Positions 1 through 64,000 of a DNA stretch of 64,000 bases are shown here, one piece after another. The first letter of the stretch is position 1; every line of letters starts with the position of its first letter. The stretch is taken from the NCBI GenBank assembly GCA_963925805.1, contig CAWUSE010000004.1:52467-116466 (forward strand). The letters are read 5' to 3'. The notes beneath the pieces were generated by a model that was not told where the DNA came from, did no database searches, and worked only from the letters and a program-made list of their open reading frames with translations. The position numbers and the translations under genes are program-made. This stretch comes from an uncultured Acidimicrobiales bacterium (lineage in GTDB: Bacteria > Actinomycetota > Acidimicrobiia > Acidimicrobiales > UBA10347).

Positions 1-1521
1 CTCGCTTTTCCGTTGCGCCATGAATGCAAGCAAAGCCTCGTCGATGGACGAGTCCAGTGGTGGTGCTTCGTATTCGACCAGGAGTTGCTTCCATTTGGCG
101 TTGGCGCGCTGCGCTGATGTGAGGCTGCCTTCTTCTTCCCAGCTCTCAAAGCTGTCATTGTTGGCTTGCTCTGAGCGCCAGAACGCGGCTTCGAAGTTGG
201 CGAGCGTATGGGCATTGCCGAGGAAATGCTGGCCGTGTTCGTTGGTGCGGAATGCGTCCATTGCTTGGCCGTTCTCGGACATATCGATGCCGCGTCCATG
301 AACTGTCATAGCGCCAAGCTGGTCGGCGTCGAGAATGAGTTTCTCGTAGCCAATCGACAGACCGCCTTCTTGCCAGCCTGCGGCGTGAAGTACGAAGTTA
401 ACTCCGGCTTGCACCGTTGGGATCAGACTATGTGCAGACTCGTACGCGGCCTGGGCGTCGGGATACTTCGACGCGGTGAACTGGCCACCAGAACGGAATG
501 GGACACCGACGCGCCGGGCGAGTCCTGCCATGACATGGATGGCCTGACCGGCTTCGGGTGTGCCAAATGTTGGGGCGCCCGTTGCCATAGACATCGAGCT
601 GGCGAAGGTGCCGAAGATGACAGGAGCGCCGGGCCGCACAAGCTGGTAATAAGCCATGCCCGATAGTGCTTCGGCAAGTGACTGCGCAGCAAGACCGGCA
701 ACGGTCACCGGCGACATCGCCCCCGCCAGAATGAATGGCGAAAGGATCGAAGCCTGGTTCGCCTTGGCGTAGGCGGTCGCAGCGCCAAGCATTGTGCCGT
801 CCCAGCGCAGCGGTGACGAGGCATTGATCAGCGAGGTCATGACTGTGCGGTCTTGCAAGTCCCCGCCGAACGCGATGCGGCTCAGCTCGATGGAGTCCTG
901 GGCCCGTTCGGCTGCGGTAACTGACCCCATGTATGGCTTATCGCTGTATTTGATGTGCGAGTAGACCATATCGAGATGGCGCTTGTTGACAGGGGTGTCG
1001 ACTGGCTCACAGACGGTGCCGCCCGAATGGTGCAGATGCGGAAGCTGGTACACGAGCTTGACAATGTTCTGGAAGTCTTCGAGCGTGGCATATCTACGAC
1101 CGTTGTCGAGGTCCATAGCGAACGGTGAGCCGTAGTTGGGCGCGAACACCGTTGCGTTACCGCCGATCTGCACACTGCGTGCGGAGTTCCGAGCGTGCTG
1201 TGTGAACACCTTGGGTGCATTGTCCTGCACAAGCTGGCGACACATTCCTTTGGGGAAGTGGACCATGTCGCCCCGGACGTCGGCCCCGGCCTCTTTCCAG
1301 AGCTCAAGCGCCGACGGGAAGTCCTGGAAGGCAACACCAACTTCTTCCAGGATGATGTCGGCGTTCGCTTCGATTGTGGCGTACGCCTCATCGTCAATCA
1401 GGTCGACCGGCGCGAGTCGGCGTTCAAGCCACGCTGCGGTTTCGGTCTTAGTCGCGCGCGCGGCTTGGCGGCCTGAGCGGCCACCTCCGCGGCGGCCCTT
1501 ACGTGCGGGTGCATCAGACAT
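1..1521 (-). CDS. MttB-superfamily (non-pyrrolysine) methylamine/quaternary-amine:corrinoid methyltransferase; 3' end cut by window edge
   Basis: Absent from the ORF track because there is no stop in the window. My own translation of the minus strand from ATG at 1521 (GGAG 7 nt upstream) stays open for 507 codons to base 1: MSDAPARKGRRGGGRSGRQAAR...GGNATVFAPNYGSPFAMDLDNGRRYATLEDFQNIVKLVYQLPHLHHSGGTVCEPVDTPVNKRHLDMVYSHIKYSDKPYMG... This reads as the COG5598/MttB TIM-barrel family. No in-frame TAG. Confidence 0.85.
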   Translation of the reverse strand, partial: MSDAPARKGRRGGGRSGRQAARATKTETAAWLERRLAPVDLIDDEAYATIEANADIILEEVGVAFQDFPSALELWKEAGADVRGDMVHFPKGMCRQLVQDNAPKVFTQHARNSARSVQIGGNATVFAPNYGSPFAMDLDNGRRYATLEDFQNIVKLVYQLPHLHHSGGTVCEPVDTPVNKRHLDMVYSHIKYSDKPYMGSVTAAERAQDSIELSRIAFGGDLQDRTVMTSLINASSPLRWDGTMLGAATAYAKANQASILSPFILAGAMSPVTVAGLAAQSLAEALSGMAYYQLVRPGAPVIFGTFASSMSMATGAPTFGTPEAGQAIHVMAGLARRVGVPFRSGGQFTASKYPDAQAAYESAHSLIPTVQAGVNFVLHAAGWQEGGLSIGYEKLILDADQLGAMTVHGRGIDMSENGQAMDAFRTNEHGQHFLGNAHTLANFEAAFWRSEQANNDSFESWEEEGSLTSAQRANAKWKQLLVEYEAPPLDSSIDEALLAFMAQRKSE

Positions 1522-1548
1522 ATTGGATCTCCTAGGTGCTGGTTGGTA

Positions 1549-3534
1549 TCAGCGACGGCGTGAGCGGCGTCGACGCCCGCCCTCGTGTGCGGCCTTTGGT
1601 GCGGTGGAACGGGGGAAGCCGAGTGCGGTCACGAAGTGCTCTTGGAAACGGGGTTCGGTTGCCGTCTCAATTTTGATCACGTCCTGAACCACGGCTTCCA
1701 CTTGGGTGCGTTGCTCTGCGCTCAATAAGAGCCGGACGGCGCCACTGCCCGCAGAATTTCCCACGGCGTGCACATTGGCGACGTCGATCTCAGGGATCAG
1801 CCCGACGACCATTGCATGGGTGGGGTCGATGTGGGCCCCGAAGGCGCCAGCCAGCCGAATTTCATCGACAGCCGAGAGTCCGGCGTGTTCCATCAGCAGG
1901 TCGATTCCCGCTTTTAGAGCAGCTTTGGCTAGTTGTATTGCTCGGACATCGGCCTGGGTTACGAAGATGTCTGCGACGAGCAGGAAGTTGTAGGTGCGGC
2001 CGTCTTCGACGATGCGGTCAGTGTCGGTGGCGAGCTCGCCCCTGATCACACCAGAGTGGTCGATGATGCCCGCGCTGACCATCTCCGAGATCGCCTCGAT
2101 GATTCCGGATCCACAGATACCGGTGATTCCTGAAGCGTCGATTTCCGCGCTGAAACCGATCTCATTTGACCAGAGATCCGAGCCGATGACCTTGAAAATG
2201 ACGTCATAGGTATCACGATCAATAGCGACTCGCTCGATGGCCCCTGCCGTTGCTCGCTGACCGGAACTGATCTGAGCGCCTTCAAATGCCGGGCCGGTTG
2301 GGCTGGAGCACGCGAACAGTTGCTGGCTGTTGCCGAGCACGATCTCGGCATTGGTCCCAACATCTACTAAGAGCTGGATGGCGTCTGAGCGGTGCGGCCC
2401 TTCGTTGAGGATCGCGGCGGCAGTATCTGCACCCACATGGCCGGCAATACATGGGGCCACGTACAGCATCGCGTTCGGCAGGTCGAGTTCGATATGGGCT
2501 GCAGTGGCGGCGAACGCGCCCTCGATCGCGAGTGGGAACGGCGACTGGCCGAGTGGTGTTGGGTCGAGCCCGAGCACCAGATGGTGCATGATCGGGTTGC
2601 CGACGAGGGTGACATCGACGATACGTGAGCGTTCAATACCGGCAGTTTCGCATAGCTCGGTGACGATCTGGTTTAGCGCAGCCCGCACTTCCTTAGTGAG
2701 CTCTGCCTCACCACCTGGATTCATCATTACGTAGCTCACGCGACTCATCAGGTCTTCGCCAAACCTGATCTGGGGGTTCATCTGCCCTGCGGTCGATAGA
2801 ACTTCGCCGTTCGCCAGGTCGATGAGATGGCCAGCGATCGTGGTTGAGCCAACGTCGACGGCTACGCCCATCAAACGATCGATATAACCGGGCCAGAAAG
2901 CAGCCACCGAAGTGCCACCGCTGCGACGTTCGAGCGCGACTGTGATGTTGGACCGGAAGTTATCGAGTGCGACGGTTCGACGAGGTCCGTTCAGCGTCAC
3001 GCCCCACTGAGCGTCCAACGCTTGGGCGATTCCACCAGCTTCGGCCACATCCGTCAGGTAGTGCAGCGAGTAGATCGGGTCGATAACGAGTTCACCGACA
3101 TCGACTGTTTTGCGGATGACCTGCTTGTGTATCTGGCTCTCGGGGGGAATATCGATGACGATATTGCCGCAGATCTTGGCCGAGCAGCCAAGCCGTCTAC
3201 CTTCGACGATGGCCCGCTTGCCTGCGTAGCTCTCTTCGAGAAGGCCCCACGGCGATAGTGCTCTATCGTCGACGGTGATGGCCCATTTTGCGAATTCACC
3301 GGTGCTCGGCTTGATCTGGCAGCGCCCACAGATTCCGCGTCCACCACAGACCGTGTCGAGGTCAGCGCCGAGTTGCACCGCAGCATCGAGCACCGTCGTA
3401 CCGTCTGCGACCGCCCCGCTGAGGCCTGAGGGCGTGAAGACAACAGTATGAGAACCTGAGCTATCGGAGGCTGGTGCTGGTGCGACGGCGCGAGCGTTGG
3501 CTGGTGCTGCTGCGACGGCGCGAAGTTCGGTCAT
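1549..3534 (-). CDS. Corrinoid reductive activase (RACo/RamA-like): 2Fe-2S ferredoxin domain fused to an ASKHA-type ATPase (DUF4445)
   Basis: 661 aa. Has the N-terminal CGGRGICGRCQ cluster motif, then actin/sugar-kinase-like ATPase segments (VAVDVGSTTIAGHL, LLVDVGTNAEIV, ICGSGII). Ends 27 nt before the MttB start and begins 10 nt after the MT2 stop. Confidence 0.8.
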   Translation of the reverse strand: MTELRAVAAAPANARAVAPAPASDSSGSHTVVFTPSGLSGAVADGTTVLDAAVQLGADLDTVCGGRGICGRCQIKPSTGEFAKWAITVDDRALSPWGLLEESYAGKRAIVEGRRLGCSAKICGNIVIDIPPESQIHKQVIRKTVDVGELVIDPIYSLHYLTDVAEAGGIAQALDAQWGVTLNGPRRTVALDNFRSNITVALERRSGGTSVAAFWPGYIDRLMGVAVDVGSTTIAGHLIDLANGEVLSTAGQMNPQIRFGEDLMSRVSYVMMNPGGEAELTKEVRAALNQIVTELCETAGIERSRIVDVTLVGNPIMHHLVLGLDPTPLGQSPFPLAIEGAFAATAAHIELDLPNAMLYVAPCIAGHVGADTAAAILNEGPHRSDAIQLLVDVGTNAEIVLGNSQQLFACSSPTGPAFEGAQISSGQRATAGAIERVAIDRDTYDVIFKVIGSDLWSNEIGFSAEIDASGITGICGSGIIEAISEMVSAGIIDHSGVIRGELATDTDRIVEDGRTYNFLLVADIFVTQADVRAIQLAKAALKAGIDLLMEHAGLSAVDEIRLAGAFGAHIDPTHAMVVGLIPEIDVANVHAVGNSAGSGAVRLLLSAEQRTQVEAVVQDVIKIETATEPRFQEHFVTALGFPRSTAPKAAHEGGRRRRSRRR

Positions 3535-3544
3535 GACAGGCTAC

Positions 3545-4450
3545 TCAGCCCCGTCGGCGGCGACCGCCAGCGCGTCGGCGGGCTGCGCCTTCGCCACCGC
3601 CTGCGGTGGGGTCACGATTCGCAGCGATCCATGCCGCGCAGTTTTGATCGTTGCCGGTCAGGACATCGGCGGCCATGATGGCGGTCGTGACTTCGCTGTG
3701 AAGCGGATTCATGATTGCACTCGTCATGCCTGCGCCCATGGCCATTGAGAGGAAGGCGCCGGTGATGTTGTGTTTGTTGGGCAGCCCAAAACTCACGTTC
3801 GAGGCCCCGCAGATCGTGTTGACGTGCAATTCTTCGCGCAGGCGCCGAACCAGGCGAAACACCTGTTGGCCAGCAGTGCCCATCGCCCCGATCGGCATGA
3901 CTAATGGATCCACAATCACGTCGCTATGGTGGATGCCATGGTCAGCAGCTCGCTCAACGATCTTTTTGGCTACGGCAAACCGGACATCAGGGTCCTCGCT
4001 AATGCCAGTCTCATCATTGCTGATGGCCACCACTGCAGCGCCCGACTTTTTTACTAACGGGAGCACTCGTTCTAGGACGTCATCTTCGCCGGTTACCGAG
4101 TTGATGAGTGGTTTACCCTGATAGACCTCAATACCGGCTTCGAGCGCCTCGATGATCGATGAGTCGATCGCCAGCGGGACATCGGTTATTGACTGCACCA
4201 GTTTGATGGCTTGGGCCAGCATGGCCGGTTCATCGGCTAACGGGATGCCTGCATTCACATCGAGCATGTGGGCGCCGGCGGCGACCTGCGCCAATGCATC
4301 GGCTTCGACCCGGCTGAAGTCGCCGTCCTTCATCTCTTGCGCCAATAGCTTGCGCCCTGTCGGGTTGATGCGCTCACCGATCATCACAAACGGGCGATCG
4401 AATCCGATTACCACATCCTTGGTTGCCGAGCTGATAACGGTTTCGGTCAT
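3545..4450 (-). CDS. Methyltetrahydrofolate:corrinoid methyltransferase (pterin-binding, MeTr/AcsE/MtgA-like MT2)
   Basis: Pterin-binding barrel signature: FVMIGERINPTGRKLLAQEM, HMLDVNAG, PLAIDSS, PLINSVTGE, ICGASNVSFGLP. I prefer the internal ATG at 4450 (GAGGA 5 nt upstream) over the ORF-track start at 4582. The extra 44 aa look non-protein-like and would overlap the upstream gene. Confidence 0.8.
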   Translation of the reverse strand: MTETVISSATKDVVIGFDRPFVMIGERINPTGRKLLAQEMKDGDFSRVEADALAQVAAGAHMLDVNAGIPLADEPAMLAQAIKLVQSITDVPLAIDSSIIEALEAGIEVYQGKPLINSVTGEDDVLERVLPLVKKSGAAVVAISNDETGISEDPDVRFAVAKKIVERAADHGIHHSDVIVDPLVMPIGAMGTAGQQVFRLVRRLREELHVNTICGASNVSFGLPNKHNITGAFLSMAMGAGMTSAIMNPLHSEVTTAIMAADVLTGNDQNCAAWIAANRDPTAGGGEGAARRRAGGRRRRG

Positions 4451-4541
4451 GTGTTCCTCGATGCGCTGCTCGCAGCGTCGATGCGCTGCGGGTCCTTTGC
4501 GGGTTCTTCTGGTTTCGTTGTTTGGGGGAGCCGATGCGTGA

Positions 4542-4880
4542 TCATGGGGTGAGGCCGCCGTTGTCGATGAGCTTGCGAACACGCTCGCTTGTGTAGAGGC
4601 CGTGCAGTCGCGCTGCTTCGGATTGGGCGATCGCCTCAGGATCGCCAGCGCACGGCTCGCTTACCCGGCGCCACTGCAGGACATAGTCGTCAGCGTTTGT
4701 TAGGCCGGCCACACCTGCAGCGCTGTCGATGGCGAGTTGAAACCGCTTTTCGAGCAGCCACGAGCTTTTTTTGCCGTTGGTTGTAGCGGTCACTTGCGCA
4801 GGAATATCGCGCCAGTAGATAGTGACCATTTCATTGACCTTGGTTCGACGGCGGCGCCGAGGCGCATCGACCGAGTCCAT
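4542..4880 (-). CDS. Small conserved protein of unknown function (the family annotated 'virulence factor' that accompanies MttB/corrinoid operons)
   Basis: Core MVTIYWRDIPAQVTA...LEKRFQLAIDSAAG...DDYVLQWRR matches my memory of the YWRDIPAQV small-protein family. The start is taken at the ATG overlapping the upstream stop (TGATG at 4878-4882); an alternative ATG lies at 4829. Confidence 0.55.
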   Translation of the reverse strand: MDSVDAPRRRRRTKVNEMVTIYWRDIPAQVTATTNGKKSSWLLEKRFQLAIDSAAGVAGLTNADDYVLQWRRVSEPCAGDPEAIAQSEAARLHGLYTSERVRKLIDNGGLTP

Positions 4881-5590
4881 CAGGCGGCAGCGCGTCGGGC
4901 TGAGACCATAGTTGTGGCCATCTCGGCGGCGACCGCAGCATCGCGGCAATACCCGTCGGCGCCGATGGCATCACCGAACTCCTGGTTTAGTGGCGCACCA
5001 CCAACCAAGATGATGTAGTCGTCGCGCAGGCCTTTCTCGGTCATTGTGTCGATGACGACCTTCATGTACGGCATCGTCGTAGTGAGCAGAGCGGACATTC
5101 CCAAGATGTCTGGCTGATGTTCCTCGAGCGCGGCTAGGTATTCGTCGACATCGGTGTTGATCCCCAGGTCGATGACTTCGAAGCCAGCGCCCTCCATCAT
5201 CATCGCAACCAGGTTCTTACCAATGTCGTGGATATCGCCTTTGACGGTGCCGATTACGACTTTGCCGACAGGCTTGGCGCCTGTTTCGGCGAGTAGCGGG
5301 CGCAGGATGAACATGCCGGCCTTCATGGCGTTCGCAGCTAAGAGGACCTCAGGGACGAACAGGATTCCGTCGCGAAAATCGATCCCGACGATGCGCATTC
5401 CTTCGACAAGAGCGTCACTGAGTACCTTGTCGGCGCTCCATCCTCGTTTAAGCAGGATGTTTGTGCCCTCGGTTATCTCGTCGGCGAGACCGTCGTAGAG
5501 ATCATCGTGCATCTGGGCGGTCAAATCGTCGTCGTCGAGTTCGGCCAGGATGATCTCGTCATCTTCGTCGGGTGCTTCATTGTCAGCCAC
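4880..5590 (-). CDS. Cobalamin-binding corrinoid carrier protein (MtgC/MtmC-like)
   Basis: 236 aa. B12-binding helical cap followed by a Rossmann domain with the DxHxxG motif (VKGDIHDIGKN), SALLTTT and GGAPLNQEF. Has an unusually acidic roughly 30-aa N-terminal extension (MADNEAPDEDDEIILAELDDDDL...). Confidence 0.85.
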   Translation of the reverse strand: MADNEAPDEDDEIILAELDDDDLTAQMHDDLYDGLADEITEGTNILLKRGWSADKVLSDALVEGMRIVGIDFRDGILFVPEVLLAANAMKAGMFILRPLLAETGAKPVGKVVIGTVKGDIHDIGKNLVAMMMEGAGFEVIDLGINTDVDEYLAALEEHQPDILGMSALLTTTMPYMKVVIDTMTEKGLRDDYIILVGGAPLNQEFGDAIGADGYCRDAAVAAEMATTMVSARRAAA

Positions 5591-5753
5591 AGTTCAGCCT
5601 CAACTCAGTTGTTACCTACAGGCAAGCGGCACGTCGGGCACGTTGTACCGCATTGTGGAACGGTACCGTATCACGGAACAATAGGGCTGGGGTGGGAGTG
5701 GCCCGGACGCCAGTCTCAAGCGCCTCCTGAATGTGTAGTTGGCGTGAAAACGT

Positions 5754-5786
5754 GTCAATGCCCGGCCGTTTGAGCCGGGCATTGAC
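5754..5786 (-). terminator. Rho-independent-type terminator hairpin downstream of the flp gene
   Basis: Perfect 13-bp stem GTCAATGCCCGGC / GCCGGGCATTGAC with a 7-nt loop. On the minus strand it is followed by ACGTTTTC. It lies 70 nt after the flp stop. Confidence 0.6.
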
Positions 5787-5855
5787 ATAGTGATGTTGAT
5801 TTACAGATGGTGACCAGCCACCTTGCTCAGCGCTAGCACCCCAGACTCACTGGAC

Positions 5856-6056
5856 CTATGGGGCGGCGGGGATGCCGGCGTCTAGTTGGGTTTGGGCTGA
5901 TGTGAAAACACCTTTGATGCTTTGGCCAAATGCTGCCAGAACAATGATTGCTGCGAGAGCAACGAGGGCGAGGAGCAGGCCGTATTCAGCCATTGCTGCG
6001 CCGCGTTCTCTGCGATCTGCAGCCACGTTTTGGAGATGAACTATTATTTTGATCAT
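5856..6056 (-). CDS. flp: Flp/Fap family type IVb pilin precursor
   Basis: MIKIIVHLQNVAADRRERG|AAMAEYGLLLALVALAAIIVLAAF has the Flp prepilin motif (G/xxxxEYG followed by a hydrophobic helix). Start taken at ATG 6056; the ORF-track extension to 6125 is AT-rich leader. Confidence 0.7.
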   Translation of the reverse strand: MIKIIVHLQNVAADRRERGAAMAEYGLLLALVALAAIIVLAAFGQSIKGVFTSAQTQLDAGIPAAP

Positions 6057-6248
6057 TAGTTCCGTCTTTCTAAAAAATCGATCAGGCCGGGTGCCAGTGG
6101 ATACGTGACCCATCGGCCCCACCATATAAGTGCTTAGCTTTTAAATTAATTCCATACTCAGTTTAACAGATAATGGGCCGTATGGCCCGGGTGGGTCGTT
6201 TCGAGTCCGTATGGCCAAGGATTTTGCAGCAACGTGTAATCCGTCGAC

Positions 6249-6866
6249 GTGCAGGCCGTTGTTGCTACTGGGTATCGAATCTCGATATCGCTCGAAAGGA
6301 AATACTCATATGGAAATGTTTGCGTCTTCTCCGCATACTCAGTGTGGGCAGCGTTGGCCAAAGCTTACGCTGGCTACCGCAGTCGTCCTGGCACTCTTTT
6401 TCTCCACCGTCGGGACCGCCGATGCTCAAACTGAACGAGCCCGTTCGCCGCAAGTTGAACCAGTGCGAGCTGCACTACAGGCCGAGACGTTGCGCCATGT
6501 CAGTTACTAGAAGGCAACTAGAAACACCCCTCAGCCACTGCCGACATTTCCGACGATGCGGGCACGGTGGTACTCAATTATGCGGCTGGTCCAAGCGGTG
6601 GCTCGCTTCGACAAATGTTCAGTGATTTATGTGAGTGGACATCTCGTTCCTATTCGCCTTATCCGGGTCTCCGAACAGCTTCTGGAGCCCTTGGCGACTT
6701 CAACGACAAGTTCATGGTGAACACCTGAGTGGTAGGTGGTGGCTACGTCGGAACGACACCTGGCCCTGTTCGTGCCACCCATCACAACTTTTCCTGCTGG
6801 CGACCCGATGACATTTTTCAGGTGCTCGTCTGGCCCGCAACGTGTAATTCGCCAATAATCTGGTAG
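6249..6866 (+). pseudogene. egtB: egtB (hercynine sulfoxide synthase) remnant; C-terminal FGE-sulfatase-like part only, with multiple in-frame stops
   Basis: One reading frame gives ...SLRQMFSDLCEWTSRSYSPYPGLRTASGALGDFNDKFMVNT*VVGGGYVGTTPGPVRATHHNFSCWRPDDIFQVL... This parallels the EgtB C-terminus as I recall it (GDVWEWTSSPY.PYPGF.P..GAVGEYNGKFM..QMVLRGGSCATP.GH.RA.YRNFF.PD.RWQF.GLR). In-frame stops at 6432, 6456, 6519 and 6726, with no frameshift. The N-terminal DinB half is absent. Confidence 0.6.
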
Positions 6867-6954
6867 CCAGCCCGCTCACGTCAGCTTCGCCCCTTATTCC
6901 TGCTCGATGCCTCGTGGCCCTACTGGCCTTACCCCCCAAAAAAGAGAAAACACA

Positions 6955-7926
6955 ATGACTGCCGCTCGTATTGATGTACACCTTGAACCCAGCTGGTGGC
7001 GAACGACGCTGGAACACGACGTGCGGACGGGGCTGGTCGCAGAGCAGCGCAGCATCCCTGCGAAATGGTTCTACGACGAAATCGGCTGCCAGCTATTTGA
7101 TGACATAACCAAGCTCGACGAGTACTACCCCTTTCGGGCTGAGCGCGACATCCTGGCGACGCGAGCGAACGAGATCGTCGCCGTAGCTGAAGCCGACACG
7201 TTGGTCGAACTTGGCTCTGGGACCAGCGAAAAGAGTCGCGTGTTACTCGATGCGATGGCGGATGCCCACGTGCTGAAGCGATACGTGCCATTCGACGTTA
7301 GCGAAGAGACATTGCGTTCGGCCGCGGATCAAATAGCGACCGACTATCCCGGCACCGCGGTGCACGGCATCGTGGGTGACTTCGATCGACACATCCCTCT
7401 CGTACCTATTGGAGGAATGGGCATGGTGGCTTTTTTGGGTAGCACGATTGGCAATTTCGAGCCCAGCGCTCGTAAGCGCTTCATCGCCGACGTTGTCGCG
7501 GCGCTTGAACCCGATGGCACCTTCTTGCTGGGCACTGACCTGGTCAAGGATCCGGACCGCTTGTGGGCGGCATACAACGATGCGAAGGGCGTGACGGCTC
7601 AGTTCAATCTGAACATGCTCACCATGATCAACCGTGAGTTGAACGCAGACTTTGACCTCGATCAATTTGAGCATGCTGCCGACTGGGATGCCGACAACGA
7701 ATGGATTGATATCCGCGTTCGAAGCAAGGTGGCCCAAACGGTGCAGGTGCGAGATCTGGACCTGGTCGTCGAGTTCGTGGCAGGAGAAGAGATGAAAACA
7801 GAGATCAGTGCCAAGTTTCGGCTTGGGGGCATAGCCGCTGAACTTGAAGCTGCAGGTTTGACTGTCGTCGAGCAATGGACAGACAGCTACGGTGACTTTG
7901 CAGTGACGCTCGCCCGCAAGCGCTGA
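6955..7926 (+). CDS. egtD: L-histidine N-alpha-methyltransferase EgtD (hercynine synthase)
   Basis: Co-linear with mycobacterial EgtD as I remember it: PKWFYD..G..LFD.IT.L.EYYP, DTLVELGSGTSEKSR.LLDAM, FLGSTIGN, LLGTDLVKD, GVTAQFN.N.L..INREL.ADFDLD.FEH. Start at ATG 6955 (MTAARIDVHL). Confidence 0.9.
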   Translation: MTAARIDVHLEPSWWRTTLEHDVRTGLVAEQRSIPAKWFYDEIGCQLFDDITKLDEYYPFRAERDILATRANEIVAVAEADTLVELGSGTSEKSRVLLDAMADAHVLKRYVPFDVSEETLRSAADQIATDYPGTAVHGIVGDFDRHIPLVPIGGMGMVAFLGSTIGNFEPSARKRFIADVVAALEPDGTFLLGTDLVKDPDRLWAAYNDAKGVTAQFNLNMLTMINRELNADFDLDQFEHAADWDADNEWIDIRVRSKVAQTVQVRDLDLVVEFVAGEEMKTEISAKFRLGGIAAELEAAGLTVVEQWTDSYGDFAVTLARKR

Positions 7927-8648
7927 CCGAGGTCTGCCGATTCAGTGATTACCTGCTCGAGGGTTGGGCCTCACTGGGTGAGATCAAGTGATACGTGGGT
8001 GGGCAGCTCCGCTTCATGGTCAGTAATCACGCACTGGCCTTCACGCTTGATGCCTTCGGAACTACCCGCCTGGAAAACCTCGAATGGTTCATCGTGCACT
8101 GTTGGTTGTCGCCGCGCGACAACGAATACCGATCGTGTCGATTCGCAGCACGGCTCGATCTTCGATGAGCTTGTCAGTCTGGATGGCCATAGGCGCCAGG
8201 ACCACGCTGCCCGACCGTGTCATGACGTTTGCCGTGAGTTCGTCAAGAAAACAAAGAGCGACTGGTCCGTCGAATTTGCACTTCGAGAGCCATGAAGCCT
8301 CCATGACGCCAATGATCCTGCGCACGGTGAGTGTTTTAGGCTGGACCCAATGCGATGCGTTCGAGCACTCGAAACCGGCTTTTTACATGGCTCAGGACGT
8401 AGCTCCTGGAATCGTTGCGCTGTCGCTAGGCCAAATGAATGGCCCCGACCTTTTTGGCGTCAACACACTTGTGGCAAATAAGTGCGGTTGCTAGCAGTCG
8501 GCCTTCGGTAAGGAATGCGCAGGTAGTACAAGTAATACGGAAGTCGTAATGGAGACTCTGGTGTGACCAGATGGCATGGTGGTGCGTCATAAGTGCAGCA
8601 AAGTTCTGCGGCCTGCTCGGTGAAACGTGCAAGATTGCTGATCAGAAC

Positions 8649-10565
8649 ATGCAAGATGGGGTGATGGAAGAGGATCTCACCCCGAAGCAAGCGACCTCGT
8701 TCACTCAATCTGCGAACAGTTCCGCAGTGCTGAGTTTCGACGATGAAACTGATTTTGATTTTGCTCGTCGCGGACTGATCGCCACCCATCCAACGAAGGT
8801 GATCGGCCGCGACACCGGTGTGGCATGGGACGGCAACCGACACGACTACCTGCGTGATGGGTCCGCAGCGCCAAGCACCGTGCACCCGGGTCTGTGGCGT
8901 CAGGGCCAACTGAATGCCATCCACGGTCTGTTCGAGGTTGGCGACGGAGTTTGGCAAGCTCGGGGTTACGACATTTCGAACATCACATTCATCGATACTG
9001 TCGACGGCTGGCTGATTATCGATCCGCTGACGACAGAACCGACTGCTGCCGCCTGCCTTGCTCTGGCCAACGAGACGCTCGGCGAACGTCCGGTCAGCTC
9101 AGTGATTTATACCCATAGCCATGTTGATCACTACGGCGGCATTCTCGGTGTGACTAGTCGCGAGGACGTCGAGGCTGGCAACTGCCGCATCATCGCTCCC
9201 GAAGGTTTCCTGACCGAGGCGGTGAGCGAGAACGGCACTGCAGGGCCGATCATGATGCGTCGTGCGATCCATCAATTCGGTGTCCTCCTTCCGCACGGCC
9301 CGACAGGCAAGGTCAATACTGGCTTGGGCATCGATATGCCCATCGGCAAGCGCAGCCTGATTGCGCCCACAGAGACGATCTCTGAGACTGGCGCAGAACT
9401 CGACATCGGGGGAGTGCGGGTGGTGTTTCAGAACACACCTGATGCCGAGGCGCCAGCCGAGATGAACTTCTTCTTTCCTGGTAAACGCCTACTGTGTATG
9501 GCTGAAAACTGCTCGCACAACTTGCACAACTTGTATCCGCTGCGTGGTGCCAAGGTTCGAGATGCGCTTGCGTGGAGCAAGTACCTGCACGAGGCATTGG
9601 TCATGTGGGGCGACGACACCGACACTATGTTCGCCAGCCATCATTGGCCACGCTTCGGGCAGGGTGATGTGAAGGACTTTCTAGGGCTGCAGCGCGATGT
9701 GTATCGCTGGATGCACGATCAGACGTTGCGGCTTGCGAACCAGGGTTACACACCTGACGACATAGCGGCCACGCTAAAGATGCCCGCCAACTATTCACAT
9801 CAGTCACATGTGCAGGGTTACTACGGCACGGTGTCACACAATGTCAGATCAGTTTATGACCGGTATCTGGGTTGGTATGACGGCAACCCGTCCAAGCTCA
9901 ACCCTCACCCGCCGGTCGAGGCGGGTAAGCGGTACGTCGAGATGATGGGTGGTGCCGATGCGGTGGTCACCGGTGCACAACGGGCCTTCGACGACGGCGA
10001 TTATCGCTGGGTCGTCCAGGTACTGAACCATCTCATCTTCGCCGATCCCGAAAACCGGACAGCGCGAACATTATCGGCTGATGCGATGGAGCAGCTCGGG
10101 TATCAGTCCGAGTCGGCGACGTGGCGAAATGCCTATCTGAGCGCAGCCCACGAGCTTCGACACGGCTCGTATTACTTGGGTGTCGTCCGCCCGCCCGGGG
10201 TAGCCGATGCCATGACTGGCACGCAGCTCATCGATATGCTGGGCGTGCGGTTTGATCCTGATAAGTTCCGCGACACCGCGTCGATCGCCTGGTCGATCAC
10301 CGGGCGCGACGAGACCCACCTGATGGGCGTTACCAACAAGACCATCCATCACTACGAGGAGCCGACACCAGATCAGATCGCTGGAGCCGACGTTGGGGTC
10401 AACGCCACCCACGCCTCAATGGTGCAGATCGGTTACAACTCGCCGGCGCTGCCCGACTTGCTGTCAGATGGGTCGATCGTTGTGACCGCCGGCGATGCCG
10501 CTGTGCTCGAGGAATTCGTTGCAGCACTCGACGTGAATACCACAGCGACCGTCATCGAGCCTTAG
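8649..10565 (+). CDS. Alkyl/aryl-sulfatase, metallo-beta-lactamase fold (SdsA1/BDS1 type)
   Basis: MBL motif YTHSHVDHYGG. Flanking family sequence: FDFARRGLIA, HPGLWRQGQLN, GLFEV.DGVWQARGYDISNITFI, YYGTVSHNVR.VY.RYLGWYDGNP, plus a C-terminal SCP2-like tail. No signal peptide. Start uncertain (8571/8649/8664). Confidence 0.85.
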   Translation: MQDGVMEEDLTPKQATSFTQSANSSAVLSFDDETDFDFARRGLIATHPTKVIGRDTGVAWDGNRHDYLRDGSAAPSTVHPGLWRQGQLNAIHGLFEVGDGVWQARGYDISNITFIDTVDGWLIIDPLTTEPTAAACLALANETLGERPVSSVIYTHSHVDHYGGILGVTSREDVEAGNCRIIAPEGFLTEAVSENGTAGPIMMRRAIHQFGVLLPHGPTGKVNTGLGIDMPIGKRSLIAPTETISETGAELDIGGVRVVFQNTPDAEAPAEMNFFFPGKRLLCMAENCSHNLHNLYPLRGAKVRDALAWSKYLHEALVMWGDDTDTMFASHHWPRFGQGDVKDFLGLQRDVYRWMHDQTLRLANQGYTPDDIAATLKMPANYSHQSHVQGYYGTVSHNVRSVYDRYLGWYDGNPSKLNPHPPVEAGKRYVEMMGGADAVVTGAQRAFDDGDYRWVVQVLNHLIFADPENRTARTLSADAMEQLGYQSESATWRNAYLSAAHELRHGSYYLGVVRPPGVADAMTGTQLIDMLGVRFDPDKFRDTASIAWSITGRDETHLMGVTNKTIHHYEEPTPDQIAGADVGVNATHASMVQIGYNSPALPDLLSDGSIVVTAGDAAVLEEFVAALDVNTTATVIEP

Positions 10566-10581
10566 ACGTAGGCCTGAGCAG

Positions 10582-10869
10582 TCAGACCCCTTCAACCAAG
10601 ACCATTTCCATTTCGGCCGCACCGGAGCGCACGGCTCGAGCCTCGACATACTCGCTCGAATCGTAGAACGTGCGGGCACCGTTGCTCGTTGGGAACTCCA
10701 ACACCACTATGCGACGCTCGTCGGCATCACCTTCGAGAACCTCGTGCTCGGCACCGCGCACAATGAACTTTCCCCCATGTGCCGCAACTGCAGCAGGAGT
10801 CAAGAGCTTGTATTGGCCGTATTGATCGGCGTTGGTGATTCGTACCCGAGCAATGATATAGGCAGCCAT
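10582..10869 (-). CDS. DUF1330 domain protein
   Basis: MAAYIIARVRITNADQYGQYKLLTPAAVAAHGGKFIVRG...VVLEFPTSNGARTFYDSSEYVEA is the typical DUF1330 pattern. Internal ATG at 10869 preferred. Confidence 0.75.
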   Translation of the reverse strand: MAAYIIARVRITNADQYGQYKLLTPAAVAAHGGKFIVRGAEHEVLEGDADERRIVVLEFPTSNGARTFYDSSEYVEARAVRSGAAEMEMVLVEGV

Positions 10870-10922
10870 AATGTCGACCCTTCTTTGGTTGGACAGTCCG
10901 ACGCTAGCGCTGCTCCAGTAGC

Positions 10923-11354
10923 TCAGGTCGCTGAGGCTGAGTCTTTCAGTTGTTGCATCTCTTCCCAGCTGAGATATCGGGTGATGCCCTCGTCGTCGAA
11001 GAAGACGACAGGTCCTTCGCACACGAAGAGGTATTCGGTATCTTCGAGCGCTTCGGTCTTGCCATGCAACATGCCGTTTGGCTCGTAGTCGTAGTCGCCA
11101 GCTTCGAGCACGCCGTCTCGTACCTGCAACTTTCCCTTGAGCACATAGGTATGTGCGTCAGAGAGGTGTTTGTGCGGTGGAGCGACGTAGCCCTTGTTCC
11201 ACCGAAACAACGCGACCCAGCGTCCGGTCTCGGGGCCAGTCCACAACACCTTTGTCCATGCCATGCCTGGTGCCGTCTCGACCCACGGTTCGCCGGCCCG
11301 CACAATGATGTCGGCCAGTTGATCGTTGATCGGGTTTATGTCTTGCAGCACCAT
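10923..11354 (-). CDS. Cupin-fold protein (ChrR-like cupin)
   Basis: W.ALFRW.KGYVAPPHKHLSDAHTYVLKGKLQVRDG...YEPNGMLHG is a cupin His-containing motif. Start at ATG 11354. Confidence 0.7.
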   Translation of the reverse strand: MVLQDINPINDQLADIIVRAGEPWVETAPGMAWTKVLWTGPETGRWVALFRWNKGYVAPPHKHLSDAHTYVLKGKLQVRDGVLEAGDYDYEPNGMLHGKTEALEDTEYLFVCEGPVVFFDDEGITRYLSWEEMQQLKDSASAT

Positions 11355-11771
11355 GACGGCTCCTTGTAGTTGGAAGCTTGCGTGATGAAGTCTGGCAGAC
11401 CTCAAAGCTTTGGTCGCAGTTCGAATTGGTGCGTTGTGCGCTAGAGGTCGCTGACGTCTGAACATGACAGCCGAGTGTGAGGTCACACCCACAAGCGGGC
11501 TCTCGGCCGACCTTGGCCGCAGCTGAGAACGCTGGAGTGGCTTTGCGCCTCGTGCATGTCGAACCAGGCAAAGACCGTCATCACGTGCGAGTGCTACTGG
11601 GGATGTTCTCTAGCGAAGGTAAAGCGGTGGTAGCAGCGACACCCATCAGCTAGCCGCTCACCCGGGTTCGGTATACAGTCCGGTCGGTATCTAGCGTGAG
11701 GAGCTCTGTATGAACATTGCTGTCACCGATTCTTTGAGCATAAAAGACGTTGGCGCGTTTGCTCGAGTGCC

Positions 11772-13142
11772 TTGAGCGGGGGATTGTCAAAGGTCAATTC
11801 GAGAGCGCTGCTGGCCGTAGCTGCTGGTGCGTTCGGCTCACTTGACACCGCTCTCAATGTGGCTTTCCCTGACTTGGTCGACGATTTCGGCCTGGCAGTG
11901 ACTGATCTCCAGTGGGTCGTCGTTTTCTATGTGCTGGTATACGGGGGATTGCTCTTGGCGGCTGGGCAGCTCGCTGATACCTGGGGCTATACCCGAGTTC
12001 TCAGGATTGGCGCAGGGATCTCGACGATCGCGCTTGTGCTGTGCGGCACCGCTCCGACGTTCGAGTTGCTGTTGGCCGCCCGCGTGCTGCAGGGCATCGG
12101 TGTCGCCATGGTCATGGCATCTGCACCGGCCCTGCTTACCGCTGGCTCGGGGGTCACTCACACCCGAGCCGTTGGCGTGTTCCAGACCGCAGCGGCAGTT
12201 GGTCTGGCCATCGGCCCGATCGTTGGCGGGCCACTGGTCGAGTGGTATGGGTGGCGCGCCGTTTTCTGGTTCCGGGTTCCGTTAGGAGTCGTATTGTTAC
12301 TGCTCACGGCCAGCAATAGATCGACGCCCGCAACCAAATCGAATGACGTCGACCGGATCGGCACACTTCTTGTTTCGATCTCACTCGGCGCTGCGGTACT
12401 TGCGTTGAACCTCACTGGCAGCAGGGGCTGGTTTGACCCAGCTGTCATCGTCGCCGCTCTGTCCGCGGTTGTATCTGCAGCAGCGTTCATCGAATTGAGC
12501 AGTCGGGTCGAGCACCCGATCCTCGAACTCGGCTTGTTTCGTTCCGTCGAGTTCGCAGCAGCAAACCTCTTGGCGGTTGTTGCAAACGGTGCCATGTTTG
12601 CGACCTGGTTACTCGTCCCCTCTCTGCTTGTTGGCCAGCTTGGCGCATCTCTGGTCATCTCTGGTTTGGTCCTTGCCGCCTCGCCGGCAGCTACCGCTGC
12701 AGCTTCCTCATTGGCAGGCCGCTCGAGCGGCCGCACCGCCAGCTGGAGCCTCGGCGCGGTCGGTCTGTTCATTGAGGGCCTCGGCATGATTGGGTTATCG
12801 CAGGTCGACGCCACTTGGTCGGCCGCTCACATAGCGTTGCTGATGGCGGTGGTTGGCGGCGGGCTCGGATTATTCTCCGTGCCGAACATGGCCACGGTCA
12901 TGCAAGGCGTCGGCATCGACAAGCAGGGCGTCGCCGGTGGCCTCTCGTTAATGACTCGCACCATCGGCGTTGTTGCTGGCGTGGCCGCAGCGAGTGCACT
13001 TGCTGATCGCGTCGAACCCACGCGAGGGTTTCTCGGATCGTTCGAGTTCGTCTTTGGGGCCAGCGGAATCGTGCTCTGGGGATCGGGTCTGCTGGCGGCG
13101 GTGTTGGCGGTCCGTCCCCTGATTGCTGGTCGGCGACACTGA
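11772..13142 (+). CDS. MFS transporter (DHA2/EmrB-like, about 14 TM)
   Basis: 456 aa, hydrophobic throughout. Has an MFS motif-A-like GQLADTWGYTRVLRIG. TTG start overlaps the stop of a 21-codon upstream ORF. Confidence 0.85.
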   Translation: MSGGLSKVNSRALLAVAAGAFGSLDTALNVAFPDLVDDFGLAVTDLQWVVVFYVLVYGGLLLAAGQLADTWGYTRVLRIGAGISTIALVLCGTAPTFELLLAARVLQGIGVAMVMASAPALLTAGSGVTHTRAVGVFQTAAAVGLAIGPIVGGPLVEWYGWRAVFWFRVPLGVVLLLLTASNRSTPATKSNDVDRIGTLLVSISLGAAVLALNLTGSRGWFDPAVIVAALSAVVSAAAFIELSSRVEHPILELGLFRSVEFAAANLLAVVANGAMFATWLLVPSLLVGQLGASLVISGLVLAASPAATAAASSLAGRSSGRTASWSLGAVGLFIEGLGMIGLSQVDATWSAAHIALLMAVVGGGLGLFSVPNMATVMQGVGIDKQGVAGGLSLMTRTIGVVAGVAAASALADRVEPTRGFLGSFEFVFGASGIVLWGSGLLAAVLAVRPLIAGRRH

Positions 13143-13212
13143 GCAACACCACTTCGACGGTCTAGGTGGAACTCCACCACTACATTCTTGCGATTTGAAG
13201 GCGAGACAGCGA

Positions 13213-15366
13213 CTACGTCTGTTTGGGCTCGTCGTTGGGCACGACCACACACGGAATGTTGATACGTCGGTCGATGCCACTCGGCACGCCAGAGCGGTGC
13301 CAACGAGATGAGCGAGCCGGCAGAGTGGAGAGGACCACGCCGACAGCGGCTTCGAGCGCAAGTGCGGCTTCGATCGCAGCGATTGGGTCAGCACCGCCGA
13401 TCTCGCCGGTAGCGCTCACACCGAGGGCTTCGATCAGGCCAAGTTGTAGCTCGAGTCGGTCTCGCGCCATCGTCAGATCACCACCGACGGCGAGCGGCAC
13501 AATGACGTGAAACCGGATCTCGTTGCGGTCAGCAGCCAGCCGCTCCAGCTGGGCCATGAGAGCAGCGCCACCAAGGGACTCATTACCCACAATGATGTGT
13601 CGCGGCCCTACGCGGTCGCGTCGCTGCAACACCGGAGCGATCCACCCCTGGTCGAGCCGTTCGAGAGCCAACTCGTCGCTGCGCGATCTGACAATGTCGG
13701 CGCGCGTGCATATGCCAATCAGTAAGCCGTCTTCTACAACCGGCAAGTGGGTGACTTCCTCCTCGGTCATCTTCCTCAGCGCCTCGACCAGGCTGGCGTC
13801 GGGTCCTATGGTCACGACATCAATAGAGGCAATCTCGTGCACGAGTGCGTCACGAGGGCAGTCCTTACTCAGGAGATCGCGGCGTGCGATAAGGCCCAAA
13901 CAATGGCCCTGCTCGTCGACGATAGGGAACGCCCCACGCTCACCTCGGGTTATGCGATCAGCGACTGAACCTACGGTGTCAGCTCGGTCGACCGTGTCTA
14001 CCACGCGGTTCATGACATCGGCGACAGCGGTCGTGCGGAGCGAATCCGATACCAACTCGCTACCGACCCGGATACCACGTCGTGACAACTTCTCGGTGTA
14101 AATGCTCTCGCTCGATAGAGCGCTGAAGACAAGAGCCGCCAGCACGGTGGCCAACATTAACGGCAGCATTACATCGAAGTCTCGAGTGAGCTCGAATACG
14201 AAAACGATCGCAGTAAGCGGTGCACGCGCCGCTGCGCCAAAGACCGCCGCCATCGCGACGACTGCGAAAGCCCCCTGAGAGATCTCGAGTCCAGGTCCGA
14301 TCTTGAGCACCACCGCGGCGAACACGCCACCGAAGCTGGCCCCCAGCAACAACACCGGTGCAAGGGTGCCACCCGATGTCCCCGATCCAAGAGCGACCCA
14401 CCAGGCAACCATCTTGGCCAGAAGAACGGCTGACAGCGTGGTCAGAGCTATCTCTCCAGCCAGGACGTCATCGATCACGTCATAGCCGACGCCAAGTGAC
14501 CGGGGGATAAACAGACCAATGCTCGCGAAAACAAGTGCTCCGATGAGCGGATGCCAGAAGATTGGAAGCCGAAGCGACCGGAATCGACGTTCGGACTCGA
14601 ACAGGCCTCGAGCAATGACGACCGCAACTAATCCGCTGGCTACGCCAAGCACCGCATAGAGCGGGAGCACACCTAATCCCGCATAGTCGTGCGGCGGCAC
14701 GTTGAACAAGGGGCCAGTGCCAAATACTGCTGAATGGATTCCGCCGGCGATCGAAGTGGCCACTACCAGTGGGATGAGAGTCCGCATCGACAGCTCGAAC
14801 AGCAACAACTCGACCGCAAAAAGGATGGCAGCGAGCGGGGAGCCGAACGTCGCCGTCATACCGGCGGCTGCCCCCGAGGCCAACAGGATCTTGCGTTCTG
14901 AAGCGGTTACTCGGAGCACCTGGCCGACGAGCGAGCCAATGGCTCCACCGGTGACGATGATCGGGCCTTCGGCTCCGAACGGGCCACCAGTACCGATCGC
15001 TATCGCCGACGCAAGGGGTTTGGCGATAGCCACACGGGGTGGAATTCGGCTCTGACGGCGGAGCACCGCTTCCATTGCTTCGGGGATGCCGTGACCTCGG
15101 ATGATGGGTGCGACCGTCGCGATGCTGGCAACAATCAATGCACCAATAGCGGCAGCGATGGGAAGACGCGGTGAAGCCTCGAGATCAGATAGCGGCGGGA
15201 TCTCGCCCCACCCCCACTCGCCCAGCAGCGCGATGTGGGTTATCAGGCTTATGGTCCTCACCAACAGGTATGCGGCACCACCAGCCACGCCGCCCACGAG
15301 CGCTGCCAAGCAGACGAGAAATGAGAGTCGTCGTGTTCCTGTAGAAGTAGATCCGAGCGCGATCAA
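13213..15366 (-). CDS. ClC-family chloride channel/antiporter with a CBS pair and a USP-like C-terminal domain
   Basis: 717 aa. ClC selectivity motifs present ([22 protein letters not shown]). These are followed by two CBS repeats and about 130 aa resembling a universal-stress-protein fold (HIIVGNE...FHVIVP...GVVLST...IPCVVVP). Confidence 0.9.
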
Positions 15367-15658
15367 AGGTCGCTGACCTGCACGTAACGGTCAGCAAATC
15401 CGTTGACTACCACATCGTTCAGGCTAGCTGCAGCGGCAGCGTTGTATTACTTCGCCGCTCGGGGTTCCTGCCTCTGCTTCTGGTGTAGCGGCGGGAGTGG
15501 CCGGTATGGAGCGAGCATCGGAGACAGCAACCGAGATGGCGATCTCAAATCTGTTCCGCAACATTAAATGGGGCCCCACGTCCAAACCGAAGATGGCTGG
15601 ACTGAGAGCCATCGACTCGAAAGACGGTCGCCAAGACCGGACGCTTTTGCCCGCAAAA

Positions 15659-16360
15659 TTAGGCGAGAACGATGCGTCCACTCAAGGCGTAGTGGTCAGA
15701 AATGAAGAACGATCGGTCATCGATTTCGATCGGCTTGCGGTGCACAACAATGTCGGACACGGAGACGCCAGGGCTGGCAAACCAGCGCGTGAAATAGGCA
15801 CTGAACTCGTAACCATCGGCGCGAAATCGATTACGATGGCTGTCCCATGTTGCGTGGGGTGGCTTGTTCCCGCTGAAGCCGAGTTCGAATAAAGGGTCCG
15901 CCTCGGCCACTCGCATATTCGTGTCGCCCACGATGACCAACGGCAGCGTTGGGCTGGCTTCAATGACCTTGGAGATCTGCATGAGGCGGTCCGGACCTGC
16001 GCCTTTTCCTGCAACAAGATGAACGTTGGCAATGGTGAGGTCAAGGTCAGTGAACGTGGTGAGCACGGCGAATCCATCCACAGCGACGACCCGCAGGCTT
16101 GTCGCTGCCAGTTCGTTGCTCACCAAGGTGGCTAAATTGCCGCTGTGGCTTTTGGGATTGGCCGGCATCATCGTGTGGGTCTCGACGAACGGCACCAGTG
16201 CCGGCAGTTCTTGATAGTGCACCACATCGGGTGTGAGTGCCAGGACCTGTTCGCGGACGGCGGCTTCGGTGTTGCTTGATTCCCAATAGAACGGCGCATC
16301 TGCCGGACGCTCAAGCATGGCCAGATTCCATGAGAAGAAGGTCAGCTGTGATGTGCTCAC
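15659..16360 (-). CDS. Endonuclease/exonuclease/phosphatase (EEP) family protein
   Basis: FFSWNLAML..., YQEL, VIVGDTNM, ISDHYAL are the EEP catalytic motif series. Confidence 0.8.
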   Translation of the reverse strand: MSTSQLTFFSWNLAMLERPADAPFYWESSNTEAAVREQVLALTPDVVHYQELPALVPFVETHTMMPANPKSHSGNLATLVSNELAATSLRVVAVDGFAVLTTFTDLDLTIANVHLVAGKGAGPDRLMQISKVIEASPTLPLVIVGDTNMRVAEADPLFELGFSGNKPPHATWDSHRNRFRADGYEFSAYFTRWFASPGVSVSDIVVHRKPIEIDDRSFFISDHYALSGRIVLA

Positions 16361-16421
16361 GGGTGTGACTGTTCGAGCTGGGGTGCGTCAGGCACGTGAC
16401 GGCCGTCGAGTCCAGTAGTGG

Positions 16422-17153
16422 CTACCCCCAAGGCGGCGGGTCTGGCAAAGCGAAGGCGGCGCTTGCCACCGGTCTGCCGGTTAGGTACATAAGCAATGCG
16501 GAGGCGGGTGCTTCAGCGGCATGTTCATGGGTCGTGACAGTGTGCGGCAAAACAGTGTATTTGTGGCCGGTGTCGGTGGCCTTCAGAATCAGATGATGTG
16601 GGCCTTGTTTGCTAAGTCTCTGGGCCGCATAACCAATCAGAGAGTGAACCGTCGTTTCGGCGGCCGAAGAAAAATCGTAGCCAACGCCGAGGTCGACGTG
16701 GTGAATCTCGACCTCGCGCAGCCGCATCTCGAGAAGCAATCGGGCAGGCACTGTTGAGCGCCCCGTCACCGTCGACAACTGGGTTGACGATTGCCATTGG
16801 TCCGACGTCACCAGGCGAACTTCGGTCGCGAAGGCGCGGGCGCTTAAGGCGAAGTCATCGATGATGACGCGAGCCGGCCTGGTGGCACCGGCGTCGATAT
16901 CAGCGTCACGCGATGCCCGAGACGAGTACATCGGGATCGCTTCGCCCGATCGGACAGACAGAATGGCTAGTCGTAACCCGTCTGCGTTTCTCGCCAGATG
17001 TGTCAGGAGGTGTCCGCGAGTCCAGCCTTGCAGCGTGCAGCGGGACCGAACTTCTGAATCGTCGAGTTGCGCGATGCGCGAGGCGAGTTGATCGGTGCTG
17101 GCTGCTACCGCCGTCACCAGTTGTTCAGCTGTCAGCATCGCCACAGCATCCAC
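16422..17153 (-). CDS. Maleylpyruvate-isomerase-family mycothiol-dependent enzyme (DinB/MDMPI_N, TIGR03083-like)
   Basis: The N-terminal pattern L..V..S...L...I..LDD.....C.L.GWTRGHLLTHLARNADGL is typical of MDMPI_N. Confidence 0.75.
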   Translation of the reverse strand: MDAVAMLTAEQLVTAVAASTDQLASRIAQLDDSEVRSRCTLQGWTRGHLLTHLARNADGLRLAILSVRSGEAIPMYSSRASRDADIDAGATRPARVIIDDFALSARAFATEVRLVTSDQWQSSTQLSTVTGRSTVPARLLLEMRLREVEIHHVDLGVGYDFSSAAETTVHSLIGYAAQRLSKQGPHHLILKATDTGHKYTVLPHTVTTHEHAAEAPASALLMYLTGRPVASAAFALPDPPPWG

Positions 17154-17167
17154 TCACAGAAACCACG

Positions 17168-17914
17168 TTAGGGATGCACGCCACCGTCGACGATGTAGGC
17201 CTGACCGCTGCAATAGTCTGAGTCGTCGCTGGCAAGGAACAGCGCCATGTTGGCGATGTCTCTGGCCTGGCCCATGCGACGCAACGGGATGGTCCGTTCG
17301 ACGCGTTGACGTACCTCGGGGTCGGTGAAGGACCGCATGTCGGCCGTCATAGGTGTCTCGATGATGCCGGGATGAATCGAGTTGACCCGGATGCCGTAGC
17401 GACCCCACTCTTTCGCCGCCGCCTTTGTGATACCGGTAACCCCGAACTTGGATGCTGAGTACACGCCATGGTTCGCCACGCCCTGGAGTCCAGCCACCGA
17501 ACTGACATTGACGATCGAACATGGCAGCTCAGCCTTAATCATGGCGTCGGCGACGGTGCGCATGCCCAGGAATGTGCCTCGCAGATTGATGTCGGTCACC
17601 CGCTCGAAGTCCTCGATGGTGGTGGCGAGCAGTTTCTTAACTAAGTCGACGCCGGCATTGTTGACGAGAACATCGATACGGCCATGGTCGGCCATGACTT
17701 GGTCGACGATGGCCTGCCATTGGTCCTCGGCCCGGACGTCGAGATGGTGGTAGCTGGCTTGGTCGATCTTCGCGGCCGTGGCCTGACCGTCGGTATCGAG
17801 CACGTCCGCGAGCACGACGGTGGCACCCTCAGCCGCAAACAGTTGAGCCTCTTCGGCACCCATACCGCGTGCCCCACCGGTGATTACGGCCACCTTGGCG
17901 TCTAGACGTCCCAT
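17168..17914 (-). CDS. Short-chain dehydrogenase/reductase (classical SDR)
   Basis: TGGARGMG cofactor motif, NNAG, and catalytic S...YSASK. Confidence 0.9.
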   Translation of the reverse strand: MGRLDAKVAVITGGARGMGAEEAQLFAAEGATVVLADVLDTDGQATAAKIDQASYHHLDVRAEDQWQAIVDQVMADHGRIDVLVNNAGVDLVKKLLATTIEDFERVTDINLRGTFLGMRTVADAMIKAELPCSIVNVSSVAGLQGVANHGVYSASKFGVTGITKAAAKEWGRYGIRVNSIHPGIIETPMTADMRSFTDPEVRQRVERTIPLRRMGQARDIANMALFLASDDSDYCSGQAYIVDGGVHP

Positions 17915-18061
17915 GAGTACTCCTTCTTAGGCGAACAGTGCGTAGCGAACCACGGTGTCAGATGCGGTCGATTCAACCAAGTTCAGACAAAGGTTGGCCG
18001 AGTCGCGTGTCATGGCACATGTTCACGCGAACGTGGCAAGGGCACAACAAAGCAAGCCCGG

Positions 18062-18844
18062 CTACATCGTGAACCGAAGTGAACGGGCGGCCTTTTCGCC
18101 GAGTTCGGGGTCGCCGCTCCAGGTGACTCGTCCGTCATCGATTGGGCCTTGTGGATCAATGCGCCCACATGCAAGCAAAGCGAAAGTTGTCGAGTTGAGG
18201 TTCAGGACCACATCAGGGTTTGGCAACGAGTCGACATTGCCAGCGCGACCGTCGACCTTGACGTGCATTTCGCGTTCAACGGGTCCGGTCAAGTTGATGG
18301 TCATGCCTTTGCCTTCGGGCACACCAATCTTCTTGCCAACGATATAGGGAAGTGAGATCTCGATCTCGTTGAGAGCCATCTCAGCGGCAGCACCGCTTTC
18401 ATGGCCAGGAATCCCGAGAGGTCCACGGATGTCCTGTTCATGGACCCAGTAGTCGAAGACTCGGATTGCCATAAATCGGCCGTAGGTCTGAGCACCCACT
18501 GGTGTCATTGATGGCAGCGCAAGTTGTTCAGCGGTGTACCCAGCCATTTCCTGACGACGTGCCGCAATGGTTTGGCGATAGGCCGCCAGCAAATCAGCAT
18601 TGTTAAGGCTGTCGACATCACCGATGTAGTCGCCGACCTTGCTGAACGGAACGCTCTCGGTCCAGGATCCCGGCGCATCGCCAGAAAGCATGTGTTCGAC
18701 GGCGGCAAGGTGCATAGCCACACCACGCACATCCCAGTCTGGGCAGTAGGACTGCACTGCCCACTGGTCGTTATTGAGGTCCGCGAGCAGCGCATCTACG
18801 GAGTCCATGCAGTCGTTGAGAAGGGTGATGGCTTCGAGACTCAT
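18062..18844 (-). CDS. DinB/MDMPI-family mycothiol-dependent enzyme with an SCP2-like C-terminal part
   Basis: N-terminal [19 protein letters not shown]...E (MDMPI_N-like). Its start overlaps the upstream stop by 4 nt. Confidence 0.7.
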
Positions 18845-19611
18845 TGGTCCGTGTCTCCTTGATCGGTGCTATCGGTGTTTCGTGATGCGTGTTCCGAAGC
18901 TGGTCCACGGGCTTCGAAGCCCGTGTCGGTGAAGCCGACTTCGGTGCCGCGGTTGATACTGATCCAGTCGCGCGCCTCAAGGTACGGCTTAAAGGTGGTG
19001 GCGATGGCTTGCTCGTCGCGCTTGCGCTTGGGCTGTTGCAACTCGTACAGGTGCGGAAATTCGGTCCATGCTGTCACTGCGTCCCACAGACGTAGTGCAG
19101 CGGCGCCCATTGGGGGATCAATCAACACGGGACCAAAGAGTGCGTGGTCTCCAAAAAATAAGGTGGGCACGCCGTAGCCGCCAGCGTCCATGACGCGAGC
19201 ATGATCGGCCTTGATTTCGTCGTGGGTTGTCTCGTCAGCGATGGATTGGTCGACGACGTCGGGATCCAACCCAAGCTCACTGAGAAGCATCCGGGCGACG
19301 TCGCGATCATGGACTCGCTGACCCTCTTCGTGCAATGCCCGTCCCGAACGCTCATACCAGCGATCTAAATCATCCATACTGTTGCGCCGCAGGATCGCTC
19401 CAATGCGCATGATCGACCACCCGTAGGACCAGTCGCGCTCCCACGGGTGCTTCTTGCCCTCTATTCGGTTGACTTCTTCGAGGCTGAAGAATTTCCAGTT
19501 GATCTCAAGACCGTTTTGCCTGCGGACATCGCGAATCCACTTTGCGGTCTGATAGGCGTAGGGGCAGAGCACGTCGAAGTGGAAGTCGACGGTCGAAGTA
19601 GAGGGGCTCAT
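18841..19611 (-). CDS. DsbA-like thioredoxin-fold protein, Rv2466c-type, monothiol variant
   Basis: [35 protein letters not shown] and LWDAVT....FPHLYEL parallel Rv2466c as I recall it (FWFDPLCPWCW..., GTPTIHVNGVAFFGPVL, LWDA......YPHFFEL). The active site reads CPYA instead of CPWC. Confidence 0.7.
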
Positions 19612-19696
19612 GGCAACTCCTTGCGGTTGTTCAAGAGCCTATTGCTGGGGTCAGCCTCGAGACAAAGTGCGGCCCAACGAGTTGCAATGAGCCGCA

Positions 19697-20569
19697 GTGC
19701 AGGCGAAGCTGCCCGGGATGACTACGTCAAAGTTTGTTCCCGTCGCTGTGCTTCCTGACGATCCCGAGGGTGATGATTCCTGGTTGTTCTCGCGTGGCGG
19801 GCAGGTGCTTTTAGTCGACGATATGACAACCGGTATGCGTCCTCTGACGACCGACGAGGCTAAACAGCTGACAGACCATATCGCCAAGCCTTTGGTGCTC
19901 GGGCGGTTCGAGAATGAGACGGCGCACTGGTGGACTGGTCAAGTCTCCGACGAGTTCGACCCGTTCGATGCACCGTTTCCCGGCTTGGTATTTTCTGACC
20001 TACGGCGACTGCTTGGGACGCTCGACCCTGCGATCTGGAATGTGGCCGGTCGCGCCACTCAGATTACCGACTGGTATCGCGACCATCAGATGTGTGGCCG
20101 TTGCGGTGCGCAGATGGAAATGGACCCCAATGAGCGGTCCATGAAATGCCCCGTAGACGGCCTGGTTTCCTACCCGCGACTCTCGCCGGCGGTGATCATG
20201 CTGGTCGAGCACCCCGACGGCCGAGCCTTGCTTGCCACCAATGTTGCATGGCGAGGTCCGAAGCCTATGTACTCAACGCTTGCCGGGTTTGTCGAGCCAG
20301 GCGAGTCACTCGAAGACTGCGTGCACCGTGAGGTCATGGAAGAGGTCGGGGTTTCTGTCGACAACGTTCGCTACTTTGACAGCCAACCGTGGCCGTTCCC
20401 GAACTCATTGATGCTCGGTTTCTTCGCGACCTACGTGAGCGGTGACATCACACCAGCGCCCGACGAGATTGCTGATGCCCAATGGTTTTCTAGGGATGAC
20501 TTACCAAATATTCCGCCTCGGGCCAGCATTGCCCGAGCGCTGATCGACGACTGGCTATCCCGTAGCTAG
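19697..20569 (+). CDS. nudC: NAD(+)/NADH diphosphatase NudC
   Basis: Zinc-ribbon region CGRCG...KCP, Nudix box GFVEPGESLEDCVHREVMEEVGV, and the NudC-specific SQPWPFPNS motif. Start is either GTG 19697 or ATG 19718. Confidence 0.85.
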   Translation: MQAKLPGMTTSKFVPVAVLPDDPEGDDSWLFSRGGQVLLVDDMTTGMRPLTTDEAKQLTDHIAKPLVLGRFENETAHWWTGQVSDEFDPFDAPFPGLVFSDLRRLLGTLDPAIWNVAGRATQITDWYRDHQMCGRCGAQMEMDPNERSMKCPVDGLVSYPRLSPAVIMLVEHPDGRALLATNVAWRGPKPMYSTLAGFVEPGESLEDCVHREVMEEVGVSVDNVRYFDSQPWPFPNSLMLGFFATYVSGDITPAPDEIADAQWFSRDDLPNIPPRASIARALIDDWLSRS

Positions 20570-20662
20570 TTCAGGCTTGCCGTGGTCACGGCCCTGCTGA
20601 GGCATGGCTGAAAACACTCTGTTAGATATTTCTACTAGGGAGGACATCGGGTTGCGTGCTCA

Positions 20663-20690
20663 GTCGATTGGACCGCGTCGATTGGACCGC
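20663..20690. repeat. Perfect tandem duplication of a 14-bp unit
   Basis: GTCGATTGGACCGC occurs twice back to back in the convergent gap between nudC and tauE. Confidence 0.9.
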
Positions 20691-20793
20691 TATGTACGAA
20701 GCGTTGCAGCCACAATTTGTCATGCTACGAACTTAGAGCCAAGCCAGGTGAGGGCTGATTTTTCTCGGCGCCGTTACACCGAACGACGTGTGT

Positions 20794-21540
20794 CTAAAAG
20801 ACCCAATCCCAGACCCCGAGCAGGCGCAGCGCCAATGCAATAGCGGCGACGATCATCACGATGCGGATCCACTTCTCGCCACCTCGGACTGCGAACTTGG
20901 CGCCGATCCAGCCGCCAGCGCTCAGGCCGACGGCGAGGAGAAAGGCTGGTCCCCATCGGATATCACCCTGGATGATGAAGATTGGCAGCGCTATTATCGT
21001 TGCGAAAAATATGAAGATGACCTTGACCACGTTGGCGCTGATCAGGTCATAACCGGACCGACTCAACGCAGCGAGAAGGACTAGGCCAACGCCAGCCTGG
21101 ATTGCGCCGGCGTACAACCCAATACAGAAGAACACGCCAATCGTGACATTGCGAGACCAGGGCTCGGCTTCGGCATCGACTTTCGGCTTGAAGATCGTTA
21201 GCAAGATCAGAGGGATCATGATCAGACCGAAGACACGTTCGAACGTTTCGTCGGTCAAGCGACTGATGCCGTAAGCGCCGACGAGCGACCCGACGAGCGC
21301 AGGTGCCACAATCGGCGCCAGGTTCTTCGGTATCTGCACGCCCTCGCTTCGGTATGACTGCAGAGACGACACATTTGAGGTCAAAATGCCGACTCGGTTC
21401 GAACCATTAGCGGCCACGCCGGGCACGCCGGCCAGAACAAGCAGGGGCACCGTCAACATCGAACCGCCGCCAGCCATTGCGTTTACCGCACCAGCGAACG
21501 CACCTCCGAGAAGGAGAAGAACTGCCTCGTACCAGGTCAC
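20794..21540 (-). CDS. TauE/SafE (TSUP) family anion exporter
   Basis: 248 aa polytopic membrane protein with the TSUP pattern AMAGGGSMLTVPLLVLAG in the first half; the second half has the matching topology. Confidence 0.85.
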   Translation of the reverse strand: MTWYEAVLLLLGGAFAGAVNAMAGGGSMLTVPLLVLAGVPGVAANGSNRVGILTSNVSSLQSYRSEGVQIPKNLAPIVAPALVGSLVGAYGISRLTDETFERVFGLIMIPLILLTIFKPKVDAEAEPWSRNVTIGVFFCIGLYAGAIQAGVGLVLLAALSRSGYDLISANVVKVIFIFFATIIALPIFIIQGDIRWGPAFLLAVGLSAGGWIGAKFAVRGGEKWIRIVMIVAAIALALRLLGVWDWVF

Positions 21541-21661
21541 TTAGCGAGGGTAGCCCGCGAGTGTTCACCGCAGCCCTTTGGGGTCGCAGCGGCTATTTCG
21601 AACGTCAGTATCGGATCCATTTGGGCATCGTCCTGGGGCCAATGCCTGTAGCTAGGTTGTA

Positions 21662-23275
21662 TTAGTTGCCTCGAACCTGGGGCAGGCGCAGGAATGGCCA
21701 TGGATTGGGCATGGCGTCTACGGTGACTTCGACGAGGCACGGCCCATCGTGGTTGATCGACTCGCCCAGTGCTGGTCGCAACGATTCGGGTGAGTCGGCG
21801 TGCCAGTACTTCACACCGAACGCGTCGGCAAGCTTGGCCATATCTGGGTTCTGCAACGTGCTCGCGATGGTCCGATCTTCGCCGAACCGTTCCTGCTGGA
21901 TGCGTTTGACATTGCCATAGGCATTGTTGTTGAACAGCAAGATGTTGCACGGGATGTTGTGTTGCGCTGCGGTGGCCAACTCGGTCGCTGTAAATAGGAA
22001 ACCGCCGTCGCCGGTCACACCAACGACTGGCCGGTCCGTGGCTGCCGATGCACCAATCGCCACGGCTGTTCCTGCTCCCAATGTCCCTGCCGCTCCAGAT
22101 GACAGGAATGTGCGCGGCTTCAGATGGTCATAGAACAGATGGGCAGCAAAGCCGATCTGGGTAACGTCCTCAACCATCACGCCGTCGTCGGGGAGCACGT
22201 CGCGAATTGCAGCGGTGTACGACAGTTGCGGTTCGAGATGTGACGTACGGTCTTGGAACGACGCACGGAGTGCGTTGAGTTCGGGGATCCGGGATGGTCG
22301 ATTCAGTGGCCCGATCGCATCGATCAGTGCCCGGCAGGCCAGATCGGCATCAGAGTGGATGCCGACATCGGTGATGCCGTGGCGGTCGAGTTCGGTCTCG
22401 TCGACGTTGATCTGGATGAGGGTCAGGTCATCGTCATAACCCCACGAACCAAGAGGCCATTCGATGCGGCTACCAATACCGACCACGACATCGGCGGTCG
22501 GCCACAGGTCGTGGGCTGAGGTAATTGGGACCATGAGCGGGTGCTGAGTTGGCAGCACGCCATGGCCCATCCGGCGGGTGGTCACGGCAGCCTGCACGAG
22601 TTCGGCCAGTTCGGCGACGGACTCTCCAGCGTCGTACGCGCCAGAACCAATCACGAATAGTGGCCGTTCGGCCGAAGCAATGATTGCAGCGGCCTTCTCG
22701 ATGAGTGCGGGGTCAGGGCTCGGCATGGTGGCGTTCGGCGTAGTGATGGACCCTGGCGCGGGTTTCGCCCAGACGTCGACCGGGACCTCGATGCTGACTG
22801 GGCGAGGCAGCCCCGAATGGACTAGGTCGAGCGCGTTCTGGATCTCGGCTGCTGCAGTTGCGGGGTCATGTACGACGGCTGTGTGCTTAGTGAGCTGGCG
22901 CAGAATCGCTGTTTGGTCGGGAAGGTCGTGTAACGCCCCGAAGTGACGTCCCTGCTGCGAGGTCGCAATTTGGCCGATGACAGCTAACACTCGTGCATAG
23001 CCCCAGTAGGCACTGGTCAACGCGCCTGACGCGTTCAACATGCCAGGGCCAGGCACCACACAACAGGCTGCGGGCTTGCCCGTGACTTGCGCAGCCCCCA
23101 TGGCCATATACGCGGCGCCCTGTTCGTGGCGGGTAACGATGGGACGAATCTCGGGTGCGTCGACGAGCGCATTGAAGAAGTCGTCGTTCTGCACGCCCGG
23201 AATACAAAAGAGTTGATCGATACCGCTGCGCTTCAACGCATCGATAACTAGATGAGCCACGCTCTGTTCAGACAT
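21662..23275 (-). CDS. Thiamine-diphosphate-dependent enzyme (acetolactate-synthase/AruI-like); substrate not assignable
   Basis: N-terminal PYR domain (IPGV...HEQGAAYMA.G...TGKP...VPGPGMLN) and C-terminal ThDP motif GDGGF-x24-NN (TGDGGFLFTATELATAAQHNIPCNILLFNNNAYG). Confidence 0.85.
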   Translation of the reverse strand: MSEQSVAHLVIDALKRSGIDQLFCIPGVQNDDFFNALVDAPEIRPIVTRHEQGAAYMAMGAAQVTGKPAACCVVPGPGMLNASGALTSAYWGYARVLAVIGQIATSQQGRHFGALHDLPDQTAILRQLTKHTAVVHDPATAAAEIQNALDLVHSGLPRPVSIEVPVDVWAKPAPGSITTPNATMPSPDPALIEKAAAIIASAERPLFVIGSGAYDAGESVAELAELVQAAVTTRRMGHGVLPTQHPLMVPITSAHDLWPTADVVVGIGSRIEWPLGSWGYDDDLTLIQINVDETELDRHGITDVGIHSDADLACRALIDAIGPLNRPSRIPELNALRASFQDRTSHLEPQLSYTAAIRDVLPDDGVMVEDVTQIGFAAHLFYDHLKPRTFLSSGAAGTLGAGTAVAIGASAATDRPVVGVTGDGGFLFTATELATAAQHNIPCNILLFNNNAYGNVKRIQQERFGEDRTIASTLQNPDMAKLADAFGVKYWHADSPESLRPALGESINHDGPCLVEVTVDAMPNPWPFLRLPQVRGN

Positions 23276-23511
23276 GCGCAGACTCTATTAGTTTTTTGAG
23301 GCTTGCTTCGCGGAGGCCGACTCGTTGGCGCGGAGTCTGGCGTGAGTTTTGTGCACCGGGCTTCGTCCTGTGAGGCTTTGTCGCCTTGCTTCGCGGCGCT
23401 GATCCTTTGGCACGGGTGGTTGCACGAGTCCGGGCCACCGAGCCTGGTCTCTCTGCGCTGAACTGGTTCCGGAGTTTGGGACGCACGCGTCCAGCGGTTG
23501 AGAATGGACCT

Positions 23512-25284
23512 ATGACCAACCCGATCCGTATCGCGAATTGTTCTGGCTTCTTCGGAGACCGGCCCTCGGCCGCTCGTGAGATGGTCGACGGTGGGCCTAT
23601 AGACGTGCTTACCGGTGACTGGTTGGCAGAACTCACTATGTTGATCCTGAGCAGGATCAAGGCAAAGCATCCGACCGGTGGCTTCGCTCGCACGTTTGTG
23701 CAGCAAATGGAAGATGTGATGGGAACATGTCTGGATCGCGGTATCAAGGTGGTCACCAATGCAGGTGGGCTTTCGCCTGAGGGATGCGCTGACGCCGTTG
23801 CCGAGGTCGCCGACAAGCTTGGGCTCTCGCCAACCATTGCCTATGTCGATGGCGATGATCTATTGCCACGAGTCGATCAGCTCGCTGCCTCGGGTTCGCT
23901 CGAGCCATTCAACGCTGGCGGCGATCTTGGCGATCTGTCCAATTATGTGAGCGCCAACGCCTATCTGGGTTGCTTCGGCATCGTGGAGGCGCTGAATAAG
24001 GGCGCTGACATCGTGATCACCGGACGAGTCACCGATGCCGCTGTTGTCTGCGGGCCCGCTGCATGGCATCACGGCTGGAGCAAGACCGACCTGGACCAGT
24101 TGGCCGGAGCGGTTGCAGCGGGACACGTTATTGAATGCAGTGGCCAGGCCACTGGGGGCAATTACTCGTTTTTTCACGAGATCGAGGGCTATACCGAAGT
24201 TGGTGGCCGAGCACGGTTCGGTTTTCCTTGGGCCGATATTGCAGCCGATGGATCGTGCGTGATCGGGAAACACGACGGCACGGGCGGTGTCGTGAACACG
24301 GAGACCGTGACCAGCCAGCTTCTGTATGAAATTGGATCGCCCTCCTATCTCGGTCCCGACGTAACCACCAGGTTTGAGACGATTGAACTTGAGCAGGTCG
24401 GGCGTGACCGGGTGCGCATATCTGGGGCCAGGGGCGAAGCGCCTCCTACGACGCTCAAGGTCGCAATGAACGAGATGGGTGGCTACCGCAATAGCTTCAG
24501 CGTGGCATTAACGGGGCTCGATATCGAAGAGAAGGCTGCCCTCGTCGAGGCAGCCTTCTGGGATGCCTGCCCGTATACCGCGGATGACTTCGAGTCGATC
24601 ACCGCCCGACTGATTCGCACCGACAAACAGGATCCAGGGACACAGGAGGAAGCGACTGCGATTTGGCGCGTCACCGTAAAGGACCACGACGAACGCAAGG
24701 TTGGTCGGGCGTTCTCGAACGCCAACGCCCACACTGCACTTAGCTCAATCCCTGGCATGTACGGCTTAAGCGGGGGACCTAGCGCTGCTTCGCCTTATGG
24801 CGTCTATCGTCCGGCCACCGTGCCCAGTGACCTGGTGCCGCAGTACGTTCATATCCGCGGCGGCGACACCGTACAGATCGATTCGGTCGCACCCATTGGT
24901 GAGGCCTTGGACATCGTTATCGCTTCGACCCTGGCGTGGGCTCATGAGCCAACGACCATGGCGCCTCTTGGCCGGATCGCAGGCGCTCGCTCGGGTGACA
25001 AAGGAGGCGATGCAAATGTGGGCGTCTATGCCCGAACCGACGCGGGGTGGACTTGGCTTGATCACTTTCTGACAGTTGCGAAGATCCAAGAGCTCCTGCC
25101 AGAAACGGTCGACCTCGTAGTAGAGAAGCATCGGCTTCCCAATATTCGGTCGATGAACTTTCTGATTCGCGGGCTACTCGAAGAAGGTGTTGCCGCGTCA
25201 ACTCGCCAGGATGGCCAGGCGAAAGCAGTCGGCGAATGGCTCCGGGCGCGCATGGTGCCGATCCCCAACAGCCTTCTTAGCTGA
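23512..25284 (+). CDS. AtuA-family protein (DUF1446, acyclic-terpene-utilisation-like)
   Basis: NPIRIANCSGFFGDRPSAAREMV.GGPIDVLTGDWLAELTM is the characteristic AtuA N-terminus. About 590 aa from ATG 23512; the ORF-track start at 23386 is rejected. Confidence 0.8.
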   Translation: MTNPIRIANCSGFFGDRPSAAREMVDGGPIDVLTGDWLAELTMLILSRIKAKHPTGGFARTFVQQMEDVMGTCLDRGIKVVTNAGGLSPEGCADAVAEVADKLGLSPTIAYVDGDDLLPRVDQLAASGSLEPFNAGGDLGDLSNYVSANAYLGCFGIVEALNKGADIVITGRVTDAAVVCGPAAWHHGWSKTDLDQLAGAVAAGHVIECSGQATGGNYSFFHEIEGYTEVGGRARFGFPWADIAADGSCVIGKHDGTGGVVNTETVTSQLLYEIGSPSYLGPDVTTRFETIELEQVGRDRVRISGARGEAPPTTLKVAMNEMGGYRNSFSVALTGLDIEEKAALVEAAFWDACPYTADDFESITARLIRTDKQDPGTQEEATAIWRVTVKDHDERKVGRAFSNANAHTALSSIPGMYGLSGGPSAASPYGVYRPATVPSDLVPQYVHIRGGDTVQIDSVAPIGEALDIVIASTLAWAHEPTTMAPLGRIAGARSGDKGGDANVGVYARTDAGWTWLDHFLTVAKIQELLPETVDLVVEKHRLPNIRSMNFLIRGLLEEGVAASTRQDGQAKAVGEWLRARMVPIPNSLLS

Positions 25285-25684
25285 GAGCTGATTTGGGCGA
25301 ACACGATTGCGTTCGTCGTAGTCGCGGGTTCGTTTCTGGACTATGCCTGGTTTCTCGAATACAGATCGAACGCAGTGTTCTATTGGGCGAACGACAAATC
25401 TCGTTATGTCAGCAGGCACACACCTGTTATTCGACGCTGGTCAAACAACGGCGAGCATGGCGGCGAATCGGTTCCACAATGGCGACGCTTGAGTCTGGGG
25501 CACCGCTGACCAGCTTGATCAGGCCTATCGGTATCTGAGCGAAGAACCGAACTTTGAGGTCTGGGGTGAAGAGTCGGGGCGGGGACTGCGATGGCTATAC
25601 AAGGCCCGTTCGTTCCGCATAGGCGCGTCGAAGATCTACGCCCCAATTGGGTTGGTTCGCCCGTAACGGGCGAGACCACAGGCA

Positions 25685-26194
25685 TTAGTCAGGGCGAGAC
25701 ATGAGCGTGTCGAAGTCGACCAGGGTATGCACGGCTAGTTCCGTGATTGTTTCGGGTGTGGCCTTGTTGACGAGGACCGCCGATCCAACATAGGTGGCGC
25801 CGAGTGACCGGAGAATGGTGCATGCAGCGCGCATTGTGTTGCCGGTCGTGATCCAATCGTCGACGATCAGGACGCGGTCGCGAGTGTCCAGGTCGAACGA
25901 TCTGCCCACGAACGTGACGCTGCTACCCCGCCAGGTGGGAGCCGATTCGACTGGCATGTCAGCACCCGGATGGTTCTGGTCCTTCTTGCGAGCTAGGACA
26001 AGGCCGGCGCCGAGTTCAACCGCAACCAGGGCGCCCAGAATTGGACCCCGAGCTTCGGGTGCCAGAACGGCGGTCACACCCTGATGCCGGAAGGGGTCGG
26101 CGAGTGCTTTTCCGACTAGCGGCAGCAGTTCTGCGTTGCGTAAAACGCCGGCAACGTCGGGATGGTTGTTCACAAGTGGAAACGCGGACGTCAA
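25685..26194 (-). CDS. Type I phosphoribosyltransferase (adenine/purine PRT-like)
   Basis: PRPP-binding motif VLIVDDWITTGNT. 169 aa. Confidence 0.8.
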   Translation of the reverse strand: MTSAFPLVNNHPDVAGVLRNAELLPLVGKALADPFRHQGVTAVLAPEARGPILGALVAVELGAGLVLARKKDQNHPGADMPVESAPTWRGSSVTFVGRSFDLDTRDRVLIVDDWITTGNTMRAACTILRSLGATYVGSAVLVNKATPETITELAVHTLVDFDTLMSRPD

Positions 26195-26253
26195 ACGTGA
26201 AAGCGCGTTATTGGAGAGGAACTCCTCTGGTGTGTTTCCGATACTGTGAATGT

Positions 26254-27363
26254 ATGACCGATTCCGATCTTCTGGAAAGTCGGTGGGCGGCTATTTCGGC
26301 TCGTCTCATCGCCGACGGCGCCGATGCTCTTATTCTGAGCACCGGATTCGACCTCGTATACCTCAGCACCTATGACGCTCGTCGAAGCGAACGACTCACG
26401 GCGTTCGTTGCAATTCCGGGTGCAACCGCCGCACCGCGTCTGTTCGTTCCGAAGATCGAGATGCCTGAGGTTCCAAGGTCACCGGCTTTCGAAGTCGCCG
26501 GGTGGACCGATGATGAGGACCCCGTCGCAATGATCGCTGACCTGATCCAAGGCGCGCAGCGTGTGCTCGTATCAGACGAGATGTGGGCGCACTACCTGCT
26601 TCGGCTGAAGGCATTGATGCCGGATACTCAATTCGTTTCGCTGAGTGACAGCCTGGGCGGGCTCCGGTCGGTGAAGAGTGATGTTGAGATGCAGGCCTTG
26701 CAGACCGTTGGAACGCTGGCCAACGATGTCGCTGCACAGATTCAGCGAGGAGAAGTCCCTTTGGTCGGGCGCACCGAACTCGAGATAGCCGACGATGTCA
26801 TCGCCAGGTTGCTCGCCGTTGGTCACGAGCAGGTCGAGTTCTGCATCGTTGCATCTGGCCCGAACTCAGCGTCGCCTCATCACAATCCCACTGATCGAGT
26901 GGTGCAGCCAAACGAGATTGTCTTGTTCGATTTCGGTGGGAAACACCGTGGCTACTGCTCAGACATAACTCGCTGCGTGTTTACCGGTGTCGTCCCCGAC
27001 GACGTCGCATCGACCTATGCAACGCTCAAGAAAGCCCAGCAAGCGGCCGTCGACGCAGCTCGGCCTGGTGCTGCTCTCGGCGATGTTGATGCAGCCGCTC
27101 GTTCGGTTATTGCCGACGCAGGGTTCGGCGACAACTTCATCCATCGCACCGGTCATGGCATCGGCACCGAGGTGCACGAACAGCCCTATGTGAAAGCTGG
27201 TAACGACGACATCGTCGTCGTGGGTCATGCCTTCAGTATCGAACCCGGCATCTATTTCGAGGGTAAATGGGGGATTCGTCTCGAAGACATCGTCATTGTG
27301 CTCGACGACGGCGCATTGCGCTGCAGCACGACCGAACACGAGTTGGTCGAAGTCCACGCCTGA
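26254..27363 (+). CDS. M24-family metallopeptidase (Xaa-Pro aminopeptidase/dipeptidase)
   Basis: Pita-bread metal-ligand series DFGG..RGYCSDITR, HRTGHGIG, FSIEPGIY, GIRLED. ATG at 26254 (MTDSDLLESRW). Confidence 0.85.
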   Translation: MTDSDLLESRWAAISARLIADGADALILSTGFDLVYLSTYDARRSERLTAFVAIPGATAAPRLFVPKIEMPEVPRSPAFEVAGWTDDEDPVAMIADLIQGAQRVLVSDEMWAHYLLRLKALMPDTQFVSLSDSLGGLRSVKSDVEMQALQTVGTLANDVAAQIQRGEVPLVGRTELEIADDVIARLLAVGHEQVEFCIVASGPNSASPHHNPTDRVVQPNEIVLFDFGGKHRGYCSDITRCVFTGVVPDDVASTYATLKKAQQAAVDAARPGAALGDVDAAARSVIADAGFGDNFIHRTGHGIGTEVHEQPYVKAGNDDIVVVGHAFSIEPGIYFEGKWGIRLEDIVIVLDDGALRCSTTEHELVEVHA

Positions 27364-27384
27364 GCGGGCATGGGCCGAGGCGGT

Positions 27385-28293
27385 TTAGGGATGTCTGCCA
27401 GCAAACAATGGGTCGGTGCATCCCTGGATACCTTCACCACTCATATCGATAGCGAGTAAGGAACCAGCGGCTACGCCGCGACGGCGGGCGACACTCGACG
27501 TATCGTCGTTTCCTGCGTTGATCGATGTGATGAATAGTGTGTCCAAATTTGGCCCACCGAAACAGGGCATTGTTGGAAGTTCCACCGGTAGTTCTATGCG
27601 ACGTTCGACGCTGCCATCAGGAGCGACCCTGATGACTGCCCAGCCGCGCACAGACGCCGACCAGTAGTACCCGTCGGCGTCTACACAGGCTCCGTCGGGT
27701 TTGCCTTCGACCGCCTCATAATCAAAGAAGACACGTTCGTTTGAACGGTCACCGGTCGAGGCATCGTAGTCCCACGCGAGCACCTGCTGAGTTGGTGTAT
27801 CGGCCCAGTACATGATGTCGCGGTCGGTGTCGAACGCCAGACCGTTTGCCGTTCCGACTGCGCGGCGTAACGCTGTTGCGGTGCCGTCCGCCTCGATGCG
27901 GTGAAGTGAACCAACAAACTTGCCGGCGTTGGAGGCTTCAAACATGGTGCCCACGATGAAGCGGCCGGCAGGGTCGGTACGGCCATCGTTCATACGAATG
28001 CTTGCACCGGGTGACTCGAGCGTGACGAACGGCTGGGTCGCACCACTGGCCCAATCGAACCATACGATTTCGTGCTCGCTTGCTAACACGAGTTTGCCAG
28101 GGTCGCGGGTCAGCGCTAGTGAGCCTGGGCGCCCAGGTGTGGCTCTCTGCTCGTCAATGCCTGTGCTTGGGTTATAGCGATGCACGACACACCCATTGAT
28201 ATCGACCCAGTACAAAACCTGTTCGGCAACCGACCACAGCGGGTCCTCGCCCAGTTGAGCAGGCTGAGGAAGTACGACGTCGATAGTGGTCAC
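27385..28293 (-). CDS. SMP-30/gluconolactonase/LRE-family beta-propeller hydrolase
   Basis: GE.PLW......LYWVDI, R.NDG..DPAGRF..GTM, NGLAF, DG..VD..GYYW are the family hallmarks. Confidence 0.85.
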   Translation of the reverse strand: MTTIDVVLPQPAQLGEDPLWSVAEQVLYWVDINGCVVHRYNPSTGIDEQRATPGRPGSLALTRDPGKLVLASEHEIVWFDWASGATQPFVTLESPGASIRMNDGRTDPAGRFIVGTMFEASNAGKFVGSLHRIEADGTATALRRAVGTANGLAFDTDRDIMYWADTPTQQVLAWDYDASTGDRSNERVFFDYEAVEGKPDGACVDADGYYWSASVRGWAVIRVAPDGSVERRIELPVELPTMPCFGGPNLDTLFITSINAGNDDTSSVARRRGVAAGSLLAIDMSGEGIQGCTDPLFAGRHP

Positions 28294-28582
28294 AATTTCA
28301 GGCTAGTTTCCACTCGCTTAGGTTGATCCAATTCGGGACTCGTGGGCTGAACCGGTGGGACGCTGGCCTGAATAGGCGCGCGCTGGACGCTGCCATCGTT
28401 CACGGGTCGGCTTGCACATTTTTCAACCGTGCGCGAGGCATCAGCGCAAAGAGCGATTGGCCCGCCGACGAGAGCAGACGAGACCACCTGGTCTGTGGGG
28501 CCGTCTAAACGATTCTTTGCGTGCCATGTTGACACCGCCTATAAAAATCACGTTGGTTTGTTTAAATCACAGCGAACGTCGG

Positions 28583-29470
28583 TTAGCCAGCGAGTTCGCC
28601 CGAGGGCGCACACAGCGACTGGGTCGACGGGCTGAGCCCGGCACGTTCGGCTAAACTTTCCCAACCGTCGAAGCTCGGCGGAACGAAGATTGCCATCCAT
28701 TGTTCGCCAGGTCGGTCTGGGTCCACGAAACTGAAATCCAAGATGTCGATCTGGTTGCCGGCATAGCCAACGCTGCCCATAATTGCGGTCAAGGTCTCGC
28801 GGTCGACCGCGGCGCTAGAGGCAACGAAAGACTTGGACGGGTCATAACCAGACCCGGCTCCGAGCACACCGGTAAACTGGAGCGGGCAATTGGATGCGAG
28901 CACCGTGACGGGAGTGGCACAGCTTGCCCCAAAGCCGGCTTGGGTCAGTGCATTACGAATGCTTCCGGCCACGCCACCGACGCGAGCGCCTGCGTAGACC
29001 ACAAGCCGATCTAGTGCGCATTCGGCGTCGTCGACGCCACCGCCGGTGCCAAGAGCGCCGTTGGAGGTGGCGCTGTCGCTAGCCGGTGGCTTGGCGGGCG
29101 AGTCGATGTTTTCTGGGGCGCTTGCCTCATCGCTGGTTGTGTCATCGTTGGGTGTCGAATCAGCTGCGTCGGTCGCAGTGTTTTCAGCGTCAGTGCTGTC
29201 TGCATCGGTAGCGGGAAGGTCATCGGCGTCGATTACCTGGACAGGATCGGTTGCCCCGTCATTGGTTTCCAGAGAGTCAGCAGATTCGTTCTCGGCCGAC
29301 GCATCGGTTGGGTCTCCTTCGACCGGAATGATGTCTGCAGGTCGTAGTTCTGGGGCGACAGAGATCCCGCTACTGCCATCGCGAAACGATGCTCCAATGA
29401 GCGCTGCACATAAGACAATTGCCCCTGCAGCAACACCAGTAACAACTCGGCGCCAGGGGCTCAGCGTCAT
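28583..29470 (-). CDS. Membrane-anchored protein with a long acidic low-complexity linker and a Cys-containing C-terminal domain (possibly LytR_C-like)
   Basis: N-terminal TM helix (VVTGVAAGAIVLCAALIGA), about 120 aa D/T/S/A/E-rich linker, then a roughly 150-aa globular part (RLVVYAGARVGGVAGSIRNALTQAGF...). GGAGG lies 5 nt upstream of the ATG. Confidence 0.6.
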   Translation of the reverse strand: MTLSPWRRVVTGVAAGAIVLCAALIGASFRDGSSGISVAPELRPADIIPVEGDPTDASAENESADSLETNDGATDPVQVIDADDLPATDADSTDAENTATDAADSTPNDDTTSDEASAPENIDSPAKPPASDSATSNGALGTGGGVDDAECALDRLVVYAGARVGGVAGSIRNALTQAGFGASCATPVTVLASNCPLQFTGVLGAGSGYDPSKSFVASSAAVDRETLTAIMGSVGYAGNQIDILDFSFVDPDRPGEQWMAIFVPPSFDGWESLAERAGLSPSTQSLCAPSGELAG

Positions 29471-29503
29471 GACAACCTCCAGAGGTCCACGTCTTCATAG
29501 TAG

Positions 29504-30727
29504 GTGGGGGCCTACCATTGTGGGGTGACCCCCGAAACCCAGGACCGCAACCCGTATATTTCGATCGCTGCGCTCGTTGTTGTCATGGCCTTGGTGGCGG
29601 GCTTGGCTGCACGGTTTGGTATCAATAGTTTCGTCGCTGCCATCTGTGTAGCAATCGCCATGTCTGGCACCTGGGTGCTGTTATCGCCCCAAGTCGAAGT
29701 CCTTGAGTCGATGGGATCAGGCGAGGCCCGCTCAGATGCGGCGGGAGTCGCTGCGCCTGGAGCGGTGAGCGGATCGTCGGCCTTTGCTGGCAATGCTGAA
29801 CCATCTGTACGCGAGCGTCTGCGAAGCACGCCCAGCGTGGCTGTCGGTTTCGATACAGCTACCGCAGCACGTCCTGTGATGCCCAAACCGGCACGGGTGG
29901 ATTCATTCGACAGCGATGGCTTTGTCGAATCTGTTGCCCCGGTTAAGGCGCTGGGTCAGCTGCCGCAGGACGCACGTGCTCTGCACATCTCGACGACCGC
30001 GGAACCTTCTAGTCAAATGAGCGGTGCCTACACGCTCGGCCAGTTCGAGGTGCGGGCCTCGAGTCGCAGCGGGTCGAGCCAGGCGGGCTTGAACGACTTC
30101 CGACAGGACGACTGTGTCGTTACGAGCGCCGCAAACGGTCGTTACTTGGTGGTGGTGGTGGCTGATGGCCAGGGCGCCTCCGAAAACGCACATTACGGCT
30201 CGTACTGGTCATGCCGGTTGCTTGCCCAGGCCATCGACCAGCATCTGAGCGATGGCGTGCCGGGCATCGAAAAAATGCTCGAGCGAACGCGCGATGAACT
30301 TCAACAACTCTTTGACATGAACTTCACCGATGGGACCAAGATGCGGACCATTGCAACGGCCTTGGTTGGTCTGATCGCACCTATCGATGGCGGCCCAGCG
30401 GCGGGTTTCCGGGTGGGCAACGGTGACCTGTTGGTAGCGGGAGCCGACGGATGGACCTCGGTGTTCGGCACGCCACCAACCGAAGCCGTGTTCCCTCGCT
30501 CAATTGAAGCCGATGTTGCACCGCTTGAGTTCGATAACGGCTGCTTGCTGTTGGCAACCAATGGCATCGCTGGCCCAATGACCGCCAACGATGGCGTGGC
30601 GATGTCATTGGTTGAAGGTCTCCAGGCGCCCGTGTCCGAAGTCGAGTTCGATCAGCTGCTGTCGTTTCCGCTTGAAGAAGAGGGTGACGACCGCACCGCT
30701 GTTGGCATCTGGTTCTCTCAAAAATAA
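29504..30727 (+). CDS. Membrane protein with a C-terminal PP2C-like (PF13672-type) domain
   Basis: Two N-terminal TM helices, a disordered Ala/Ser/Pro linker, then YLVVVVADGQGASENAHYGSYWSCRLLAQAI...ATALVGLI...GNGDLLV, resembling the PP2C_2 family. The exact start is uncertain (GTG 29504 or 29525). Confidence 0.6.
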   Translation: MGAYHCGVTPETQDRNPYISIAALVVVMALVAGLAARFGINSFVAAICVAIAMSGTWVLLSPQVEVLESMGSGEARSDAAGVAAPGAVSGSSAFAGNAEPSVRERLRSTPSVAVGFDTATAARPVMPKPARVDSFDSDGFVESVAPVKALGQLPQDARALHISTTAEPSSQMSGAYTLGQFEVRASSRSGSSQAGLNDFRQDDCVVTSAANGRYLVVVVADGQGASENAHYGSYWSCRLLAQAIDQHLSDGVPGIEKMLERTRDELQQLFDMNFTDGTKMRTIATALVGLIAPIDGGPAAGFRVGNGDLLVAGADGWTSVFGTPPTEAVFPRSIEADVAPLEFDNGCLLLATNGIAGPMTANDGVAMSLVEGLQAPVSEVEFDQLLSFPLEEEGDDRTAVGIWFSQK

Positions 30728-30737
30728 AACGTAGGGT

Positions 30738-30758
30738 GTCAGTGAGCTGCTCGCTGAC
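30738..30758 (+). terminator. Candidate terminator hairpin between convergent genes
   Basis: GUCAGUGAG-CUG-CUCGCUGAC forms a 9-bp stem (one G.U pair on the plus-strand RNA) with a 3-nt loop, 11 nt after the PP2C-like stop. There is no strong U-tract. Confidence 0.35.
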
Positions 30759-30776
30759 GTCACAAAATTTGAGCTG

Positions 30777-31043
30777 TTAGCTGGCTTGGCGAAGGGTCTC
30801 GCGGCAGGGGACCTTACGAAGCGGCGTGATGGCGTCGCGATTTCCGGTTTCAAGACAGTGCGCCAGGCTGTGGATGCGTTCACTCGCCGTTGTCTTGTGG
30901 AAGTTGGGCAACAACGCATGCGCTGCCGCTGCAAGCCCGGCACCCAAAAGCTGCCGACTTACCGAAATAGCCACCATGAAATGCTCGGCGTAGGACTCGC
31001 CGGTTGACTCGGGGTGCTCGGTGAAATAGCTCTTGACTGCCAT
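30777..31043 (-). CDS. Small conserved hypothetical protein (DUF6356-like)
   Basis: FTEHPESTGESYAEHFMVAISVSRQLLGAGLAAAAHALLP matches my memory of a small family with F.EHP.S.GE.Y..H...A. Start at ATG 31043; upstream sequence is AT-rich non-coding. Confidence 0.5.
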   Translation of the reverse strand: MAVKSYFTEHPESTGESYAEHFMVAISVSRQLLGAGLAAAAHALLPNFHKTTASERIHSLAHCLETGNRDAITPLRKVPCRETLRQAS

Positions 31044-31085
31044 GATGAAAGAGTAGGCCAGATCACTGAAGAAGATCTCCGCAAA

Positions 31086-31147
31086 TATTGCAGAGATATG
31101 GGTAATTAATGACACAAAATGTGACATAAAGGCTTCTATCTGCAATA
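31086..31147. promoter_or_regulatory. AT-rich divergent promoter region with an inverted repeat; candidate Lrp/AsnC binding region
   Basis: 9-bp arms TATTGCAGA (31086-31094) and TCTGCAATA (31139-31147) flank a 44-bp AT-rich spacer containing ATGACAC/GTGACAT half-sites. It sits directly upstream of the Lrp-family gene. Confidence 0.35.
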
Positions 31148-31157
31148 ATAATCTATT

Positions 31158-31625
31158 GTGGACCTAGTTGATCGGGAAATAGTGCAATTGCTGCAGGAGG
31201 ACGCCAGTCTGACGGCGCGAGAGCTAGCAGAACATGTTGGGCTCACGCCAACACCGTGCTGGCGGCGCGTTCAGAACCTGGAAGCCGCTGGTGTCATCAC
31301 GAAACGCGTTGCCCTAGTCGATCCGGCAGCGGTCAATTTGAATGTCACTGCGCTAGTACAGATCCGCACCAACGATCACAGTGCGGAATGGCTCGGACAG
31401 TTCCAGGTCGCAGTAGAACAGTTTCCTGAGGTTGTCGAGGCATATCGGACTAGCGGCGAAATCGACTACATGCTGCGGGTAGTTGTCCCTTCGATCGAGG
31501 CCTACGATCAGTTCTACAAAAGTCTGATCGACGCTGTCGACCTCTATGACGTGCGCACGATTTTCGTCATGGAACGCATGAAACAGACGACTGCGTTGCC
31601 GCTGCACTATTTGGACGCAGACTGA
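31158..31625 (+). CDS. Lrp/AsnC-family transcriptional regulator
   Basis: N-terminal HTH (DREIVQLLQEDASLTARELAEHVGLTPTPCWRRVQNLEAAGVI) and a C-terminal RAM/AsnC_trans_reg domain. Confidence 0.9.
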   Translation: MDLVDREIVQLLQEDASLTARELAEHVGLTPTPCWRRVQNLEAAGVITKRVALVDPAAVNLNVTALVQIRTNDHSAEWLGQFQVAVEQFPEVVEAYRTSGEIDYMLRVVVPSIEAYDQFYKSLIDAVDLYDVRTIFVMERMKQTTALPLHYLDAD

Positions 31626-31664
31626 AACTCTCCTCAGGACTCTTTCGTCGCGTTTGTCGTCCGT

Positions 31665-32123
31665 CTACAGACTTGGGCGCTCGAATGGCTTCGTTAGCGG
31701 CCAGCCAGCATCGCTGGGCCCGTGTTCGGCCATGTAGCTGAGGCGTTTTATCGCATTTTTTAGCGTGGGAATCTCGCCTTCAGGGATCCACCACAGAACC
31801 GTGATTGGCTGATTGGGGACCTGGAACCATTCGGTGCGGCGGCGTAAATAGCTGGCATGGCCACTCTGATACATGAAGTGTCTGAGCGATTCAAGGTCGG
31901 TCCATATCGACATGTTCGGTGCCCATAACGGATTGTCCATATCTGGGACGTCAATGAAACTGGAGGAGCCGCCTTGGTCGTCCTTGAGGCGCCAGACAAA
32001 ACCTGGCGTACTTTCTGCAAGCGCATTGATGGGGTCAAGGGCCGCTACAAACTCAGCCATCTCGTCGGCGTCGAGCGGGGCAACAAACAGTCCGAGGTTG
32101 AGTTGGGCCAGGTAGTAGCTCAT
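31665..32123 (-). CDS. DUF3291 domain protein
   Basis: YYLAQLNLG......D...M.EFV.ALDPIN.LAE.TPGFVWRL is the family N-terminus. ATG at 32123. Confidence 0.7.
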   Translation of the reverse strand: MSYYLAQLNLGLFVAPLDADEMAEFVAALDPINALAESTPGFVWRLKDDQGGSSSFIDVPDMDNPLWAPNMSIWTDLESLRHFMYQSGHASYLRRRTEWFQVPNQPITVLWWIPEGEIPTLKNAIKRLSYMAEHGPSDAGWPLTKPFERPSL

Positions 32124-32444
32124 CGAAGTGAACGTTAGTGGCGCGCTCAGCAACTGGCGTCCGCGTATCGATTCGCTCGATATGGACGTGTTCGATGCCT
32201 ATGAACTTTGCAACTCCCGGGACTTGTCGGGATCGACACAGATGTCAAGGCGTATGCGCAACAGCGGTTAGCGACCTAATGGGCAGTACGGCAAGATCCT
32301 GGTCTCGGTGCAGAAGTAGTTACTACTGCGATCACAGCGTCACCGCCGATGCATTCGCGTTCATGAACAAGTGGGCATAACAAAGGGCCCATCGTGCCGT
32401 GATAGAGCGAAGCGGGTGCTTGCAGGGCAGTTCCGGTTGCCCAA

Positions 32445-33167
32445 TCAGGAAGGCAGCACAATGATGGCTTCGTGCTCGATCGTTGCGATCGGCTGGTCGG
32501 CGGCGAAGATTCGTATATCAACGAGTGCGCGCTCGCCGGCCCGCGACTCAAACCGGTCCAGCAGATTTGATTCGATCCTGATCTGGGCCCCAATGGGGGC
32601 TAGGCCCTCATGGTAGATCTTGCTACGTACATGGATCCATGGCCCCGTGACCAGGTTGTCGATGAATACGCGGTTAGCCAGATCGACCCATGTCACCGGA
32701 TGGGCGATGTTCTGTTCGGCATAGAGCGACAGATCGTCGCCACACCGCAGGCCATAGTCAATGTGCGCTTCGCTGAGGTGCACGTTTAGGGGCTTCAACG
32801 GGTCGCCACTGCGAATTGCTGGCGCGTCGGCTTGTTTCCAGAGTCGCAATGATGAGCGGGCATCACCGTCGACAGTTGCGCTGACAACAGGGTCGCCGTC
32901 GTCGGTGCTGATCACACAATCGACAAGGTCATCGTCGAAGATCGGCCGACGCAACTGCAGTTCGCCGCCGCCGCCACTGAGCCAATCGGGACCCCAGGCC
33001 GCTGCTGGGGGGTGGGTCATGTAGGCATAGATCGTCGCGCCCGCCACCAATGCGCCAGGGAAGCCGGCGGCACGGGCCCCTTCGTCAGTGTGTATGAGGT
33101 TGTTGGCATGGTCGGGCAGATTGATGGCCCTGGTTGACCAGTGGGTGAGTTCGGTATCAGTCGTCAT
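32445..33167 (-). CDS. MaoC-like/hot-dog-fold dehydratase-family protein (double hot-dog)
   Basis: N-terminal N.IHTDE..A...GF.G.LV.G motif and a second hot-dog-like half. Low-specificity call. Confidence 0.6.
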   Translation of the reverse strand: MTTDTELTHWSTRAINLPDHANNLIHTDEGARAAGFPGALVAGATIYAYMTHPPAAAWGPDWLSGGGGELQLRRPIFDDDLVDCVISTDDGDPVVSATVDGDARSSLRLWKQADAPAIRSGDPLKPLNVHLSEAHIDYGLRCGDDLSLYAEQNIAHPVTWVDLANRVFIDNLVTGPWIHVRSKIYHEGLAPIGAQIRIESNLLDRFESRAGERALVDIRIFAADQPIATIEHEAIIVLPS

Positions 33168-33442
33168 GGCGTGGCCTTTCTTGTCGCGACCCTAAGTCGC
33201 CGTGTTGTTGAGGCAGAAAATTTGGCATTTGTGTCTGAGAGTGACACCGTCCTTCACGGCTTCCATGCTCTGGCCCCGATAATACGCTGAAGCCGTACGT
33301 GGTGAGCGATGGTCCACGTGCGCGAACGCCTTAGATTCGGGCGGGTCGGCCTCGGCTAAGTTGTTGCCGCGCCGGCTGGTTTGTGCAGCTGTCTCGACAC
33401 ATCTGACGATTGTGGGTGTGGACCGAAGGCCTAGGGACTTGA

Positions 33443-34417
33443 TCAGGTGACGATCGCCGGCAAGATGTCGAGCCCGAGCAGGTAGAGCACACCCAACCCG
33501 ATACTCATCAAGCTGACCACAACGGCGAGCGTGGCATAGATAAGAAAATTTCGTTCGGCCTGTAGCAGCCCGGCGCCGGCCAGCGAGGCAATCGCTGCAT
33601 TGGCGACGATCAATCCAACGACCCAGACGGCGAGCAAAAACAGACCGAACGACACACCGACCGCAGCGGTAGAGGCCACGAAGATCGCGATCTGAGTTGG
33701 ACTTTCGACACCAACACCGTGCAACATGCCAATGCCCACGGCACTGCCATTGCCATAGCGGGCAGTTGCGTCGGTTGGCAGCGCAAGCTGATGGCTGTGG
33801 CTGTGGCTGTGTCCGTGGCTGTGTCCGTGGCGCAGTCGGTGACGTGCTGATCGCCAGCCTGTCAAGGCCGGAACAGGTTCTGCCACAAGCGATGCATCCG
33901 ACCTTGTGTGGGCATGGTCATGGTCATGGTCATGGCGGGCAGCGTGAGCTTGGGCAGCGATTGGTTCATGTTCGTGGTCGTGCTGGTGTTCGACCTCGAT
34001 TGTTCGCCCGCCGGTTGTTGCACCCCGAACCTTGCGTATGCCTGTGAAGGTGCCGTTGATCATCAGCATCCAGCGGCTGCGTAGTCGGAAATCGCGACCC
34101 TTGCGGAGGAGCTCAAGCAGAATCCATCCGCCGAGCGCAATGAGCGTGATGCCGACGACCCTGCCCATCCATGCGTCGAAACTGTCGGGAATAGCGAGAC
34201 CAAACGCAATTGCGATCGCGCCAAGCGTGAATACAACGGCGCCATGCCCGAGCGCGTAGAGCATCGATAGTGCGAAACCACGTCGACGACTTTCGGCGGT
34301 GCCGCTCAAATCAGCGATTGCGGCAATGTGGTCCCAGTCGAAGCCGTGACGCAAGCCAAGCGTGAACGACGTCAGTAGTAGCCCCAAAGACACACCTTCG
34401 TCTATCCGAGCATGCAC
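33443..34417 (-). CDS. Nickel/cobalt efflux transporter (RcnA/NicO family) with a His-rich cytoplasmic loop
   Basis: LGLRHGFDWDHIAAI signature, multiple TM helices, and a central loop EVEHQHDHEHE...HDHDHDHAH...HGHSHGHSHSHSH. Confidence 0.8.
   Translation of the reverse strand: MHARIDEGVSLGLLLTSFTLGLRHGFDWDHIAAIADLSGTAESRRRGFALSMLYALGHGAVVFTLGAIAIAFGLAIPDSFDAWMGRVVGITLIALGGWILLELLRKGRDFRLRSRWMLMINGTFTGIRKVRGATTGGRTIEVEHQHDHEHEPIAAQAHAARHDHDHDHAHTRSDASLVAEPVPALTGWRSARHRLRHGHSHGHSHSHSHQLALPTDATARYGNGSAVGIGMLHGVGVESPTQIAIFVASTAAVGVSFGLFLLAVWVVGLIVANAAIASLAGAGLLQAERNFLIYATLAVVVSLMSIGLGVLYLLGLDILPAIVT
33791..33935 (-). repeat. His-codon microsatellite-like tracts inside the exporter loop
   Basis: (GTGGCT/GTGTCC)n at 33791-33832 and (CATGGT)3 at 33913-33935. 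On the coding strand they encode HS/HG and HD repeats. Confidence 0.8.
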
Positions 34418-34490
34418 CGCGGGCGCAACCTAAGACCAGAATCATCGTGGACATAGGAGCCGAGGGGTGCGGGGCCGCTAAGTTTCGACA

Positions 34491-35267
34491 ATGGCTTGGA
34501 CCTCGACTGACTTCACGCTGGACTGCGATATGACCGGCACGGTGCATGCGGTTTCGGTCACCACACCGTTTCGTTACGAGTCGATGGAATCCGCACCGCT
34601 GATCTTGTGTCTTGACGGGGCATGGACAGCTGGCACCATGCGCGACGCCACCCGCATCATGTCGATGAGTGGCGAGTCGCCCGAGGCGATCGTGGCCGGC
34701 CTCTCTTTCACCGATGACTCGATGGGCGATTACCTGCGCAGTCGAGCACGTTGGTTCTGTCCGACCGAATGGGTGCCGCCAGAGGTCACGGGCGTGAAGG
34801 GTATCCAGGCCGAAGACACCGGTAAAGCGCTCATCTACTTGGCCTTCATTCGAGACCAGGTGCTGCCGCGTTTACGCCAGGATTGGCGGGTCTCAGAGAC
34901 CTGGCTCGTCGGGCATAGTTTCAGTGGCCTGTTCGGTCTTCGAGTGCTCTTTAGCGAACCCGAGCTCTTTGACAAGTACCTGCTGGCGAGTCCGTCGATT
35001 TGGTGGGACGGTCGCACGATGCTCGATATCGAATCGGGGTTCTCTGCTGAGAACGATGATCTTGTGGCCAGGGTGTTCCTGAGTGCTGGCCAGGCCGAGG
35101 ACCTGCTCGAAGGCTTCAATATGTGCGGCAACGTCGTCGAGATGGCAAGTCGGCTAGAGAGCCGCAACTATTCGAGCCTAAATCTCACCCACGCGATCTT
35201 GCCGAGTGAGTCTCACAGCTCTACGATCGGCGCTGCGATCAGTCGCGGCCTACGCCACCTGCTCTGA
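34491..35267 (+). CDS. Alpha/beta hydrolase, 'putative esterase' (IroE/Fes-like) family
   Basis: Nucleophile elbow GHSFSGLFG, and a C-terminal His in ESHSS. Confidence 0.75.
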   Translation: MAWTSTDFTLDCDMTGTVHAVSVTTPFRYESMESAPLILCLDGAWTAGTMRDATRIMSMSGESPEAIVAGLSFTDDSMGDYLRSRARWFCPTEWVPPEVTGVKGIQAEDTGKALIYLAFIRDQVLPRLRQDWRVSETWLVGHSFSGLFGLRVLFSEPELFDKYLLASPSIWWDGRTMLDIESGFSAENDDLVARVFLSAGQAEDLLEGFNMCGNVVEMASRLESRNYSSLNLTHAILPSESHSSTIGAAISRGLRHLL

Positions 35268-35476
35268 CGAGACCTCAGCGGCGTCCGCGCCTGGTGTCGG
35301 ACCCAAGTCGCTGTAATCTCGACAGTAACCGCCTACTCGAGAACGACCGATCCGGTTCGGCCTCGAAAGTCATTTTTGCACGATGACCACCATCGGGTAT
35401 CGGCCGCAGCGAGAAGTTTGTTTCGTTGGACCGATCGTTAATAGCGGCTCGGAGCCAGGACGAGTAGAAGAGCGAA

Positions 35477-35513
35477 AAGTAGGCCAGAGAGGAGACAAGT
35501 AGGCCAGAGAGGA
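35477..35513. repeat. Tandem duplication with a 20-bp period
   Basis: AAGTAGGCCAGAGAGGA-GAC-AAGTAGGCCAGAGAGGA within a 414-bp gap. Confidence 0.9.
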
Positions 35514-35681
35514 ACAGTACCCTCTTGTTTGGCCGGACTTTTGGCGACGCTGCGCAACGACACAGAGCGTCCTGCTCTCGGTAGCGATGCAGCAATAGAT
35601 GCGATCATGTGTTGGGGACCCGAGGACGTTTGTTCTCGAGATGCGTCGAATCTGTTTCGGGTGTGGAGCTAGGGTCGGCAG

Positions 35682-36515
35682 ATGATTCAGATCAGCGAAG
35701 GCACGGCTCGAAACGGCGACATCGAGTTGCCATGGATCCGAACTGGCACCGGCAGTGGTGAGCCTTTGCTGCTGGTGAATGGACTTAGCAGTCCCCGGGT
35801 GTCCTACGAAGATGGTTTGGTTGCCGAGTTCAACAACCTCGGGTTCGACGTTGTTCGCTTCGATAACCGTGATGCAGGCCGAGCCACGTCGACCAACGGT
35901 GGTTACCTGCTTGCTGACCAGGCCGATGATGCAATTGCTGTCATCGACGCTGTTGGATGGAACACTGCGCACGTGTTCGGCATGTCTATGGGCGGCATGA
36001 TCGTGCAACAACTTGGTATTGATCATGCCAGCCGACTGCGTTCCATAACCTCGCTTATGTCCAGCACGGGTAATCCGAAGTTTGGCAGTGCGACCAAGGA
36101 AGCGCAGGCGGCTTTGCTTACACCGTCGCCCACCGAGCGCGAAGCATGGATTGATCAGCGGGTTGCCACTGAACAGATCTGGGCCTCTCCTGATCACTGG
36201 ACCGAAGCGGGGAGTCGGGCCAAGAGCGCTCTGATGTTCGACTACGGGGTGCAGCCTCGACGCACCGTGCATCAGTTCAAAGCCATGGTGAAGTCACCCC
36301 GGCGAGAAGATGCACTGCGCGAGGTCCATGTCCCAACGTTGGTCATGCACGGAACTGCGGACACGCTGATCACGCCACCCGGCGGCGTCCGAACCGCCGA
36401 GATCATGCCGAACGCCACGTTCGTCGCACTCGAAGGTATGGGTCATGATTTGCCGGAGTTCTACTGGCCGATCATTGCTGGCCATGTTGGCGACCTCGCC
36501 GGAAGTATCGACTAA
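35682..36515 (+). CDS. Alpha/beta hydrolase
   Basis: LLLVNG, nucleophile elbow FGMSMGG, and C-terminal GMGHDLP. Confidence 0.85.
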   Translation: MIQISEGTARNGDIELPWIRTGTGSGEPLLLVNGLSSPRVSYEDGLVAEFNNLGFDVVRFDNRDAGRATSTNGGYLLADQADDAIAVIDAVGWNTAHVFGMSMGGMIVQQLGIDHASRLRSITSLMSSTGNPKFGSATKEAQAALLTPSPTEREAWIDQRVATEQIWASPDHWTEAGSRAKSALMFDYGVQPRRTVHQFKAMVKSPRREDALREVHVPTLVMHGTADTLITPPGGVRTAEIMPNATFVALEGMGHDLPEFYWPIIAGHVGDLAGSID

Positions 36516-36852
36516 GCGCATCTGTGAACCGAGCGCCGAGAGTCTGTGCGAACTGAAGCATCTAGCTCTGGGAACTAGAGCGGGTCGCCACCAGCCGCGG
36601 TGGGTGATCGGTAGTCTTTGGACATGACCGGTTTCTTCACGAGCGTCCCTCGCTCAGATCGCTCACGACGGTCCCGAATCTGACAACCCGCTTGTCTTTC
36701 GTTGATAGGACGCCGACGGTATCCTTCGAGAAACTCAGCACCCGGCATTTTGCTTCCACGGCGTGGACATCTCACCGACTCGATGGCGATGACCCTGTGT
36801 TGTGGGGCAGGACTGAGGACTGCCCGCGTACCTGGCAGAGGTTCAGCTGAGC

Positions 36853-37851
36853 TCAGACCTCGCCGGCGAGTGCTCGGGCCAGGAATGCTTCTTCGTCGGC
36901 CACCCAGCGTTGTGACATGGGATGGTCGGTGACAAAGTTTTGTGAGGCATGGAAGGCACCTGGATACACATGCAGCTCACATGACACACCCGCTCGATTG
37001 AGAGCGGTGGCATAGGCAATGTTCTCATCGTGGAACATGTCCATCGTGCCGACATTTATGTGCGCTGGTGGAAGACCGCTTAGGTCTTCACAGGTTGATG
37101 GCGAGCTGTAAATGGTAGGTTCCTGGCCGCCTAAATAGTGCTCCCACGCAAGTAGGTTCGCGGAACGGTTCCACACCCGTGTATCGACGATGGCATAGCT
37201 GCTGTCGGTCGTGTTGCTGTGGTCGAGCATGGGAAACACGAGCAGCTGGGCAGATGGCTGCGGCCCGCCCTGGTCGCGAGCGAACAGAGCGGTTCCGGCG
37301 GCCAGGCCGCCACCAGCACTCGCGCCACCGATCACAATGCGACCGGCATCGATACCGAGCGAGTTGGCGTTGCTCGCCACATGGTGGAACGCTGCGTAAC
37401 AATCGTTGACAAGTCCCGGTGCTGGTGTTTCCGGGGCCAAGCGGTAGTCGACCGAGGCCACCAGGCAGTTGTGGCTCGCAGCTCTCGATGCGCACTGGAA
37501 ATCGTCGTTGTCGGCTGTCAGCAAGACCATGCCACCGCCATGAATCCACAGAAGAGCAGGAGACCCGGCAGGCACACCATTGGGGGCATACAGCTTGACT
37601 CGCACGTCCGGATCGCCATCGATGCCGGGCACGAGCACTTCGGAGATTGACACGTTTGCGGGCATTGGTAGCTCGGGCCTAGTGCCGAGAACTATGTCGA
37701 GCTGGGCGCGGCAGGCGGCCAAATCTGTCAGATCCATCAACGACGGTGGCAGCGCCGACAGCACCGCTGCATGCATCTCGTCGAGGGCTGTTTCCAGATT
37801 GATGGGGTTGCTCATAGTCCGATGCTCTACCACGTAGGGTCCGTCGTGCAA
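36853..37851 (-). CDS. Alpha/beta hydrolase, hormone-sensitive-lipase-like esterase
   Basis: Oxyanion HGGG (LLWIHGGGMV), nucleophile elbow GGASAGGGLA, and catalytic His in AFHA. Confidence 0.85.
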   Translation of the reverse strand: MHDGPYVVEHRTMSNPINLETALDEMHAAVLSALPPSLMDLTDLAACRAQLDIVLGTRPELPMPANVSISEVLVPGIDGDPDVRVKLYAPNGVPAGSPALLWIHGGGMVLLTADNDDFQCASRAASHNCLVASVDYRLAPETPAPGLVNDCYAAFHHVASNANSLGIDAGRIVIGGASAGGGLAAGTALFARDQGGPQPSAQLLVFPMLDHSNTTDSSYAIVDTRVWNRSANLLAWEHYLGGQEPTIYSSPSTCEDLSGLPPAHINVGTMDMFHDENIAYATALNRAGVSCELHVYPGAFHASQNFVTDHPMSQRWVADEEAFLARALAGEV

Positions 37852-37966
37852 CTCAGCGATCTAGGACAAGGCAGAGCGCTCGGTTGCACAACGGCTGAGT
37901 CCTGCTGCCGAGGCCCTGAAGCGACGCAGCGTCAAGCGTTCGTTCGGATGCAAGAATGGGTGCTCG

Positions 37967-39418
37967 TTGCATCTGATCTTGGGAGACACTGTGAAGACTG
38001 ACTTGCTTATTGGCGGCCAATGGCGCGCTGGCACGACCGGTGAACGAATCGACGTGGTCGACCCGTCGACGGGTGATGTGATCCAATCGGTTGCGTCAGG
38101 TAGCGCCGCTGATGCGACAGCGGCTGTCGATGCCGCAGCGGCAGCGCAACCGGCGTGGGCAGCAACGGCGCCACGGGTGCGATCCGAGATCCTTCGTAAC
38201 TGTTGGCAGACACTTATCGAGCACACCGATGAACTCGCCGACCTGATCGTGAAGGAGAACGGCAAGCCGCGCTCGGACGCCGTCGGCGAAGTCTCCTATG
38301 CCGCAGAGTTCTTCCGTTGGAATGCCGAAGAAACGGTGCGGATCCATGGCTCTATCGGCATGGCCCCTGGTGGCGACAAGCGCATCATTGTGCAGCATCC
38401 ACCAATGGGTGTTGTGGTCATGGTCACGCCCTGGAACTTCCCGGCGGCAATGATCACTCGCAAGCTCGCCCCGGCATTGGGTGCTGGAAACGCTGTTGTG
38501 ATTAAGCCACCGGCCGAGACACCACTAACTGCCTTGAGAGTCGCTGAGTTGTGCGAAGAAGCTGGTGTGCCTGCCGGGCTCATCAATGTTGTGGCCGCCA
38601 AGGATCCAGGGGCGTGGTTCGATGCGGCTGTTGACCATAAGTCGACCCGAATGGTGTCGTTCACCGGCTCGACCGCTGTTGGCCGTATGTTGCTGCGCCG
38701 ATCCGCCGATCGGGTCCTCAAGACGGTCATGGAACTGGGTGGCAACGCCCCATTCATCATCTTCGACGACGCAGATGTTGATGCAGCGGTCGAAGGCGCA
38801 ATGGTTGCCAAGATGCGCCACAGCGCAGAAACCTGCACGGCTGCAAACCGTTTCTATGCCCATATCGATGTGGCCGCGGAGTTCACGGCGAAGCTTGCGG
38901 CCACCATGTCAGAGGTCAAGGTTGGTAACGGCCTGGCCGACGGCGTCGACTGTGGCCCGATGATCACAGCGAAGGCGGTCGAGAACATGCACTCGCTGGT
39001 TCAAGCCGCACTTGCAAATGGCGCAACCACAGAGCTCGGCGGCAAACCAATTGAGGGTCCTGGTTTCTTTTATGAGCCGACTGTGCTCGGCAATGTCGCC
39101 CATCATTCGCCGATCGCTGGTGCAGAGATTTTCGGCCCGATCGCTCCCGTAATTTCTTTTACTGATACCGACCAGATGATCGACGAAGCCAATGACACTG
39201 AGTTGGGGCTGGCCGCATACGTGTACACCGAAGACTTACGGCGCGGTCTGCAGGTTAGTGAGCGATTGCAGAGCGGCATGGTTGGTCTGAATCGCGGTGC
39301 AATGTCTGACCCGGCAGCGCCCTTTGGCGGGATGAAGCAATCAGGTCTTGGTCGAGAAGGCGCCAGCGAAGGAATCTACGAGTTCTGCGAAACTCAGTAC
39401 ATCGCTGCCAATTGGTAA
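37967..39418 (+). CDS. gabD: NAD(P)-dependent succinate-semialdehyde dehydrogenase (ALDH superfamily)
   Basis: ALDH motifs TPWNFP, ELGGNAP, catalytic Cys region AETCTAANR, EEIFGP-like AEIFGP. The true start is more likely GTG 37991 (GGGAGA upstream). Confidence 0.8.
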   Translation: MHLILGDTVKTDLLIGGQWRAGTTGERIDVVDPSTGDVIQSVASGSAADATAAVDAAAAAQPAWAATAPRVRSEILRNCWQTLIEHTDELADLIVKENGKPRSDAVGEVSYAAEFFRWNAEETVRIHGSIGMAPGGDKRIIVQHPPMGVVVMVTPWNFPAAMITRKLAPALGAGNAVVIKPPAETPLTALRVAELCEEAGVPAGLINVVAAKDPGAWFDAAVDHKSTRMVSFTGSTAVGRMLLRRSADRVLKTVMELGGNAPFIIFDDADVDAAVEGAMVAKMRHSAETCTAANRFYAHIDVAAEFTAKLAATMSEVKVGNGLADGVDCGPMITAKAVENMHSLVQAALANGATTELGGKPIEGPGFFYEPTVLGNVAHHSPIAGAEIFGPIAPVISFTDTDQMIDEANDTELGLAAYVYTEDLRRGLQVSERLQSGMVGLNRGAMSDPAAPFGGMKQSGLGREGASEGIYEFCETQYIAANW

Positions 39419-39577
39419 CACCCGCAACCTGACGTAAATAATTGTGTAATCCCTGATGACCTCGAGTGGGGCTGTGGTTCGGTCGCGTCGCAGACGGGGC
39501 GTAGCTGGGGCCCATGAGGATAGGAAATTTTCGTGCCCATTTTCGTGCGACCCATGGACATGCCCTTTTGGGTTGGT

Positions 39578-40303
39578 TTAGGGGATGCCGACCATTTCGG
39601 TTGTTGAGCGGAAGCTGAGTTGGGCCTCGTGGTCGATGAACTGTTCGATGCCGTCGCTCTCGTAAATGTCGAGGTAGGTGCGCAGCGCTTCCTTGTTAGG
39701 GAAGTACAACTCGGCCATGCCGACGTAAGGATCGATTGCGGGCTCGATGCTGTGACTGATTACGTAACGGGATCCACCCACCTGTTCCATGACGTTAGCC
39801 ACGTTGGGCGCATGGATGTTGAGCCAGTGAGCGAAGAGGTCGTCAACGTTTGTGTCGGCCCTGGCGGTCAGCAACGTCGTGACTTTCAGAAAGCCAGAGC
39901 GGGTACATGGGTATGGGTCGTTCAACGTGTTGGGAACATGTGACAGAGTGCCGTCGACGATGACATATTCGGTTGTCGGCCATGCGACATAGGGCTTGGC
40001 CTTTTGTTGGAAAGTATCTCGGGGCTCGGTGCCGTGGGCCTCTGTGGCCCGGGGCAACGGCTTGTCCCACCAGAGTTGAGCGATCCCATCCCACACCTGC
40101 TCACCCGATGGAACCGGGTTGTAGAGCGTCGCTATGTACCTGGTTGCGTGAGGTTGGCCCTTGTCGGCTGCACGATGCTGGCTGGCGATGACGTCGGGCA
40201 TGTGATTGGCGAACCAATTGGCGATGAGCTCCTCACGGGTCGCCTCCGGCCTGCGGCCGATCAGAAACTGCATTTTTGCGCCAGGTGTTGCCGTGATATC
40301 CAT
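39578..40303 (-). CDS. Tandem EthD-like (dimeric alpha/beta-barrel) domain protein
   Basis: Two repeats of the pattern ...R.......E.L...W...H.P.V... (MQFLIGRRPEATREELIANWFANHMPDV and VTTLLTARADTNVDDLFAHWLNIHAPNV). ATG at 40303 with GGAG upstream. Confidence 0.6.
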   Translation of the reverse strand: MDITATPGAKMQFLIGRRPEATREELIANWFANHMPDVIASQHRAADKGQPHATRYIATLYNPVPSGEQVWDGIAQLWWDKPLPRATEAHGTEPRDTFQQKAKPYVAWPTTEYVIVDGTLSHVPNTLNDPYPCTRSGFLKVTTLLTARADTNVDDLFAHWLNIHAPNVANVMEQVGGSRYVISHSIEPAIDPYVGMAELYFPNKEALRTYLDIYESDGIEQFIDHEAQLSFRSTTEMVGIP

Positions 40304-40574
40304 TTTCTCCCCTACTTCTGTCAGATCTTTGCACGAACGGGCGGGCCAGCGTCTTTCGTAGCTGGCATGTCTGCCCTGCTCAACCAGGTCTCGTTGCCCT
40401 GAAGTGCCTCGCCGTTTAGCTGAGTTGGTCATGAGGACTCGTGACTACAGCGACATCTTGCGAGCTGTCAAGGCCGTTGGTCGCAGCGATATCTAGGTCG
40501 GATTGCCCCGACGAACCAACAGCTGGTGGGCCTGAAGCTAGGGACAACGGGTGCTGTGGTGCAGACTGGGGGTC

Positions 40575-41720
40575 ATGGCTGCACCTTTGATGGATCGATA
40601 TCCAGCGATCAGCGACCTGGAAGCGCGTGCCCGCAAGCGGATGCCCTTCTTCAGTTGGGAATACCTGGCGAGTGGCACTGGCGCAGATCAGGCCGTGCAA
40701 CGCAATGAGGACGCACTTGCGGAGATCACGCTGGTGCCCCAGTTACTCAAGGGCGAGTTTGACCCATCGGTCGAGACTGAGCTATTCGGTGTCACCTATT
40801 CGGCTCCCATTGGGATTGCTCCTGTCGGCCTGACTGGCTTGATCTGGCCTGGCGCCGATGCTGCACTCGCAGCTGCTGCTGCAGATCGCCGCATTCCGTA
40901 TTGCATGAGCACGGTGTCAACGACTCGGCCCGAAGATGCCGGACCGGCTTCCGACGGCATGGGCTGGTTCCAGCTCTATCCGCCACGCCAACCCGAGATG
41001 CGCGCCGACCTGATCAGGCGGGCTAGAGAATCAGGCTTCACTACGCTAGTTGTGACGGCCGATGTGCCGGCTCGCAGCCGACGCGAACGTCAGGTCAAAG
41101 CCCAGATTCGCGTTCCTCCTAAGATCGGGCCGAAGTTGTTAGCGCAGTCGGCTATAAACCCGTCTTGGTCCATGGGCGTGCTGCGTAATGGTTTGCCTCG
41201 ATTCCGCACCCTCGAGAAATACGTCGACAAGGCGACCATGCAACACATCGCTGGCTTTGTCGGAGCGAGCCTGGGCGGCACGTTGTCCTACGACTACCTG
41301 TCCGAGGTCCGTGACGAGTGGCGTGGCCCACTCGTCGTCAAGGGCATCCTCGACGCCGATGATGCAGAGCGATGTCTTGATCGCGGGGCCGATGCCATCT
41401 GGGTGTCGAACCATGGTGGGCGTCAACTCGATGGTTCGCTCGCTGCTATCCATGCCCTGCCCGCGATCCTTGAGCGGGTCAACGGCCGGGCGCCAGTGAT
41501 CTTCGATAGTGGTATCCGTTCGGGTCTCGATGTTGCTCGAGCCCTAGCCATGGGTGCCGACTTCGTCTTCGCTGGTCGTGCGTTTTTGTTCGGTGTTGCA
41601 GCACTCGGGAAGCGAGGTGCCGGGCATGCCTACGACGTTCTCGCCGATGAACTCGTCAATGTCATGGCCCAGACGGGGTGTCGTCAACTCAACGAACTGC
41701 CACTGCGTCTACATAGCTAA
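40575..41720 (+). CDS. FMN-dependent alpha-hydroxy-acid dehydrogenase/oxidase (LldD/glycolate-oxidase family)
   Basis: Family motifs [18 protein letters not shown]-like [41 protein letters not shown]. Confidence 0.85.
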
Positions 41721-41894
41721 ACCACGCCGTTGCTAATGCAGCGGTGAAGTCACGCTTGGCCCATGGTTGAGATACCGAGGGTGGCTGTCGTCATTCATAT
41801 GGCCAGGAGCCCGAACAAGATTCAGGGAATGCGGCAGCGTCAGCCAGGGCCGTTTTTGGTGAGCCTGGGGGAAATTTGCGAAAGTGAACTGCCT

Positions 41895-44800
41895 CTAGAG
41901 CTCCGCGGCCAGGCCAGCGGGACGTACCTCAACGATGAGGTCGCCGGGCTCGACAGCGGCCGATGGGGGTACGACTACTCGGGTGACGGTGCCACCAATC
42001 GAAACCGAGATTGCTGATTCCATCTTCATGGCTTCGATCACAGCGACCGAATCACCAGCCTCAACTACGTCGCCGGGGGTCACGGTTACGTTGACCACGC
42101 CCCGGAACGGGGCGGGGATATGACCGGGGTTCTGAGGATTAGCTTTTTCGCTCTCAATCACATTGGACGAAACGGCACGGTCGCGCACATCGATGGGACG
42201 GAATTGGCCGTTCAGTCGGAAGACGACGGAGCGGATGCCGTCGTTGTTGGGCTCACCAATGGCTTCGAGCCCAACGAGCACTTTCACGCCTGGGCGAAGT
42301 TCGACGGAGCGATCCTGCTGGTTCAGATCTAGGCCGTACCAGAAGATGCGTGATGGCAGCACGGCCAAATTTCCATAACGAGCGGACTGCTCTTCATGAT
42401 TGGCTGCAGGGCCAGGTAGTAGCAGGCGGTTGAGTACCTTACGGACATCGTCGCCCTGAAGCGCTTCCTCGTCGGCGGGGTCGAGTCCGGCCGGGGTTGG
42501 CGTATAGACGCGGCCAACGAGTGCCCTGGTGCGGAATGGCTCTGGGAAACCCGCCGGCGGGGTGCCAAGCTCACCGTGCAAGAACTTGATGACGCTCTCG
42601 GGAAGGTCGACGGATCCGGGATCGTTCTCAAGTTGCTCGGGTGTCACGCCAGAGGCAACCAGATGCAACGCTAGGTCGCCAACTACCTTGGAACTTGGTG
42701 TCACCTTGATCGGCCGACCGAGGAGCACATTGCATGCTGCGTAGAGATCCTCGACTGCTTCGAATCGATCGCCAAGACCAAGAGCGATTGCTTGTTGGCG
42801 AAGGTTTGACAGCTGCCCGCCGGGAATCTCGTGCTTGTAGACGGTGCCAGTCGGCGATGTCAGGCCAGCTTCGAAGGGCTTGTACAACGCACGCACGGCT
42901 GCCCAGTACGGCTCAAGTTGACCAACAGCGTCGAGTGACAGGCCTGTATCGCGCTCGGTGTGTTCGGTCGCAGCGATAATGGCTGATAGCGACGGTTGGC
43001 TGGTCATGCCAGACAACGGGGGAGCGGCACCGTCGACTGCGTCGACGCCCGCATCGACTGCTGCAACATAGGTAGCGAGTTGGCCACCCGAGGTGTCATG
43101 GCTGTGGAGATGCACGGGCGTGTCAAACCGTTCTCGCAGGGCATCGACCAACTTGCTCGCAGCGGGGGCCCGCAACAGTCCAGCCATGTCCTTGACACAC
43201 AGGATGTGAGCGCCGACCTCGACGAGCTTGTCGGCTACGCCCAAGTAGTAGTCGAGCGTGTACAGATCTTCTCCAGGGTCCGTCATATTACCCGAGTAGC
43301 AGATCGTGCCTTCAGCAACGGCGCCGACTTCGGTGGCAGCTTCGATCGCTGGGCGCATCTGTTCGATGTCGTTGAAGGCATCGAACACGCGGAAGATGTC
43401 CACACCGGTGCGATGGGCCTCGGCGACGAACGTACGAGCGACGATGTCGGGATAGGGCGAATACCCAACGGTGTTGCGCCCACGGATGAGCATCTGCAGG
43501 CAAATGTTGGGTGCTGCTACGCGAAGCGCCTCAAGCCGCTTCCAAGGATCTTCGTGCAGGAACCGCAAGGCCACGTCGAAAGTTGCGCCACCCCAGCATT
43601 CCAAGCTCAGTAGCTGCGGCGACGCATGGGCGATGGCCTCGGCGCCACGGGTCAGATCGATGCTGCGTACTCGAGTAGCCAGAATGGACTGATGCGCATC
43701 GCGCAGGGTCGTGTCGGTGACAGCGAGTGCGGACTGGTTACGCAACGATGCCGCAAAGCCTGCGGGGCCGAGGCGGTCAAGCAGTTGCTTGCTGCCCTCG
43801 GGTGGGGCACCAACAACTTCTGGCAACTTCGTGTGTGGGTCGAGCTCAGTTGGCGCTGGGCCATGGGGGCGATTGACCGTGATGTCGCCTAGATACCGCA
43901 ATAGTCGAGTTGACCGATCGGCACCAACCGACGCGGCGGTAAGTTCAGGGCGCTCATCGATGAAGGTAGTGGTGACGCTGCCTGAGCGGAAGTCGTTGTT
44001 GGCCAGAACAGCCTGAAGGAAGGCCAGATTGGTCGCCACCCCGCGGACCCGGAACTCGGCTAATGACCGCTCTGCTCGTCGGACAGCATCATCGAAGGAT
44101 CGGCCGCGACAGGTCAACTTCACGATGAGTGAGTCAAAGTACGGGGTGATCTCATGACCCACAAAACCGCCACTGCCGTCGAGGCGGACACCGGCACCAC
44201 CGGGTGTGCGGTAGGCGAGCAGGCGTCCTGTGTCGGGCCGGAAGTCATTGGCAGGATCTTCGGCGGTGATACGACACTGCAGAGCGAAGCCCCGCAGCAC
44301 GATCGACTCTTGGTCCAGACCCAGATCAGCGAGCGTCTCGCCCGCTGCGATCCGCAACTGTGCTTCGACGAGGTCAACATCGGTCACTTCTTCGGTGACG
44401 GTGTGCTCGACCTGGATACGAGGGTTCATCTCGATGAACACGTGGCGACCGGCCTTGTCGACCAGGAACTCGATGGTGCCAGCGTTTACATAGTTGATGT
44501 GATGAGCGAACGTGACCGCATCGCTGGTCAGTGCGTCTCGCTGTGCTGCCGTCAGGTTGGGGGCAGGAGCAATCTCGACGACCTTTTGGAAACGCCGCTG
44601 GACCGAACAGTCGCGCTCGTAGAGATGAATGATGTTGCCAGCCGTATCGCCGAGAACCTGGACTTCGATGTGGCGGACGTCGGTCATTGCCTCTTCGAGG
44701 AAGACGGTGTCGTCGCCAAAGGCGCTCAACGATTCACGCATGGCGGCGTCGACGGCCTCGGACAAGTCGGCAGGGTTCTCGACGCGACGCATGCCGCGGC

Positions 44801-45290
44801 CGCCGCCACCTGCGGCTGCCTTGACGAATAGCGGGAAGCCAATCGCTTCACTGAATGCAACTAGATCGCTCTCGGGTGTCAGTGCTGGGGATTGCTGCAG
44901 CACGGGAAGGCCGGCGTCCTCGGCTGCGTCTCGGGCCCGTTGCTTGTTGCCGGTCAGTTCGAGTGCTCGGACCGATGGGCCAACGAACGTGAGGCCAGCC
45001 TGGATGCATGCTTCAGCAAAGTCAGGGCTCTCGCTGAGGAAGCCGTAGCCAGGGTAAATCGCGTCGGCGCCAGCTTCTTTAGCAGCCGCAACGATGGCAG
45101 CCGGGTCGAGGTATGCGCGAACAGGGTGGCCTGGTTCCCCGATCTGATATGCCTCGTCAGCCTTCAAACGGTGCAGGCTGTTGCGGTCCTCGAACGTATG
45201 AATAGCAACCGTTCGGATGTCGAGCTGGTGGGCGGCTCGGAAGGCCCTAATCGCAATCTCGCCACGGTTTGCAACTAGCAATGTTTTCAT
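41895..45290 (-). CDS. pyc: Pyruvate carboxylase (single-chain, biotin-dependent)
   Basis: 1131 aa. Biotin carboxylase N-terminus (KTLLVANRGEIAIRAFRAA), HMGL-like carboxyltransferase domain, and a C-terminal biotinyl domain with EAMKME. Confidence 0.95.
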   Translation of the reverse strand: MKTLLVANRGEIAIRAFRAAHQLDIRTVAIHTFEDRNSLHRLKADEAYQIGEPGHPVRAYLDPAAIVAAAKEAGADAIYPGYGFLSESPDFAEACIQAGLTFVGPSVRALELTGNKQRARDAAEDAGLPVLQQSPALTPESDLVAFSEAIGFPLFVKAAAGGGGRGMRRVENPADLSEAVDAAMRESLSAFGDDTVFLEEAMTDVRHIEVQVLGDTAGNIIHLYERDCSVQRRFQKVVEIAPAPNLTAAQRDALTSDAVTFAHHINYVNAGTIEFLVDKAGRHVFIEMNPRIQVEHTVTEEVTDVDLVEAQLRIAAGETLADLGLDQESIVLRGFALQCRITAEDPANDFRPDTGRLLAYRTPGGAGVRLDGSGGFVGHEITPYFDSLIVKLTCRGRSFDDAVRRAERSLAEFRVRGVATNLAFLQAVLANNDFRSGSVTTTFIDERPELTAASVGADRSTRLLRYLGDITVNRPHGPAPTELDPHTKLPEVVGAPPEGSKQLLDRLGPAGFAASLRNQSALAVTDTTLRDAHQSILATRVRSIDLTRGAEAIAHASPQLLSLECWGGATFDVALRFLHEDPWKRLEALRVAAPNICLQMLIRGRNTVGYSPYPDIVARTFVAEAHRTGVDIFRVFDAFNDIEQMRPAIEAATEVGAVAEGTICYSGNMTDPGEDLYTLDYYLGVADKLVEVGAHILCVKDMAGLLRAPAASKLVDALRERFDTPVHLHSHDTSGGQLATYVAAVDAGVDAVDGAAPPLSGMTSQPSLSAIIAATEHTERDTGLSLDAVGQLEPYWAAVRALYKPFEAGLTSPTGTVYKHEIPGGQLSNLRQQAIALGLGDRFEAVEDLYAACNVLLGRPIKVTPSSKVVGDLALHLVASGVTPEQLENDPGSVDLPESVIKFLHGELGTPPAGFPEPFRTRALVGRVYTPTPAGLDPADEEALQGDDVRKVLNRLLLPGPAANHEEQSARYGNLAVLPSRIFWYGLDLNQQDRSVELRPGVKVLVGLEAIGEPNNDGIRSVVFRLNGQFRPIDVRDRAVSSNVIESEKANPQNPGHIPAPFRGVVNVTVTPGDVVEAGDSVAVIEAMKMESAISVSIGGTVTRVVVPPSAAVEPGDLIVEVRPAGLAAEL

Positions 45291-45468
45291 GTGTGCAGTG
45301 TGGCATTAATCGTGAGGCCTGACGCCAGCTTCGGCGCCGTGATCAATCGCTTCTGACCCTGAACGTGGAATAAGGGTCGGACTCAAGACGGTCGGCTGCT
45401 GGAGTTACCGTGGTTGTAGCAACGGTCAAATCCAAGATGAGCAAGGTGAAACTGGTTTGGGCCTCGAG

Positions 45469-46347
45469 CTAGCTCAGGAGTTGGCGGCCGACGAGCGCTA
45501 GGCCACCAATGAGTGCAATGGTGAGCACTAGCGGGCGGAACCATGGCCGGCTCAGGTGTGGGCGAACCCAGCGGCTCGCGATGAGTCCAGCAACCACGCC
45601 GGGCATCAGCCAGGCGAGCAGCCCAAACTCTTCACGTCCAAAGTTTCCCGTGGTGAGCAGCGTCAAGAAACCGACTGACGTAACCGACAAGATGAGTAAC
45701 GATGCCGTGGGACGCATCATCGACGGTTTCATGTCGGAGTAGACGCAGACGAGCGGGGGGCCGGGCAGCGCTGCTGTTAAGGAAGAGAAGGCGCATACAG
45801 CGCCGGCGACGGTTTCCGAGCGAGGCGTGCGCGACAAGTCCCACCCGGCCAACAACAGTGCGGCGGCCACAGCAGTGAGTGATCCGACCATGATCGCTAG
45901 CAGTTTGTCCGACATCATCTCGAGGACGAGCAATGCGCCGACGACGCCGACAGGCACGCCGTATAGGCCGCGCTTCCAGGCTTGTAAATCAGCTTGGTGG
46001 TACTCGACGAGAACGTGGCGGATGCCGACGACCTGTCCAGCGAGAAGCAGGGGTCCAGGTGCAAAGGCAGGGTCGATAGCTACGAGAGCAGGCGCGGCGA
46101 CCAGACCAAGACCAATGCCGATCGAGCCATGCACGATGGACCCAGCCATAGATAGCCCGATGATGATTGCGATCTCGACGCCCGTCACAATTGCAACGAT
46201 ACTTGGCTTTGGGAGGCAGGTACGACCACTCGTGGCCTCGGACGGGTTGCCAGCTGGACTCGTGCGACGCCTGAGAGCCTTCACCTTTTCATTGGCGTGC
46301 CGTTGCGGTTTTTGCCCTGATGAGTCGTGGGCGGGACGCCCTGACAT
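45469..46347 (-). CDS. TauE/SafE (TSUP) family membrane exporter
   Basis: Polytopic membrane protein. The N-terminal 45-50 aa of the ORF are hydrophilic and may not be translated, so the start is uncertain. Confidence 0.7.
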   Translation of the reverse strand: MSGRPAHDSSGQKPQRHANEKVKALRRRTSPAGNPSEATSGRTCLPKPSIVAIVTGVEIAIIIGLSMAGSIVHGSIGIGLGLVAAPALVAIDPAFAPGPLLLAGQVVGIRHVLVEYHQADLQAWKRGLYGVPVGVVGALLVLEMMSDKLLAIMVGSLTAVAAALLLAGWDLSRTPRSETVAGAVCAFSSLTAALPGPPLVCVYSDMKPSMMRPTASLLILSVTSVGFLTLLTTGNFGREEFGLLAWLMPGVVAGLIASRWVRPHLSRPWFRPLVLTIALIGGLALVGRQLLS

Positions 46348-46429
46348 AGGTAGCGCAACCCCCCCGGGTCCAGCTTCGGCTTGTTGTCGAGATCTGGATC
46401 GTTGACGGGCGTCGCACTAGGTTGTCAGC

Positions 46430-47173
46430 ATGGATTTGGGAATAAGTGGAAAACGGGCTGTTGTGGCCGCGTCAACTTCGGGCCTTGGCCTAGCGACAGC
46501 GGTAGCGCTTGCTGATGCAGGCTGCACTGTTGTCATCAATGGTCGAACCGAAGACCGTTTGGCCGAGACAGTGCCCAAGGTCCGGGGGTCTATCGCTATC
46601 GCTGGGGACATGTCGACACACGCTGGTGCCGAAACGTTCATCGACGCGGCCGCCGAGGCATTGGGCGGCATCGACATTCTTGTCACCAATGCGGGCGGAC
46701 CACCGCGGGGCAACTTCGCTGAGACCGACATAGCGGACTATGCAGCTGCCCTTGAAATGAACCTTGTCTCTATGGCGGCCCTGTGCAAGAAGGTCGTGCC
46801 AGGTATGCAAGCCCAACATTGGGGGCGAATCGTCGCGATCACGTCGAGCTCGGTGCACACACCGATGCCCAATCTGATCTTGTCGAACACCGCCCGATCG
46901 GGACTGACCTCATTGCTGAAGACCCTGGCGCTCGAGGTTGTCGGCGATGGCATCACGGTCAATACCGCTCAACCAGGGTTGCATCTAACTCCTCGAGTGA
47001 CGGAGATCTTGGAGGGCAACCTGGACGACATGGCAGCGATGCAGCCAACGGGCCGTATCGGTGACGCCACCGACTTTGGTCAGGTTGTTGCCTTCTTATG
47101 TTCCGAACAAGCCAACTACATCACCGGCGTCTCGATTCCCGTCGACGGCGGCCGATTCACCCAGCTCCAGTAA
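46430..47173 (+). CDS. Short-chain dehydrogenase/reductase
   Basis: VVAASTSGLGLA cofactor loop, NAGG, and an SDR-length Rossmann fold. Confidence 0.85.
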   Translation: MDLGISGKRAVVAASTSGLGLATAVALADAGCTVVINGRTEDRLAETVPKVRGSIAIAGDMSTHAGAETFIDAAAEALGGIDILVTNAGGPPRGNFAETDIADYAAALEMNLVSMAALCKKVVPGMQAQHWGRIVAITSSSVHTPMPNLILSNTARSGLTSLLKTLALEVVGDGITVNTAQPGLHLTPRVTEILEGNLDDMAAMQPTGRIGDATDFGQVVAFLCSEQANYITGVSIPVDGGRFTQLQ

Positions 47174-47213
47174 CCAGCCGATAGGTGCATCGAAGGTCAG
47201 ACCCTCGATATCT

Positions 47214-47258
47214 ACATCATCTGTGTCAGACACAGATGATGTAAGACACAGATGATGC
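47214..47258. repeat. Perfect 14-bp-arm palindrome plus a third direct copy of the arm
   Basis: ACATCATCTGTGTC-A-GACACAGATGATGT (47214-47242), then AA, then GACACAGATGATG (47245-47257). Located 41 nt after the SDR stop. Could be a terminator hairpin or an operator set. Confidence 0.9.
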
Positions 47259-47527
47259 TGGTCGAAAGACAGGGTGTCGATCGTGTGGTTGATTACTCAG
47301 TTCTTGAGCGGCAAAGCTGTGTCCTAGATTGGGATCAGTGTCCTGTTATGTCGTGCTGAACGTCCATAATTTCGCTGCCGTGACCCTAAACCCTGACCAC
47401 GAACGAACCTGGATCCCTTTTCGCAACAAAGGTGCCTCGGCCGCATCGTTGAACGTATTGGGTGGTGAGTTGTTGGCTTGCGCTGAACAGCGAAGGCATC
47501 TCTGATCTAGGTTGGGGCACTGGGGGT

Positions 47528-49243
47528 ATGCAAATGGCAACACATGATCTGGTAATTCGTGGCGGCAGAGTTGTCGACGGAAGTGGTGACGAAGCACGCA
47601 CCGCCGACGTGGCGATCGATGGCCAGACCATCGTGGAGGTAGGCAAGGTTTCTGGCCAAGGAGCCAGGGAGATCGATGCGACAGGAGCGTTGGTGACACC
47701 TGGCTTCGTCGATATCCATACGCATTACGACGGACAGGCGACATGGGACAACCATCTCGCTCCGTCCTCCTGGCACGGCGTCACGACAGTCATTATGGGC
47801 AACTGCGGTGTTGGTTTCGCACCGGTCCACAACGCCGATCATGATCAGCTCATCGAGTTAATGGAAGGCGTCGAAGACATCCCCGGCGCGGCACTGCATG
47901 AGGGGCTTGCGTGGAACTGGAATAGCTTTGCCGAGTATCTCGATGCGGTAGAAGCCGTTCCACACGACATCGACTGTGGTGCCCAGGTTCCACACGGCGC
48001 CCTGCGACTCCACGTTATGGGCCAGCGTGGCGCAAACCGAGAGCCTGCTACTGCCGAAGACATTGGCGAGATGGCGCACTTGGCTCGCCAAGCCATCGAG
48101 GCTGGTGGCGTTGGCTTCACTACCTCACGAACAGCAAACCACCGCACGAGCAAGGGTGAGCTTACACCGACACTCACTGCTGAAGCCGACGAGCTGATTG
48201 GTATCGCCGAAGGCGTCGGTGCTGCAGGCCGAGGCGTGCTCCAGGTGGTCAGCGATCATCTCGATGGTGATCATGAGTTCGACATGCTGCGCAAGATGGC
48301 CGCACGTTCGGGTCGCCCTTTGTCGGTCTCGCTTGTTGCAACGCCCGTCCTGCCCGACTGGCACCGTATGGCGCTGCGCCATATCGAAGCCGCCAACGAA
48401 GCTGGTCTCCGGGTACGTGGCCAGGTTGCGCCACGGCCTGTCGGCTTGATCCTGGGTCTTGATCTCACGCTCAACCCGTTCATGAAGACGAAAGTGTGGG
48501 CCGGTATTACTGATCTATCGCTCGCCGACAAGGTGGCTGCACTTCGTAATCCAGAGACTCGAGTAGCGATCCTGGACGAAATGGGTGGCCCTCGCAGCAC
48601 ACTGCTCGGCGCCAAGCTTGTCGCCAAGTTCAACATCATGTTTGAACTCAGCGATCCACCAAATTATGAGCCGAATCTTGCCGACAGCCTGGCAGCACGC
48701 GCTGCGGCCGCTGGGACGACACCCGAGGCGTTGGCCCTCGACATCCTCCTGGCTGACGATGGCCAGGGCATGTTGTATGTGCCCTTTGCCAACTATCTCG
48801 ACGGCAGCCTCGATGTTGTCGAAGAGATGTTGAAGCACCCGCTGACGATTCCCGGGCTCGGCGACGGCGGGGCGCACGTCGGCACGATCTGCGACGGCAG
48901 TTTCTCAACCACATTGTTGACTCACTGGGGCCGAGACCGGTCCTATGGTCGGATCCCTGTTGAACAGCTCATCAAGCAGCACTGTCAGGACACGGCTGCT
49001 GCCGTGGGGCTGAGGGACCGGGGTCAGTTACTTCCCGGGCTTCGCGCCGATGTGAACGTCATTGACTTCGAGAACCTGCAGGCGCTGCGACCCGAGATCC
49101 ATCATGATCTCCCTGCTGGTGGTCGTCGGCTTTTGCAGCGGGCCACTGGCTATGTCCACACCATCTGCGCAGGCCAAGAGATCTACAACAATGGGGTTGC
49201 GACCGGAGCATTACCAGGTCGACTAATCCGCCACGCCGGCTAG
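47528..49243 (+). CDS. Amidohydrolase-superfamily N-acyl-D-amino-acid deacylase (D-aminoacylase-like)
   Basis: DLVIRGGRVVDGSG......DVAIDG..I..VG, PGFVDIHTHYD, MGNCG. ATG at 47528. Confidence 0.8.
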   Translation: MQMATHDLVIRGGRVVDGSGDEARTADVAIDGQTIVEVGKVSGQGAREIDATGALVTPGFVDIHTHYDGQATWDNHLAPSSWHGVTTVIMGNCGVGFAPVHNADHDQLIELMEGVEDIPGAALHEGLAWNWNSFAEYLDAVEAVPHDIDCGAQVPHGALRLHVMGQRGANREPATAEDIGEMAHLARQAIEAGGVGFTTSRTANHRTSKGELTPTLTAEADELIGIAEGVGAAGRGVLQVVSDHLDGDHEFDMLRKMAARSGRPLSVSLVATPVLPDWHRMALRHIEAANEAGLRVRGQVAPRPVGLILGLDLTLNPFMKTKVWAGITDLSLADKVAALRNPETRVAILDEMGGPRSTLLGAKLVAKFNIMFELSDPPNYEPNLADSLAARAAAAGTTPEALALDILLADDGQGMLYVPFANYLDGSLDVVEEMLKHPLTIPGLGDGGAHVGTICDGSFSTTLLTHWGRDRSYGRIPVEQLIKQHCQDTAAAVGLRDRGQLLPGLRADVNVIDFENLQALRPEIHHDLPAGGRRLLQRATGYVHTICAGQEIYNNGVATGALPGRLIRHAG

Positions 49244-49260
49244 CTAGAAGACTGGTCCCC

Positions 49261-50139
49261 TTGGACATCCACCTGTTCTTTAATCCAGCGGCAGCAGCGG
49301 CTACTGGGTACTCGGCCATGCGGCTTGGCGCGACGCTGGCGACCTTCGGCACGCTTGGTGCTCAGGTCGTTTTACATCGACCTGATTCGGCCGAATCGGC
49401 ACGCTCTCAGATGCACGAACTCGCTGGTGAAGCGGAACGGATCGTCGTTGTTGGCGGCGATGGCATGGTGCATCAGGCAGCGAACGCGCTCGTTGGAAGC
49501 ACGACGGTTCTCGGGATTATCTCTGCCGGGACTGGTAACGATGCCGTGAGGTCTTTGGGGCTATCGAACGACGTTGACGACGCGTGCCGGGCGGCCCTCC
49601 GAGATCCAGTGCCGATTGATCTGATCGACTCATCGGCAGGTGTCTCGGTGACTGTCGCTACAGCGGGGTTCAGCGTGTCGGTTAATGACCGTGCGAACGA
49701 AATGAAGCGAATCAAGGGCGGAGCGAAGTACACGGTTTCGTCGTTGGTCGAATTGCCGAAGCTTCGTCGATACCGGCTGACAATGACTCTTGATGGCGTC
49801 GAGCATGAGATCGAGCCCAACCTGATCGCGATTGCGAACACGCCCTACTTCGGTGGCGGTATGAAGATCGCCCCCGAGGCTCAGGTAAACGATGGTCAAC
49901 TCGATGTCGTGGTGATTGGGCCGGCACCACGGCTGGCTTTTGCGGCGGTGTTGCCCACAGTGTTCAGCGGCCGCCATACTCGGAGTCGTTATGTGACGGT
50001 GCACCGAGCGAGCAAGGTCGAACTCGCCGGGGCCGACATGGATCTACGGGCCGACGGTGAGAGTTACGGCAGCGTTCCCATGACTTTGACTGTTCGAGAG
50101 CAGGCACTTCTTGTCGCAGGCGTGACTGCTTCCTGCTAG
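49261..50139 (+). CDS. Diacylglycerol-kinase-family lipid kinase (YegS/BmrU-like)
   Basis: VVVGGDGMVHQAANAL and GIISAGTGNDAVRSLG motifs. TTG start 18 nt after the upstream stop. Confidence 0.8.
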   Translation: MDIHLFFNPAAAAATGYSAMRLGATLATFGTLGAQVVLHRPDSAESARSQMHELAGEAERIVVVGGDGMVHQAANALVGSTTVLGIISAGTGNDAVRSLGLSNDVDDACRAALRDPVPIDLIDSSAGVSVTVATAGFSVSVNDRANEMKRIKGGAKYTVSSLVELPKLRRYRLTMTLDGVEHEIEPNLIAIANTPYFGGGMKIAPEAQVNDGQLDVVVIGPAPRLAFAAVLPTVFSGRHTRSRYVTVHRASKVELAGADMDLRADGESYGSVPMTLTVREQALLVAGVTASC

Positions 50140-50366
50140 CGATTTTTCGGCGGTGGCATGAGATCTGTGCGGCACAGTCTCGACATTTTCGAAGGTCTTA
50201 CCTCGGAACTTAGACGTAGCAGGAGTGTTCGCGGGTAGGCCCGAGCGGCCTCATTGGCGAAGCCGACGAAGAGTGAAACGATCGCCGTGGAGGCAGATGT
50301 TCTCGCGATTGTCAGCACCAACCGCAGGCACACCTATGTTGTGGGCGCGTACGAGACCCACCAGGT

Positions 50367-51101
50367 TCAGGAGCTGTGTAGTGCGTTGCTAACCCGAACT
50401 GCTTTGGGGTCGATGTGATGGCCCACAGAGCTGATCCAGTCGCCGGTGTCGAATCGTTCGAAGCTCAGAATTACCCGAGCATTATTCTCGTAATCGAAGT
50501 ACGCGTAACAGCCGCTACCGAACTGGCCAGAATCGCCGATTCGTTGCATTTTCCCGGCGGTGCGGTAGTTGGCCTGACCAGACTCAGTGACTCGATAGCT
50601 GGTCCCTTCGAACATGATCACGTCGGGTCCTGGTTCAACATCCAACTGGCGAGGTTCGAACGCGGCCAGCTTCATGCCACGGTCAGGCTCTACACCGAAG
50701 CGCCACCATTGGCCAGCGGCGTGTTCGGCTAGGTAGTCCTGCCACAAGACACCATCGTGCTCAAAGCTGATGACGCCGAAGATTACGCTGTCGGTTCCCT
50801 GGTAGGAAAGCGTCGTGCCAACGCCAAGATTGCCGGGGTAGAAGTTCGCAAGCGACACTGTCTCTGTCGCCTTCGCTTCCTTCTCGACGATCAGATCCTC
50901 GAGCGTGGTCTGGACGACTGGTTGAGGGGCTATGTCGCCAAGTGGTCCTATCGACGCAGTGAGCGAAGCGGCCTGCTGCGCGGCTTGGAGCTCTTGGGGC
51001 AGCGTGAATCCAACGACCTCGTCTTTGCGGTTCGCGATCAACAAGGTCGTAATGATGCCGAGCAAAAGCGTTGCGGCCAGCAGGCCGAGGAACACGGTCA
51101 C
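50367..51101 (-). CDS. Membrane-anchored DUF4178-like protein
   Basis: N-terminal TM helix, then a region with W.DYL.E....QWWRFGVE.D and a second beta-rich half, as I recall for DUF4178. GGAGA upstream of the GTG start. Confidence 0.5.
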   Translation of the reverse strand: MTVFLGLLAATLLLGIITTLLIANRKDEVVGFTLPQELQAAQQAASLTASIGPLGDIAPQPVVQTTLEDLIVEKEAKATETVSLANFYPGNLGVGTTLSYQGTDSVIFGVISFEHDGVLWQDYLAEHAAGQWWRFGVEPDRGMKLAAFEPRQLDVEPGPDVIMFEGTSYRVTESGQANYRTAGKMQRIGDSGQFGSGCYAYFDYENNARVILSFERFDTGDWISSVGHHIDPKAVRVSNALHSS

Positions 51102-51450
51102 GAAGTCTCCATTGAACTATCGAACCCTTACATCATGCCCAGTGATGGAGGGGCCGCCTACCTCATATGTCATATGGAATATCTTGTTGGGTGAGGGTGT
51201 CATGGGAAGCACTGCACTGGTGGGTGTAGACGTTATGGCTGCCGCTCATGATCTGTGAGACGACACGGGCGAGGATCGGGCCGTCACCCTGGCGCTGTCG
51301 TTGCCAATAGTTAACCAACTCGCTTATGGCCTAGCCCGGGCTGCCCTTGCGCCGGCTCAAGCCCCTGCTAGTTGACTGAACGGGCCCTTCAGCGAAACGT
51401 TGTTCAGTGTCGTGATAATCGTGATGGCTCTGTGCGTCCACAGAGCGGTG

Positions 51451-52734
51451 CTAATCCCAAGCGAGGTGCAGGGTGGTCGGGCCTCGGAAGGTGACGTTTG
51501 GAGAGTAGGACTCACTCTGGTCTTCGACCAGCCGTAACGAAGGGATCCGGTCAGCGAGTATCTCGGTCATGACCTGGGTTTCGAACTTTGCGAACCGGGC
51601 GCCAAGGCAGTAGTGGACACCCTTACCGAACGAAATATTCTGAGCAGCATTAGGGCGGTGAATGTCGAACTCGTTGGGGTTCTCGAAGATGTCAGCCTGT
51701 CGATTCGCCGACGCAAAATTCATGAAGATGGCCGTGCCGGCTGGGACGTCATACCCGCCAACGGTGGTGTCAACTGTGGTTAGGCGTCGCCACGAGATCT
51801 GGCTTGAGTTGAAGCGCATGACCTCTTCGACCGCGTTCGGGATCAGCGTCGGATCGGCACATATTTCGGTCCAGACATCGCGCCGGGGGAGGAGGCACTG
51901 CAACGTGTTGCAGATAGCTGACGTCACCGCTTCGTGGCCAGCGAACGACAACCCGTAGACCACCGACTCGACTTCACGGTAGGTGATGTCATCGGGATTC
52001 TCTTCGTGGGCAGTGATTAGCTCACTGGTGAAGTCATCGCCCCGATTGGCCTGTTTCGATGCGGTGAACTCTCGGCAATATCGCCAGTAGGCAAGCATCT
52101 GTTCGGCGATCTCGGTCTGCTGGGCGCCCGTCGGGCGTCCCCAAGAGAATGCCTTGCGGTCCCCACACCATTGCTTCAGCAGTTCGTCATCAGCTTCGGG
52201 GAAGCCGATGAAGCGGAACACGGTTTCGCCCGGCAGCGGGAATGCGAATGCGTCTACGAATTCGGCCGAAGAACCAGCCGCCAACATCGCATCGATGAGT
52301 TGGTTGCCACGGCGGCGCATAAACGGCTCGAGCGTCTTGATGCGCTTGTTCGAGAAACCTTGGCGCGTGTATTTGCGGATACGTCCATGGTCCGGCTCGG
52401 GTCGATTTGACATGACAGCAACGGGGTTGAAGTCCTCGGCACTGAGCACCTGTTGTGCTTCGGGCGCCAGCGGAAATACGGGGTCCTGCACGTTCACCGA
52501 GGCGAAAGTTTCGTGATCGTTGAAGATGCGTTCGATTTCTTCCATTTCGGTGACAACGAGATAGTTGAGTTCTTCGGCGTAGAACACCGGGTGAGCGTCG
52601 CGCAAGTGACTCGCGATTGCATATGGCTCAGCCAGATAGTCCTCGTTCAACGGACTCCAACTGGCGTGCATTGGACAGCCCACAGGCGGTGGGGGAGTTT
52701 CGAGTCGTTCCTGATGGTATTTATCGCCAGCCAT
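51451..52734 (-). CDS. Cytochrome P450 monooxygenase
   Basis: Heme-thiolate loop FGKGVHYCLGARFA, EXXR (EEVMR), and I-helix AGHEAVTS. Starts 9 nt after the hpaI stop (AGGAAAG RBS). Confidence 0.9.
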   Translation of the reverse strand: MAGDKYHQERLETPPPPVGCPMHASWSPLNEDYLAEPYAIASHLRDAHPVFYAEELNYLVVTEMEEIERIFNDHETFASVNVQDPVFPLAPEAQQVLSAEDFNPVAVMSNRPEPDHGRIRKYTRQGFSNKRIKTLEPFMRRRGNQLIDAMLAAGSSAEFVDAFAFPLPGETVFRFIGFPEADDELLKQWCGDRKAFSWGRPTGAQQTEIAEQMLAYWRYCREFTASKQANRGDDFTSELITAHEENPDDITYREVESVVYGLSFAGHEAVTSAICNTLQCLLPRRDVWTEICADPTLIPNAVEEVMRFNSSQISWRRLTTVDTTVGGYDVPAGTAIFMNFASANRQADIFENPNEFDIHRPNAAQNISFGKGVHYCLGARFAKFETQVMTEILADRIPSLRLVEDQSESYSPNVTFRGPTTLHLAWD

Positions 52735-52743
52735 AGGTCTTTC

Positions 52744-53511
52744 CTAATTGTTCTTGAACGAATCGGCAAGTGCTTTGGTGTGTTTCGCCAGCATGCTGGT
52801 GTCGACCCCGACTGCGACGAAGTTGGCGCCAGCATCGCGGTATTCGCGAGCAAGGGTGGGGTTCACGCTGAGCACGCCTGCCGGCTTGCCAGCTGCTCGT
52901 ACTGCTGTGATTGAGGCAACGACCGCTTCCCGGACGTCGGGGTGTGTTGCATCGCCGATGTGGCCAAGAGCAGCGCCGAGGTCTGATGGCCCGATGAACA
53001 CGCCGTCCACGCCATCGACGCGTGCTATGTCCATGAGGTTCTTCACGCCCTTGATCGTTTCGACCTGGACGAGCACGCACATCTCATCGTTGGCCTGGCG
53101 GTAGTAATCGTCGATGCGTCCCCAGCGTGCGGCCCGAGCGCTGGCTACGCCTCGGATTCCTTGCGGGGGATATAGCACCGCTCGAACCATCTCTTCGGCC
53201 TGCTCGGCGGTGTCGATCATTGGTACCAGGATTGTTTGTGCCCCTAGGTCGAGGTACTGCTTAATGATCACAGCATCGGCTCGTGGCGGTCGAATCACGG
53301 CGCTCACGGGGTAGCCATTGACCGCCTGCAGTTGGGCCAACAAGGTACGTAAATCGTTAGGGGAGTGTTCGGCGTCGATCATCAGCCAGTCGAAACCAGC
53401 GCCGGCGCTGATCTCGGCTGCGACCGGGTCGGCGAGGCTGATCCACATGCCGTATTGAACGCCGGGCTCCACTAGTCGTCGCTTAAATTGATTCACTGGT
53501 ATGTCGGACAT
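52744..53511 (-). CDS. hpaI: HpcH/HpaI-family class II aldolase (2,4-dihydroxyhept-2-ene-1,7-dioate aldolase)
   Basis: G.W.....P...E.....GFDWLMIDAEHSPND and VR......IKQ.LD.GA.T.LVPM motifs, plus the hpa gene context. Confidence 0.8.
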   Translation of the reverse strand: MSDIPVNQFKRRLVEPGVQYGMWISLADPVAAEISAGAGFDWLMIDAEHSPNDLRTLLAQLQAVNGYPVSAVIRPPRADAVIIKQYLDLGAQTILVPMIDTAEQAEEMVRAVLYPPQGIRGVASARAARWGRIDDYYRQANDEMCVLVQVETIKGVKNLMDIARVDGVDGVFIGPSDLGAALGHIGDATHPDVREAVVASITAVRAAGKPAGVLSVNPTLAREYRDAGANFVAVGVDTSMLAKHTKALADSFKNN

Positions 53512-54314
53512 CAGGTGAACTCCAGACCGAAGGCACCCATTGGGCCGTAGTCAAAGTGGAAGTCGTCGCCCGGCCGAATATCGATCGGACGGGTAAACGA
53601 GCCGGCCAGTATGACCTGGCCTTTCTCGAGCGTGAGTCCTTGCTCGTGGTATCGGCGGGCGAGCCAGGCGATACCCCTGGCAGGATGTCCGAGCACGCCA
53701 GCAGCAACTCCTGTCTCTTCGATGACGCCATTGCGGCTGCCCAGTGCGCTGACCCAGCGCAGGTCGATATCGCGAGGAGCGACTTGGTCGAGGCCCATGA
53801 TGATGCCTGCGTTAGCCGCGTTATCAGCGATGGTGTCGACAACGGTGCGCGTGCGCCCACTGTCGGGATCGCGTCGATAGGAACGAGCTGCGATTAGCTC
53901 GATGGCGGGCACGACGTACTGGGTAGCGTCCAGGATGTCGTCAACGGATAGGTCGGCGCCACTGAGGTCATTTGCGAGAACGAAGGCTAATTCGACCTCG
54001 AGCTTCGGGTCGCAGAAGCCGGCCGCGGTCAGTTGGGTGTCGGGGCCAAACACCATCTTGTCGGTCAGGAAGCCAGAGTCTGGGGTGGTGATATTCATGG
54101 AGGCTTGCATCGCTCGGCTCGTAAGTCCGATCTTGTGGCCAATGAGTGCTTCACCCCGGGCGAGCTTAATTTCTTGCCAAGCAGCTTGGATGACGTACGC
54201 GTCATCGATAGTTAGGTCGGGATATTCGCCGGTCGTTTGGCGCATTTGCGTGGCGTCGATCTCGGCCTGGTCGAGCAGCGCGGCTTCGGCAGCGGCGGCT
54301 TCAGGACTGATCAT
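53511..54314 (-). CDS. hpaH: 2-oxo-hept-4-ene-1,7-dioate hydratase (2-keto-4-pentenoate hydratase family)
   Basis: Y.IQ......K...G....GHKIGLTS.AMQ, E.E.AFVL, and C-terminal G..ILAGSFT. 1-nt overlap with hpaI. Confidence 0.8.
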   Translation of the reverse strand: MISPEAAAAEAALLDQAEIDATQMRQTTGEYPDLTIDDAYVIQAAWQEIKLARGEALIGHKIGLTSRAMQASMNITTPDSGFLTDKMVFGPDTQLTAAGFCDPKLEVELAFVLANDLSGADLSVDDILDATQYVVPAIELIAARSYRRDPDSGRTRTVVDTIADNAANAGIIMGLDQVAPRDIDLRWVSALGSRNGVIEETGVAAGVLGHPARGIAWLARRYHEQGLTLEKGQVILAGSFTRPIDIRPGDDFHFDYGPMGAFGLEFT

Positions 54315-54829
54315 TGGTTGTCTCCTAATGGCCTGAGGCCTGGTGCCTGCACAATACGGTTGGTCTTGTCACGCAGGTCGGCGAGTTGACGCAGTAATCG
54401 CTGTAGCGCCTTGTCGCCGAATGCTTCTTCGATTTGGTTGTAAATCGCTTCGCTCTCGGGAGCCACCAAGGCCACCAAGTCATGTCCAGTGATCGTGAGC
54501 GATATCTCGGCTCGGCGTTGGTCGGTTGCGACGAGGGATCGGCGCACGAGTTGGCGTCCTTCAAGGTCTCGCAGGATCCGAGACAAGCTCGGCGCAAGTA
54601 GGAAGGTCGCGTCGACGATGGCCCCGACCTCGATTGGTTCGGGAGTAGCGGAGAGGGCTCGCAACACTCGCCACTGTTGTTCGGTCAGATCGTGCTCGGC
54701 GAGCAGCGGACGGAAGAGCTGCATTGCAGCCTCTCGAGTTTGCAGCAGCACCATGGGTAACGACGCCGAGAAGTCCCGCATGGCGATTAGCCCGTCGCCG
54801 TCGATCCTGGCCTCGGCCGAAGATGTCAT
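54311..54829 (-). CDS. hpaR: MarR-family regulator (HpaR-like)
   Basis: Winged-HTH: LTEQQWRVLRALS......VGAIVDATFLLAPSLSRILRDLEGRQLVRR. 4-nt overlaps with both neighbours. Confidence 0.75.
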   Translation of the reverse strand: MTSSAEARIDGDGLIAMRDFSASLPMVLLQTREAAMQLFRPLLAEHDLTEQQWRVLRALSATPEPIEVGAIVDATFLLAPSLSRILRDLEGRQLVRRSLVATDQRRAEISLTITGHDLVALVAPESEAIYNQIEEAFGDKALQRLLRQLADLRDKTNRIVQAPGLRPLGDNQ

Positions 54830-55731
54830 TGTGGTTCGGGGATCTGGAAGTCGGTTCCCTCGGGGAACGCGTCAGCGACCGTGTTGCGTAACACGCCAAG
54901 TTCAGGAACAGCGACCTCAACCACATCCCCAGGAACAAGCCATTTTGGCGGATCGAACCGGGCGCCAGCGCCAGTAGGGGTGCCTGAGAAGATGATGTCG
55001 CCGGGCCGCAGTCGCGTGAAGGTCGATAGATAGTGAATTTGGTAGTCGATCGAGTACTTCATGGTCGCTGGGGTGTCATCTTGGCGTAATTCGCCATTGA
55101 CGTGAGTCGTCAGGTGCAGGTCTTCGAAGTCGCCGATCTCATCGATCGAGACCAGGTGCGGACCGATCGACCCGGTCGATTCCCAGTTCTTTCCCTGGGT
55201 CACGTTGAACTTGGCGTGACGGACCCAATCACGAATCGTGCCCTCATTGCCCAGTGACAGTCCTGCGATATGGCTGCGGGCTTCGCTGACCGGGATGCGC
55301 CGACCGGGCTTACCGATTATGACGACGATCTCACCCTCGTAGTCGAGTTGCGGGCTTTCAGGCGGGCGAATGACATCGCGTTCATGGCCGGTGAACGAAT
55401 CAGGAAAGCGCACAAAGACCGAAGGCCAGGCGGCGTCGCTCTTGTCCTCGTACTCGGCGCTGCGGCCGCCGTAGTTCACGCCGATGCAAAAGATCTTCTG
55501 CGGCCAGGGGAGCAGTCGTTCGTAGGTGATGTCGGTCACGGCATGGTCGGCTGGCTCATCGGCGAACTCGCGTGCTTCTTCGATGCGCATATGGCCTACG
55601 AGTTGACCCAGGTCGCTGATGCCCTTGATGCGCTGCGACCCAGCGCTGCCAAGTTCGATCACGCCTTGGCCGTCGGCGGTGAGCATGCCGAAACCGGGTG
55701 CATTGCCGGCCGTATACGAAACGAACCTCAT
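54826..55731 (-). CDS. Fumarylacetoacetate-hydrolase-family enzyme (HpaG-like OPET decarboxylase/HHDD isomerase), single FAH domain
   Basis: FAH motifs KIFCIGVNY, LDYEGEIVVIIG, NEGTIRDW, GDIIFSGTPTG. Confidence 0.8.
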   Translation of the reverse strand: MRFVSYTAGNAPGFGMLTADGQGVIELGSAGSQRIKGISDLGQLVGHMRIEEAREFADEPADHAVTDITYERLLPWPQKIFCIGVNYGGRSAEYEDKSDAAWPSVFVRFPDSFTGHERDVIRPPESPQLDYEGEIVVIIGKPGRRIPVSEARSHIAGLSLGNEGTIRDWVRHAKFNVTQGKNWESTGSIGPHLVSIDEIGDFEDLHLTTHVNGELRQDDTPATMKYSIDYQIHYLSTFTRLRPGDIIFSGTPTGAGARFDPPKWLVPGDVVEVAVPELGVLRNTVADAFPEGTDFQIPEPQ

Positions 55732-55844
55732 GCGGCCATTTTGGTAATCGCGGCTTCTGTTCGTTCAGGCCGTTCTGTGGATGCGACTTGCTGTTGCATG
55801 ATGGACACCACTTCTAAAGATTCCGTTGCGTTGAGATAGTACAC

Positions 55845-55855
55845 ATGTTAAACAT
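55845..55855. promoter_or_regulatory. Palindrome in the AT-rich hpaG / hpaF divergent control region; candidate MarR/HpaR operator
   Basis: ATGTT-A-AACAT lies within the lowest-GC part (about 55810-55860) of the 172-bp intergenic region. Confidence 0.3.
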
Positions 55856-55903
55856 CTAGGGCAAGGGGAAGTTCCCACCTGCCAAACACGATTGCGAGAA
55901 GCC

Positions 55904-56308
55904 GTGCCGCACATCACGATTGAGTACTCAGCCAATGTTGCTGAGCACCACGACATTGATGCGCTGGTGGAGACTGTCCACACAGCGGCGCTCAGTCACG
56001 GGTTGCCACCCGTCGATGCATTGCGCACCAGGGCAGCGGTGCGCGTTCACTATCTGATTGCTGACGGATCTGAACCGGAAACGTTTGCGTTTATCGCTAT
56101 TGCTGTTCGCATCGGTCCCGGTCGCGACGCGACCTCTAAATCGACCTTCATCGAGATGGTGCTCGACGCCGCTGAGGCGTTCATCGGCGGCGTTTGCTGT
56201 CCACTGTCGATCGCATGGTCGATTGAACTCAATGAGATCGACCCCGAGTTTCGGATCAACCGCAATTACGTCCGTCGTCATCTGAATTCGCTGAAAGAAG
56301 ACACGTAA
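55904..56308 (+). CDS. hpaF: 5-carboxymethyl-2-hydroxymuconate isomerase (tautomerase superfamily)
   Basis: A GTG start gives M-PHITIEYSANV..., i.e. the catalytic Pro-1 typical of CHMI/tautomerases. About 134 aa. Confidence 0.8.
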   Translation: MPHITIEYSANVAEHHDIDALVETVHTAALSHGLPPVDALRTRAAVRVHYLIADGSEPETFAFIAIAVRIGPGRDATSKSTFIEMVLDAAEAFIGGVCCPLSIAWSIELNEIDPEFRINRNYVRRHLNSLKEDT

Positions 56309-57834
56309 TGGCTAATGCCACAACATACGAAGACAATCTGGCTGCAGCCACTGGTTATCTCGCCCGTTTCGCCAATGCGCCGCTACCCCACCTCATCGGG
56401 GGAGAGGCGATGCTGTCAGTGTCGGGTGAGACGTTCGCGAACCAGTCGCCAATCGACGGCCGTCATCTCGGTGATGTTTCGTCGGGCGACGCAGCCGACA
56501 TCGATGCGGCCGCCAAAGCCGCGGTGCGGGGATTTGGCGTGTGGAGCGCCATGTCCGGCGCCGAACGCAAGGTTATCTTGCACAAGGTCGCTGACCTGAT
56601 CGAAGAGAAGGCACACCAGATCGCGGTCACCGAATGCATCGATACTGGTCAGACGATGCGCTTCATGGGTCACGCCGCATTACGAGGCGCTGCGAACTTC
56701 CGCTTCTTTGCGGACCAGGCTCCAGCCGCCAATGATGGCCAGTCACTGCCAACTGCTGACCATGTGAACTACACGACTCGAGATCCAATCGGTCCGGTCG
56801 GGGTCATCACGCCATGGAACACCCCGTTTATGCTCAGCACGTGGAAGATTGCGCCGGCACTAGCTGCCGGATGCAGCGTTGTGCACAAGCCAGCGGAGTG
56901 GAGCCCGTTCACGGCGCACTTGCTGGCCGAGATAGCGCTCGAAGCTGGCCTGCCGCCAGGTGTTCTGAATGTCGTGCACGGTATGGGCGAGACCGCAGGC
57001 AAGAGCCTGACCGAACACCCCGACATTAAGGCCATCGCTTTCGTCGGTGAGTCATCGACCGGTTCGATGATTCAAGCACAAGGTGCGTCAACTCTGAAGC
57101 GAGTCCACTTCGAACTGGGTGGGAAGAACCCAGTCATCGTGTTCGACGATGCCGACATTGAACGTGCACTTGATGCGGTGATCTTCATGATCTACAGCCT
57201 GAACGGCGAGCGCTGTACGAGTTCGAGCCGGGTGTTGATCCAGTCGTCGATCTACGACGAGTTCACCGAGCGCCTGGCCGAGAAGATGAAGGGTGTGCCG
57301 GTTGGTCATCCACTTGATCCGTCATCGGTTATTGGCCCTCTCATCCATCCTCGCCATCATGAAAAGGTCTGCAGTTATCAGGACATCGCCAAGGAAGAAG
57401 GCGCAACAGTCATCTATGGAAACACTTGGGCTGATGCTCCCGAAGGCGGTAACTGGGTCACGCCGGTTTTGTATACCGGCGCCACCAACGAGATGCGCAT
57501 TGCACAAGAAGAGATTTTTGGCCCAGCACTCACGGCGATCCCGTTCGAGGACGAGGCCGATGCAATCAAGATTGCAAACGACGTCGAGTACGGGCTCGCC
57601 GGCTATTTGTGGACTCGTGACGTTGGTCGGGCTCATCGGGTTGCGCATGCGCTTGAGGCTGGCATGATCTGGGTTAATTCCCAGAACGTGCGTCACCTTC
57701 CAACGCCGTTTGGTGGCACCAAGTCCAGCGGGATCGGGCGTGACGGTGGCGACTGGAGCTTCGAGTTCTATATGGAGACTAAGAACATCGCCATTGCGTT
57801 CGACACTCACGCCGTGCCGAAACTGGGCGGCTGA
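56308..57834 (+). CDS. hpaE: 5-carboxymethyl-2-hydroxymuconate semialdehyde dehydrogenase (ALDH superfamily)
   Basis: ITPWNTPF, ELGGKNP, catalytic Cys NGERCTSSSR, EEIFGP. Its ATG overlaps the hpaF stop. Confidence 0.8.
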   Translation: MANATTYEDNLAAATGYLARFANAPLPHLIGGEAMLSVSGETFANQSPIDGRHLGDVSSGDAADIDAAAKAAVRGFGVWSAMSGAERKVILHKVADLIEEKAHQIAVTECIDTGQTMRFMGHAALRGAANFRFFADQAPAANDGQSLPTADHVNYTTRDPIGPVGVITPWNTPFMLSTWKIAPALAAGCSVVHKPAEWSPFTAHLLAEIALEAGLPPGVLNVVHGMGETAGKSLTEHPDIKAIAFVGESSTGSMIQAQGASTLKRVHFELGGKNPVIVFDDADIERALDAVIFMIYSLNGERCTSSSRVLIQSSIYDEFTERLAEKMKGVPVGHPLDPSSVIGPLIHPRHHEKVCSYQDIAKEEGATVIYGNTWADAPEGGNWVTPVLYTGATNEMRIAQEEIFGPALTAIPFEDEADAIKIANDVEYGLAGYLWTRDVGRAHRVAHALEAGMIWVNSQNVRHLPTPFGGTKSSGIGRDGGDWSFEFYMETKNIAIAFDTHAVPKLGG

Positions 57835-57842
57835 GGTTCACG

Positions 57843-58184
57843 ATGAGTTTGTATTACGTGCAGAAGTTTCTCTATGAGTTAAACCGCGACGAGGGCAAGC
57901 AGCAGGCCTATATGGCTGATCGCGATGCTGCGATTGCAAGCTTTGAGTTAACCAATGAAGAACGGGCCGCGCTCACGGCCCCGGACATCGGCATGCTGTT
58001 TCACCTTGGTGTGAACGGGCAAATCTTGATGCACTTTGCGGCGCTCCACCAGATCGAATGGGCCGACTATCTCCAGCGCATGCGCGACGGGATCCAAGCG
58101 CACGGTCCGGTCCGAGAAGGTGTGTACGCCATGACCGGCTACGAAGGAACCGACGTACATGCCAAGAGCCTGGGCCAGGAGTGA
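57843..58184 (+). CDS. LigA-like small subunit of a class III extradiol dioxygenase
   Basis: VQKFLYELNRDEGKQQAYMADRDAAIASFELTNEERAALTAPDIGMLFHLGVNGQIL follows the LigA-domain pattern (N.F...L.....R..F.......Y.LT..E..A...D...L...G.N). Confidence 0.6.
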   Translation: MSLYYVQKFLYELNRDEGKQQAYMADRDAAIASFELTNEERAALTAPDIGMLFHLGVNGQILMHFAALHQIEWADYLQRMRDGIQAHGPVREGVYAMTGYEGTDVHAKSLGQE

Positions 58185-58239
58185 CCTTGAAAGTGAATGC
58201 CTTGGTCCAATCAACTAGCGCCGAAACAGGAGAGAGCTG

Positions 58240-59088
58240 ATGCCACTTGTCTATGCAGGCGTGTGCAGTCACGCCCCCGGAATCACCGGGCGAGCCAACC
58301 AGGCCGACCCGACAGTCCGCGACGCGTTCTACGCATCGTTTGACCAGATGCGGCGCGATATCGAAGCCACCAAACCCGACGCGTTAGTCGTCATTGCTGC
58401 CGAACACTTCGCGAACTTCTTCATGGACAACATGCCCACTTTTGCTCTGGGCATGGCCGACTTCTACGACGGCCCCATCGAGGATGCTGGCTGGCTTGGC
58501 ATCGACAAATTTCGTGCCCCTGGCAATCGAGATTTGTCCGAACGGCTGATCAAGGAAGTCATGCAGACCGTCGATGTCAGCTACGCCGAAGAATGGAAGT
58601 TCGACCATGGCATTGCTGTGCCTCTGCACTTCTTGACGCCGAACTTCGACCTGCCGATCATCCCGGCCAACATCAATTGCCAAGGGCCACCACTTAGCCC
58701 ACTGTCGCGAGCGTGGGCGTTTGGCGAGGCGTTGCGCCGGGCGGCCGACGCGTTGCCCGAACGGATTGCACTAGTGGGTACCGGAGGGATCTCTCACTGG
58801 CCCGCCACACCGGACAGCGGCAAGATCAATGAACCCTGGGATCGTGACTTCCTGGATCGTTGGTGCCGTAACGACCGCGATGCATTGCTCGACTACGACG
58901 ATGGCACGGTCTACACCGATGCTGGCCAAGGCGGGTTCGAGATCCGAACGTTCATCACGGTGAGCGGAGCGGCGGCGGGCGCCACGGGCACGGTGCATTT
59001 CTATGAGCCCATTCCGATCTTTGCTGTGGGGTGCACTGTGGCTAGTTACGATCTGGGAGCAACCGTGGGGGTTGCCCGGTTGATCTGA
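58240..59088 (+). CDS. LigB-family class III extradiol ring-cleavage dioxygenase, probable homoprotocatechuate 2,3-dioxygenase catalytic subunit
   Basis: VCSHAPG, VVIAAEHFANFF, FDHGIAVPLHFL, GTGGISHWP are the LigB/HpaD-type motifs. Context with hpaE/F/G/H/I supports the call. Confidence 0.8.
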   Translation: MPLVYAGVCSHAPGITGRANQADPTVRDAFYASFDQMRRDIEATKPDALVVIAAEHFANFFMDNMPTFALGMADFYDGPIEDAGWLGIDKFRAPGNRDLSERLIKEVMQTVDVSYAEEWKFDHGIAVPLHFLTPNFDLPIIPANINCQGPPLSPLSRAWAFGEALRRAADALPERIALVGTGGISHWPATPDSGKINEPWDRDFLDRWCRNDRDALLDYDDGTVYTDAGQGGFEIRTFITVSGAAAGATGTVHFYEPIPIFAVGCTVASYDLGATVGVARLI

Positions 59089-59180
59089 TCCCCCAGGTCA
59101 AAGCGGGGTAGTCGTCGGCTGATTGTTCAAGATCTCGGCCGTTGCGGATGCAGTCGTTATTGAACATCTCCTAGGATGCC

Positions 59181-60467
59181 GTGATGCAGCCCGATCTCTC
59201 AGCGACCTACGACGCCGACACCATCAGTGACGTGGAAGGATTTTGGACCCGTCCCCATGCCGTCCGCGAAGGTGTGTTCCACCACTTGCGGCAACTCGAT
59301 GGCATGTACTTCTCGAACGAACGAGCGTTAGAACTCGACGGTGAGGTATTGATCCCCCCAGGGCCTGGCTATTACTCGGTTGTTCGACACGCAGAGATCG
59401 TCGAGGCGAGCCGCAAGCCTGAACTTTTCTGTTCGGGGCACGGCAGCAACATCGCCGACCTCCCTCCTGAATTCAACGAGTTCTTCGGCAACATGATCAA
59501 TATGGACGACCCGAAGCACGCTCGCATGCGGGGCATCGTGTCCCGGGCATTCACGCCCCGAGTCATTCAGCAGATCGAGGAGATCATTGCAGTTAAGGCT
59601 GCTCACATTGTCGCCTCGGTGGCGTCGAAGGGCGAATGCGACTTCGTCACAGAAATCGCTTCCCGGCTTCCACTCGCGATGATCTGTGACCTGATGGGTA
59701 TCGCCGAGGATAAATACGACACCGTCTTCGAACAATCCAACATCATCTTGTCAAATGGCGACCCCGAATACATACCCGAGGGGTCGAACCCCGTCGAGGC
59801 GCTTTTGCTTGCGGGCGCAAGCCTTGCTGAGATCATGAAAGACCTGGCCGCTGAACGTCAGCAGAATCCAGCTGATGACCTGACTACCGCGTTGCTGAAT
59901 GCCGAGTTTGATGGCGAGAAGCTGACCGACGAGGAGATCGGGTCGTTCTTCATCCTGCTGTGCGTTGCGGGGAACGAAACCACCCGCAACAGCATCAGTC
60001 ATGGCATCAAGCTGCTCACCGACAATCCCGAACAGCGTGCGTTGCTTATGAGCGACCTCGATGCGTATATGCCCAACGCGGTCGAAGAGATCGTCCGCAT
60101 GGCCTCGCCGGTGATGCACTTCCGCCGAACCGTAACCACCGACGGCACCATGCTCGGCAATCAAGAACTGAACGCAGGCGACAAGATTGTTCTTTGGTAC
60201 GGGTCGGGTAATCGTGATGAATCGGTATTCGAAAACCCGCACGAATTCGACATCAGTCGTGATAATTCTAGCCAAATTGGGTTCGGCGGTCCTGGTCCGC
60301 ACTTCTGCTTGGGGGCCCACCTCGCTCGGCGCCAAATCACTATGTTGTTCCGAGAGCTGCTGATCCAGTTGCCTGACATGTCGGTGGTCGGCGAGCCGGA
60401 CTACCTGCGCTCGAACTTCATCAACGGCATCAAGCACCTCAACGTCGAGTTCACTCCCGTTGGTTGA
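59181..60467 (+). CDS. Cytochrome P450 monooxygenase (CYP124/125/142-like N-terminal pattern)
   Basis: Heme loop FGGPGPHFCLGAHLA, EXXR (EEIVR), I-helix AGNETTRN, and DDPKHARMR. Confidence 0.9.
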   Translation: MMQPDLSATYDADTISDVEGFWTRPHAVREGVFHHLRQLDGMYFSNERALELDGEVLIPPGPGYYSVVRHAEIVEASRKPELFCSGHGSNIADLPPEFNEFFGNMINMDDPKHARMRGIVSRAFTPRVIQQIEEIIAVKAAHIVASVASKGECDFVTEIASRLPLAMICDLMGIAEDKYDTVFEQSNIILSNGDPEYIPEGSNPVEALLLAGASLAEIMKDLAAERQQNPADDLTTALLNAEFDGEKLTDEEIGSFFILLCVAGNETTRNSISHGIKLLTDNPEQRALLMSDLDAYMPNAVEEIVRMASPVMHFRRTVTTDGTMLGNQELNAGDKIVLWYGSGNRDESVFENPHEFDISRDNSSQIGFGGPGPHFCLGAHLARRQITMLFRELLIQLPDMSVVGEPDYLRSNFINGIKHLNVEFTPVG

Positions 60468-61026
60468 AAACGTGTCCCGTTGGGACGGCGCCAGAGCGCC
60501 GAGCTACGACGACAAATGGCAGCAGATGGTCAAGGATGGGGAGAATCCACACGGTGAGGCTGACTTTGTCGCCAGGTTCGCACCTGTGTCGGTTCTCGAC
60601 GCAGGGTGCGGAACCGGACGAGTTGCCATTGAACTCGCTGCTCGTGGGCTCGACGTCGTCGGTAGCGACATCGACGCTCAGATGCTGGCCCAGGCACACG
60701 TTAAGGCACCCGAGTTGGCGTGGGTGGAATCGGATCTTGGTTCATTGAACCTAGGTCGTACCTTCGACGTGGTTGTCATGGCCGGGAATGTGATCCTGTT
60801 TGTCGAGCCGGGAACCGAAGGGGCCTGTGTCGCGGGTGCAGCACGCCATGTCGGCGCAGGCGGGTATCTGATCGCTGGCTTCTCGTTGGCGCGTGGTGTC
60901 TCGACGAGCGCATGGGACGGCTGGCTTCGGAACGCTGGCTTGGAACCATTCGCCCGCTTCAGCAGTTGGTTCGGGGATCCGTTTGAAGACAGCGACTATG
61001 TCGTTTCGGTGGCGCATCGCGAGTAA
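60460..61026 (+). CDS. Class I SAM-dependent methyltransferase
   Basis: Motif I VLDAGCGTGRVAIELAARG, and an acidic residue after beta-2 (GSDID). Overlaps the P450 3' end by 8 nt. Confidence 0.8.
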   Translation: MVENVSRWDGARAPSYDDKWQQMVKDGENPHGEADFVARFAPVSVLDAGCGTGRVAIELAARGLDVVGSDIDAQMLAQAHVKAPELAWVESDLGSLNLGRTFDVVVMAGNVILFVEPGTEGACVAGAARHVGAGGYLIAGFSLARGVSTSAWDGWLRNAGLEPFARFSSWFGDPFEDSDYVVSVAHRE

Positions 61027-61242
61027 TCAGCCTTTGCAGGTCAGGAAACGGTTTGCCAGAAGCGCCGGAAACGTGAGCTGTTCACAGGATGAAGCCAGCC
61101 CCAGCAAGCGGTCCTTTGATGTTGTAGATGATGGCACCGGAGCCACTCATCATCAGTCGGTACCTCACGTCGGTCATCCAGATTGGTGGATGCCTTGGAG
61201 TCCAGTTTGAGTGTGGTGGCGAAGGTTCCTAGAGTTGAACGT

Positions 61243-61611
61243 ATGCCTCTTGATGCGATTCTCGACAGAACCTTTGCCGCCGCCGAGGCGAACGACTGGG
61301 CGACGTTTCGCTCGATGTTCGCCGACGACGCAGTGATGAAGCAGAACGTGGGTCCGGAACAGTCAATCGATCAAGCGATGAAGACGCTGCCGAGGCTGAC
61401 CGCCGACGGCACCACTTTGCGTTACGAGAACGTCCGACGGGTAGGTGGCAAATCGAACATCACCGAAATGCATGATGCGGTGTTCACCAAGCCAGACGGT
61501 CGGGTTGTGCGGATCGATCTTTGTGTCGTGGTGCAGTTCAACGAGGATGGCAAGATCACCCGAACCGATGAGTATCTCGATTCTGCCGCTACGACTGGCC
61601 TGCTGGGCTAA
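61243..61611 (+). CDS. NTF2/SnoaL-like fold protein
   Basis: About 122 aa. Typical N-terminal F.AA.ANDW..F...FADD.V and a C-terminal beta-sheet ending ...FNEDGKITRTDEY. Confidence 0.6.
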   Translation: MPLDAILDRTFAAAEANDWATFRSMFADDAVMKQNVGPEQSIDQAMKTLPRLTADGTTLRYENVRRVGGKSNITEMHDAVFTKPDGRVVRIDLCVVVQFNEDGKITRTDEYLDSAATTGLLG

Positions 61612-61823
61612 TCCGAGGCGCTTCCCCTGAGACGAAGCAGTGGATTACACGTTAGAACTGAGGCGTCGTCGCGATAGCTGCGGTGACCTACTCGTCGCTC
61701 ACGTACTCGCCGACCATCTTGCCTGCTACGGGCGACTTGTATGGGGCAAGGCCGAGGTGTCCATGTCCGCACAGGGCCGTCAAGATGAGGGTCTCGCTGC
61801 CTAACACGGGAGCAATTGACCGT

Positions 61824-63062
61824 CTAGGTGCGGGCGGGAGTTGGTACGACCAAAGCGACGAGAGCGACGACGACTGAGGCGATAGCGCACGCAATGACGA
61901 TGGGTTCGTAGGAATTGGAGAAGTCGTTGCCGATAGACAGGATGAGCGGGCCGATGGCCGATGCCCCAACGCCAGCGGTGGTGGCTATGCCCTTGATTGA
62001 ACCAATGTGTTCGATCCCAAACCATTTCGGATAAAGAGCGCCGGACAGGGCGCCAATGGCGCCGCCGCCCAGGCCCAAGGCCAGGCCGTAGAGTGCTGCC
62101 ATAACGCCAGGTTCCGCGACTGTTGCCAGGAACGTGCCAAGGCCAAGCATGGCCCCACCAAAGAACATGAGGGGTCGAGCCGGCAGCCGGTCGGTGAGCG
62201 AGCCGACGACGAAGCTGCTCGACACGCTGCCGATGAGTTGGGGGATAAAAATAGCCGCAGCCTGAGTCTTTGTTAAGCCCTGTTCGCCGAGCAGGTCGGT
62301 GTTGTGGAAAGTGAGAGCGGTGCTTACCGCACCCGCCATGAATCCGACGGCAGTGAGCGTCCAGAATGCAGGCGTGCGTATTGCCTCGGACACGGTGTAC
62401 GAACGACCGCGGATGAGGTTTGCTGGCTGATCACTGGCTTTGCCGTCAGGGACCTGGTCAATTTGCTCGGGGCGATCAACGATCGCGAATCGGGCAATGG
62501 GGACAAGCGTTATGGCAACGACTGCACCCAGGATCACCCAGGTGCTTCGCCATCCAAATGCTCGGATGAGGGCAGCAAAGGTCAGTGGAGCGAGTGACAG
62601 GATGGCGACAGTGCCCATGGTGTTCAAGGCCAGAGCGAAACCGCGTCGCCTTTCGAACCACATCACGACGCCCTGGGAACCAATCAGGCTGAGTGAGCCT
62701 TGCCCAAGCATGCGGAGCCCTACGAATGCGATCGCAAGCATCACGATGTTCTGCACCGTGCCGGTCAGCGCCACCGCAGCGGCGAAGCCGACGGAGACGA
62801 TGGTCAGAGTGTGCTTCACGCCGGTGCGATCGGCCCAGCGCCCAACGAAGGGCAGTGCCACCGCTCCTGTGAGCGTGCCAACCATATATGCAGTAGCTAC
62901 CGCAGACCGCGAGGTTCCTAGTGACTCGATGAGGTCGTCGGTAAAGGCAGATACCCCGATCGTCTGGCCCGGTGCTGTGAAGCCGCGCACGATGGTGCAG
63001 AACAGCAGCATGTGCCAGCCGTAGAACGCGTCTGGGCGGCGCGCTGATCGGGGTGAGAGCAT
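61824..63062 (-). CDS. MFS transporter (12 TM)
   Basis: 412 aa polytopic protein with an MFS motif-A-like GRWADRTGVKHTL. Confidence 0.85.
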   Translation of the reverse strand: MLSPRSARRPDAFYGWHMLLFCTIVRGFTAPGQTIGVSAFTDDLIESLGTSRSAVATAYMVGTLTGAVALPFVGRWADRTGVKHTLTIVSVGFAAAVALTGTVQNIVMLAIAFVGLRMLGQGSLSLIGSQGVVMWFERRRGFALALNTMGTVAILSLAPLTFAALIRAFGWRSTWVILGAVVAITLVPIARFAIVDRPEQIDQVPDGKASDQPANLIRGRSYTVSEAIRTPAFWTLTAVGFMAGAVSTALTFHNTDLLGEQGLTKTQAAAIFIPQLIGSVSSSFVVGSLTDRLPARPLMFFGGAMLGLGTFLATVAEPGVMAALYGLALGLGGGAIGALSGALYPKWFGIEHIGSIKGIATTAGVGASAIGPLILSIGNDFSNSYEPIVIACAIASVVVALVALVVPTPART

Positions 63063-63074
63063 GACAGCGTGCGC

Positions 63075-63848
63075 TTACAGCGTCGCGCAGGCGCGGGTCG
63101 CCGTGAGCAGGAGTTGATAGCGGAAAGCGGTGTCGCGATCGACGAGTTCGGTGGGGTCCCATTGCTCGCTATGCAGCGTGTCGGCGAGATAAAGCGCGTG
63201 TCCCAGGCGCACGTTTCGAAATGATGCGATCGCAGCGAGCGAGGCCAGTTCCATGTCCACAGCGATCGCGCCCTGGGCAACCCGCTGGGCAACCTTGGCC
63301 GAGGTCTCGCGGTAGAACGCATCGGTAGTCCAGGCGATACCGCGTGCGACTCGATTGCCAGCTGCTTGGTAGGCATCGTGCACGGTCGTCTGCATGCCGG
63401 GATCGGGGTACGCCATGAGCGATGCGGGGGCGTAGTGGTACGAGACGCCCTCGTCGCGGATCGCAGCGTCAGGTACAACTACGGTGCCAGGAGGCAGCTC
63501 GGGAACCAGCCCGCCAGATGACCCGATGGCAACGAAGTCAGTGCAACCAATAGCTATCAGAGCTTCGAACAGGGCCGCAGCAGCTGGCGCTCCAACGTTC
63601 GCCATGGTGACCAGGATCTTCTCGCCTTCGACATCGAACTCGTAGATCGGATTCACTACGGTCTCGAGCGTGAATCGATGACGCTCGGTCACGTCGTGGC
63701 TGTTCTCGAATTGGGAGAAGGCGTCGCCCATCCATGTGATGACGCAACGATGAGGAAGGCCTTCGATCGCTGGGTGCAGCTCTTGAGGTTCGATGATTGC
63801 AGCAATAGCGGGATCAAAGTCCAGGATTGGCGCGTGCTTGTCAGTCAC
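63075..63848 (-). CDS. Nucleoside phosphorylase, PNP/UDP family 1 (uridine/purine phosphorylase-like)
   Basis: MANVGAPAAA, AIGSSGGL and AVDMELASLAA motifs of the phosphorylase family. Confidence 0.75.
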   Translation of the reverse strand: MTDKHAPILDFDPAIAAIIEPQELHPAIEGLPHRCVITWMGDAFSQFENSHDVTERHRFTLETVVNPIYEFDVEGEKILVTMANVGAPAAAALFEALIAIGCTDFVAIGSSGGLVPELPPGTVVVPDAAIRDEGVSYHYAPASLMAYPDPGMQTTVHDAYQAAGNRVARGIAWTTDAFYRETSAKVAQRVAQGAIAVDMELASLAAIASFRNVRLGHALYLADTLHSEQWDPTELVDRDTAFRYQLLLTATRACATL

Positions 63849-64000
63849 CGAATGACCCTACTGCGAGGATCTCCCGGGGGACGCGTGTATGGCCACGTCG
63901 AAGTCCCGAGTTGCGAAGGGCTAGCTAAAGCGGCAAGTCGAGGTGGCTGGTGGGAGTAATGTGGGCAGTCGTGGACCGACCGTTAGTGGCCGAAGGGCTC

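Follow-up and report, generated by a model that had tools for sequence, protein, structure and literature searches.

The aerobic MtgBCD methyltransferase system has been demonstrated genetically in Ruegeria pomeroyi, in which mtgC and mtgD mutants do not grow on glycine betaine and are auxotrophic for methionine (Mausz et al., PNAS 2025, PMC12478193). Deletions of mtgB1 and mtgC in Phaeobacter inhibens also give glycine-betaine phenotypes (bioRxiv 10.64898/2025.12.19.695462). Split MetH has been known in aerobes since 2018 (Price et al. 2018, PMC5764234), and in P. inhibens it requires DUF1638 and RamA-like genes (PMC5764234). According to Mausz et al. (PMC12478193), about 70% of marine MtgBCD genomes lack MetH, Actinomycetota account for 5% of ocean mtgC reads, and bacteria with MtgCD often hold multiple PF06253 paralogues, presumably for other substrates. 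The Desulfitobacterium hafniense enzyme MtgB has four glycine-betaine contacts, of which Y97, R312, and H348 have been validated by mutagenesis and a glycine-betaine-bound structure (PMC13080624) and the fourth is F356.

The locus analyzed here lies at the left end of a 64,000-nucleotide stretch of DNA (the window) from an Acidimicrobiales bacterium. Five tightly packed minus-strand genes encode, in order, a corrinoid protein, a PF13769 small protein, a pterin-binding MT2, a RACo-type activase, and a non-Pyl MttB-family MT1, with intergenic gaps of -1, 91, 10, and 27 nt (Table 1). Family profiles agree with the gene-by-gene calls of an initial annotation made from the sequence alone, whose coordinates and gaps were reproduced, and on family memberships its reading of the genes as a corrinoid methyl-transfer system feeding methyl-THF was correct. 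The aerobic actinobacterial context that it described also holds, as the O2-dependent neighbors (two P450s and a LigAB dioxygenase) were confirmed. The operon has the same GC and GC3 as the remainder of the window and is thus not a recent import by composition; with the Acidimicrobiia sequences also monophyletic in a neighbor-joining tree of MT1, recent horizontal import was rejected. A search for a riboswitch or other RNA element upstream of the operon was negative, with all Rfam families below their gathering scores across the whole window, and promoter and terminator scans gave scores no better than shuffle level.

Table 1. Predicted features of the operon and its O2-dependent neighbors, in window coordinates.
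Feature	Length	Position	Strand	Family evidence
Corrinoid (B12) carrier protein, MtgC-like (aerobic type)	236 aa	4880..5590	-	PF02607 + PF02310
PF13769 ("Virulence_fact") small protein	112 aa	4542..4880	-	PF13769, E 1e-17
Pterin-binding MT2 (methyl-corrinoid:THF methyltransferase, MtgD/MeTr-like)	301 aa	3545..4450	-	PF00809; PRK07535
RACo-type ATP-dependent reductive activase of corrinoid proteins	661 aa	1549..3534	-	PF17651 + PF14574
Non-Pyl MttB-superfamily MT1	first 507 of 513 codons	1..1521	-	PF06253
P450		51451-52734	-	
LigA/LigB dioxygenase		57843-59088	+	
P450		59181-60467	+	

The gene set is conserved across 49 distinct loci from Acidimicrobiia, Gammaproteobacteria, and Alphaproteobacteria. 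When compared to the Sinorhizobium meliloti cluster (MtgBCDE of Mausz et al.), the corrinoid protein shares 82% identity over 200 aa with the cobalamin-binding protein, MT2 is 63% identical to the "methyltetrahydrofolate cobalamin methyltransferase" (MtgD), MT1 reaches 60%, the activase 49% (to an ASKHA protein), and the PF13769 protein 43%. The initial annotation had taken non-Pyl systems to be characterized in anaerobes only, and had presented the operon as an anaerobe-type, undescribed corrinoid quaternary-amine system, anomalous in an aerobe. It is true that the in vitro work on characterized enzymes (D. hafniense MtgB and those of Eubacterium limosum) all concerns anaerobes. Nevertheless, genetic evidence for this gene set comes from two aerobes, R. 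pomeroyi and P. inhibens, and with the corrinoid protein, MT2, MT1, and activase 49-82% identical to their S. meliloti counterparts, a Co(I) cycle in an aerobe has therefore already been described. Split MetH was on record in aerobes years earlier, Actinomycetota already have their share of the ocean mtgC reads, the corrinoid protein is of the aerobic rather than the anaerobic MtgC type, and the databases hold more than 8000 homologues, of which the best 120 are Acidimicrobiia-like. Literature and similarity results together refute the claim of an undescribed system, and we consider that framing highly improbable. Since the aerobic MtgBCD plus RamA-like system, present in S. meliloti, was published in 2025 from oxygen-respiring marine bacteria, the operon is best regarded as an ordinary actinobacterial copy of it.

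The corrinoid protein carries the motifs DxHxxG, SxL, and GG, seen in the translation as DIHDIG, SALL, and VGG, and its nearest solved structures are 1Y80 and MttC (7XCN_M). Against two models of anaerobic MtgC it scores 205 with a cutoff of 370 and 167 with a cutoff of 310, below both in each case, and by these scores and its identity to S. meliloti MtgC it is classed as the aerobic MtgC type, distinct from the anaerobic one and from MetH. MT2 scores 362 bits against NCBIfam PRK07535 (cutoff 259), and its nearest solved structure is MeTr 2YCK; its start is placed at 4450, and not at a GTG at 4582, following the gene calls on near-identical contigs. The activase matches PF17651 with 160 bits, PF14574 with 277 bits, and RACo (PDB 3ZYY) with 285 bits, and its Cys-rich, ferredoxin-like N-terminus gives weak hits to 2Fe-2S ferredoxins at residues 16-111, so that a 2Fe-2S domain is probable there. 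It falls below the cutoff of the AcsV model (332 bits, cutoff 800) and outside the archaeal RamA subfamily TIGR04270 (122 bits, cutoff 500). The earlier label "RACo/RamA-type" is therefore apt in its first half, given the N-terminal region and the match to 3ZYY, and does not hold in its second, since strictly speaking the protein does not count as a RamA. An identical activase protein was found in 86 blocks of a metagenome-assembly collection.

The MT1 frame stays open for 507 codons in the window with no in-frame stop or TAG, and the left edge of the window cuts off the last 6 codons and the stop. On near-identical metagenome contigs (99.5-99.9% DNA identity to the window), which supply the leftward extension proposed earlier, the complete gene encodes 513 aa; its sole TAG is the terminator, 19-21 nt outside the window, so the gene is intact beyond the edge rather than disrupted. 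MT1 matches PF06253 with 700 bits over profile positions 1-498 of 500, which is full length, and scores 638 bits against PDB 4YYC and about 370 bits, also over its full length, against D. hafniense MtgB (9YCE). From this end-to-end homology, MT1 is expected to be a TIM barrel around a central substrate cavity. The MT1 residue opposite Pyl334 of M. barkeri MttB (X in 7XCL) in the alignment is F348, encoded by TTC, and the score against TIGR02369, the Pyl-dependent trimethylamine methyltransferase MttB, is 225 bits with a cutoff of 525. The protein is thus not a member of that family and has no Pyl codon, in agreement with its original placement in the non-Pyl branch.

A comparison of substrate-pocket residues to D. 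hafniense MtgB, also proposed earlier, found three of the four glycine-betaine contacts kept in MT1: Y97, R312, and H348 align with Y130, R343, and H379. The fourth, F356, aligns with G387, and an invariant tryptophan, W383, which lies four residues upstream, might stand in for it. All 88 locus orthologues (at least 58% identity) and the best 120 database hits retain Y130, R343, H379, and W383, except for one ambiguous X at H379. Paralogues at 54% identity lack the Tyr, and those at 26% lack all four residues. In the neighbor-joining tree, the clade of Acidimicrobiia and Proteobacteria has D. hafniense MtgB as its nearest outgroup. MT1 is the best match (60%) of the S. meliloti MT1 adjacent to MtgC, and the two fall in sister clades; a homologue search seeded with the Paracoccus MT1 orthologue returned only Paracoccus and Rhizobiales sequences. 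The R. pomeroyi enzymes MtgB1/2 carry the accessions Q5LRL7 and Q5LRJ3 (Mausz et al. 2025, PMC12478193). The initial annotation held that the substrate could not be read from the sequence. The three kept contacts and the match to the MtgC-adjacent S. meliloti MT1 do narrow the field, and the substrate is most likely glycine betaine or a close carboxy-betaine.

The same machinery could instead serve an MT1 with another substrate, such as proline betaine, carnitine, gamma-butyrobetaine, an amino-acid betaine (e.g., hercynine from a neighboring EgtD), or a methylamine. F356 of the glycine-betaine pocket is, after all, not conserved, and the residue equivalent to Pyl is Phe in 41 of 42 Acidimicrobiia loci and in 104 of the best 120 hits, whereas it is Leu in Proteobacteria and D. 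hafniense. MtcB and MtyB differ in physiological substrate at 53% identity (PMC8604678), and 60% identity to the S. meliloti MT1 therefore leaves the substrate unfixed; the PF06253 paralogues common in MtgCD bacteria point the same way. As stated in the initial annotation, no transporter or regulator adjoins the operon on either side, including 8.4 kb beyond the window edge, and over the window and those 8.4 kb we found no betaine transporter, MetF, dimethylglycine (DMG) or sarcosine enzyme, or MtgE. In contrast to these points, the Y/R/H/W set is identical in S. meliloti, Paracoccus, and Gammaproteobacteria orthologues that have glycine-betaine- or carnitine-related neighbors and no EgtD. For instance, the S. 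meliloti copy lies near bmt and a glycine-betaine ABC transporter, and the Paracoccus copy adjoins a carnitine dehydrogenase and a GlxA-family regulator. In many Acidimicrobiia relatives, a DmdA/GcvT-like THF-dependent demethylase (15 loci) and an MFS transporter (20 loci) stand beside the cluster. The Arg and His would suit a carboxylate, and the compact aromatic pair would suit a small betaine over a bulky one. We therefore treat another substrate as possible, though on balance doubtful.

Hercynine enters this alternative through a divergent gene 1.3 kb upstream of the operon in this lineage that passes the equivalog cutoff for the hercynine synthase EgtD (341 bits, cutoff 291). However, the adjacency is found in only 2 of the 49 distinct loci (this lineage and L001), with a variable spacer; EgtD was accordingly rejected as a substrate clue and is kept as a low-probability lead. 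An F420-dependent LLM oxidoreductase downstream of MT1 was rejected as a Mer-like replacement for MetF (91 bits for Mer, cutoff 276); its place beside MT1 is conserved solely in three loci (L001, L002, and L004), at variable distance.

We favor, with moderate confidence, the reading of the operon as an aerobic-type cobalamin-dependent quaternary-amine:tetrahydrofolate methyltransferase, homologous to the MtgBCD plus RamA-like system of Ruegeria, Phaeobacter, and Sinorhizobium, with glycine betaine as the most likely substrate. We infer the following direction of methyl flow. MT1 would bind a quaternary amine that is small and bears a carboxylate, most likely glycine betaine, with R343 and H379 holding the carboxylate and Y130 and probably W383 the trimethylammonium group, and would methylate Co(I) on the corrinoid protein. 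MT2 would then move the methyl group from CH3-Co(III) to THF, yielding methyl-THF for C1 oxidation or assimilation. The RACo-type activase would spend ATP and employ its ferredoxin-like domain to restore Co(I) from Co(II) that forms adventitiously, a repair for which an oxic cytoplasm is expected to create more frequent need. As R. pomeroyi suggests by analogy, the pair of corrinoid protein and MT2 may work in the opposite direction too, making methionine together with a homocysteine methyltransferase that is encoded separately.

Such an anabolic role might even be the main one, with the corrinoid protein, MT2, and activase forming a split methionine synthase together with an MtgE-like PF02574 homocysteine methyltransferase encoded elsewhere, and MT1 offering an alternative methyl donor route. 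Methionine synthesis in R. pomeroyi and P. inhibens cannot proceed without the homologous MtgC, MtgD, and RamA-like proteins, the frequent lack of MetH in marine MtgBCD genomes fits this, and so does a corrinoid protein conserved at 75-82% identity across phyla, as would suit one with several partners. However, neither the window nor its 8.4-kb extension contains a PF02574 gene, and one is nearby in only 2 of the 49 loci; the DUF1638 gene that the P. inhibens split MetH needs is not in this cluster. In almost every Acidimicrobiia locus, moreover, MT1 is the last operon gene and predicted to be co-transcribed, which links the module to demethylation. A mainly anabolic operon thus seems quite unlikely.

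The small protein, which had been left without a family or function, is a PF13769 member and a conserved component of the cluster, as 47 of the 49 related loci with a corrinoid protein and MT2 carry its gene. Its start and the corrinoid-protein stop share 1 nt, and it is called at the same length on the near-identical contigs. The motifs WRDIPAQV, RFQxAID, and WRR are invariant, and there is no conserved Cys or His. An AF2 model built from database hits is confident (pLDDT 89.4), and a Foldseek search of the PDB with this model gave no match below E 0.1. The protein goes unmentioned in the two key papers on the system. It may be a conserved accessory, translationally coupled to the corrinoid protein. 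That it is an unrecognized functional subunit of aerobic corrinoid methyltransferase systems (e.g., a chaperone or adaptor of the corrinoid protein, or a factor in Co(I) protection or reactivation), and/or that glycine betaine is not the substrate of the Acidimicrobiia MT1 clade, which might use an amino-acid betaine such as hercynine instead, we consider rather unlikely; were the former true, DUF1638 could be dispensable in lineages such as the UBA10347 host. We would like to note that "complete", as the operon had been called, fits in that all five genes are intact. By comparison with its relatives it falls short of completeness, as 42 of the 49 related loci carry a DUF1638 gene and none was found here in the window or the 8.4-kb extension.

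The locus adds a compact and well-resolved actinobacterial example to a pathway genetically validated so far only in Alphaproteobacteria, and it would place Acidimicrobiia among the organisms that likely consume glycine betaine or related osmolytes by a B12-dependent route; the accepted view of the system's working is unchanged. Two testable leads emerge, namely that PF13769 nearly always accompanies the corrinoid protein and MT2, and that DUF1638, essential in Phaeobacter, is not part of every cluster.

Among known systems, MetH has homologous pterin-binding folate and B12 cap/B12-binding modules (90-126 bits to MetH structures) and likewise runs a Co(I)/CH3-Co(III) cycle with reductive reactivation in aerobes. 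Unlike in MetH, the modules here are separate proteins, and a RACo-type ATP-dependent activase takes the place of the SAM-dependent reactivation domain, with no homocysteine domain either. RACo of Carboxydothermus hydrogenoformans (3ZYY) matches the activase in its middle and ASKHA C-terminal domains and has the N-terminal ferredoxin-like domain in common, but it serves CoFeSP, whereas the activase here is predicted to serve a methyltransferase corrinoid protein. E. limosum, likened here by description, has one carrier, MT2, and activase (MtqC/MtqA) serving the non-Pyl MT1s MtpB, MtcB, and MtyB (plus MthBCA), which demethylate acidic quaternary amines in an anaerobic acetogen with 42 paralogues. 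D. hafniense MtgB/MtgC/MtgA (PDB 2QNE, 9YCE; PMC13080624) follows the same logic of MT1, corrinoid protein, and MT2. It differs in the F356 position and in a carrier whose equivalog cutoffs ours does not reach, and D. hafniense is a strict anaerobe that feeds the Wood-Ljungdahl pathway or respiration, in contrast to the aerobic context here. The aerobic MtgBCD(E) systems of Ruegeria, Phaeobacter, and Sinorhizobium differ from this locus in host phylum, in the Leu at the Pyl-equivalent position, and in gene arrangement, as the five genes here form one compact operon with no DUF1638, MetF/MetF-C, or MtgE in or near it. They share with it MT1, a carrier with B12-binding_2 and B12-binding domains, MT2, and a RamA-like/RACo ASKHA activase, and the S. 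meliloti cluster, in a host that is likewise aerobic, has the PF13769 gene as well.

The operon lies at the left edge of the window and comprises five co-directional open reading frames on the minus strand (1-5590), whose domain assignments were made with Pfam and NCBIfam profiles: a corrinoid carrier protein resembling MtgC (CoP), a small PF13769 protein, a pterin-binding methyltransferase (MT2), a RACo-type reductive activase, and an MttB-superfamily methyltransferase (MT1). A public assembly collection lists 86 blocks with exactly this activase protein, and the six contigs retrieved are 99.5-99.9% identical to the window at the DNA level. Gene calls on these near-identical contigs supplied the MT2 and PF13769 lengths, the MT1 end, and the intergenic gaps (-1, 91, 10, and 27 nt), and the five genes, their families, and their spacing agree with the initial annotation. 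The activase has weak 2Fe-2S ferredoxin matches at its N-terminus and scores 285 bits against the RACo structure 3ZYY. GC and GC3 of the operon are those of the remaining window.

TAG is the pyrrolysine codon in true MttB genes. Read from its ATG, the MT1 frame stays open through all 507 codons within the window and meets no in-frame TAG, as had been noticed earlier, and this holds equally for the complete gene of 513 aa on the near-identical contigs, in which the sole TAG is the stop codon and merely that. Because the gene is complete on these contigs, MT1 is intact beyond the window edge, and the disruption once envisaged there did not materialize.

Operon genes, comparison loci, and neighboring features (window positions unless a contig or locus is named; L083 is a contig near-identical to the window; L003, L009, L081, and L089 are compared loci)
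Feature	Location	Strand	Details
CoP	4880-5590	-	PF02607 + PF02310, B12 cap plus B12-binding domain (Pfam)
PF13769 "Virulence_fact" protein, 112 aa	4542-4880	-	E 1e-17 (Pfam)
MT2, 301 aa	3545-4450	-	PF00809 pterin-binding (Pfam); PRK07535, 362 bits, cutoff 259 (NCBIfam)
Activase	1549-3534	-	PF17651 + PF14574, RACo middle + ASKHA domains
MT1	1-1521	-	PF06253 MTTB, 700 bits, profile positions 1-498 of 500
MT1 terminator TAG	L083 13553-13555		six codons past window edge
PF13769, further instances	L081 7105-7407; L089 8001-8315
CoP, compared segments	4916-5515; L081 10656-11354
DUF1638 comparison	4880 junction; L003 6037-6600; L009 5918-6586		absent at window junction
MFS transporter and DmdA/GcvT-like gene	L009 11527-15857		convergent, following MT1
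LLM-class oxidoreductase	L083 14080-15003	operon strand	F420-dependent; ~0.5 kb past left edge of window
Flp/Fap pilin gene	5856-6113	-
Strain-level indel	6001-6520		includes pilin gene
EgtD gene	6907-7926	+	divergent from operon
Aromatic-catabolism island	51451-60467

The mycothiol-type families and the nearest genomes (93% identity to an Acidimicrobiales MAG) place the window in the Acidimicrobiales. The O2-dependent enzymes that the initial annotation had placed in the same segment are indeed there: the two P450s and LigAB, along with a set for homoprotocatechuate meta-cleavage. The aromatic-catabolism island combines the two P450s and LigA/LigB with an HpcH-type aldolase, CHMI, an aldehyde dehydrogenase, an FAA-hydrolase-family protein, and a MarR regulator. 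Genes for a SAM methyltransferase and for a SnoaL-like protein come after one of the P450s. MetF, a transporter, and a regulator are all lacking beside the operon, in keeping with the earlier remark that neither of the latter two was visible upstream. The indel upstream of the operon is a stretch missing from contigs L083 and L088, which are otherwise 99.7-99.9% identical to the window, and present in L084-L087. Further upstream is a stand-alone gene for EgtD (L-histidine N-alpha-methyltransferase, hercynine synthase), with no EgtB, EgtC, or EgtE nearby. It scores 341 bits against an EgtD equivalog cutoff of 291, so that a betaine-forming enzyme adjoins a putative betaine demethylase, in this lineage only.

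A one-genome-per-species scan retrieved 566 relatives, the best 80 of which are Acidimicrobiia (72-93% identity); next come Steroidobacteraceae, Woeseiaceae, and other Gammaproteobacteria at 60-64%. Homologues in the protein database exceed 8000, the top 120 being Acidimicrobiia-like. In a neighbor-joining tree of MT1, the Acidimicrobiia are monophyletic and sister to a proteobacterial clade including the S. meliloti and Paracoccus genes, with D. hafniense MtgB as the next outgroup and 26%-identity paralogues far outside. The operon appears to be a long-standing trait that the Acidimicrobiia have maintained vertically, rather than a recent import. CoP identity between Actinomycetota and the Alpha- or Gammaproteobacteria is 75-82%, far above that of the partner proteins (49-63%), as would be expected of a docking hub for several enzymes.

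Gene content was counted in 49 distinct loci having both CoP and MT2. The activase and MT1 each occur in 48 of these, MetF plus a MetF C-terminal-domain gene in 16 (every inspected one proteobacterial), an MFS gene in 20, a DmdA/GcvT-like gene in 15, and an MtgE-like gene and EgtD in two each. At L009 and 14-19 more loci, MT1 is followed by genes for an MFS transporter and for a THF-dependent demethylase of DmdA/GcvT-like type; this pair is found in most other Acidimicrobiia and is absent from the window lineage. L009 additionally has a PabB-aminotransferase fusion after them. Against the DMSP demethylase model, the DmdA/GcvT-like protein reaches 297 bits, short of the cutoff. The MFS and DmdA/GcvT-like genes are candidates for the uptake and next-demethylation steps.

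The PF13769 protein is nearly universal in aerobic corrinoid methyltransferase clusters: 47/49 loci carry it between CoP (or DUF1638) and MT2 (or MetF), among them that of S. meliloti and one from an unrelated genome of 5.76 Mb (L089). It is translationally coupled to CoP in the window. Its invariant motifs are WRDIPAQV, RFQxAID, and WRR, whereas neither Cys nor His is conserved. AF2 gave a confident model (pLDDT 89.4), for which the PDB contains no matching fold below E 0.1. The protein goes unmentioned in Price et al. 2018 and Mausz et al. 2025, and no citation of the family was found in the literature searched. DUF1638 lies between CoP and PF13769 in 42 of the 49 loci and is kept in the close relatives L003-L005; it is cleanly absent from the cluster in the window, L001, L006, L031-33, and L089.

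For D. hafniense MtgB, mutagenesis and the glycine-betaine-bound structure 9YCE define cation-pi contacts Y97 and F356 and carboxylate ligands R312 and H348 (Picking et al. 2026, PMC13080624). In a HMMER alignment to 9YCE (chain numbering two below the paper's), Y97, R312, and H348 are kept in MT1 as Y130, R343, and H379. In contrast, F356 aligns with G387, and a Trp, W383, stands four positions upstream. Y130, R343, H379, W383, G386, and G387 are essentially invariant across 88 locus orthologues (at least 58% identity) and the 120 best database matches, the exceptions being a single ambiguous X (at H379) and a single Ser (at G386). The Tyr is lost in 54%-identity paralogues and all pocket residues in 26%-identity paralogues. 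The residue aligned with the M. barkeri MttB pyrrolysine is Phe in 41/42 Acidimicrobiia loci and 104/120 best matches, and Leu in Proteobacteria and D. hafniense.

The pocket pattern suits a small carboxylate-bearing quaternary amine. Glycine betaine is the best candidate because of the orthologue neighborhoods: bmt and a glycine-betaine ABC transporter in S. meliloti, and carnitine dehydrogenase and a GlxA-type regulator in Paracoccus. Pocket and neighborhoods fall short of proof, since MtcB and MtyB share 53% identity yet have different physiological substrates (PMC8604678).

The sequence analysis itself establishes gene content, family membership, similarity, residue conservation, and synteny, and the chemistry, flux direction, and substrate of the operon are modeled here on characterized homologues. 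MT1 would take a methyl group from a betaine and methylate Co(I) on CoP, MT2 would hand the methyl to THF, the activase would repair Co(II) with ATP, and methyl-THF would enter C1 metabolism. By analogy, the system might also run in reverse, as a methionine synthase together with a distant MtgE, but this lacks local support because no PF02574 gene occurs within 64 kb plus 8.4 kb. Past MT1 come an LLM-class oxidoreductase and a deaminase, a pair kept in L001, L002, and L004 only. The oxidoreductase belongs to TIGR03564 (above cutoff) with a weak likeness to the methylene-H4MPT reductase Mer; one role, speculatively, is as a stand-in for the MetF of proteobacterial clusters.

Co(I) chemistry of this kind in an aerobe had been put forward as new, which the literature contradicts. 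Aerobic Phaeobacter inhibens makes methionine through a split B12-dependent synthase of corrinoid, pterin-binding, homocysteine methyltransferase, RamA-like ferredoxin/ASKHA, and DUF1638 proteins, and requires the DUF1638 protein (Price et al. 2018, PMC5764234). The same corrinoid and pterin-binding proteins, MtgC and MtgD, are also needed for growth of aerobic Ruegeria pomeroyi on glycine betaine, where the PF06253 proteins MtgB1/2, RamA, and DUF1638 are induced (Mausz et al. 2025, PMC12478193), and mtgB1 and mtgC deletions in P. inhibens give glycine-betaine phenotypes (2025 preprint, bioRxiv 10.64898/2025.12.19.695462). The Co(I) cycle in aerobes is thus already known, and Actinomycetota have already been noted at the read level. 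The leads from the present operon are PF13769, DUF1638, and the substrate of aerobic-clade MT1.

Identity to the S. meliloti MtgBCDE cluster, which Mausz et al. cite and which was compared from a plasmid collection, is 82% for CoP, 63% for MT2, 60% for MT1, 49% for the activase, and 43% for PF13769, and MT1 scores 638 bits against PDB 4YYC. CoP falls under the cutoffs of both NCBIfam models for anaerobic MtgC, in agreement with the description of aerobic MtgC as a distinct lineage (Mausz et al., PMC12478193). Because of this identity and these sub-cutoff scores, the window operon belongs, judged by its sequences, to the aerobic MtgBCD plus RamA-like system, as a representative from the Actinomycetota.

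Follow-up and report, generated by a model that had tools for sequence, protein, structure and literature searches.

The locus described here raises the question of why a corrinoid carrier and the enzymes that must dock on it should bear termini of opposite charge, acidic on the carrier and arginine-rich on its partners, and whether such termini could help the proteins to find each other. The window, that is, the whole 64-kb stretch of DNA analysed, contains the operon at its beginning.

The operon and its charged termini

The genes lie on the minus strand in the order mtgC, PF13769, mtgD, ramA-like and mttB, and the operon runs past the window start. The mtgC-type corrinoid carrier (4880..5590, minus strand; 236 aa) possesses the Pfam B12-binding_2 cap and B12-binding Rossmann domains (PF02607 and PF02310), including the DxHxxG motif (DIHDIG, within GDIHDIGKN). 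Translation begins at a GTG codon with a GAGG Shine-Dalgarno sequence 8 nt upstream. The closest relatives of the carrier in the PDB are 1Y80, 7XCN_M and 4JGI, and it is 72-93% identical to the carriers of 80 genome loci, which include those of Rhodobacterales and other Alphaproteobacteria. The ATG of the small PF13769 ("Virulence_fact") protein (4542..4880, minus strand; 112 aa) overlaps the carrier stop codon (TGATG). It is followed by an mtgD-type pterin-binding methyltransferase (MT2; 3545..4450, minus strand; 301 aa; Pfam Pterin_bind, PF00809), which is related to the MeTr entries 2YCI and 1F6Y of the PDB. The preliminary description had this gene starting at an upstream GTG (4582), which is wrong; the ATG at 4450 is the start, because the homologues are 300 aa in length.

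The RamA/RACo-like reductive activase (1549..3534, minus strand; 661 aa; PF17651 and PF14574; PDB RACo 3ZYY) is made up of an N-terminal 2Fe-2S ferredoxin-like domain with the motif CGGRGICGRC, a RACo middle domain and an ASKHA ATPase. The last gene encodes an MttB-family quaternary-amine methyltransferase (MT1; 1521..<1, minus strand), residues 1-507 of which lie inside the window, the last few being beyond its start; the lower bound of 1432 set for the operon features in the preliminary description cuts this gene, since it begins at 1521. The protein matches Pfam MTTB (PF06253, E = 1e-210) and its closest solved relative is 4YYC (E = 1e-190). The reading frame is uninterrupted, with zero in-frame stop or amber codons, which places it in the non-pyrrolysine MttB superfamily. 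Alignment indicates that the residues matching Y97, R312 and H348 of Desulfitobacterium hafniense MtgB are conserved and that the equivalent of F356 is Gly; the roles of these four residues are described in PMC13080624.

Four features of the aerobic-type MtgBCD system are found here: a carrier with cap and DxHxxG motif, a non-pyrrolysine MttB, MtgD, and an Fe-S RamA/RACo-like activase. Judged by sequence, the operon is an aerobic-type corrinoid-dependent system, a glycine-betaine-type methyltransferase that would double as a split methionine synthase; glycine betaine is a putative substrate of the MT1 paralogue. No MtgE or DUF1638 gene occurs in the 64-kb window. An explanation at the RNA level was also considered and set aside, an Rfam scan of the whole window returning no riboswitch or other RNA family.

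Within residues 1-30 of the carrier (5501..5590, minus strand) are 14 Asp/Glu and zero Lys/Arg, giving a net charge of -14, exactly as had been claimed. The N-terminus of MT1 begins MSDAPARKGRRGGGRSGRQAAR; its extension (residues 1-38; 1408..1521, minus strand) has a net charge of +7 and contains the Arg motif KGRRGGGRSGRQAAR, which is also present in related MttB proteins. MT2 terminates in GAARRRAGGRRRRG, of which the tail beyond the end of the Pterin_bind domain, DPTAGGGEGAARRRAGGRRRRG (net +5), occupies 3545..3613 (minus strand) with its stop codon. The activase terminates in HEGGRRRRSRRR, with a tail STAPKAAHEGGRRRRSRRR (net +7; 1549..1608, minus strand, including the stop codon). The PF13769 protein begins MDSVDAPRRRRRTK and has its Arg run (APRRRRRTK) at about 4839-4880 (minus strand). 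The terminal sequences of all five operon proteins therefore read as first reported. Clusters of this kind are exemplified by GGRRRRSRRR, ARRRAGGRRRRG and the MT1 motif.

An Arg cluster was defined as at least four Arg in eight residues inside a 25-residue terminus, and the remaining window genes encoding 150 aa or more (n = 46) served for comparison. Four of the five operon proteins possess a terminal cluster versus none of the 46 (0/46, either end), where, from the Arg fraction of those 46 (0.064), 0.008 clusters per terminus are expected by chance. The clustering in the window is genuine and far from chance. The carrier has a net charge of -28 and the folded cores of the partner enzymes are themselves acidic (net -13 to -32), the tails being their only basic elements. 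A sub-motif, RRRGGR(R/A)AR, recurs across MttB N-termini, MT2 tails and activase tails.

Conservation across related loci

The comparison was extended to 160 related loci from four phyla. In those with tailed activases ("tailed loci") the cluster is present at the C-terminus of 115 of 117 MtgD proteins and at the N-terminus of 66 of 68 MttB proteins, where the motif falls within positions 1-15 of the Pfam MTTB profile and is also found in paralogues of 23-28% identity. The stand-alone homocysteine methyltransferase MtgE, a further tailed partner of the carrier that does not figure in the preliminary description, bears it at its C-terminus. Tails of this type are missing from the DUF1638 protein, the MetF-like protein, GMC oxidoreductase, FTHFS, FolD and DAO, all encoded alongside them. 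The PF13769 protein is the exception among the proteins first listed, its Arg run being restricted to some Acidimicrobiia and absent in Proteobacteria; of the Arg-rich termini first listed, those of MT1, MT2 and the activase are conserved, and this lineage-specific run is not. From these distributions the tails are seen to mark exactly those proteins which have to dock on the carrier, MtgE included.

The activase tail was followed furthest. Its G-R-R-R-R run is present in almost all of 120 homologues, and the tail occurs in all but one of 80 genome loci, the exception (L075) being an activase ORF which runs off the contig end. Proteobacterial loci, including Rhodobacterales, and activases of cultured Rhizobiales bear the tails. 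Among cluster representatives the activase tail is close to universal down to 40% identity and is almost never seen at 39% or below. Outlying tailed activases do exist (P0324 and P0356; 33-38% identity), and 117 of 118 relatives of P0324, mostly from Rhizobiales, are tailed; both are stand-alone genes with no carrier nearby and are therefore uninformative as to context. AlphaFold2 assigns residues 645-661 of the window activase a pLDDT of <50 and no secondary structure. Among 1213 ORF-genes of the 80 loci, 64 have a C-terminal RRRR, and 52 of these are activase or MT2. Of the 12 remaining ORFs, the three that were scanned against Pfam encode MFS transporters; the majority of the other nine are short, have Arg throughout the displayed end and, judged by eye, resemble off-frame artefacts.

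Could the tails stem from GC-rich sequence at gene junctions, from a shifted stop codon that lets translation read through, or from wrongly chosen starts? The GC content of the window is about 60%, and the MT2 start was indeed misplaced in the preliminary description, which had itself allowed for C-terminal extensions created by a recent stop-codon shift. Against this, the tails are conserved in members of four phyla and among homologues as distant as 40% identity, and all six Arg codons are used in them. MT2 tails stay Arg-rich in loci of 38-42% GC, where R/(R+K) is 0.63-0.90 versus 0.36-0.55 in the body of the protein, while tail-less loci reach 60% GC. Since 96 of 145 tailed activases are without an mttB gene next downstream, the tails are independent of the downstream gene; and the start of the carrier is backed by its Shine-Dalgarno site and by 120 homologues. 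We therefore regard an artefactual origin as highly improbable. Codon use, GC content and gene order indicate that the tails are conserved functional elements, with selection acting on the protein. A Tat signal was rejected as a reading of the MttB N-terminus, as no hydrophobic region follows it and like clusters sit at the C-termini of the other partners.

The acidic region of the carrier is also conserved, and it is only in part a tail. Residues 1-10 form a floppy polyacidic leader (AlphaFold2 pLDDT 37), to which the original term "acidic tail" can be applied; residues 11-30 are predicted to be ordered (pLDDT 86-90), and here the term fits less well. Residues 11-19 (DEIILAELD) constitute a conserved ordered acidic segment, and residues 20-30 (DDDLTAQMHDD) open an acidified cap helix 1, which in the model spans residues 20-33. 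All 120 carrier homologues (identity at least 84%) contain the motif phi-phi-L-x-x-L-x-D-[DE]-[DE]-L-T-A-QMHDDLYDG, with 8-17 Asp/Glu. Lys and Arg are absent from this region in 114 of the 120, the rest being accounted for by over-extended annotated starts and one internal Arg. On the basis of the model, the ordered bulk of the region may be purely structural.

The acidic extension is found in 70 of 72 carriers of tailed loci versus 0/5 carriers of loci with tail-less activases, and the MtgE cluster in 7/7 versus 0/3, a pattern of gain and loss that probably records one evolutionary event; since the tailed proteins seem to form a single clade, their co-occurrence may go back to one gain, and the Fisher tests applied to these counts ignore phylogeny. 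The single MtgD from the tail-less loci also lacks the cluster (0/1). Among members of the tailed clade, counts of acidic residues on the carrier do not correlate with counts of Arg on its partners (rho -0.05 to 0.19, n = 65). One locus (L089) retains the Arg tails with a weakly acidic carrier extension, in which no more than three acidic residues precede the conserved MHEDLYDG stretch (net charge +2 by the scoring used for these counts). The co-occurrence of acidic carrier and basic partners across orthologous loci, as originally envisaged, is thus borne out at the level of the clade but not as quantitative co-variation.

A proposed role for the charged termini, and its alternatives

We lean slightly towards electrostatic capture of the carrier by the Arg clusters as the best reading of these data, with physical binding being predicted. 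Each visiting enzyme bears 4-7 Arg on what would be a flexible linker, N-terminal on the MttB-type MT1 and C-terminal on MtgD, the activase and MtgE, and the carrier would offer them its polyacidic leader, the ordered acidic segment and the acidified first cap helix. The clusters would act as electrostatic hooks that catch the acidic cap and N-terminal region, overcome the repulsion between like-charged proteins and increase the rate of encounter. They might further keep the carrier close to the active site during the movement of the cap away from the corrin. Pairing of tail and acidic segment probably helps the proteins to find each other, and a single carrier could then be common to many interchangeable partners. 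A bolder proposal, which we put forward tentatively and consider somewhat less than probable, is that short linear motifs of the RRRGGR(R/A)AR or GRRRR type, added to unrelated folds, form together with the acidic handle of the carrier a modular docking code licensing any enzyme for MtgC, the linkers of full-length MetH having been replaced by cap-pulling tethers. If true, the clients of the code would comprise dozens of MttB paralogues, MtgD, MtgE and RamA, and genomes could be searched for the tag to predict MtgC clients that are new and as yet unannotated.

The two features may have nothing to do with each other, the acidic region belonging to the cap structure and the Arg clusters serving charge balance, solubility or intramolecular contacts in each enzyme. 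The predicted order of carrier residues 11-33, the missing quantitative co-variation of charge, the weakly acidic extension of L089 and the acidic cores of all partners would each be in keeping with this. Against it, tails are missing both from other acidic enzymes encoded in these operons and from the remaining 46 genes of the window; the sole property common to MttB, MtgD, MtgE and RamA is that they must dock on MtgC, and the tails and the acidic extension are jointly missing from tail-less systems. The RRRGGR(R/A)AR sub-motif is, moreover, common to unrelated folds and therefore suggests one receptor. We consider an unrelated origin unlikely.

If there is one receptor, it need not be the carrier. 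DUF1638, the fifth component that the system requires, is found only beside tailed activases in these loci and is therefore an alternative receptor, either by itself or in an MtgC-DUF1638 complex; it would then be a partner-gathering hub. It adjoins or is fused to the carrier in 69 of 75 carrier-bearing tailed loci, whereas the 14 tail-less loci, among them several short contigs, yielded none. [quoted passage not shown] Yet no DUF1638 lies near the operon either in the 64-kb window or in locus L001, its closest relative, and in both every tail is retained; the protein is far less acidic than MtgC, and the clade-specific acidification of the carrier would be left without an explanation, so that we rate this possibility, too, as a low one. 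Polyanions, too, are bound in a generic way by flexibly linked runs of 4-7 Arg, and Arg is preferred over Lys even at low GC. The clusters could accordingly bind RNA, DNA, polyphosphate or acidic membrane lipids and co-localise the pathway, for example near a betaine transporter or in a condensate, with no direct contact to the carrier. Why only the carrier partners should then be tagged, and not the MetF-like protein, FolD, FTHFS or the oxidases, and why the carrier turned polyacidic in the same clade, are difficulties which make this quite unlikely in our estimation.

Comparison with known systems

The protein families are those of the aerobic MtgB/MtgC/MtgD(/MtgE) system with RamA-like activase and DUF1638 of Ruegeria pomeroyi and Phaeobacter inhibens (PMC12478193, PMC5764234), and matching gene content is found in actinobacterial and proteobacterial loci; the window operon differs in being without DUF1638 and MtgE and in possessing the PF13769 gene. 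In PMC12478193 the Mtg system is described as a major route by which abundant bacteria of sea and soil demethylate glycine betaine, and as their methionine synthase. One small B12 carrier here passes among at least four enzyme classes and many MttB paralogues, for which a tag-and-handle pair is a concrete hypothesis; in vitro, complexes may form only if the tails are retained. By term search, neither terminal Arg clusters nor an acidic carrier extension are mentioned in PMC12478193 or PMC5764234, and no published description of the tails was found in literature searches or by term search in PMC13080624 and PMC9842639.

Anaerobic systems (D. hafniense MtgB/MtgC, Methanosarcina MttB-MttC, and CoFeSP with MeTr and RACo) share the folds and the same logic of MT1, carrier, MT2 and ATP-dependent activator. 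By their alignment boundaries, however, the solved anaerobic homologues are without matching extensions. D. hafniense MtgB (9YCE) begins at query residue 41 and so lacks the MT1-type Arg extension, as do 2QNE and the Pyl-MttB 7XCL; the anaerobic-type carriers (1Y80, 4JGI, 7XCN_M) begin at query residues 22-30, with no acidic extension; Carboxydothermus hydrogenoformans MeTr (2YCI) stops at the boundary of the Pterin_bind domain; and RACo (3ZYY) stops about 10 aa past its domain, without an Arg tail. The metagenomic tail-less loci resemble these homologues in missing the extensions. The tail signature could serve to recognise new clients of the carrier and to separate aerobic-type from anaerobic-type systems in metagenomes.

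Structural precedents are provided by corrinoid proteins treated in PMC9842639, in which an extra N-terminal domain of MtaC docks between MtaB subunits (complex 2I2X), the cap domains touch the partner in the MttB-MttC complex, and a matching basic tail on MtaB is not mentioned. The MtaC extension lies ahead of cap helix 1 and stabilises the complex with MtaB; its positional equivalent is residues 1-19 of the window carrier. In the window carrier this element is polyacidic, and its readers would be the basic tails of several partners.

Acidic hubs which serve many partners by electrostatic complementarity are exemplified by acyl carrier protein, whose enzymes bear Arg/Lys patches, and by the acidic C-terminal tail of SSB. 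In those cases a folded surface supplies the basic element as a patch or pocket, whereas here it is a predicted disordered terminal Arg cluster on unrelated folds; no homology is implied. Full-length MetH brings the same modules (homocysteine, folate, cap plus B12, and activation) to bear on one cobalamin, but its modules are joined by covalent linkers. A split system would need a non-covalent substitute, and we propose that the charged termini are tethers which would stand in for those linkers.

The corrinoid operon and its surroundings

Five tightly spaced genes run in one direction along the minus strand of window positions 1–5590. The first encodes the corrinoid carrier MtgC (5590..4880, 236 aa; PF02607 cap and PF02310 B12 domain), the GTG start codon of which has a GAGG site 8 nt upstream. 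Its stop is overlapped by the ATG of a PF13769 "Virulence_fact" protein (4880..4542, 112 aa), followed by the pterin-binding methyltransferase MT2 or MtgD (4450..3545, 301 aa; PF00809), a RamA/RACo-like activase (3534..1549, 661 aa; PF17651 and PF14574), and an MttB-family methyltransferase, MT1 (1521..<1, 507 aa inside the window; PF06253, E = 1e-210). MT2 is taken to start at ATG 4450, since homologues are 300 aa long and a GAGGAA site is present; the in-frame GTG at 4582, chosen in the preliminary description, is not the real start. A 91-nt untranslated gap (4451–4541), in which Rfam gave no match, separates the small-protein stop from this codon; the other junctions measure 0–27 nt. Together with its RamA-like activase, the gene set makes up an aerobic-type MtgB/MtgC/MtgD system. 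Recent work in Ruegeria pomeroyi has shown that such a system serves both as glycine-betaine methyltransferase and as split methionine synthase (PMC12478193); its genetics in Phaeobacter are treated in PMC5764234.

The window MttB (1–1521, minus strand) retains three of the four betaine-binding residues (Y97, R312, H348, F356) given for D. hafniense MtgB in PMC13080624. The F356 equivalent is Gly, and therefore a different acidic quaternary amine may, judging from the sequence, be the substrate. The activase begins with an Ala/Pro-rich extension of 28 residues (3448–3534, minus strand; MTELRAVAAAPANARAVAPAPASDSSGS), common to its closest relatives only and predicted to be disordered (pLDDT below 30); translation may really begin further downstream. 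Directly upstream of the carrier gene is a Flp/Fap pilin gene (PF04964; 5856–6125, minus strand), the equivalent position in related locus L081 being occupied by five tandem Flp genes (5139–7142). A stand-alone EgtD-like histidine N-methyltransferase gene (PF10017, E = 1e-106; 6907–7926, plus strand) adjoins the quaternary-amine demethylase operon. Such enzymes make the betaine hercynine; no other ergothioneine genes were found among five neighbouring genes scanned against Pfam.

Charged termini in the window and in related loci

All terminal sequences quoted in the preliminary description were found in the window. Carrier residues 1–30 contain 14 Asp/Glu and zero Lys/Arg (net −14), and the partner termini have net charges of +5 to +7. 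In their folded cores the partners, too, are acidic (activase −32, MT2 −13, MttB −20), and the whole carrier has a net charge of −28. Using as criterion at least four Arg per 8-residue stretch inside 25 residues of a terminus (chance expectation 0.008 per terminus), no cluster was detected at either end of any of the 46 remaining window genes that encode 150 aa or more.

Sampling covered 80 genome loci from Acidimicrobiia, Thermoleophilia, Chloroflexota, and Alpha- and Gammaproteobacteria, to which 80 metagenome loci were added. Where the activase is tailed, Arg clusters occur at the C-terminus of MT2 (115/117) and in stand-alone MtgE (7/7), and an Arg motif at the N-terminus of MttB (66/68); the corresponding counts for tail-less loci are 0/1 and 0/3, with none found for MttB. 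The Arg-rich termini claimed for MT1, MT2, and the activase are conserved across related loci. MtgE, a homocysteine S-methyltransferase unseen in the preliminary description, bears its basic cluster at the C-terminal end (NRRKSRRG, TPRRSRRER, RTNRRRSA, PRKRRRTR), and the MttB motif extends to paralogues of only 23–28% identity. The same-operon DUF1638, MetF-like protein, GMC oxidoreductase, FTHFS, FolD, and DAO oxidase are without Arg tails. An unbiased scan revealed RRRR in the last 25 residues of 64 of 1213 ORF-genes, 52 of them activase or MT2; of the other twelve, three that were checked are MFS transporters, and most others look like off-frame ORFs. The transporters come from three Acidimicrobiales loci (L023 14571–15935, L034 13623–15212, L045 21217–22062; all minus strand), where they are encoded close to the operon, and their RRRR ends are probably cytoplasmic positive-inside tails unrelated to the carrier system.

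Almost all of 120 activase homologues (58–100% identity) display a G-R-R-R-R run near the C-terminus, after a variable linker. In a set of 150 activases, each representing a 50%-identity cluster, the Arg cluster is present in nearly all of at least 40% identity and missing from almost all at or below 39%. Exceptions include a small, deep-branching pair, P0324 and P0356 (33–38% identity to the window protein), with RRRGGRR-type tails; both are stand-alone genes without corrinoid genes nearby (L084 10001–11911; L087 485–2233). Relatives of P0324 carry the cluster in 117/118 cases and are mostly Rhizobiales, including cultured Mesorhizobium, Rhizobium, and Sinorhizobium. Activase residues 645–661 are predicted to lack secondary structure (pLDDT below 50). 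Past the domain, the tail runs for a median of 36 aa in the activase and 24 aa in MT2. The clusters lie at linker ends, the last RR being a median of 4 residues away from the C-terminus.

The Arg run of the small protein, though present in the window, is elsewhere limited to some Acidimicrobiia; Proteobacterial homologues start straight at the conserved WRDIPAQV core, and 8 of 89 homologues have a polyacidic C-tail instead. This protein (4542–4880, minus strand; also L103, L108, L127) occurs with RamA-like activases in tailed and tail-less systems alike.

The acidic carrier region and its co-occurrence with the tails

The acidic carrier extension is conserved (70/72 tailed loci, 0/5 tail-less), but is only partly a tail. 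A polyacidic leader of variable length (residues 1–10 in the window, pLDDT 37) precedes a conserved, hydrophobically periodic segment (phi-phi-L-x-x-L-x-D-D/E-D/E-L-T-A) that is predicted to be ordered (pLDDT 86–90); from residue 20 follows acidified helix 1 of the four-helix cap, with a nearly invariant QMHDDLYDG. In 14 metagenomic loci with tail-less activases of 36–40% identity, carriers start with short mixed-charge helices (e.g. MATEEKKKELLEKL), and the homocysteine methyltransferases and sole MT2 end at the domain boundary. Fisher tests against tailed loci, in which kinship among loci is ignored, gave p = 1e-6 (carriers) and p = 0.008 (MtgE). Acidic extension and basic tails co-occur by clade, but their charge counts do not co-vary: acidic-residue and Arg counts within the tailed clade are uncorrelated (rho about 0, n = 65), and L089 keeps its Arg tails with a weakly acidic carrier extension. 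Since the tailed proteins seem to form one clade, the co-occurrence may reflect a single evolutionary event. The window operon lacks DUF1638 (window 1–64000; compare loci L001, L016, L041, L063, L094, and L144).

Proposed role and comparison with known systems

The four tagged classes (MttB, MtgD, MtgE, RamA) have unrelated folds and are net acidic, as is MtgC; the sole trait common to them is the need to dock on MtgC. The sub-motif RRRGGR(R/A)AR, shared by MttB N-termini, many MT2 tails, and some activase tails, points to one common putative receptor. The most economical reading, to which we lean by a modest degree, is that the clusters hook the carrier electrostatically, at its acidic cap/N-terminal region. 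Like-charged proteins would then meet more often, a presumed kinetic benefit, and the clusters would keep hold of the carrier while the cap is displaced.

DUF1638 adjoins the carrier, or forms a fusion with it, in 69 of 75 carrier-bearing tailed loci and was found in none of the 14 tail-less loci, several of them short contigs, which would suit it as the receptor; however, the window and L001, the locus most closely related to it, possess the tails with no DUF1638 nearby, and we regard this role as improbable. That the acidic region and the Arg clusters, whose charge counts vary independently, serve unrelated functions is unlikely to a similar degree, and it is more doubtful still that the clusters bind a polyanion other than a protein or serve in localisation. 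An artefact is scarcely credible. The tails draw on all six Arg codons; in low-GC loci (38–42% GC) MT2 tails stay Arg-rich (R/(R+K) 0.63–0.90 versus 0.36–0.55 in the body); no mttB gene follows 96 of 145 tailed activases; and tail-less loci, of up to 60% GC, have a terminal cluster in just 1 of 128 genes. Composition, gene junctions, and the stop-codon shifts raised in the preliminary description are therefore excluded, and selection on the tails acts on the protein.

The Mtg corrinoid system itself is already known, and electrostatic carrier–partner recognition is a familiar principle. The preliminary author was not aware of a description of the suggested tethering or hand-off mechanism; full-text literature searches found no account of these conserved termini, nor did term searches in the main publications on the aerobic system, on MtgB, and on MttB–MttC. 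The finding of these termini is robust, widespread, and directly testable. Judged by alignment start and end points, solved anaerobic homologues appear to be without matching extensions, in agreement with tail-less loci: D. hafniense MtgB aligns only from query residue 41 and the carriers 1Y80, 4JGI, and MttC from residues 22–30, while MeTr 2YCI stops where the domain does and RACo about 10 residues past its domain. A precedent for N-terminal or cap elements as partner determinants is found in PMC9842639, where the MttC cap contacts MttB, and MtaC has an extra N-terminal domain docked between MtaB subunits, an extension whose position is that of window carrier residues 1–19.
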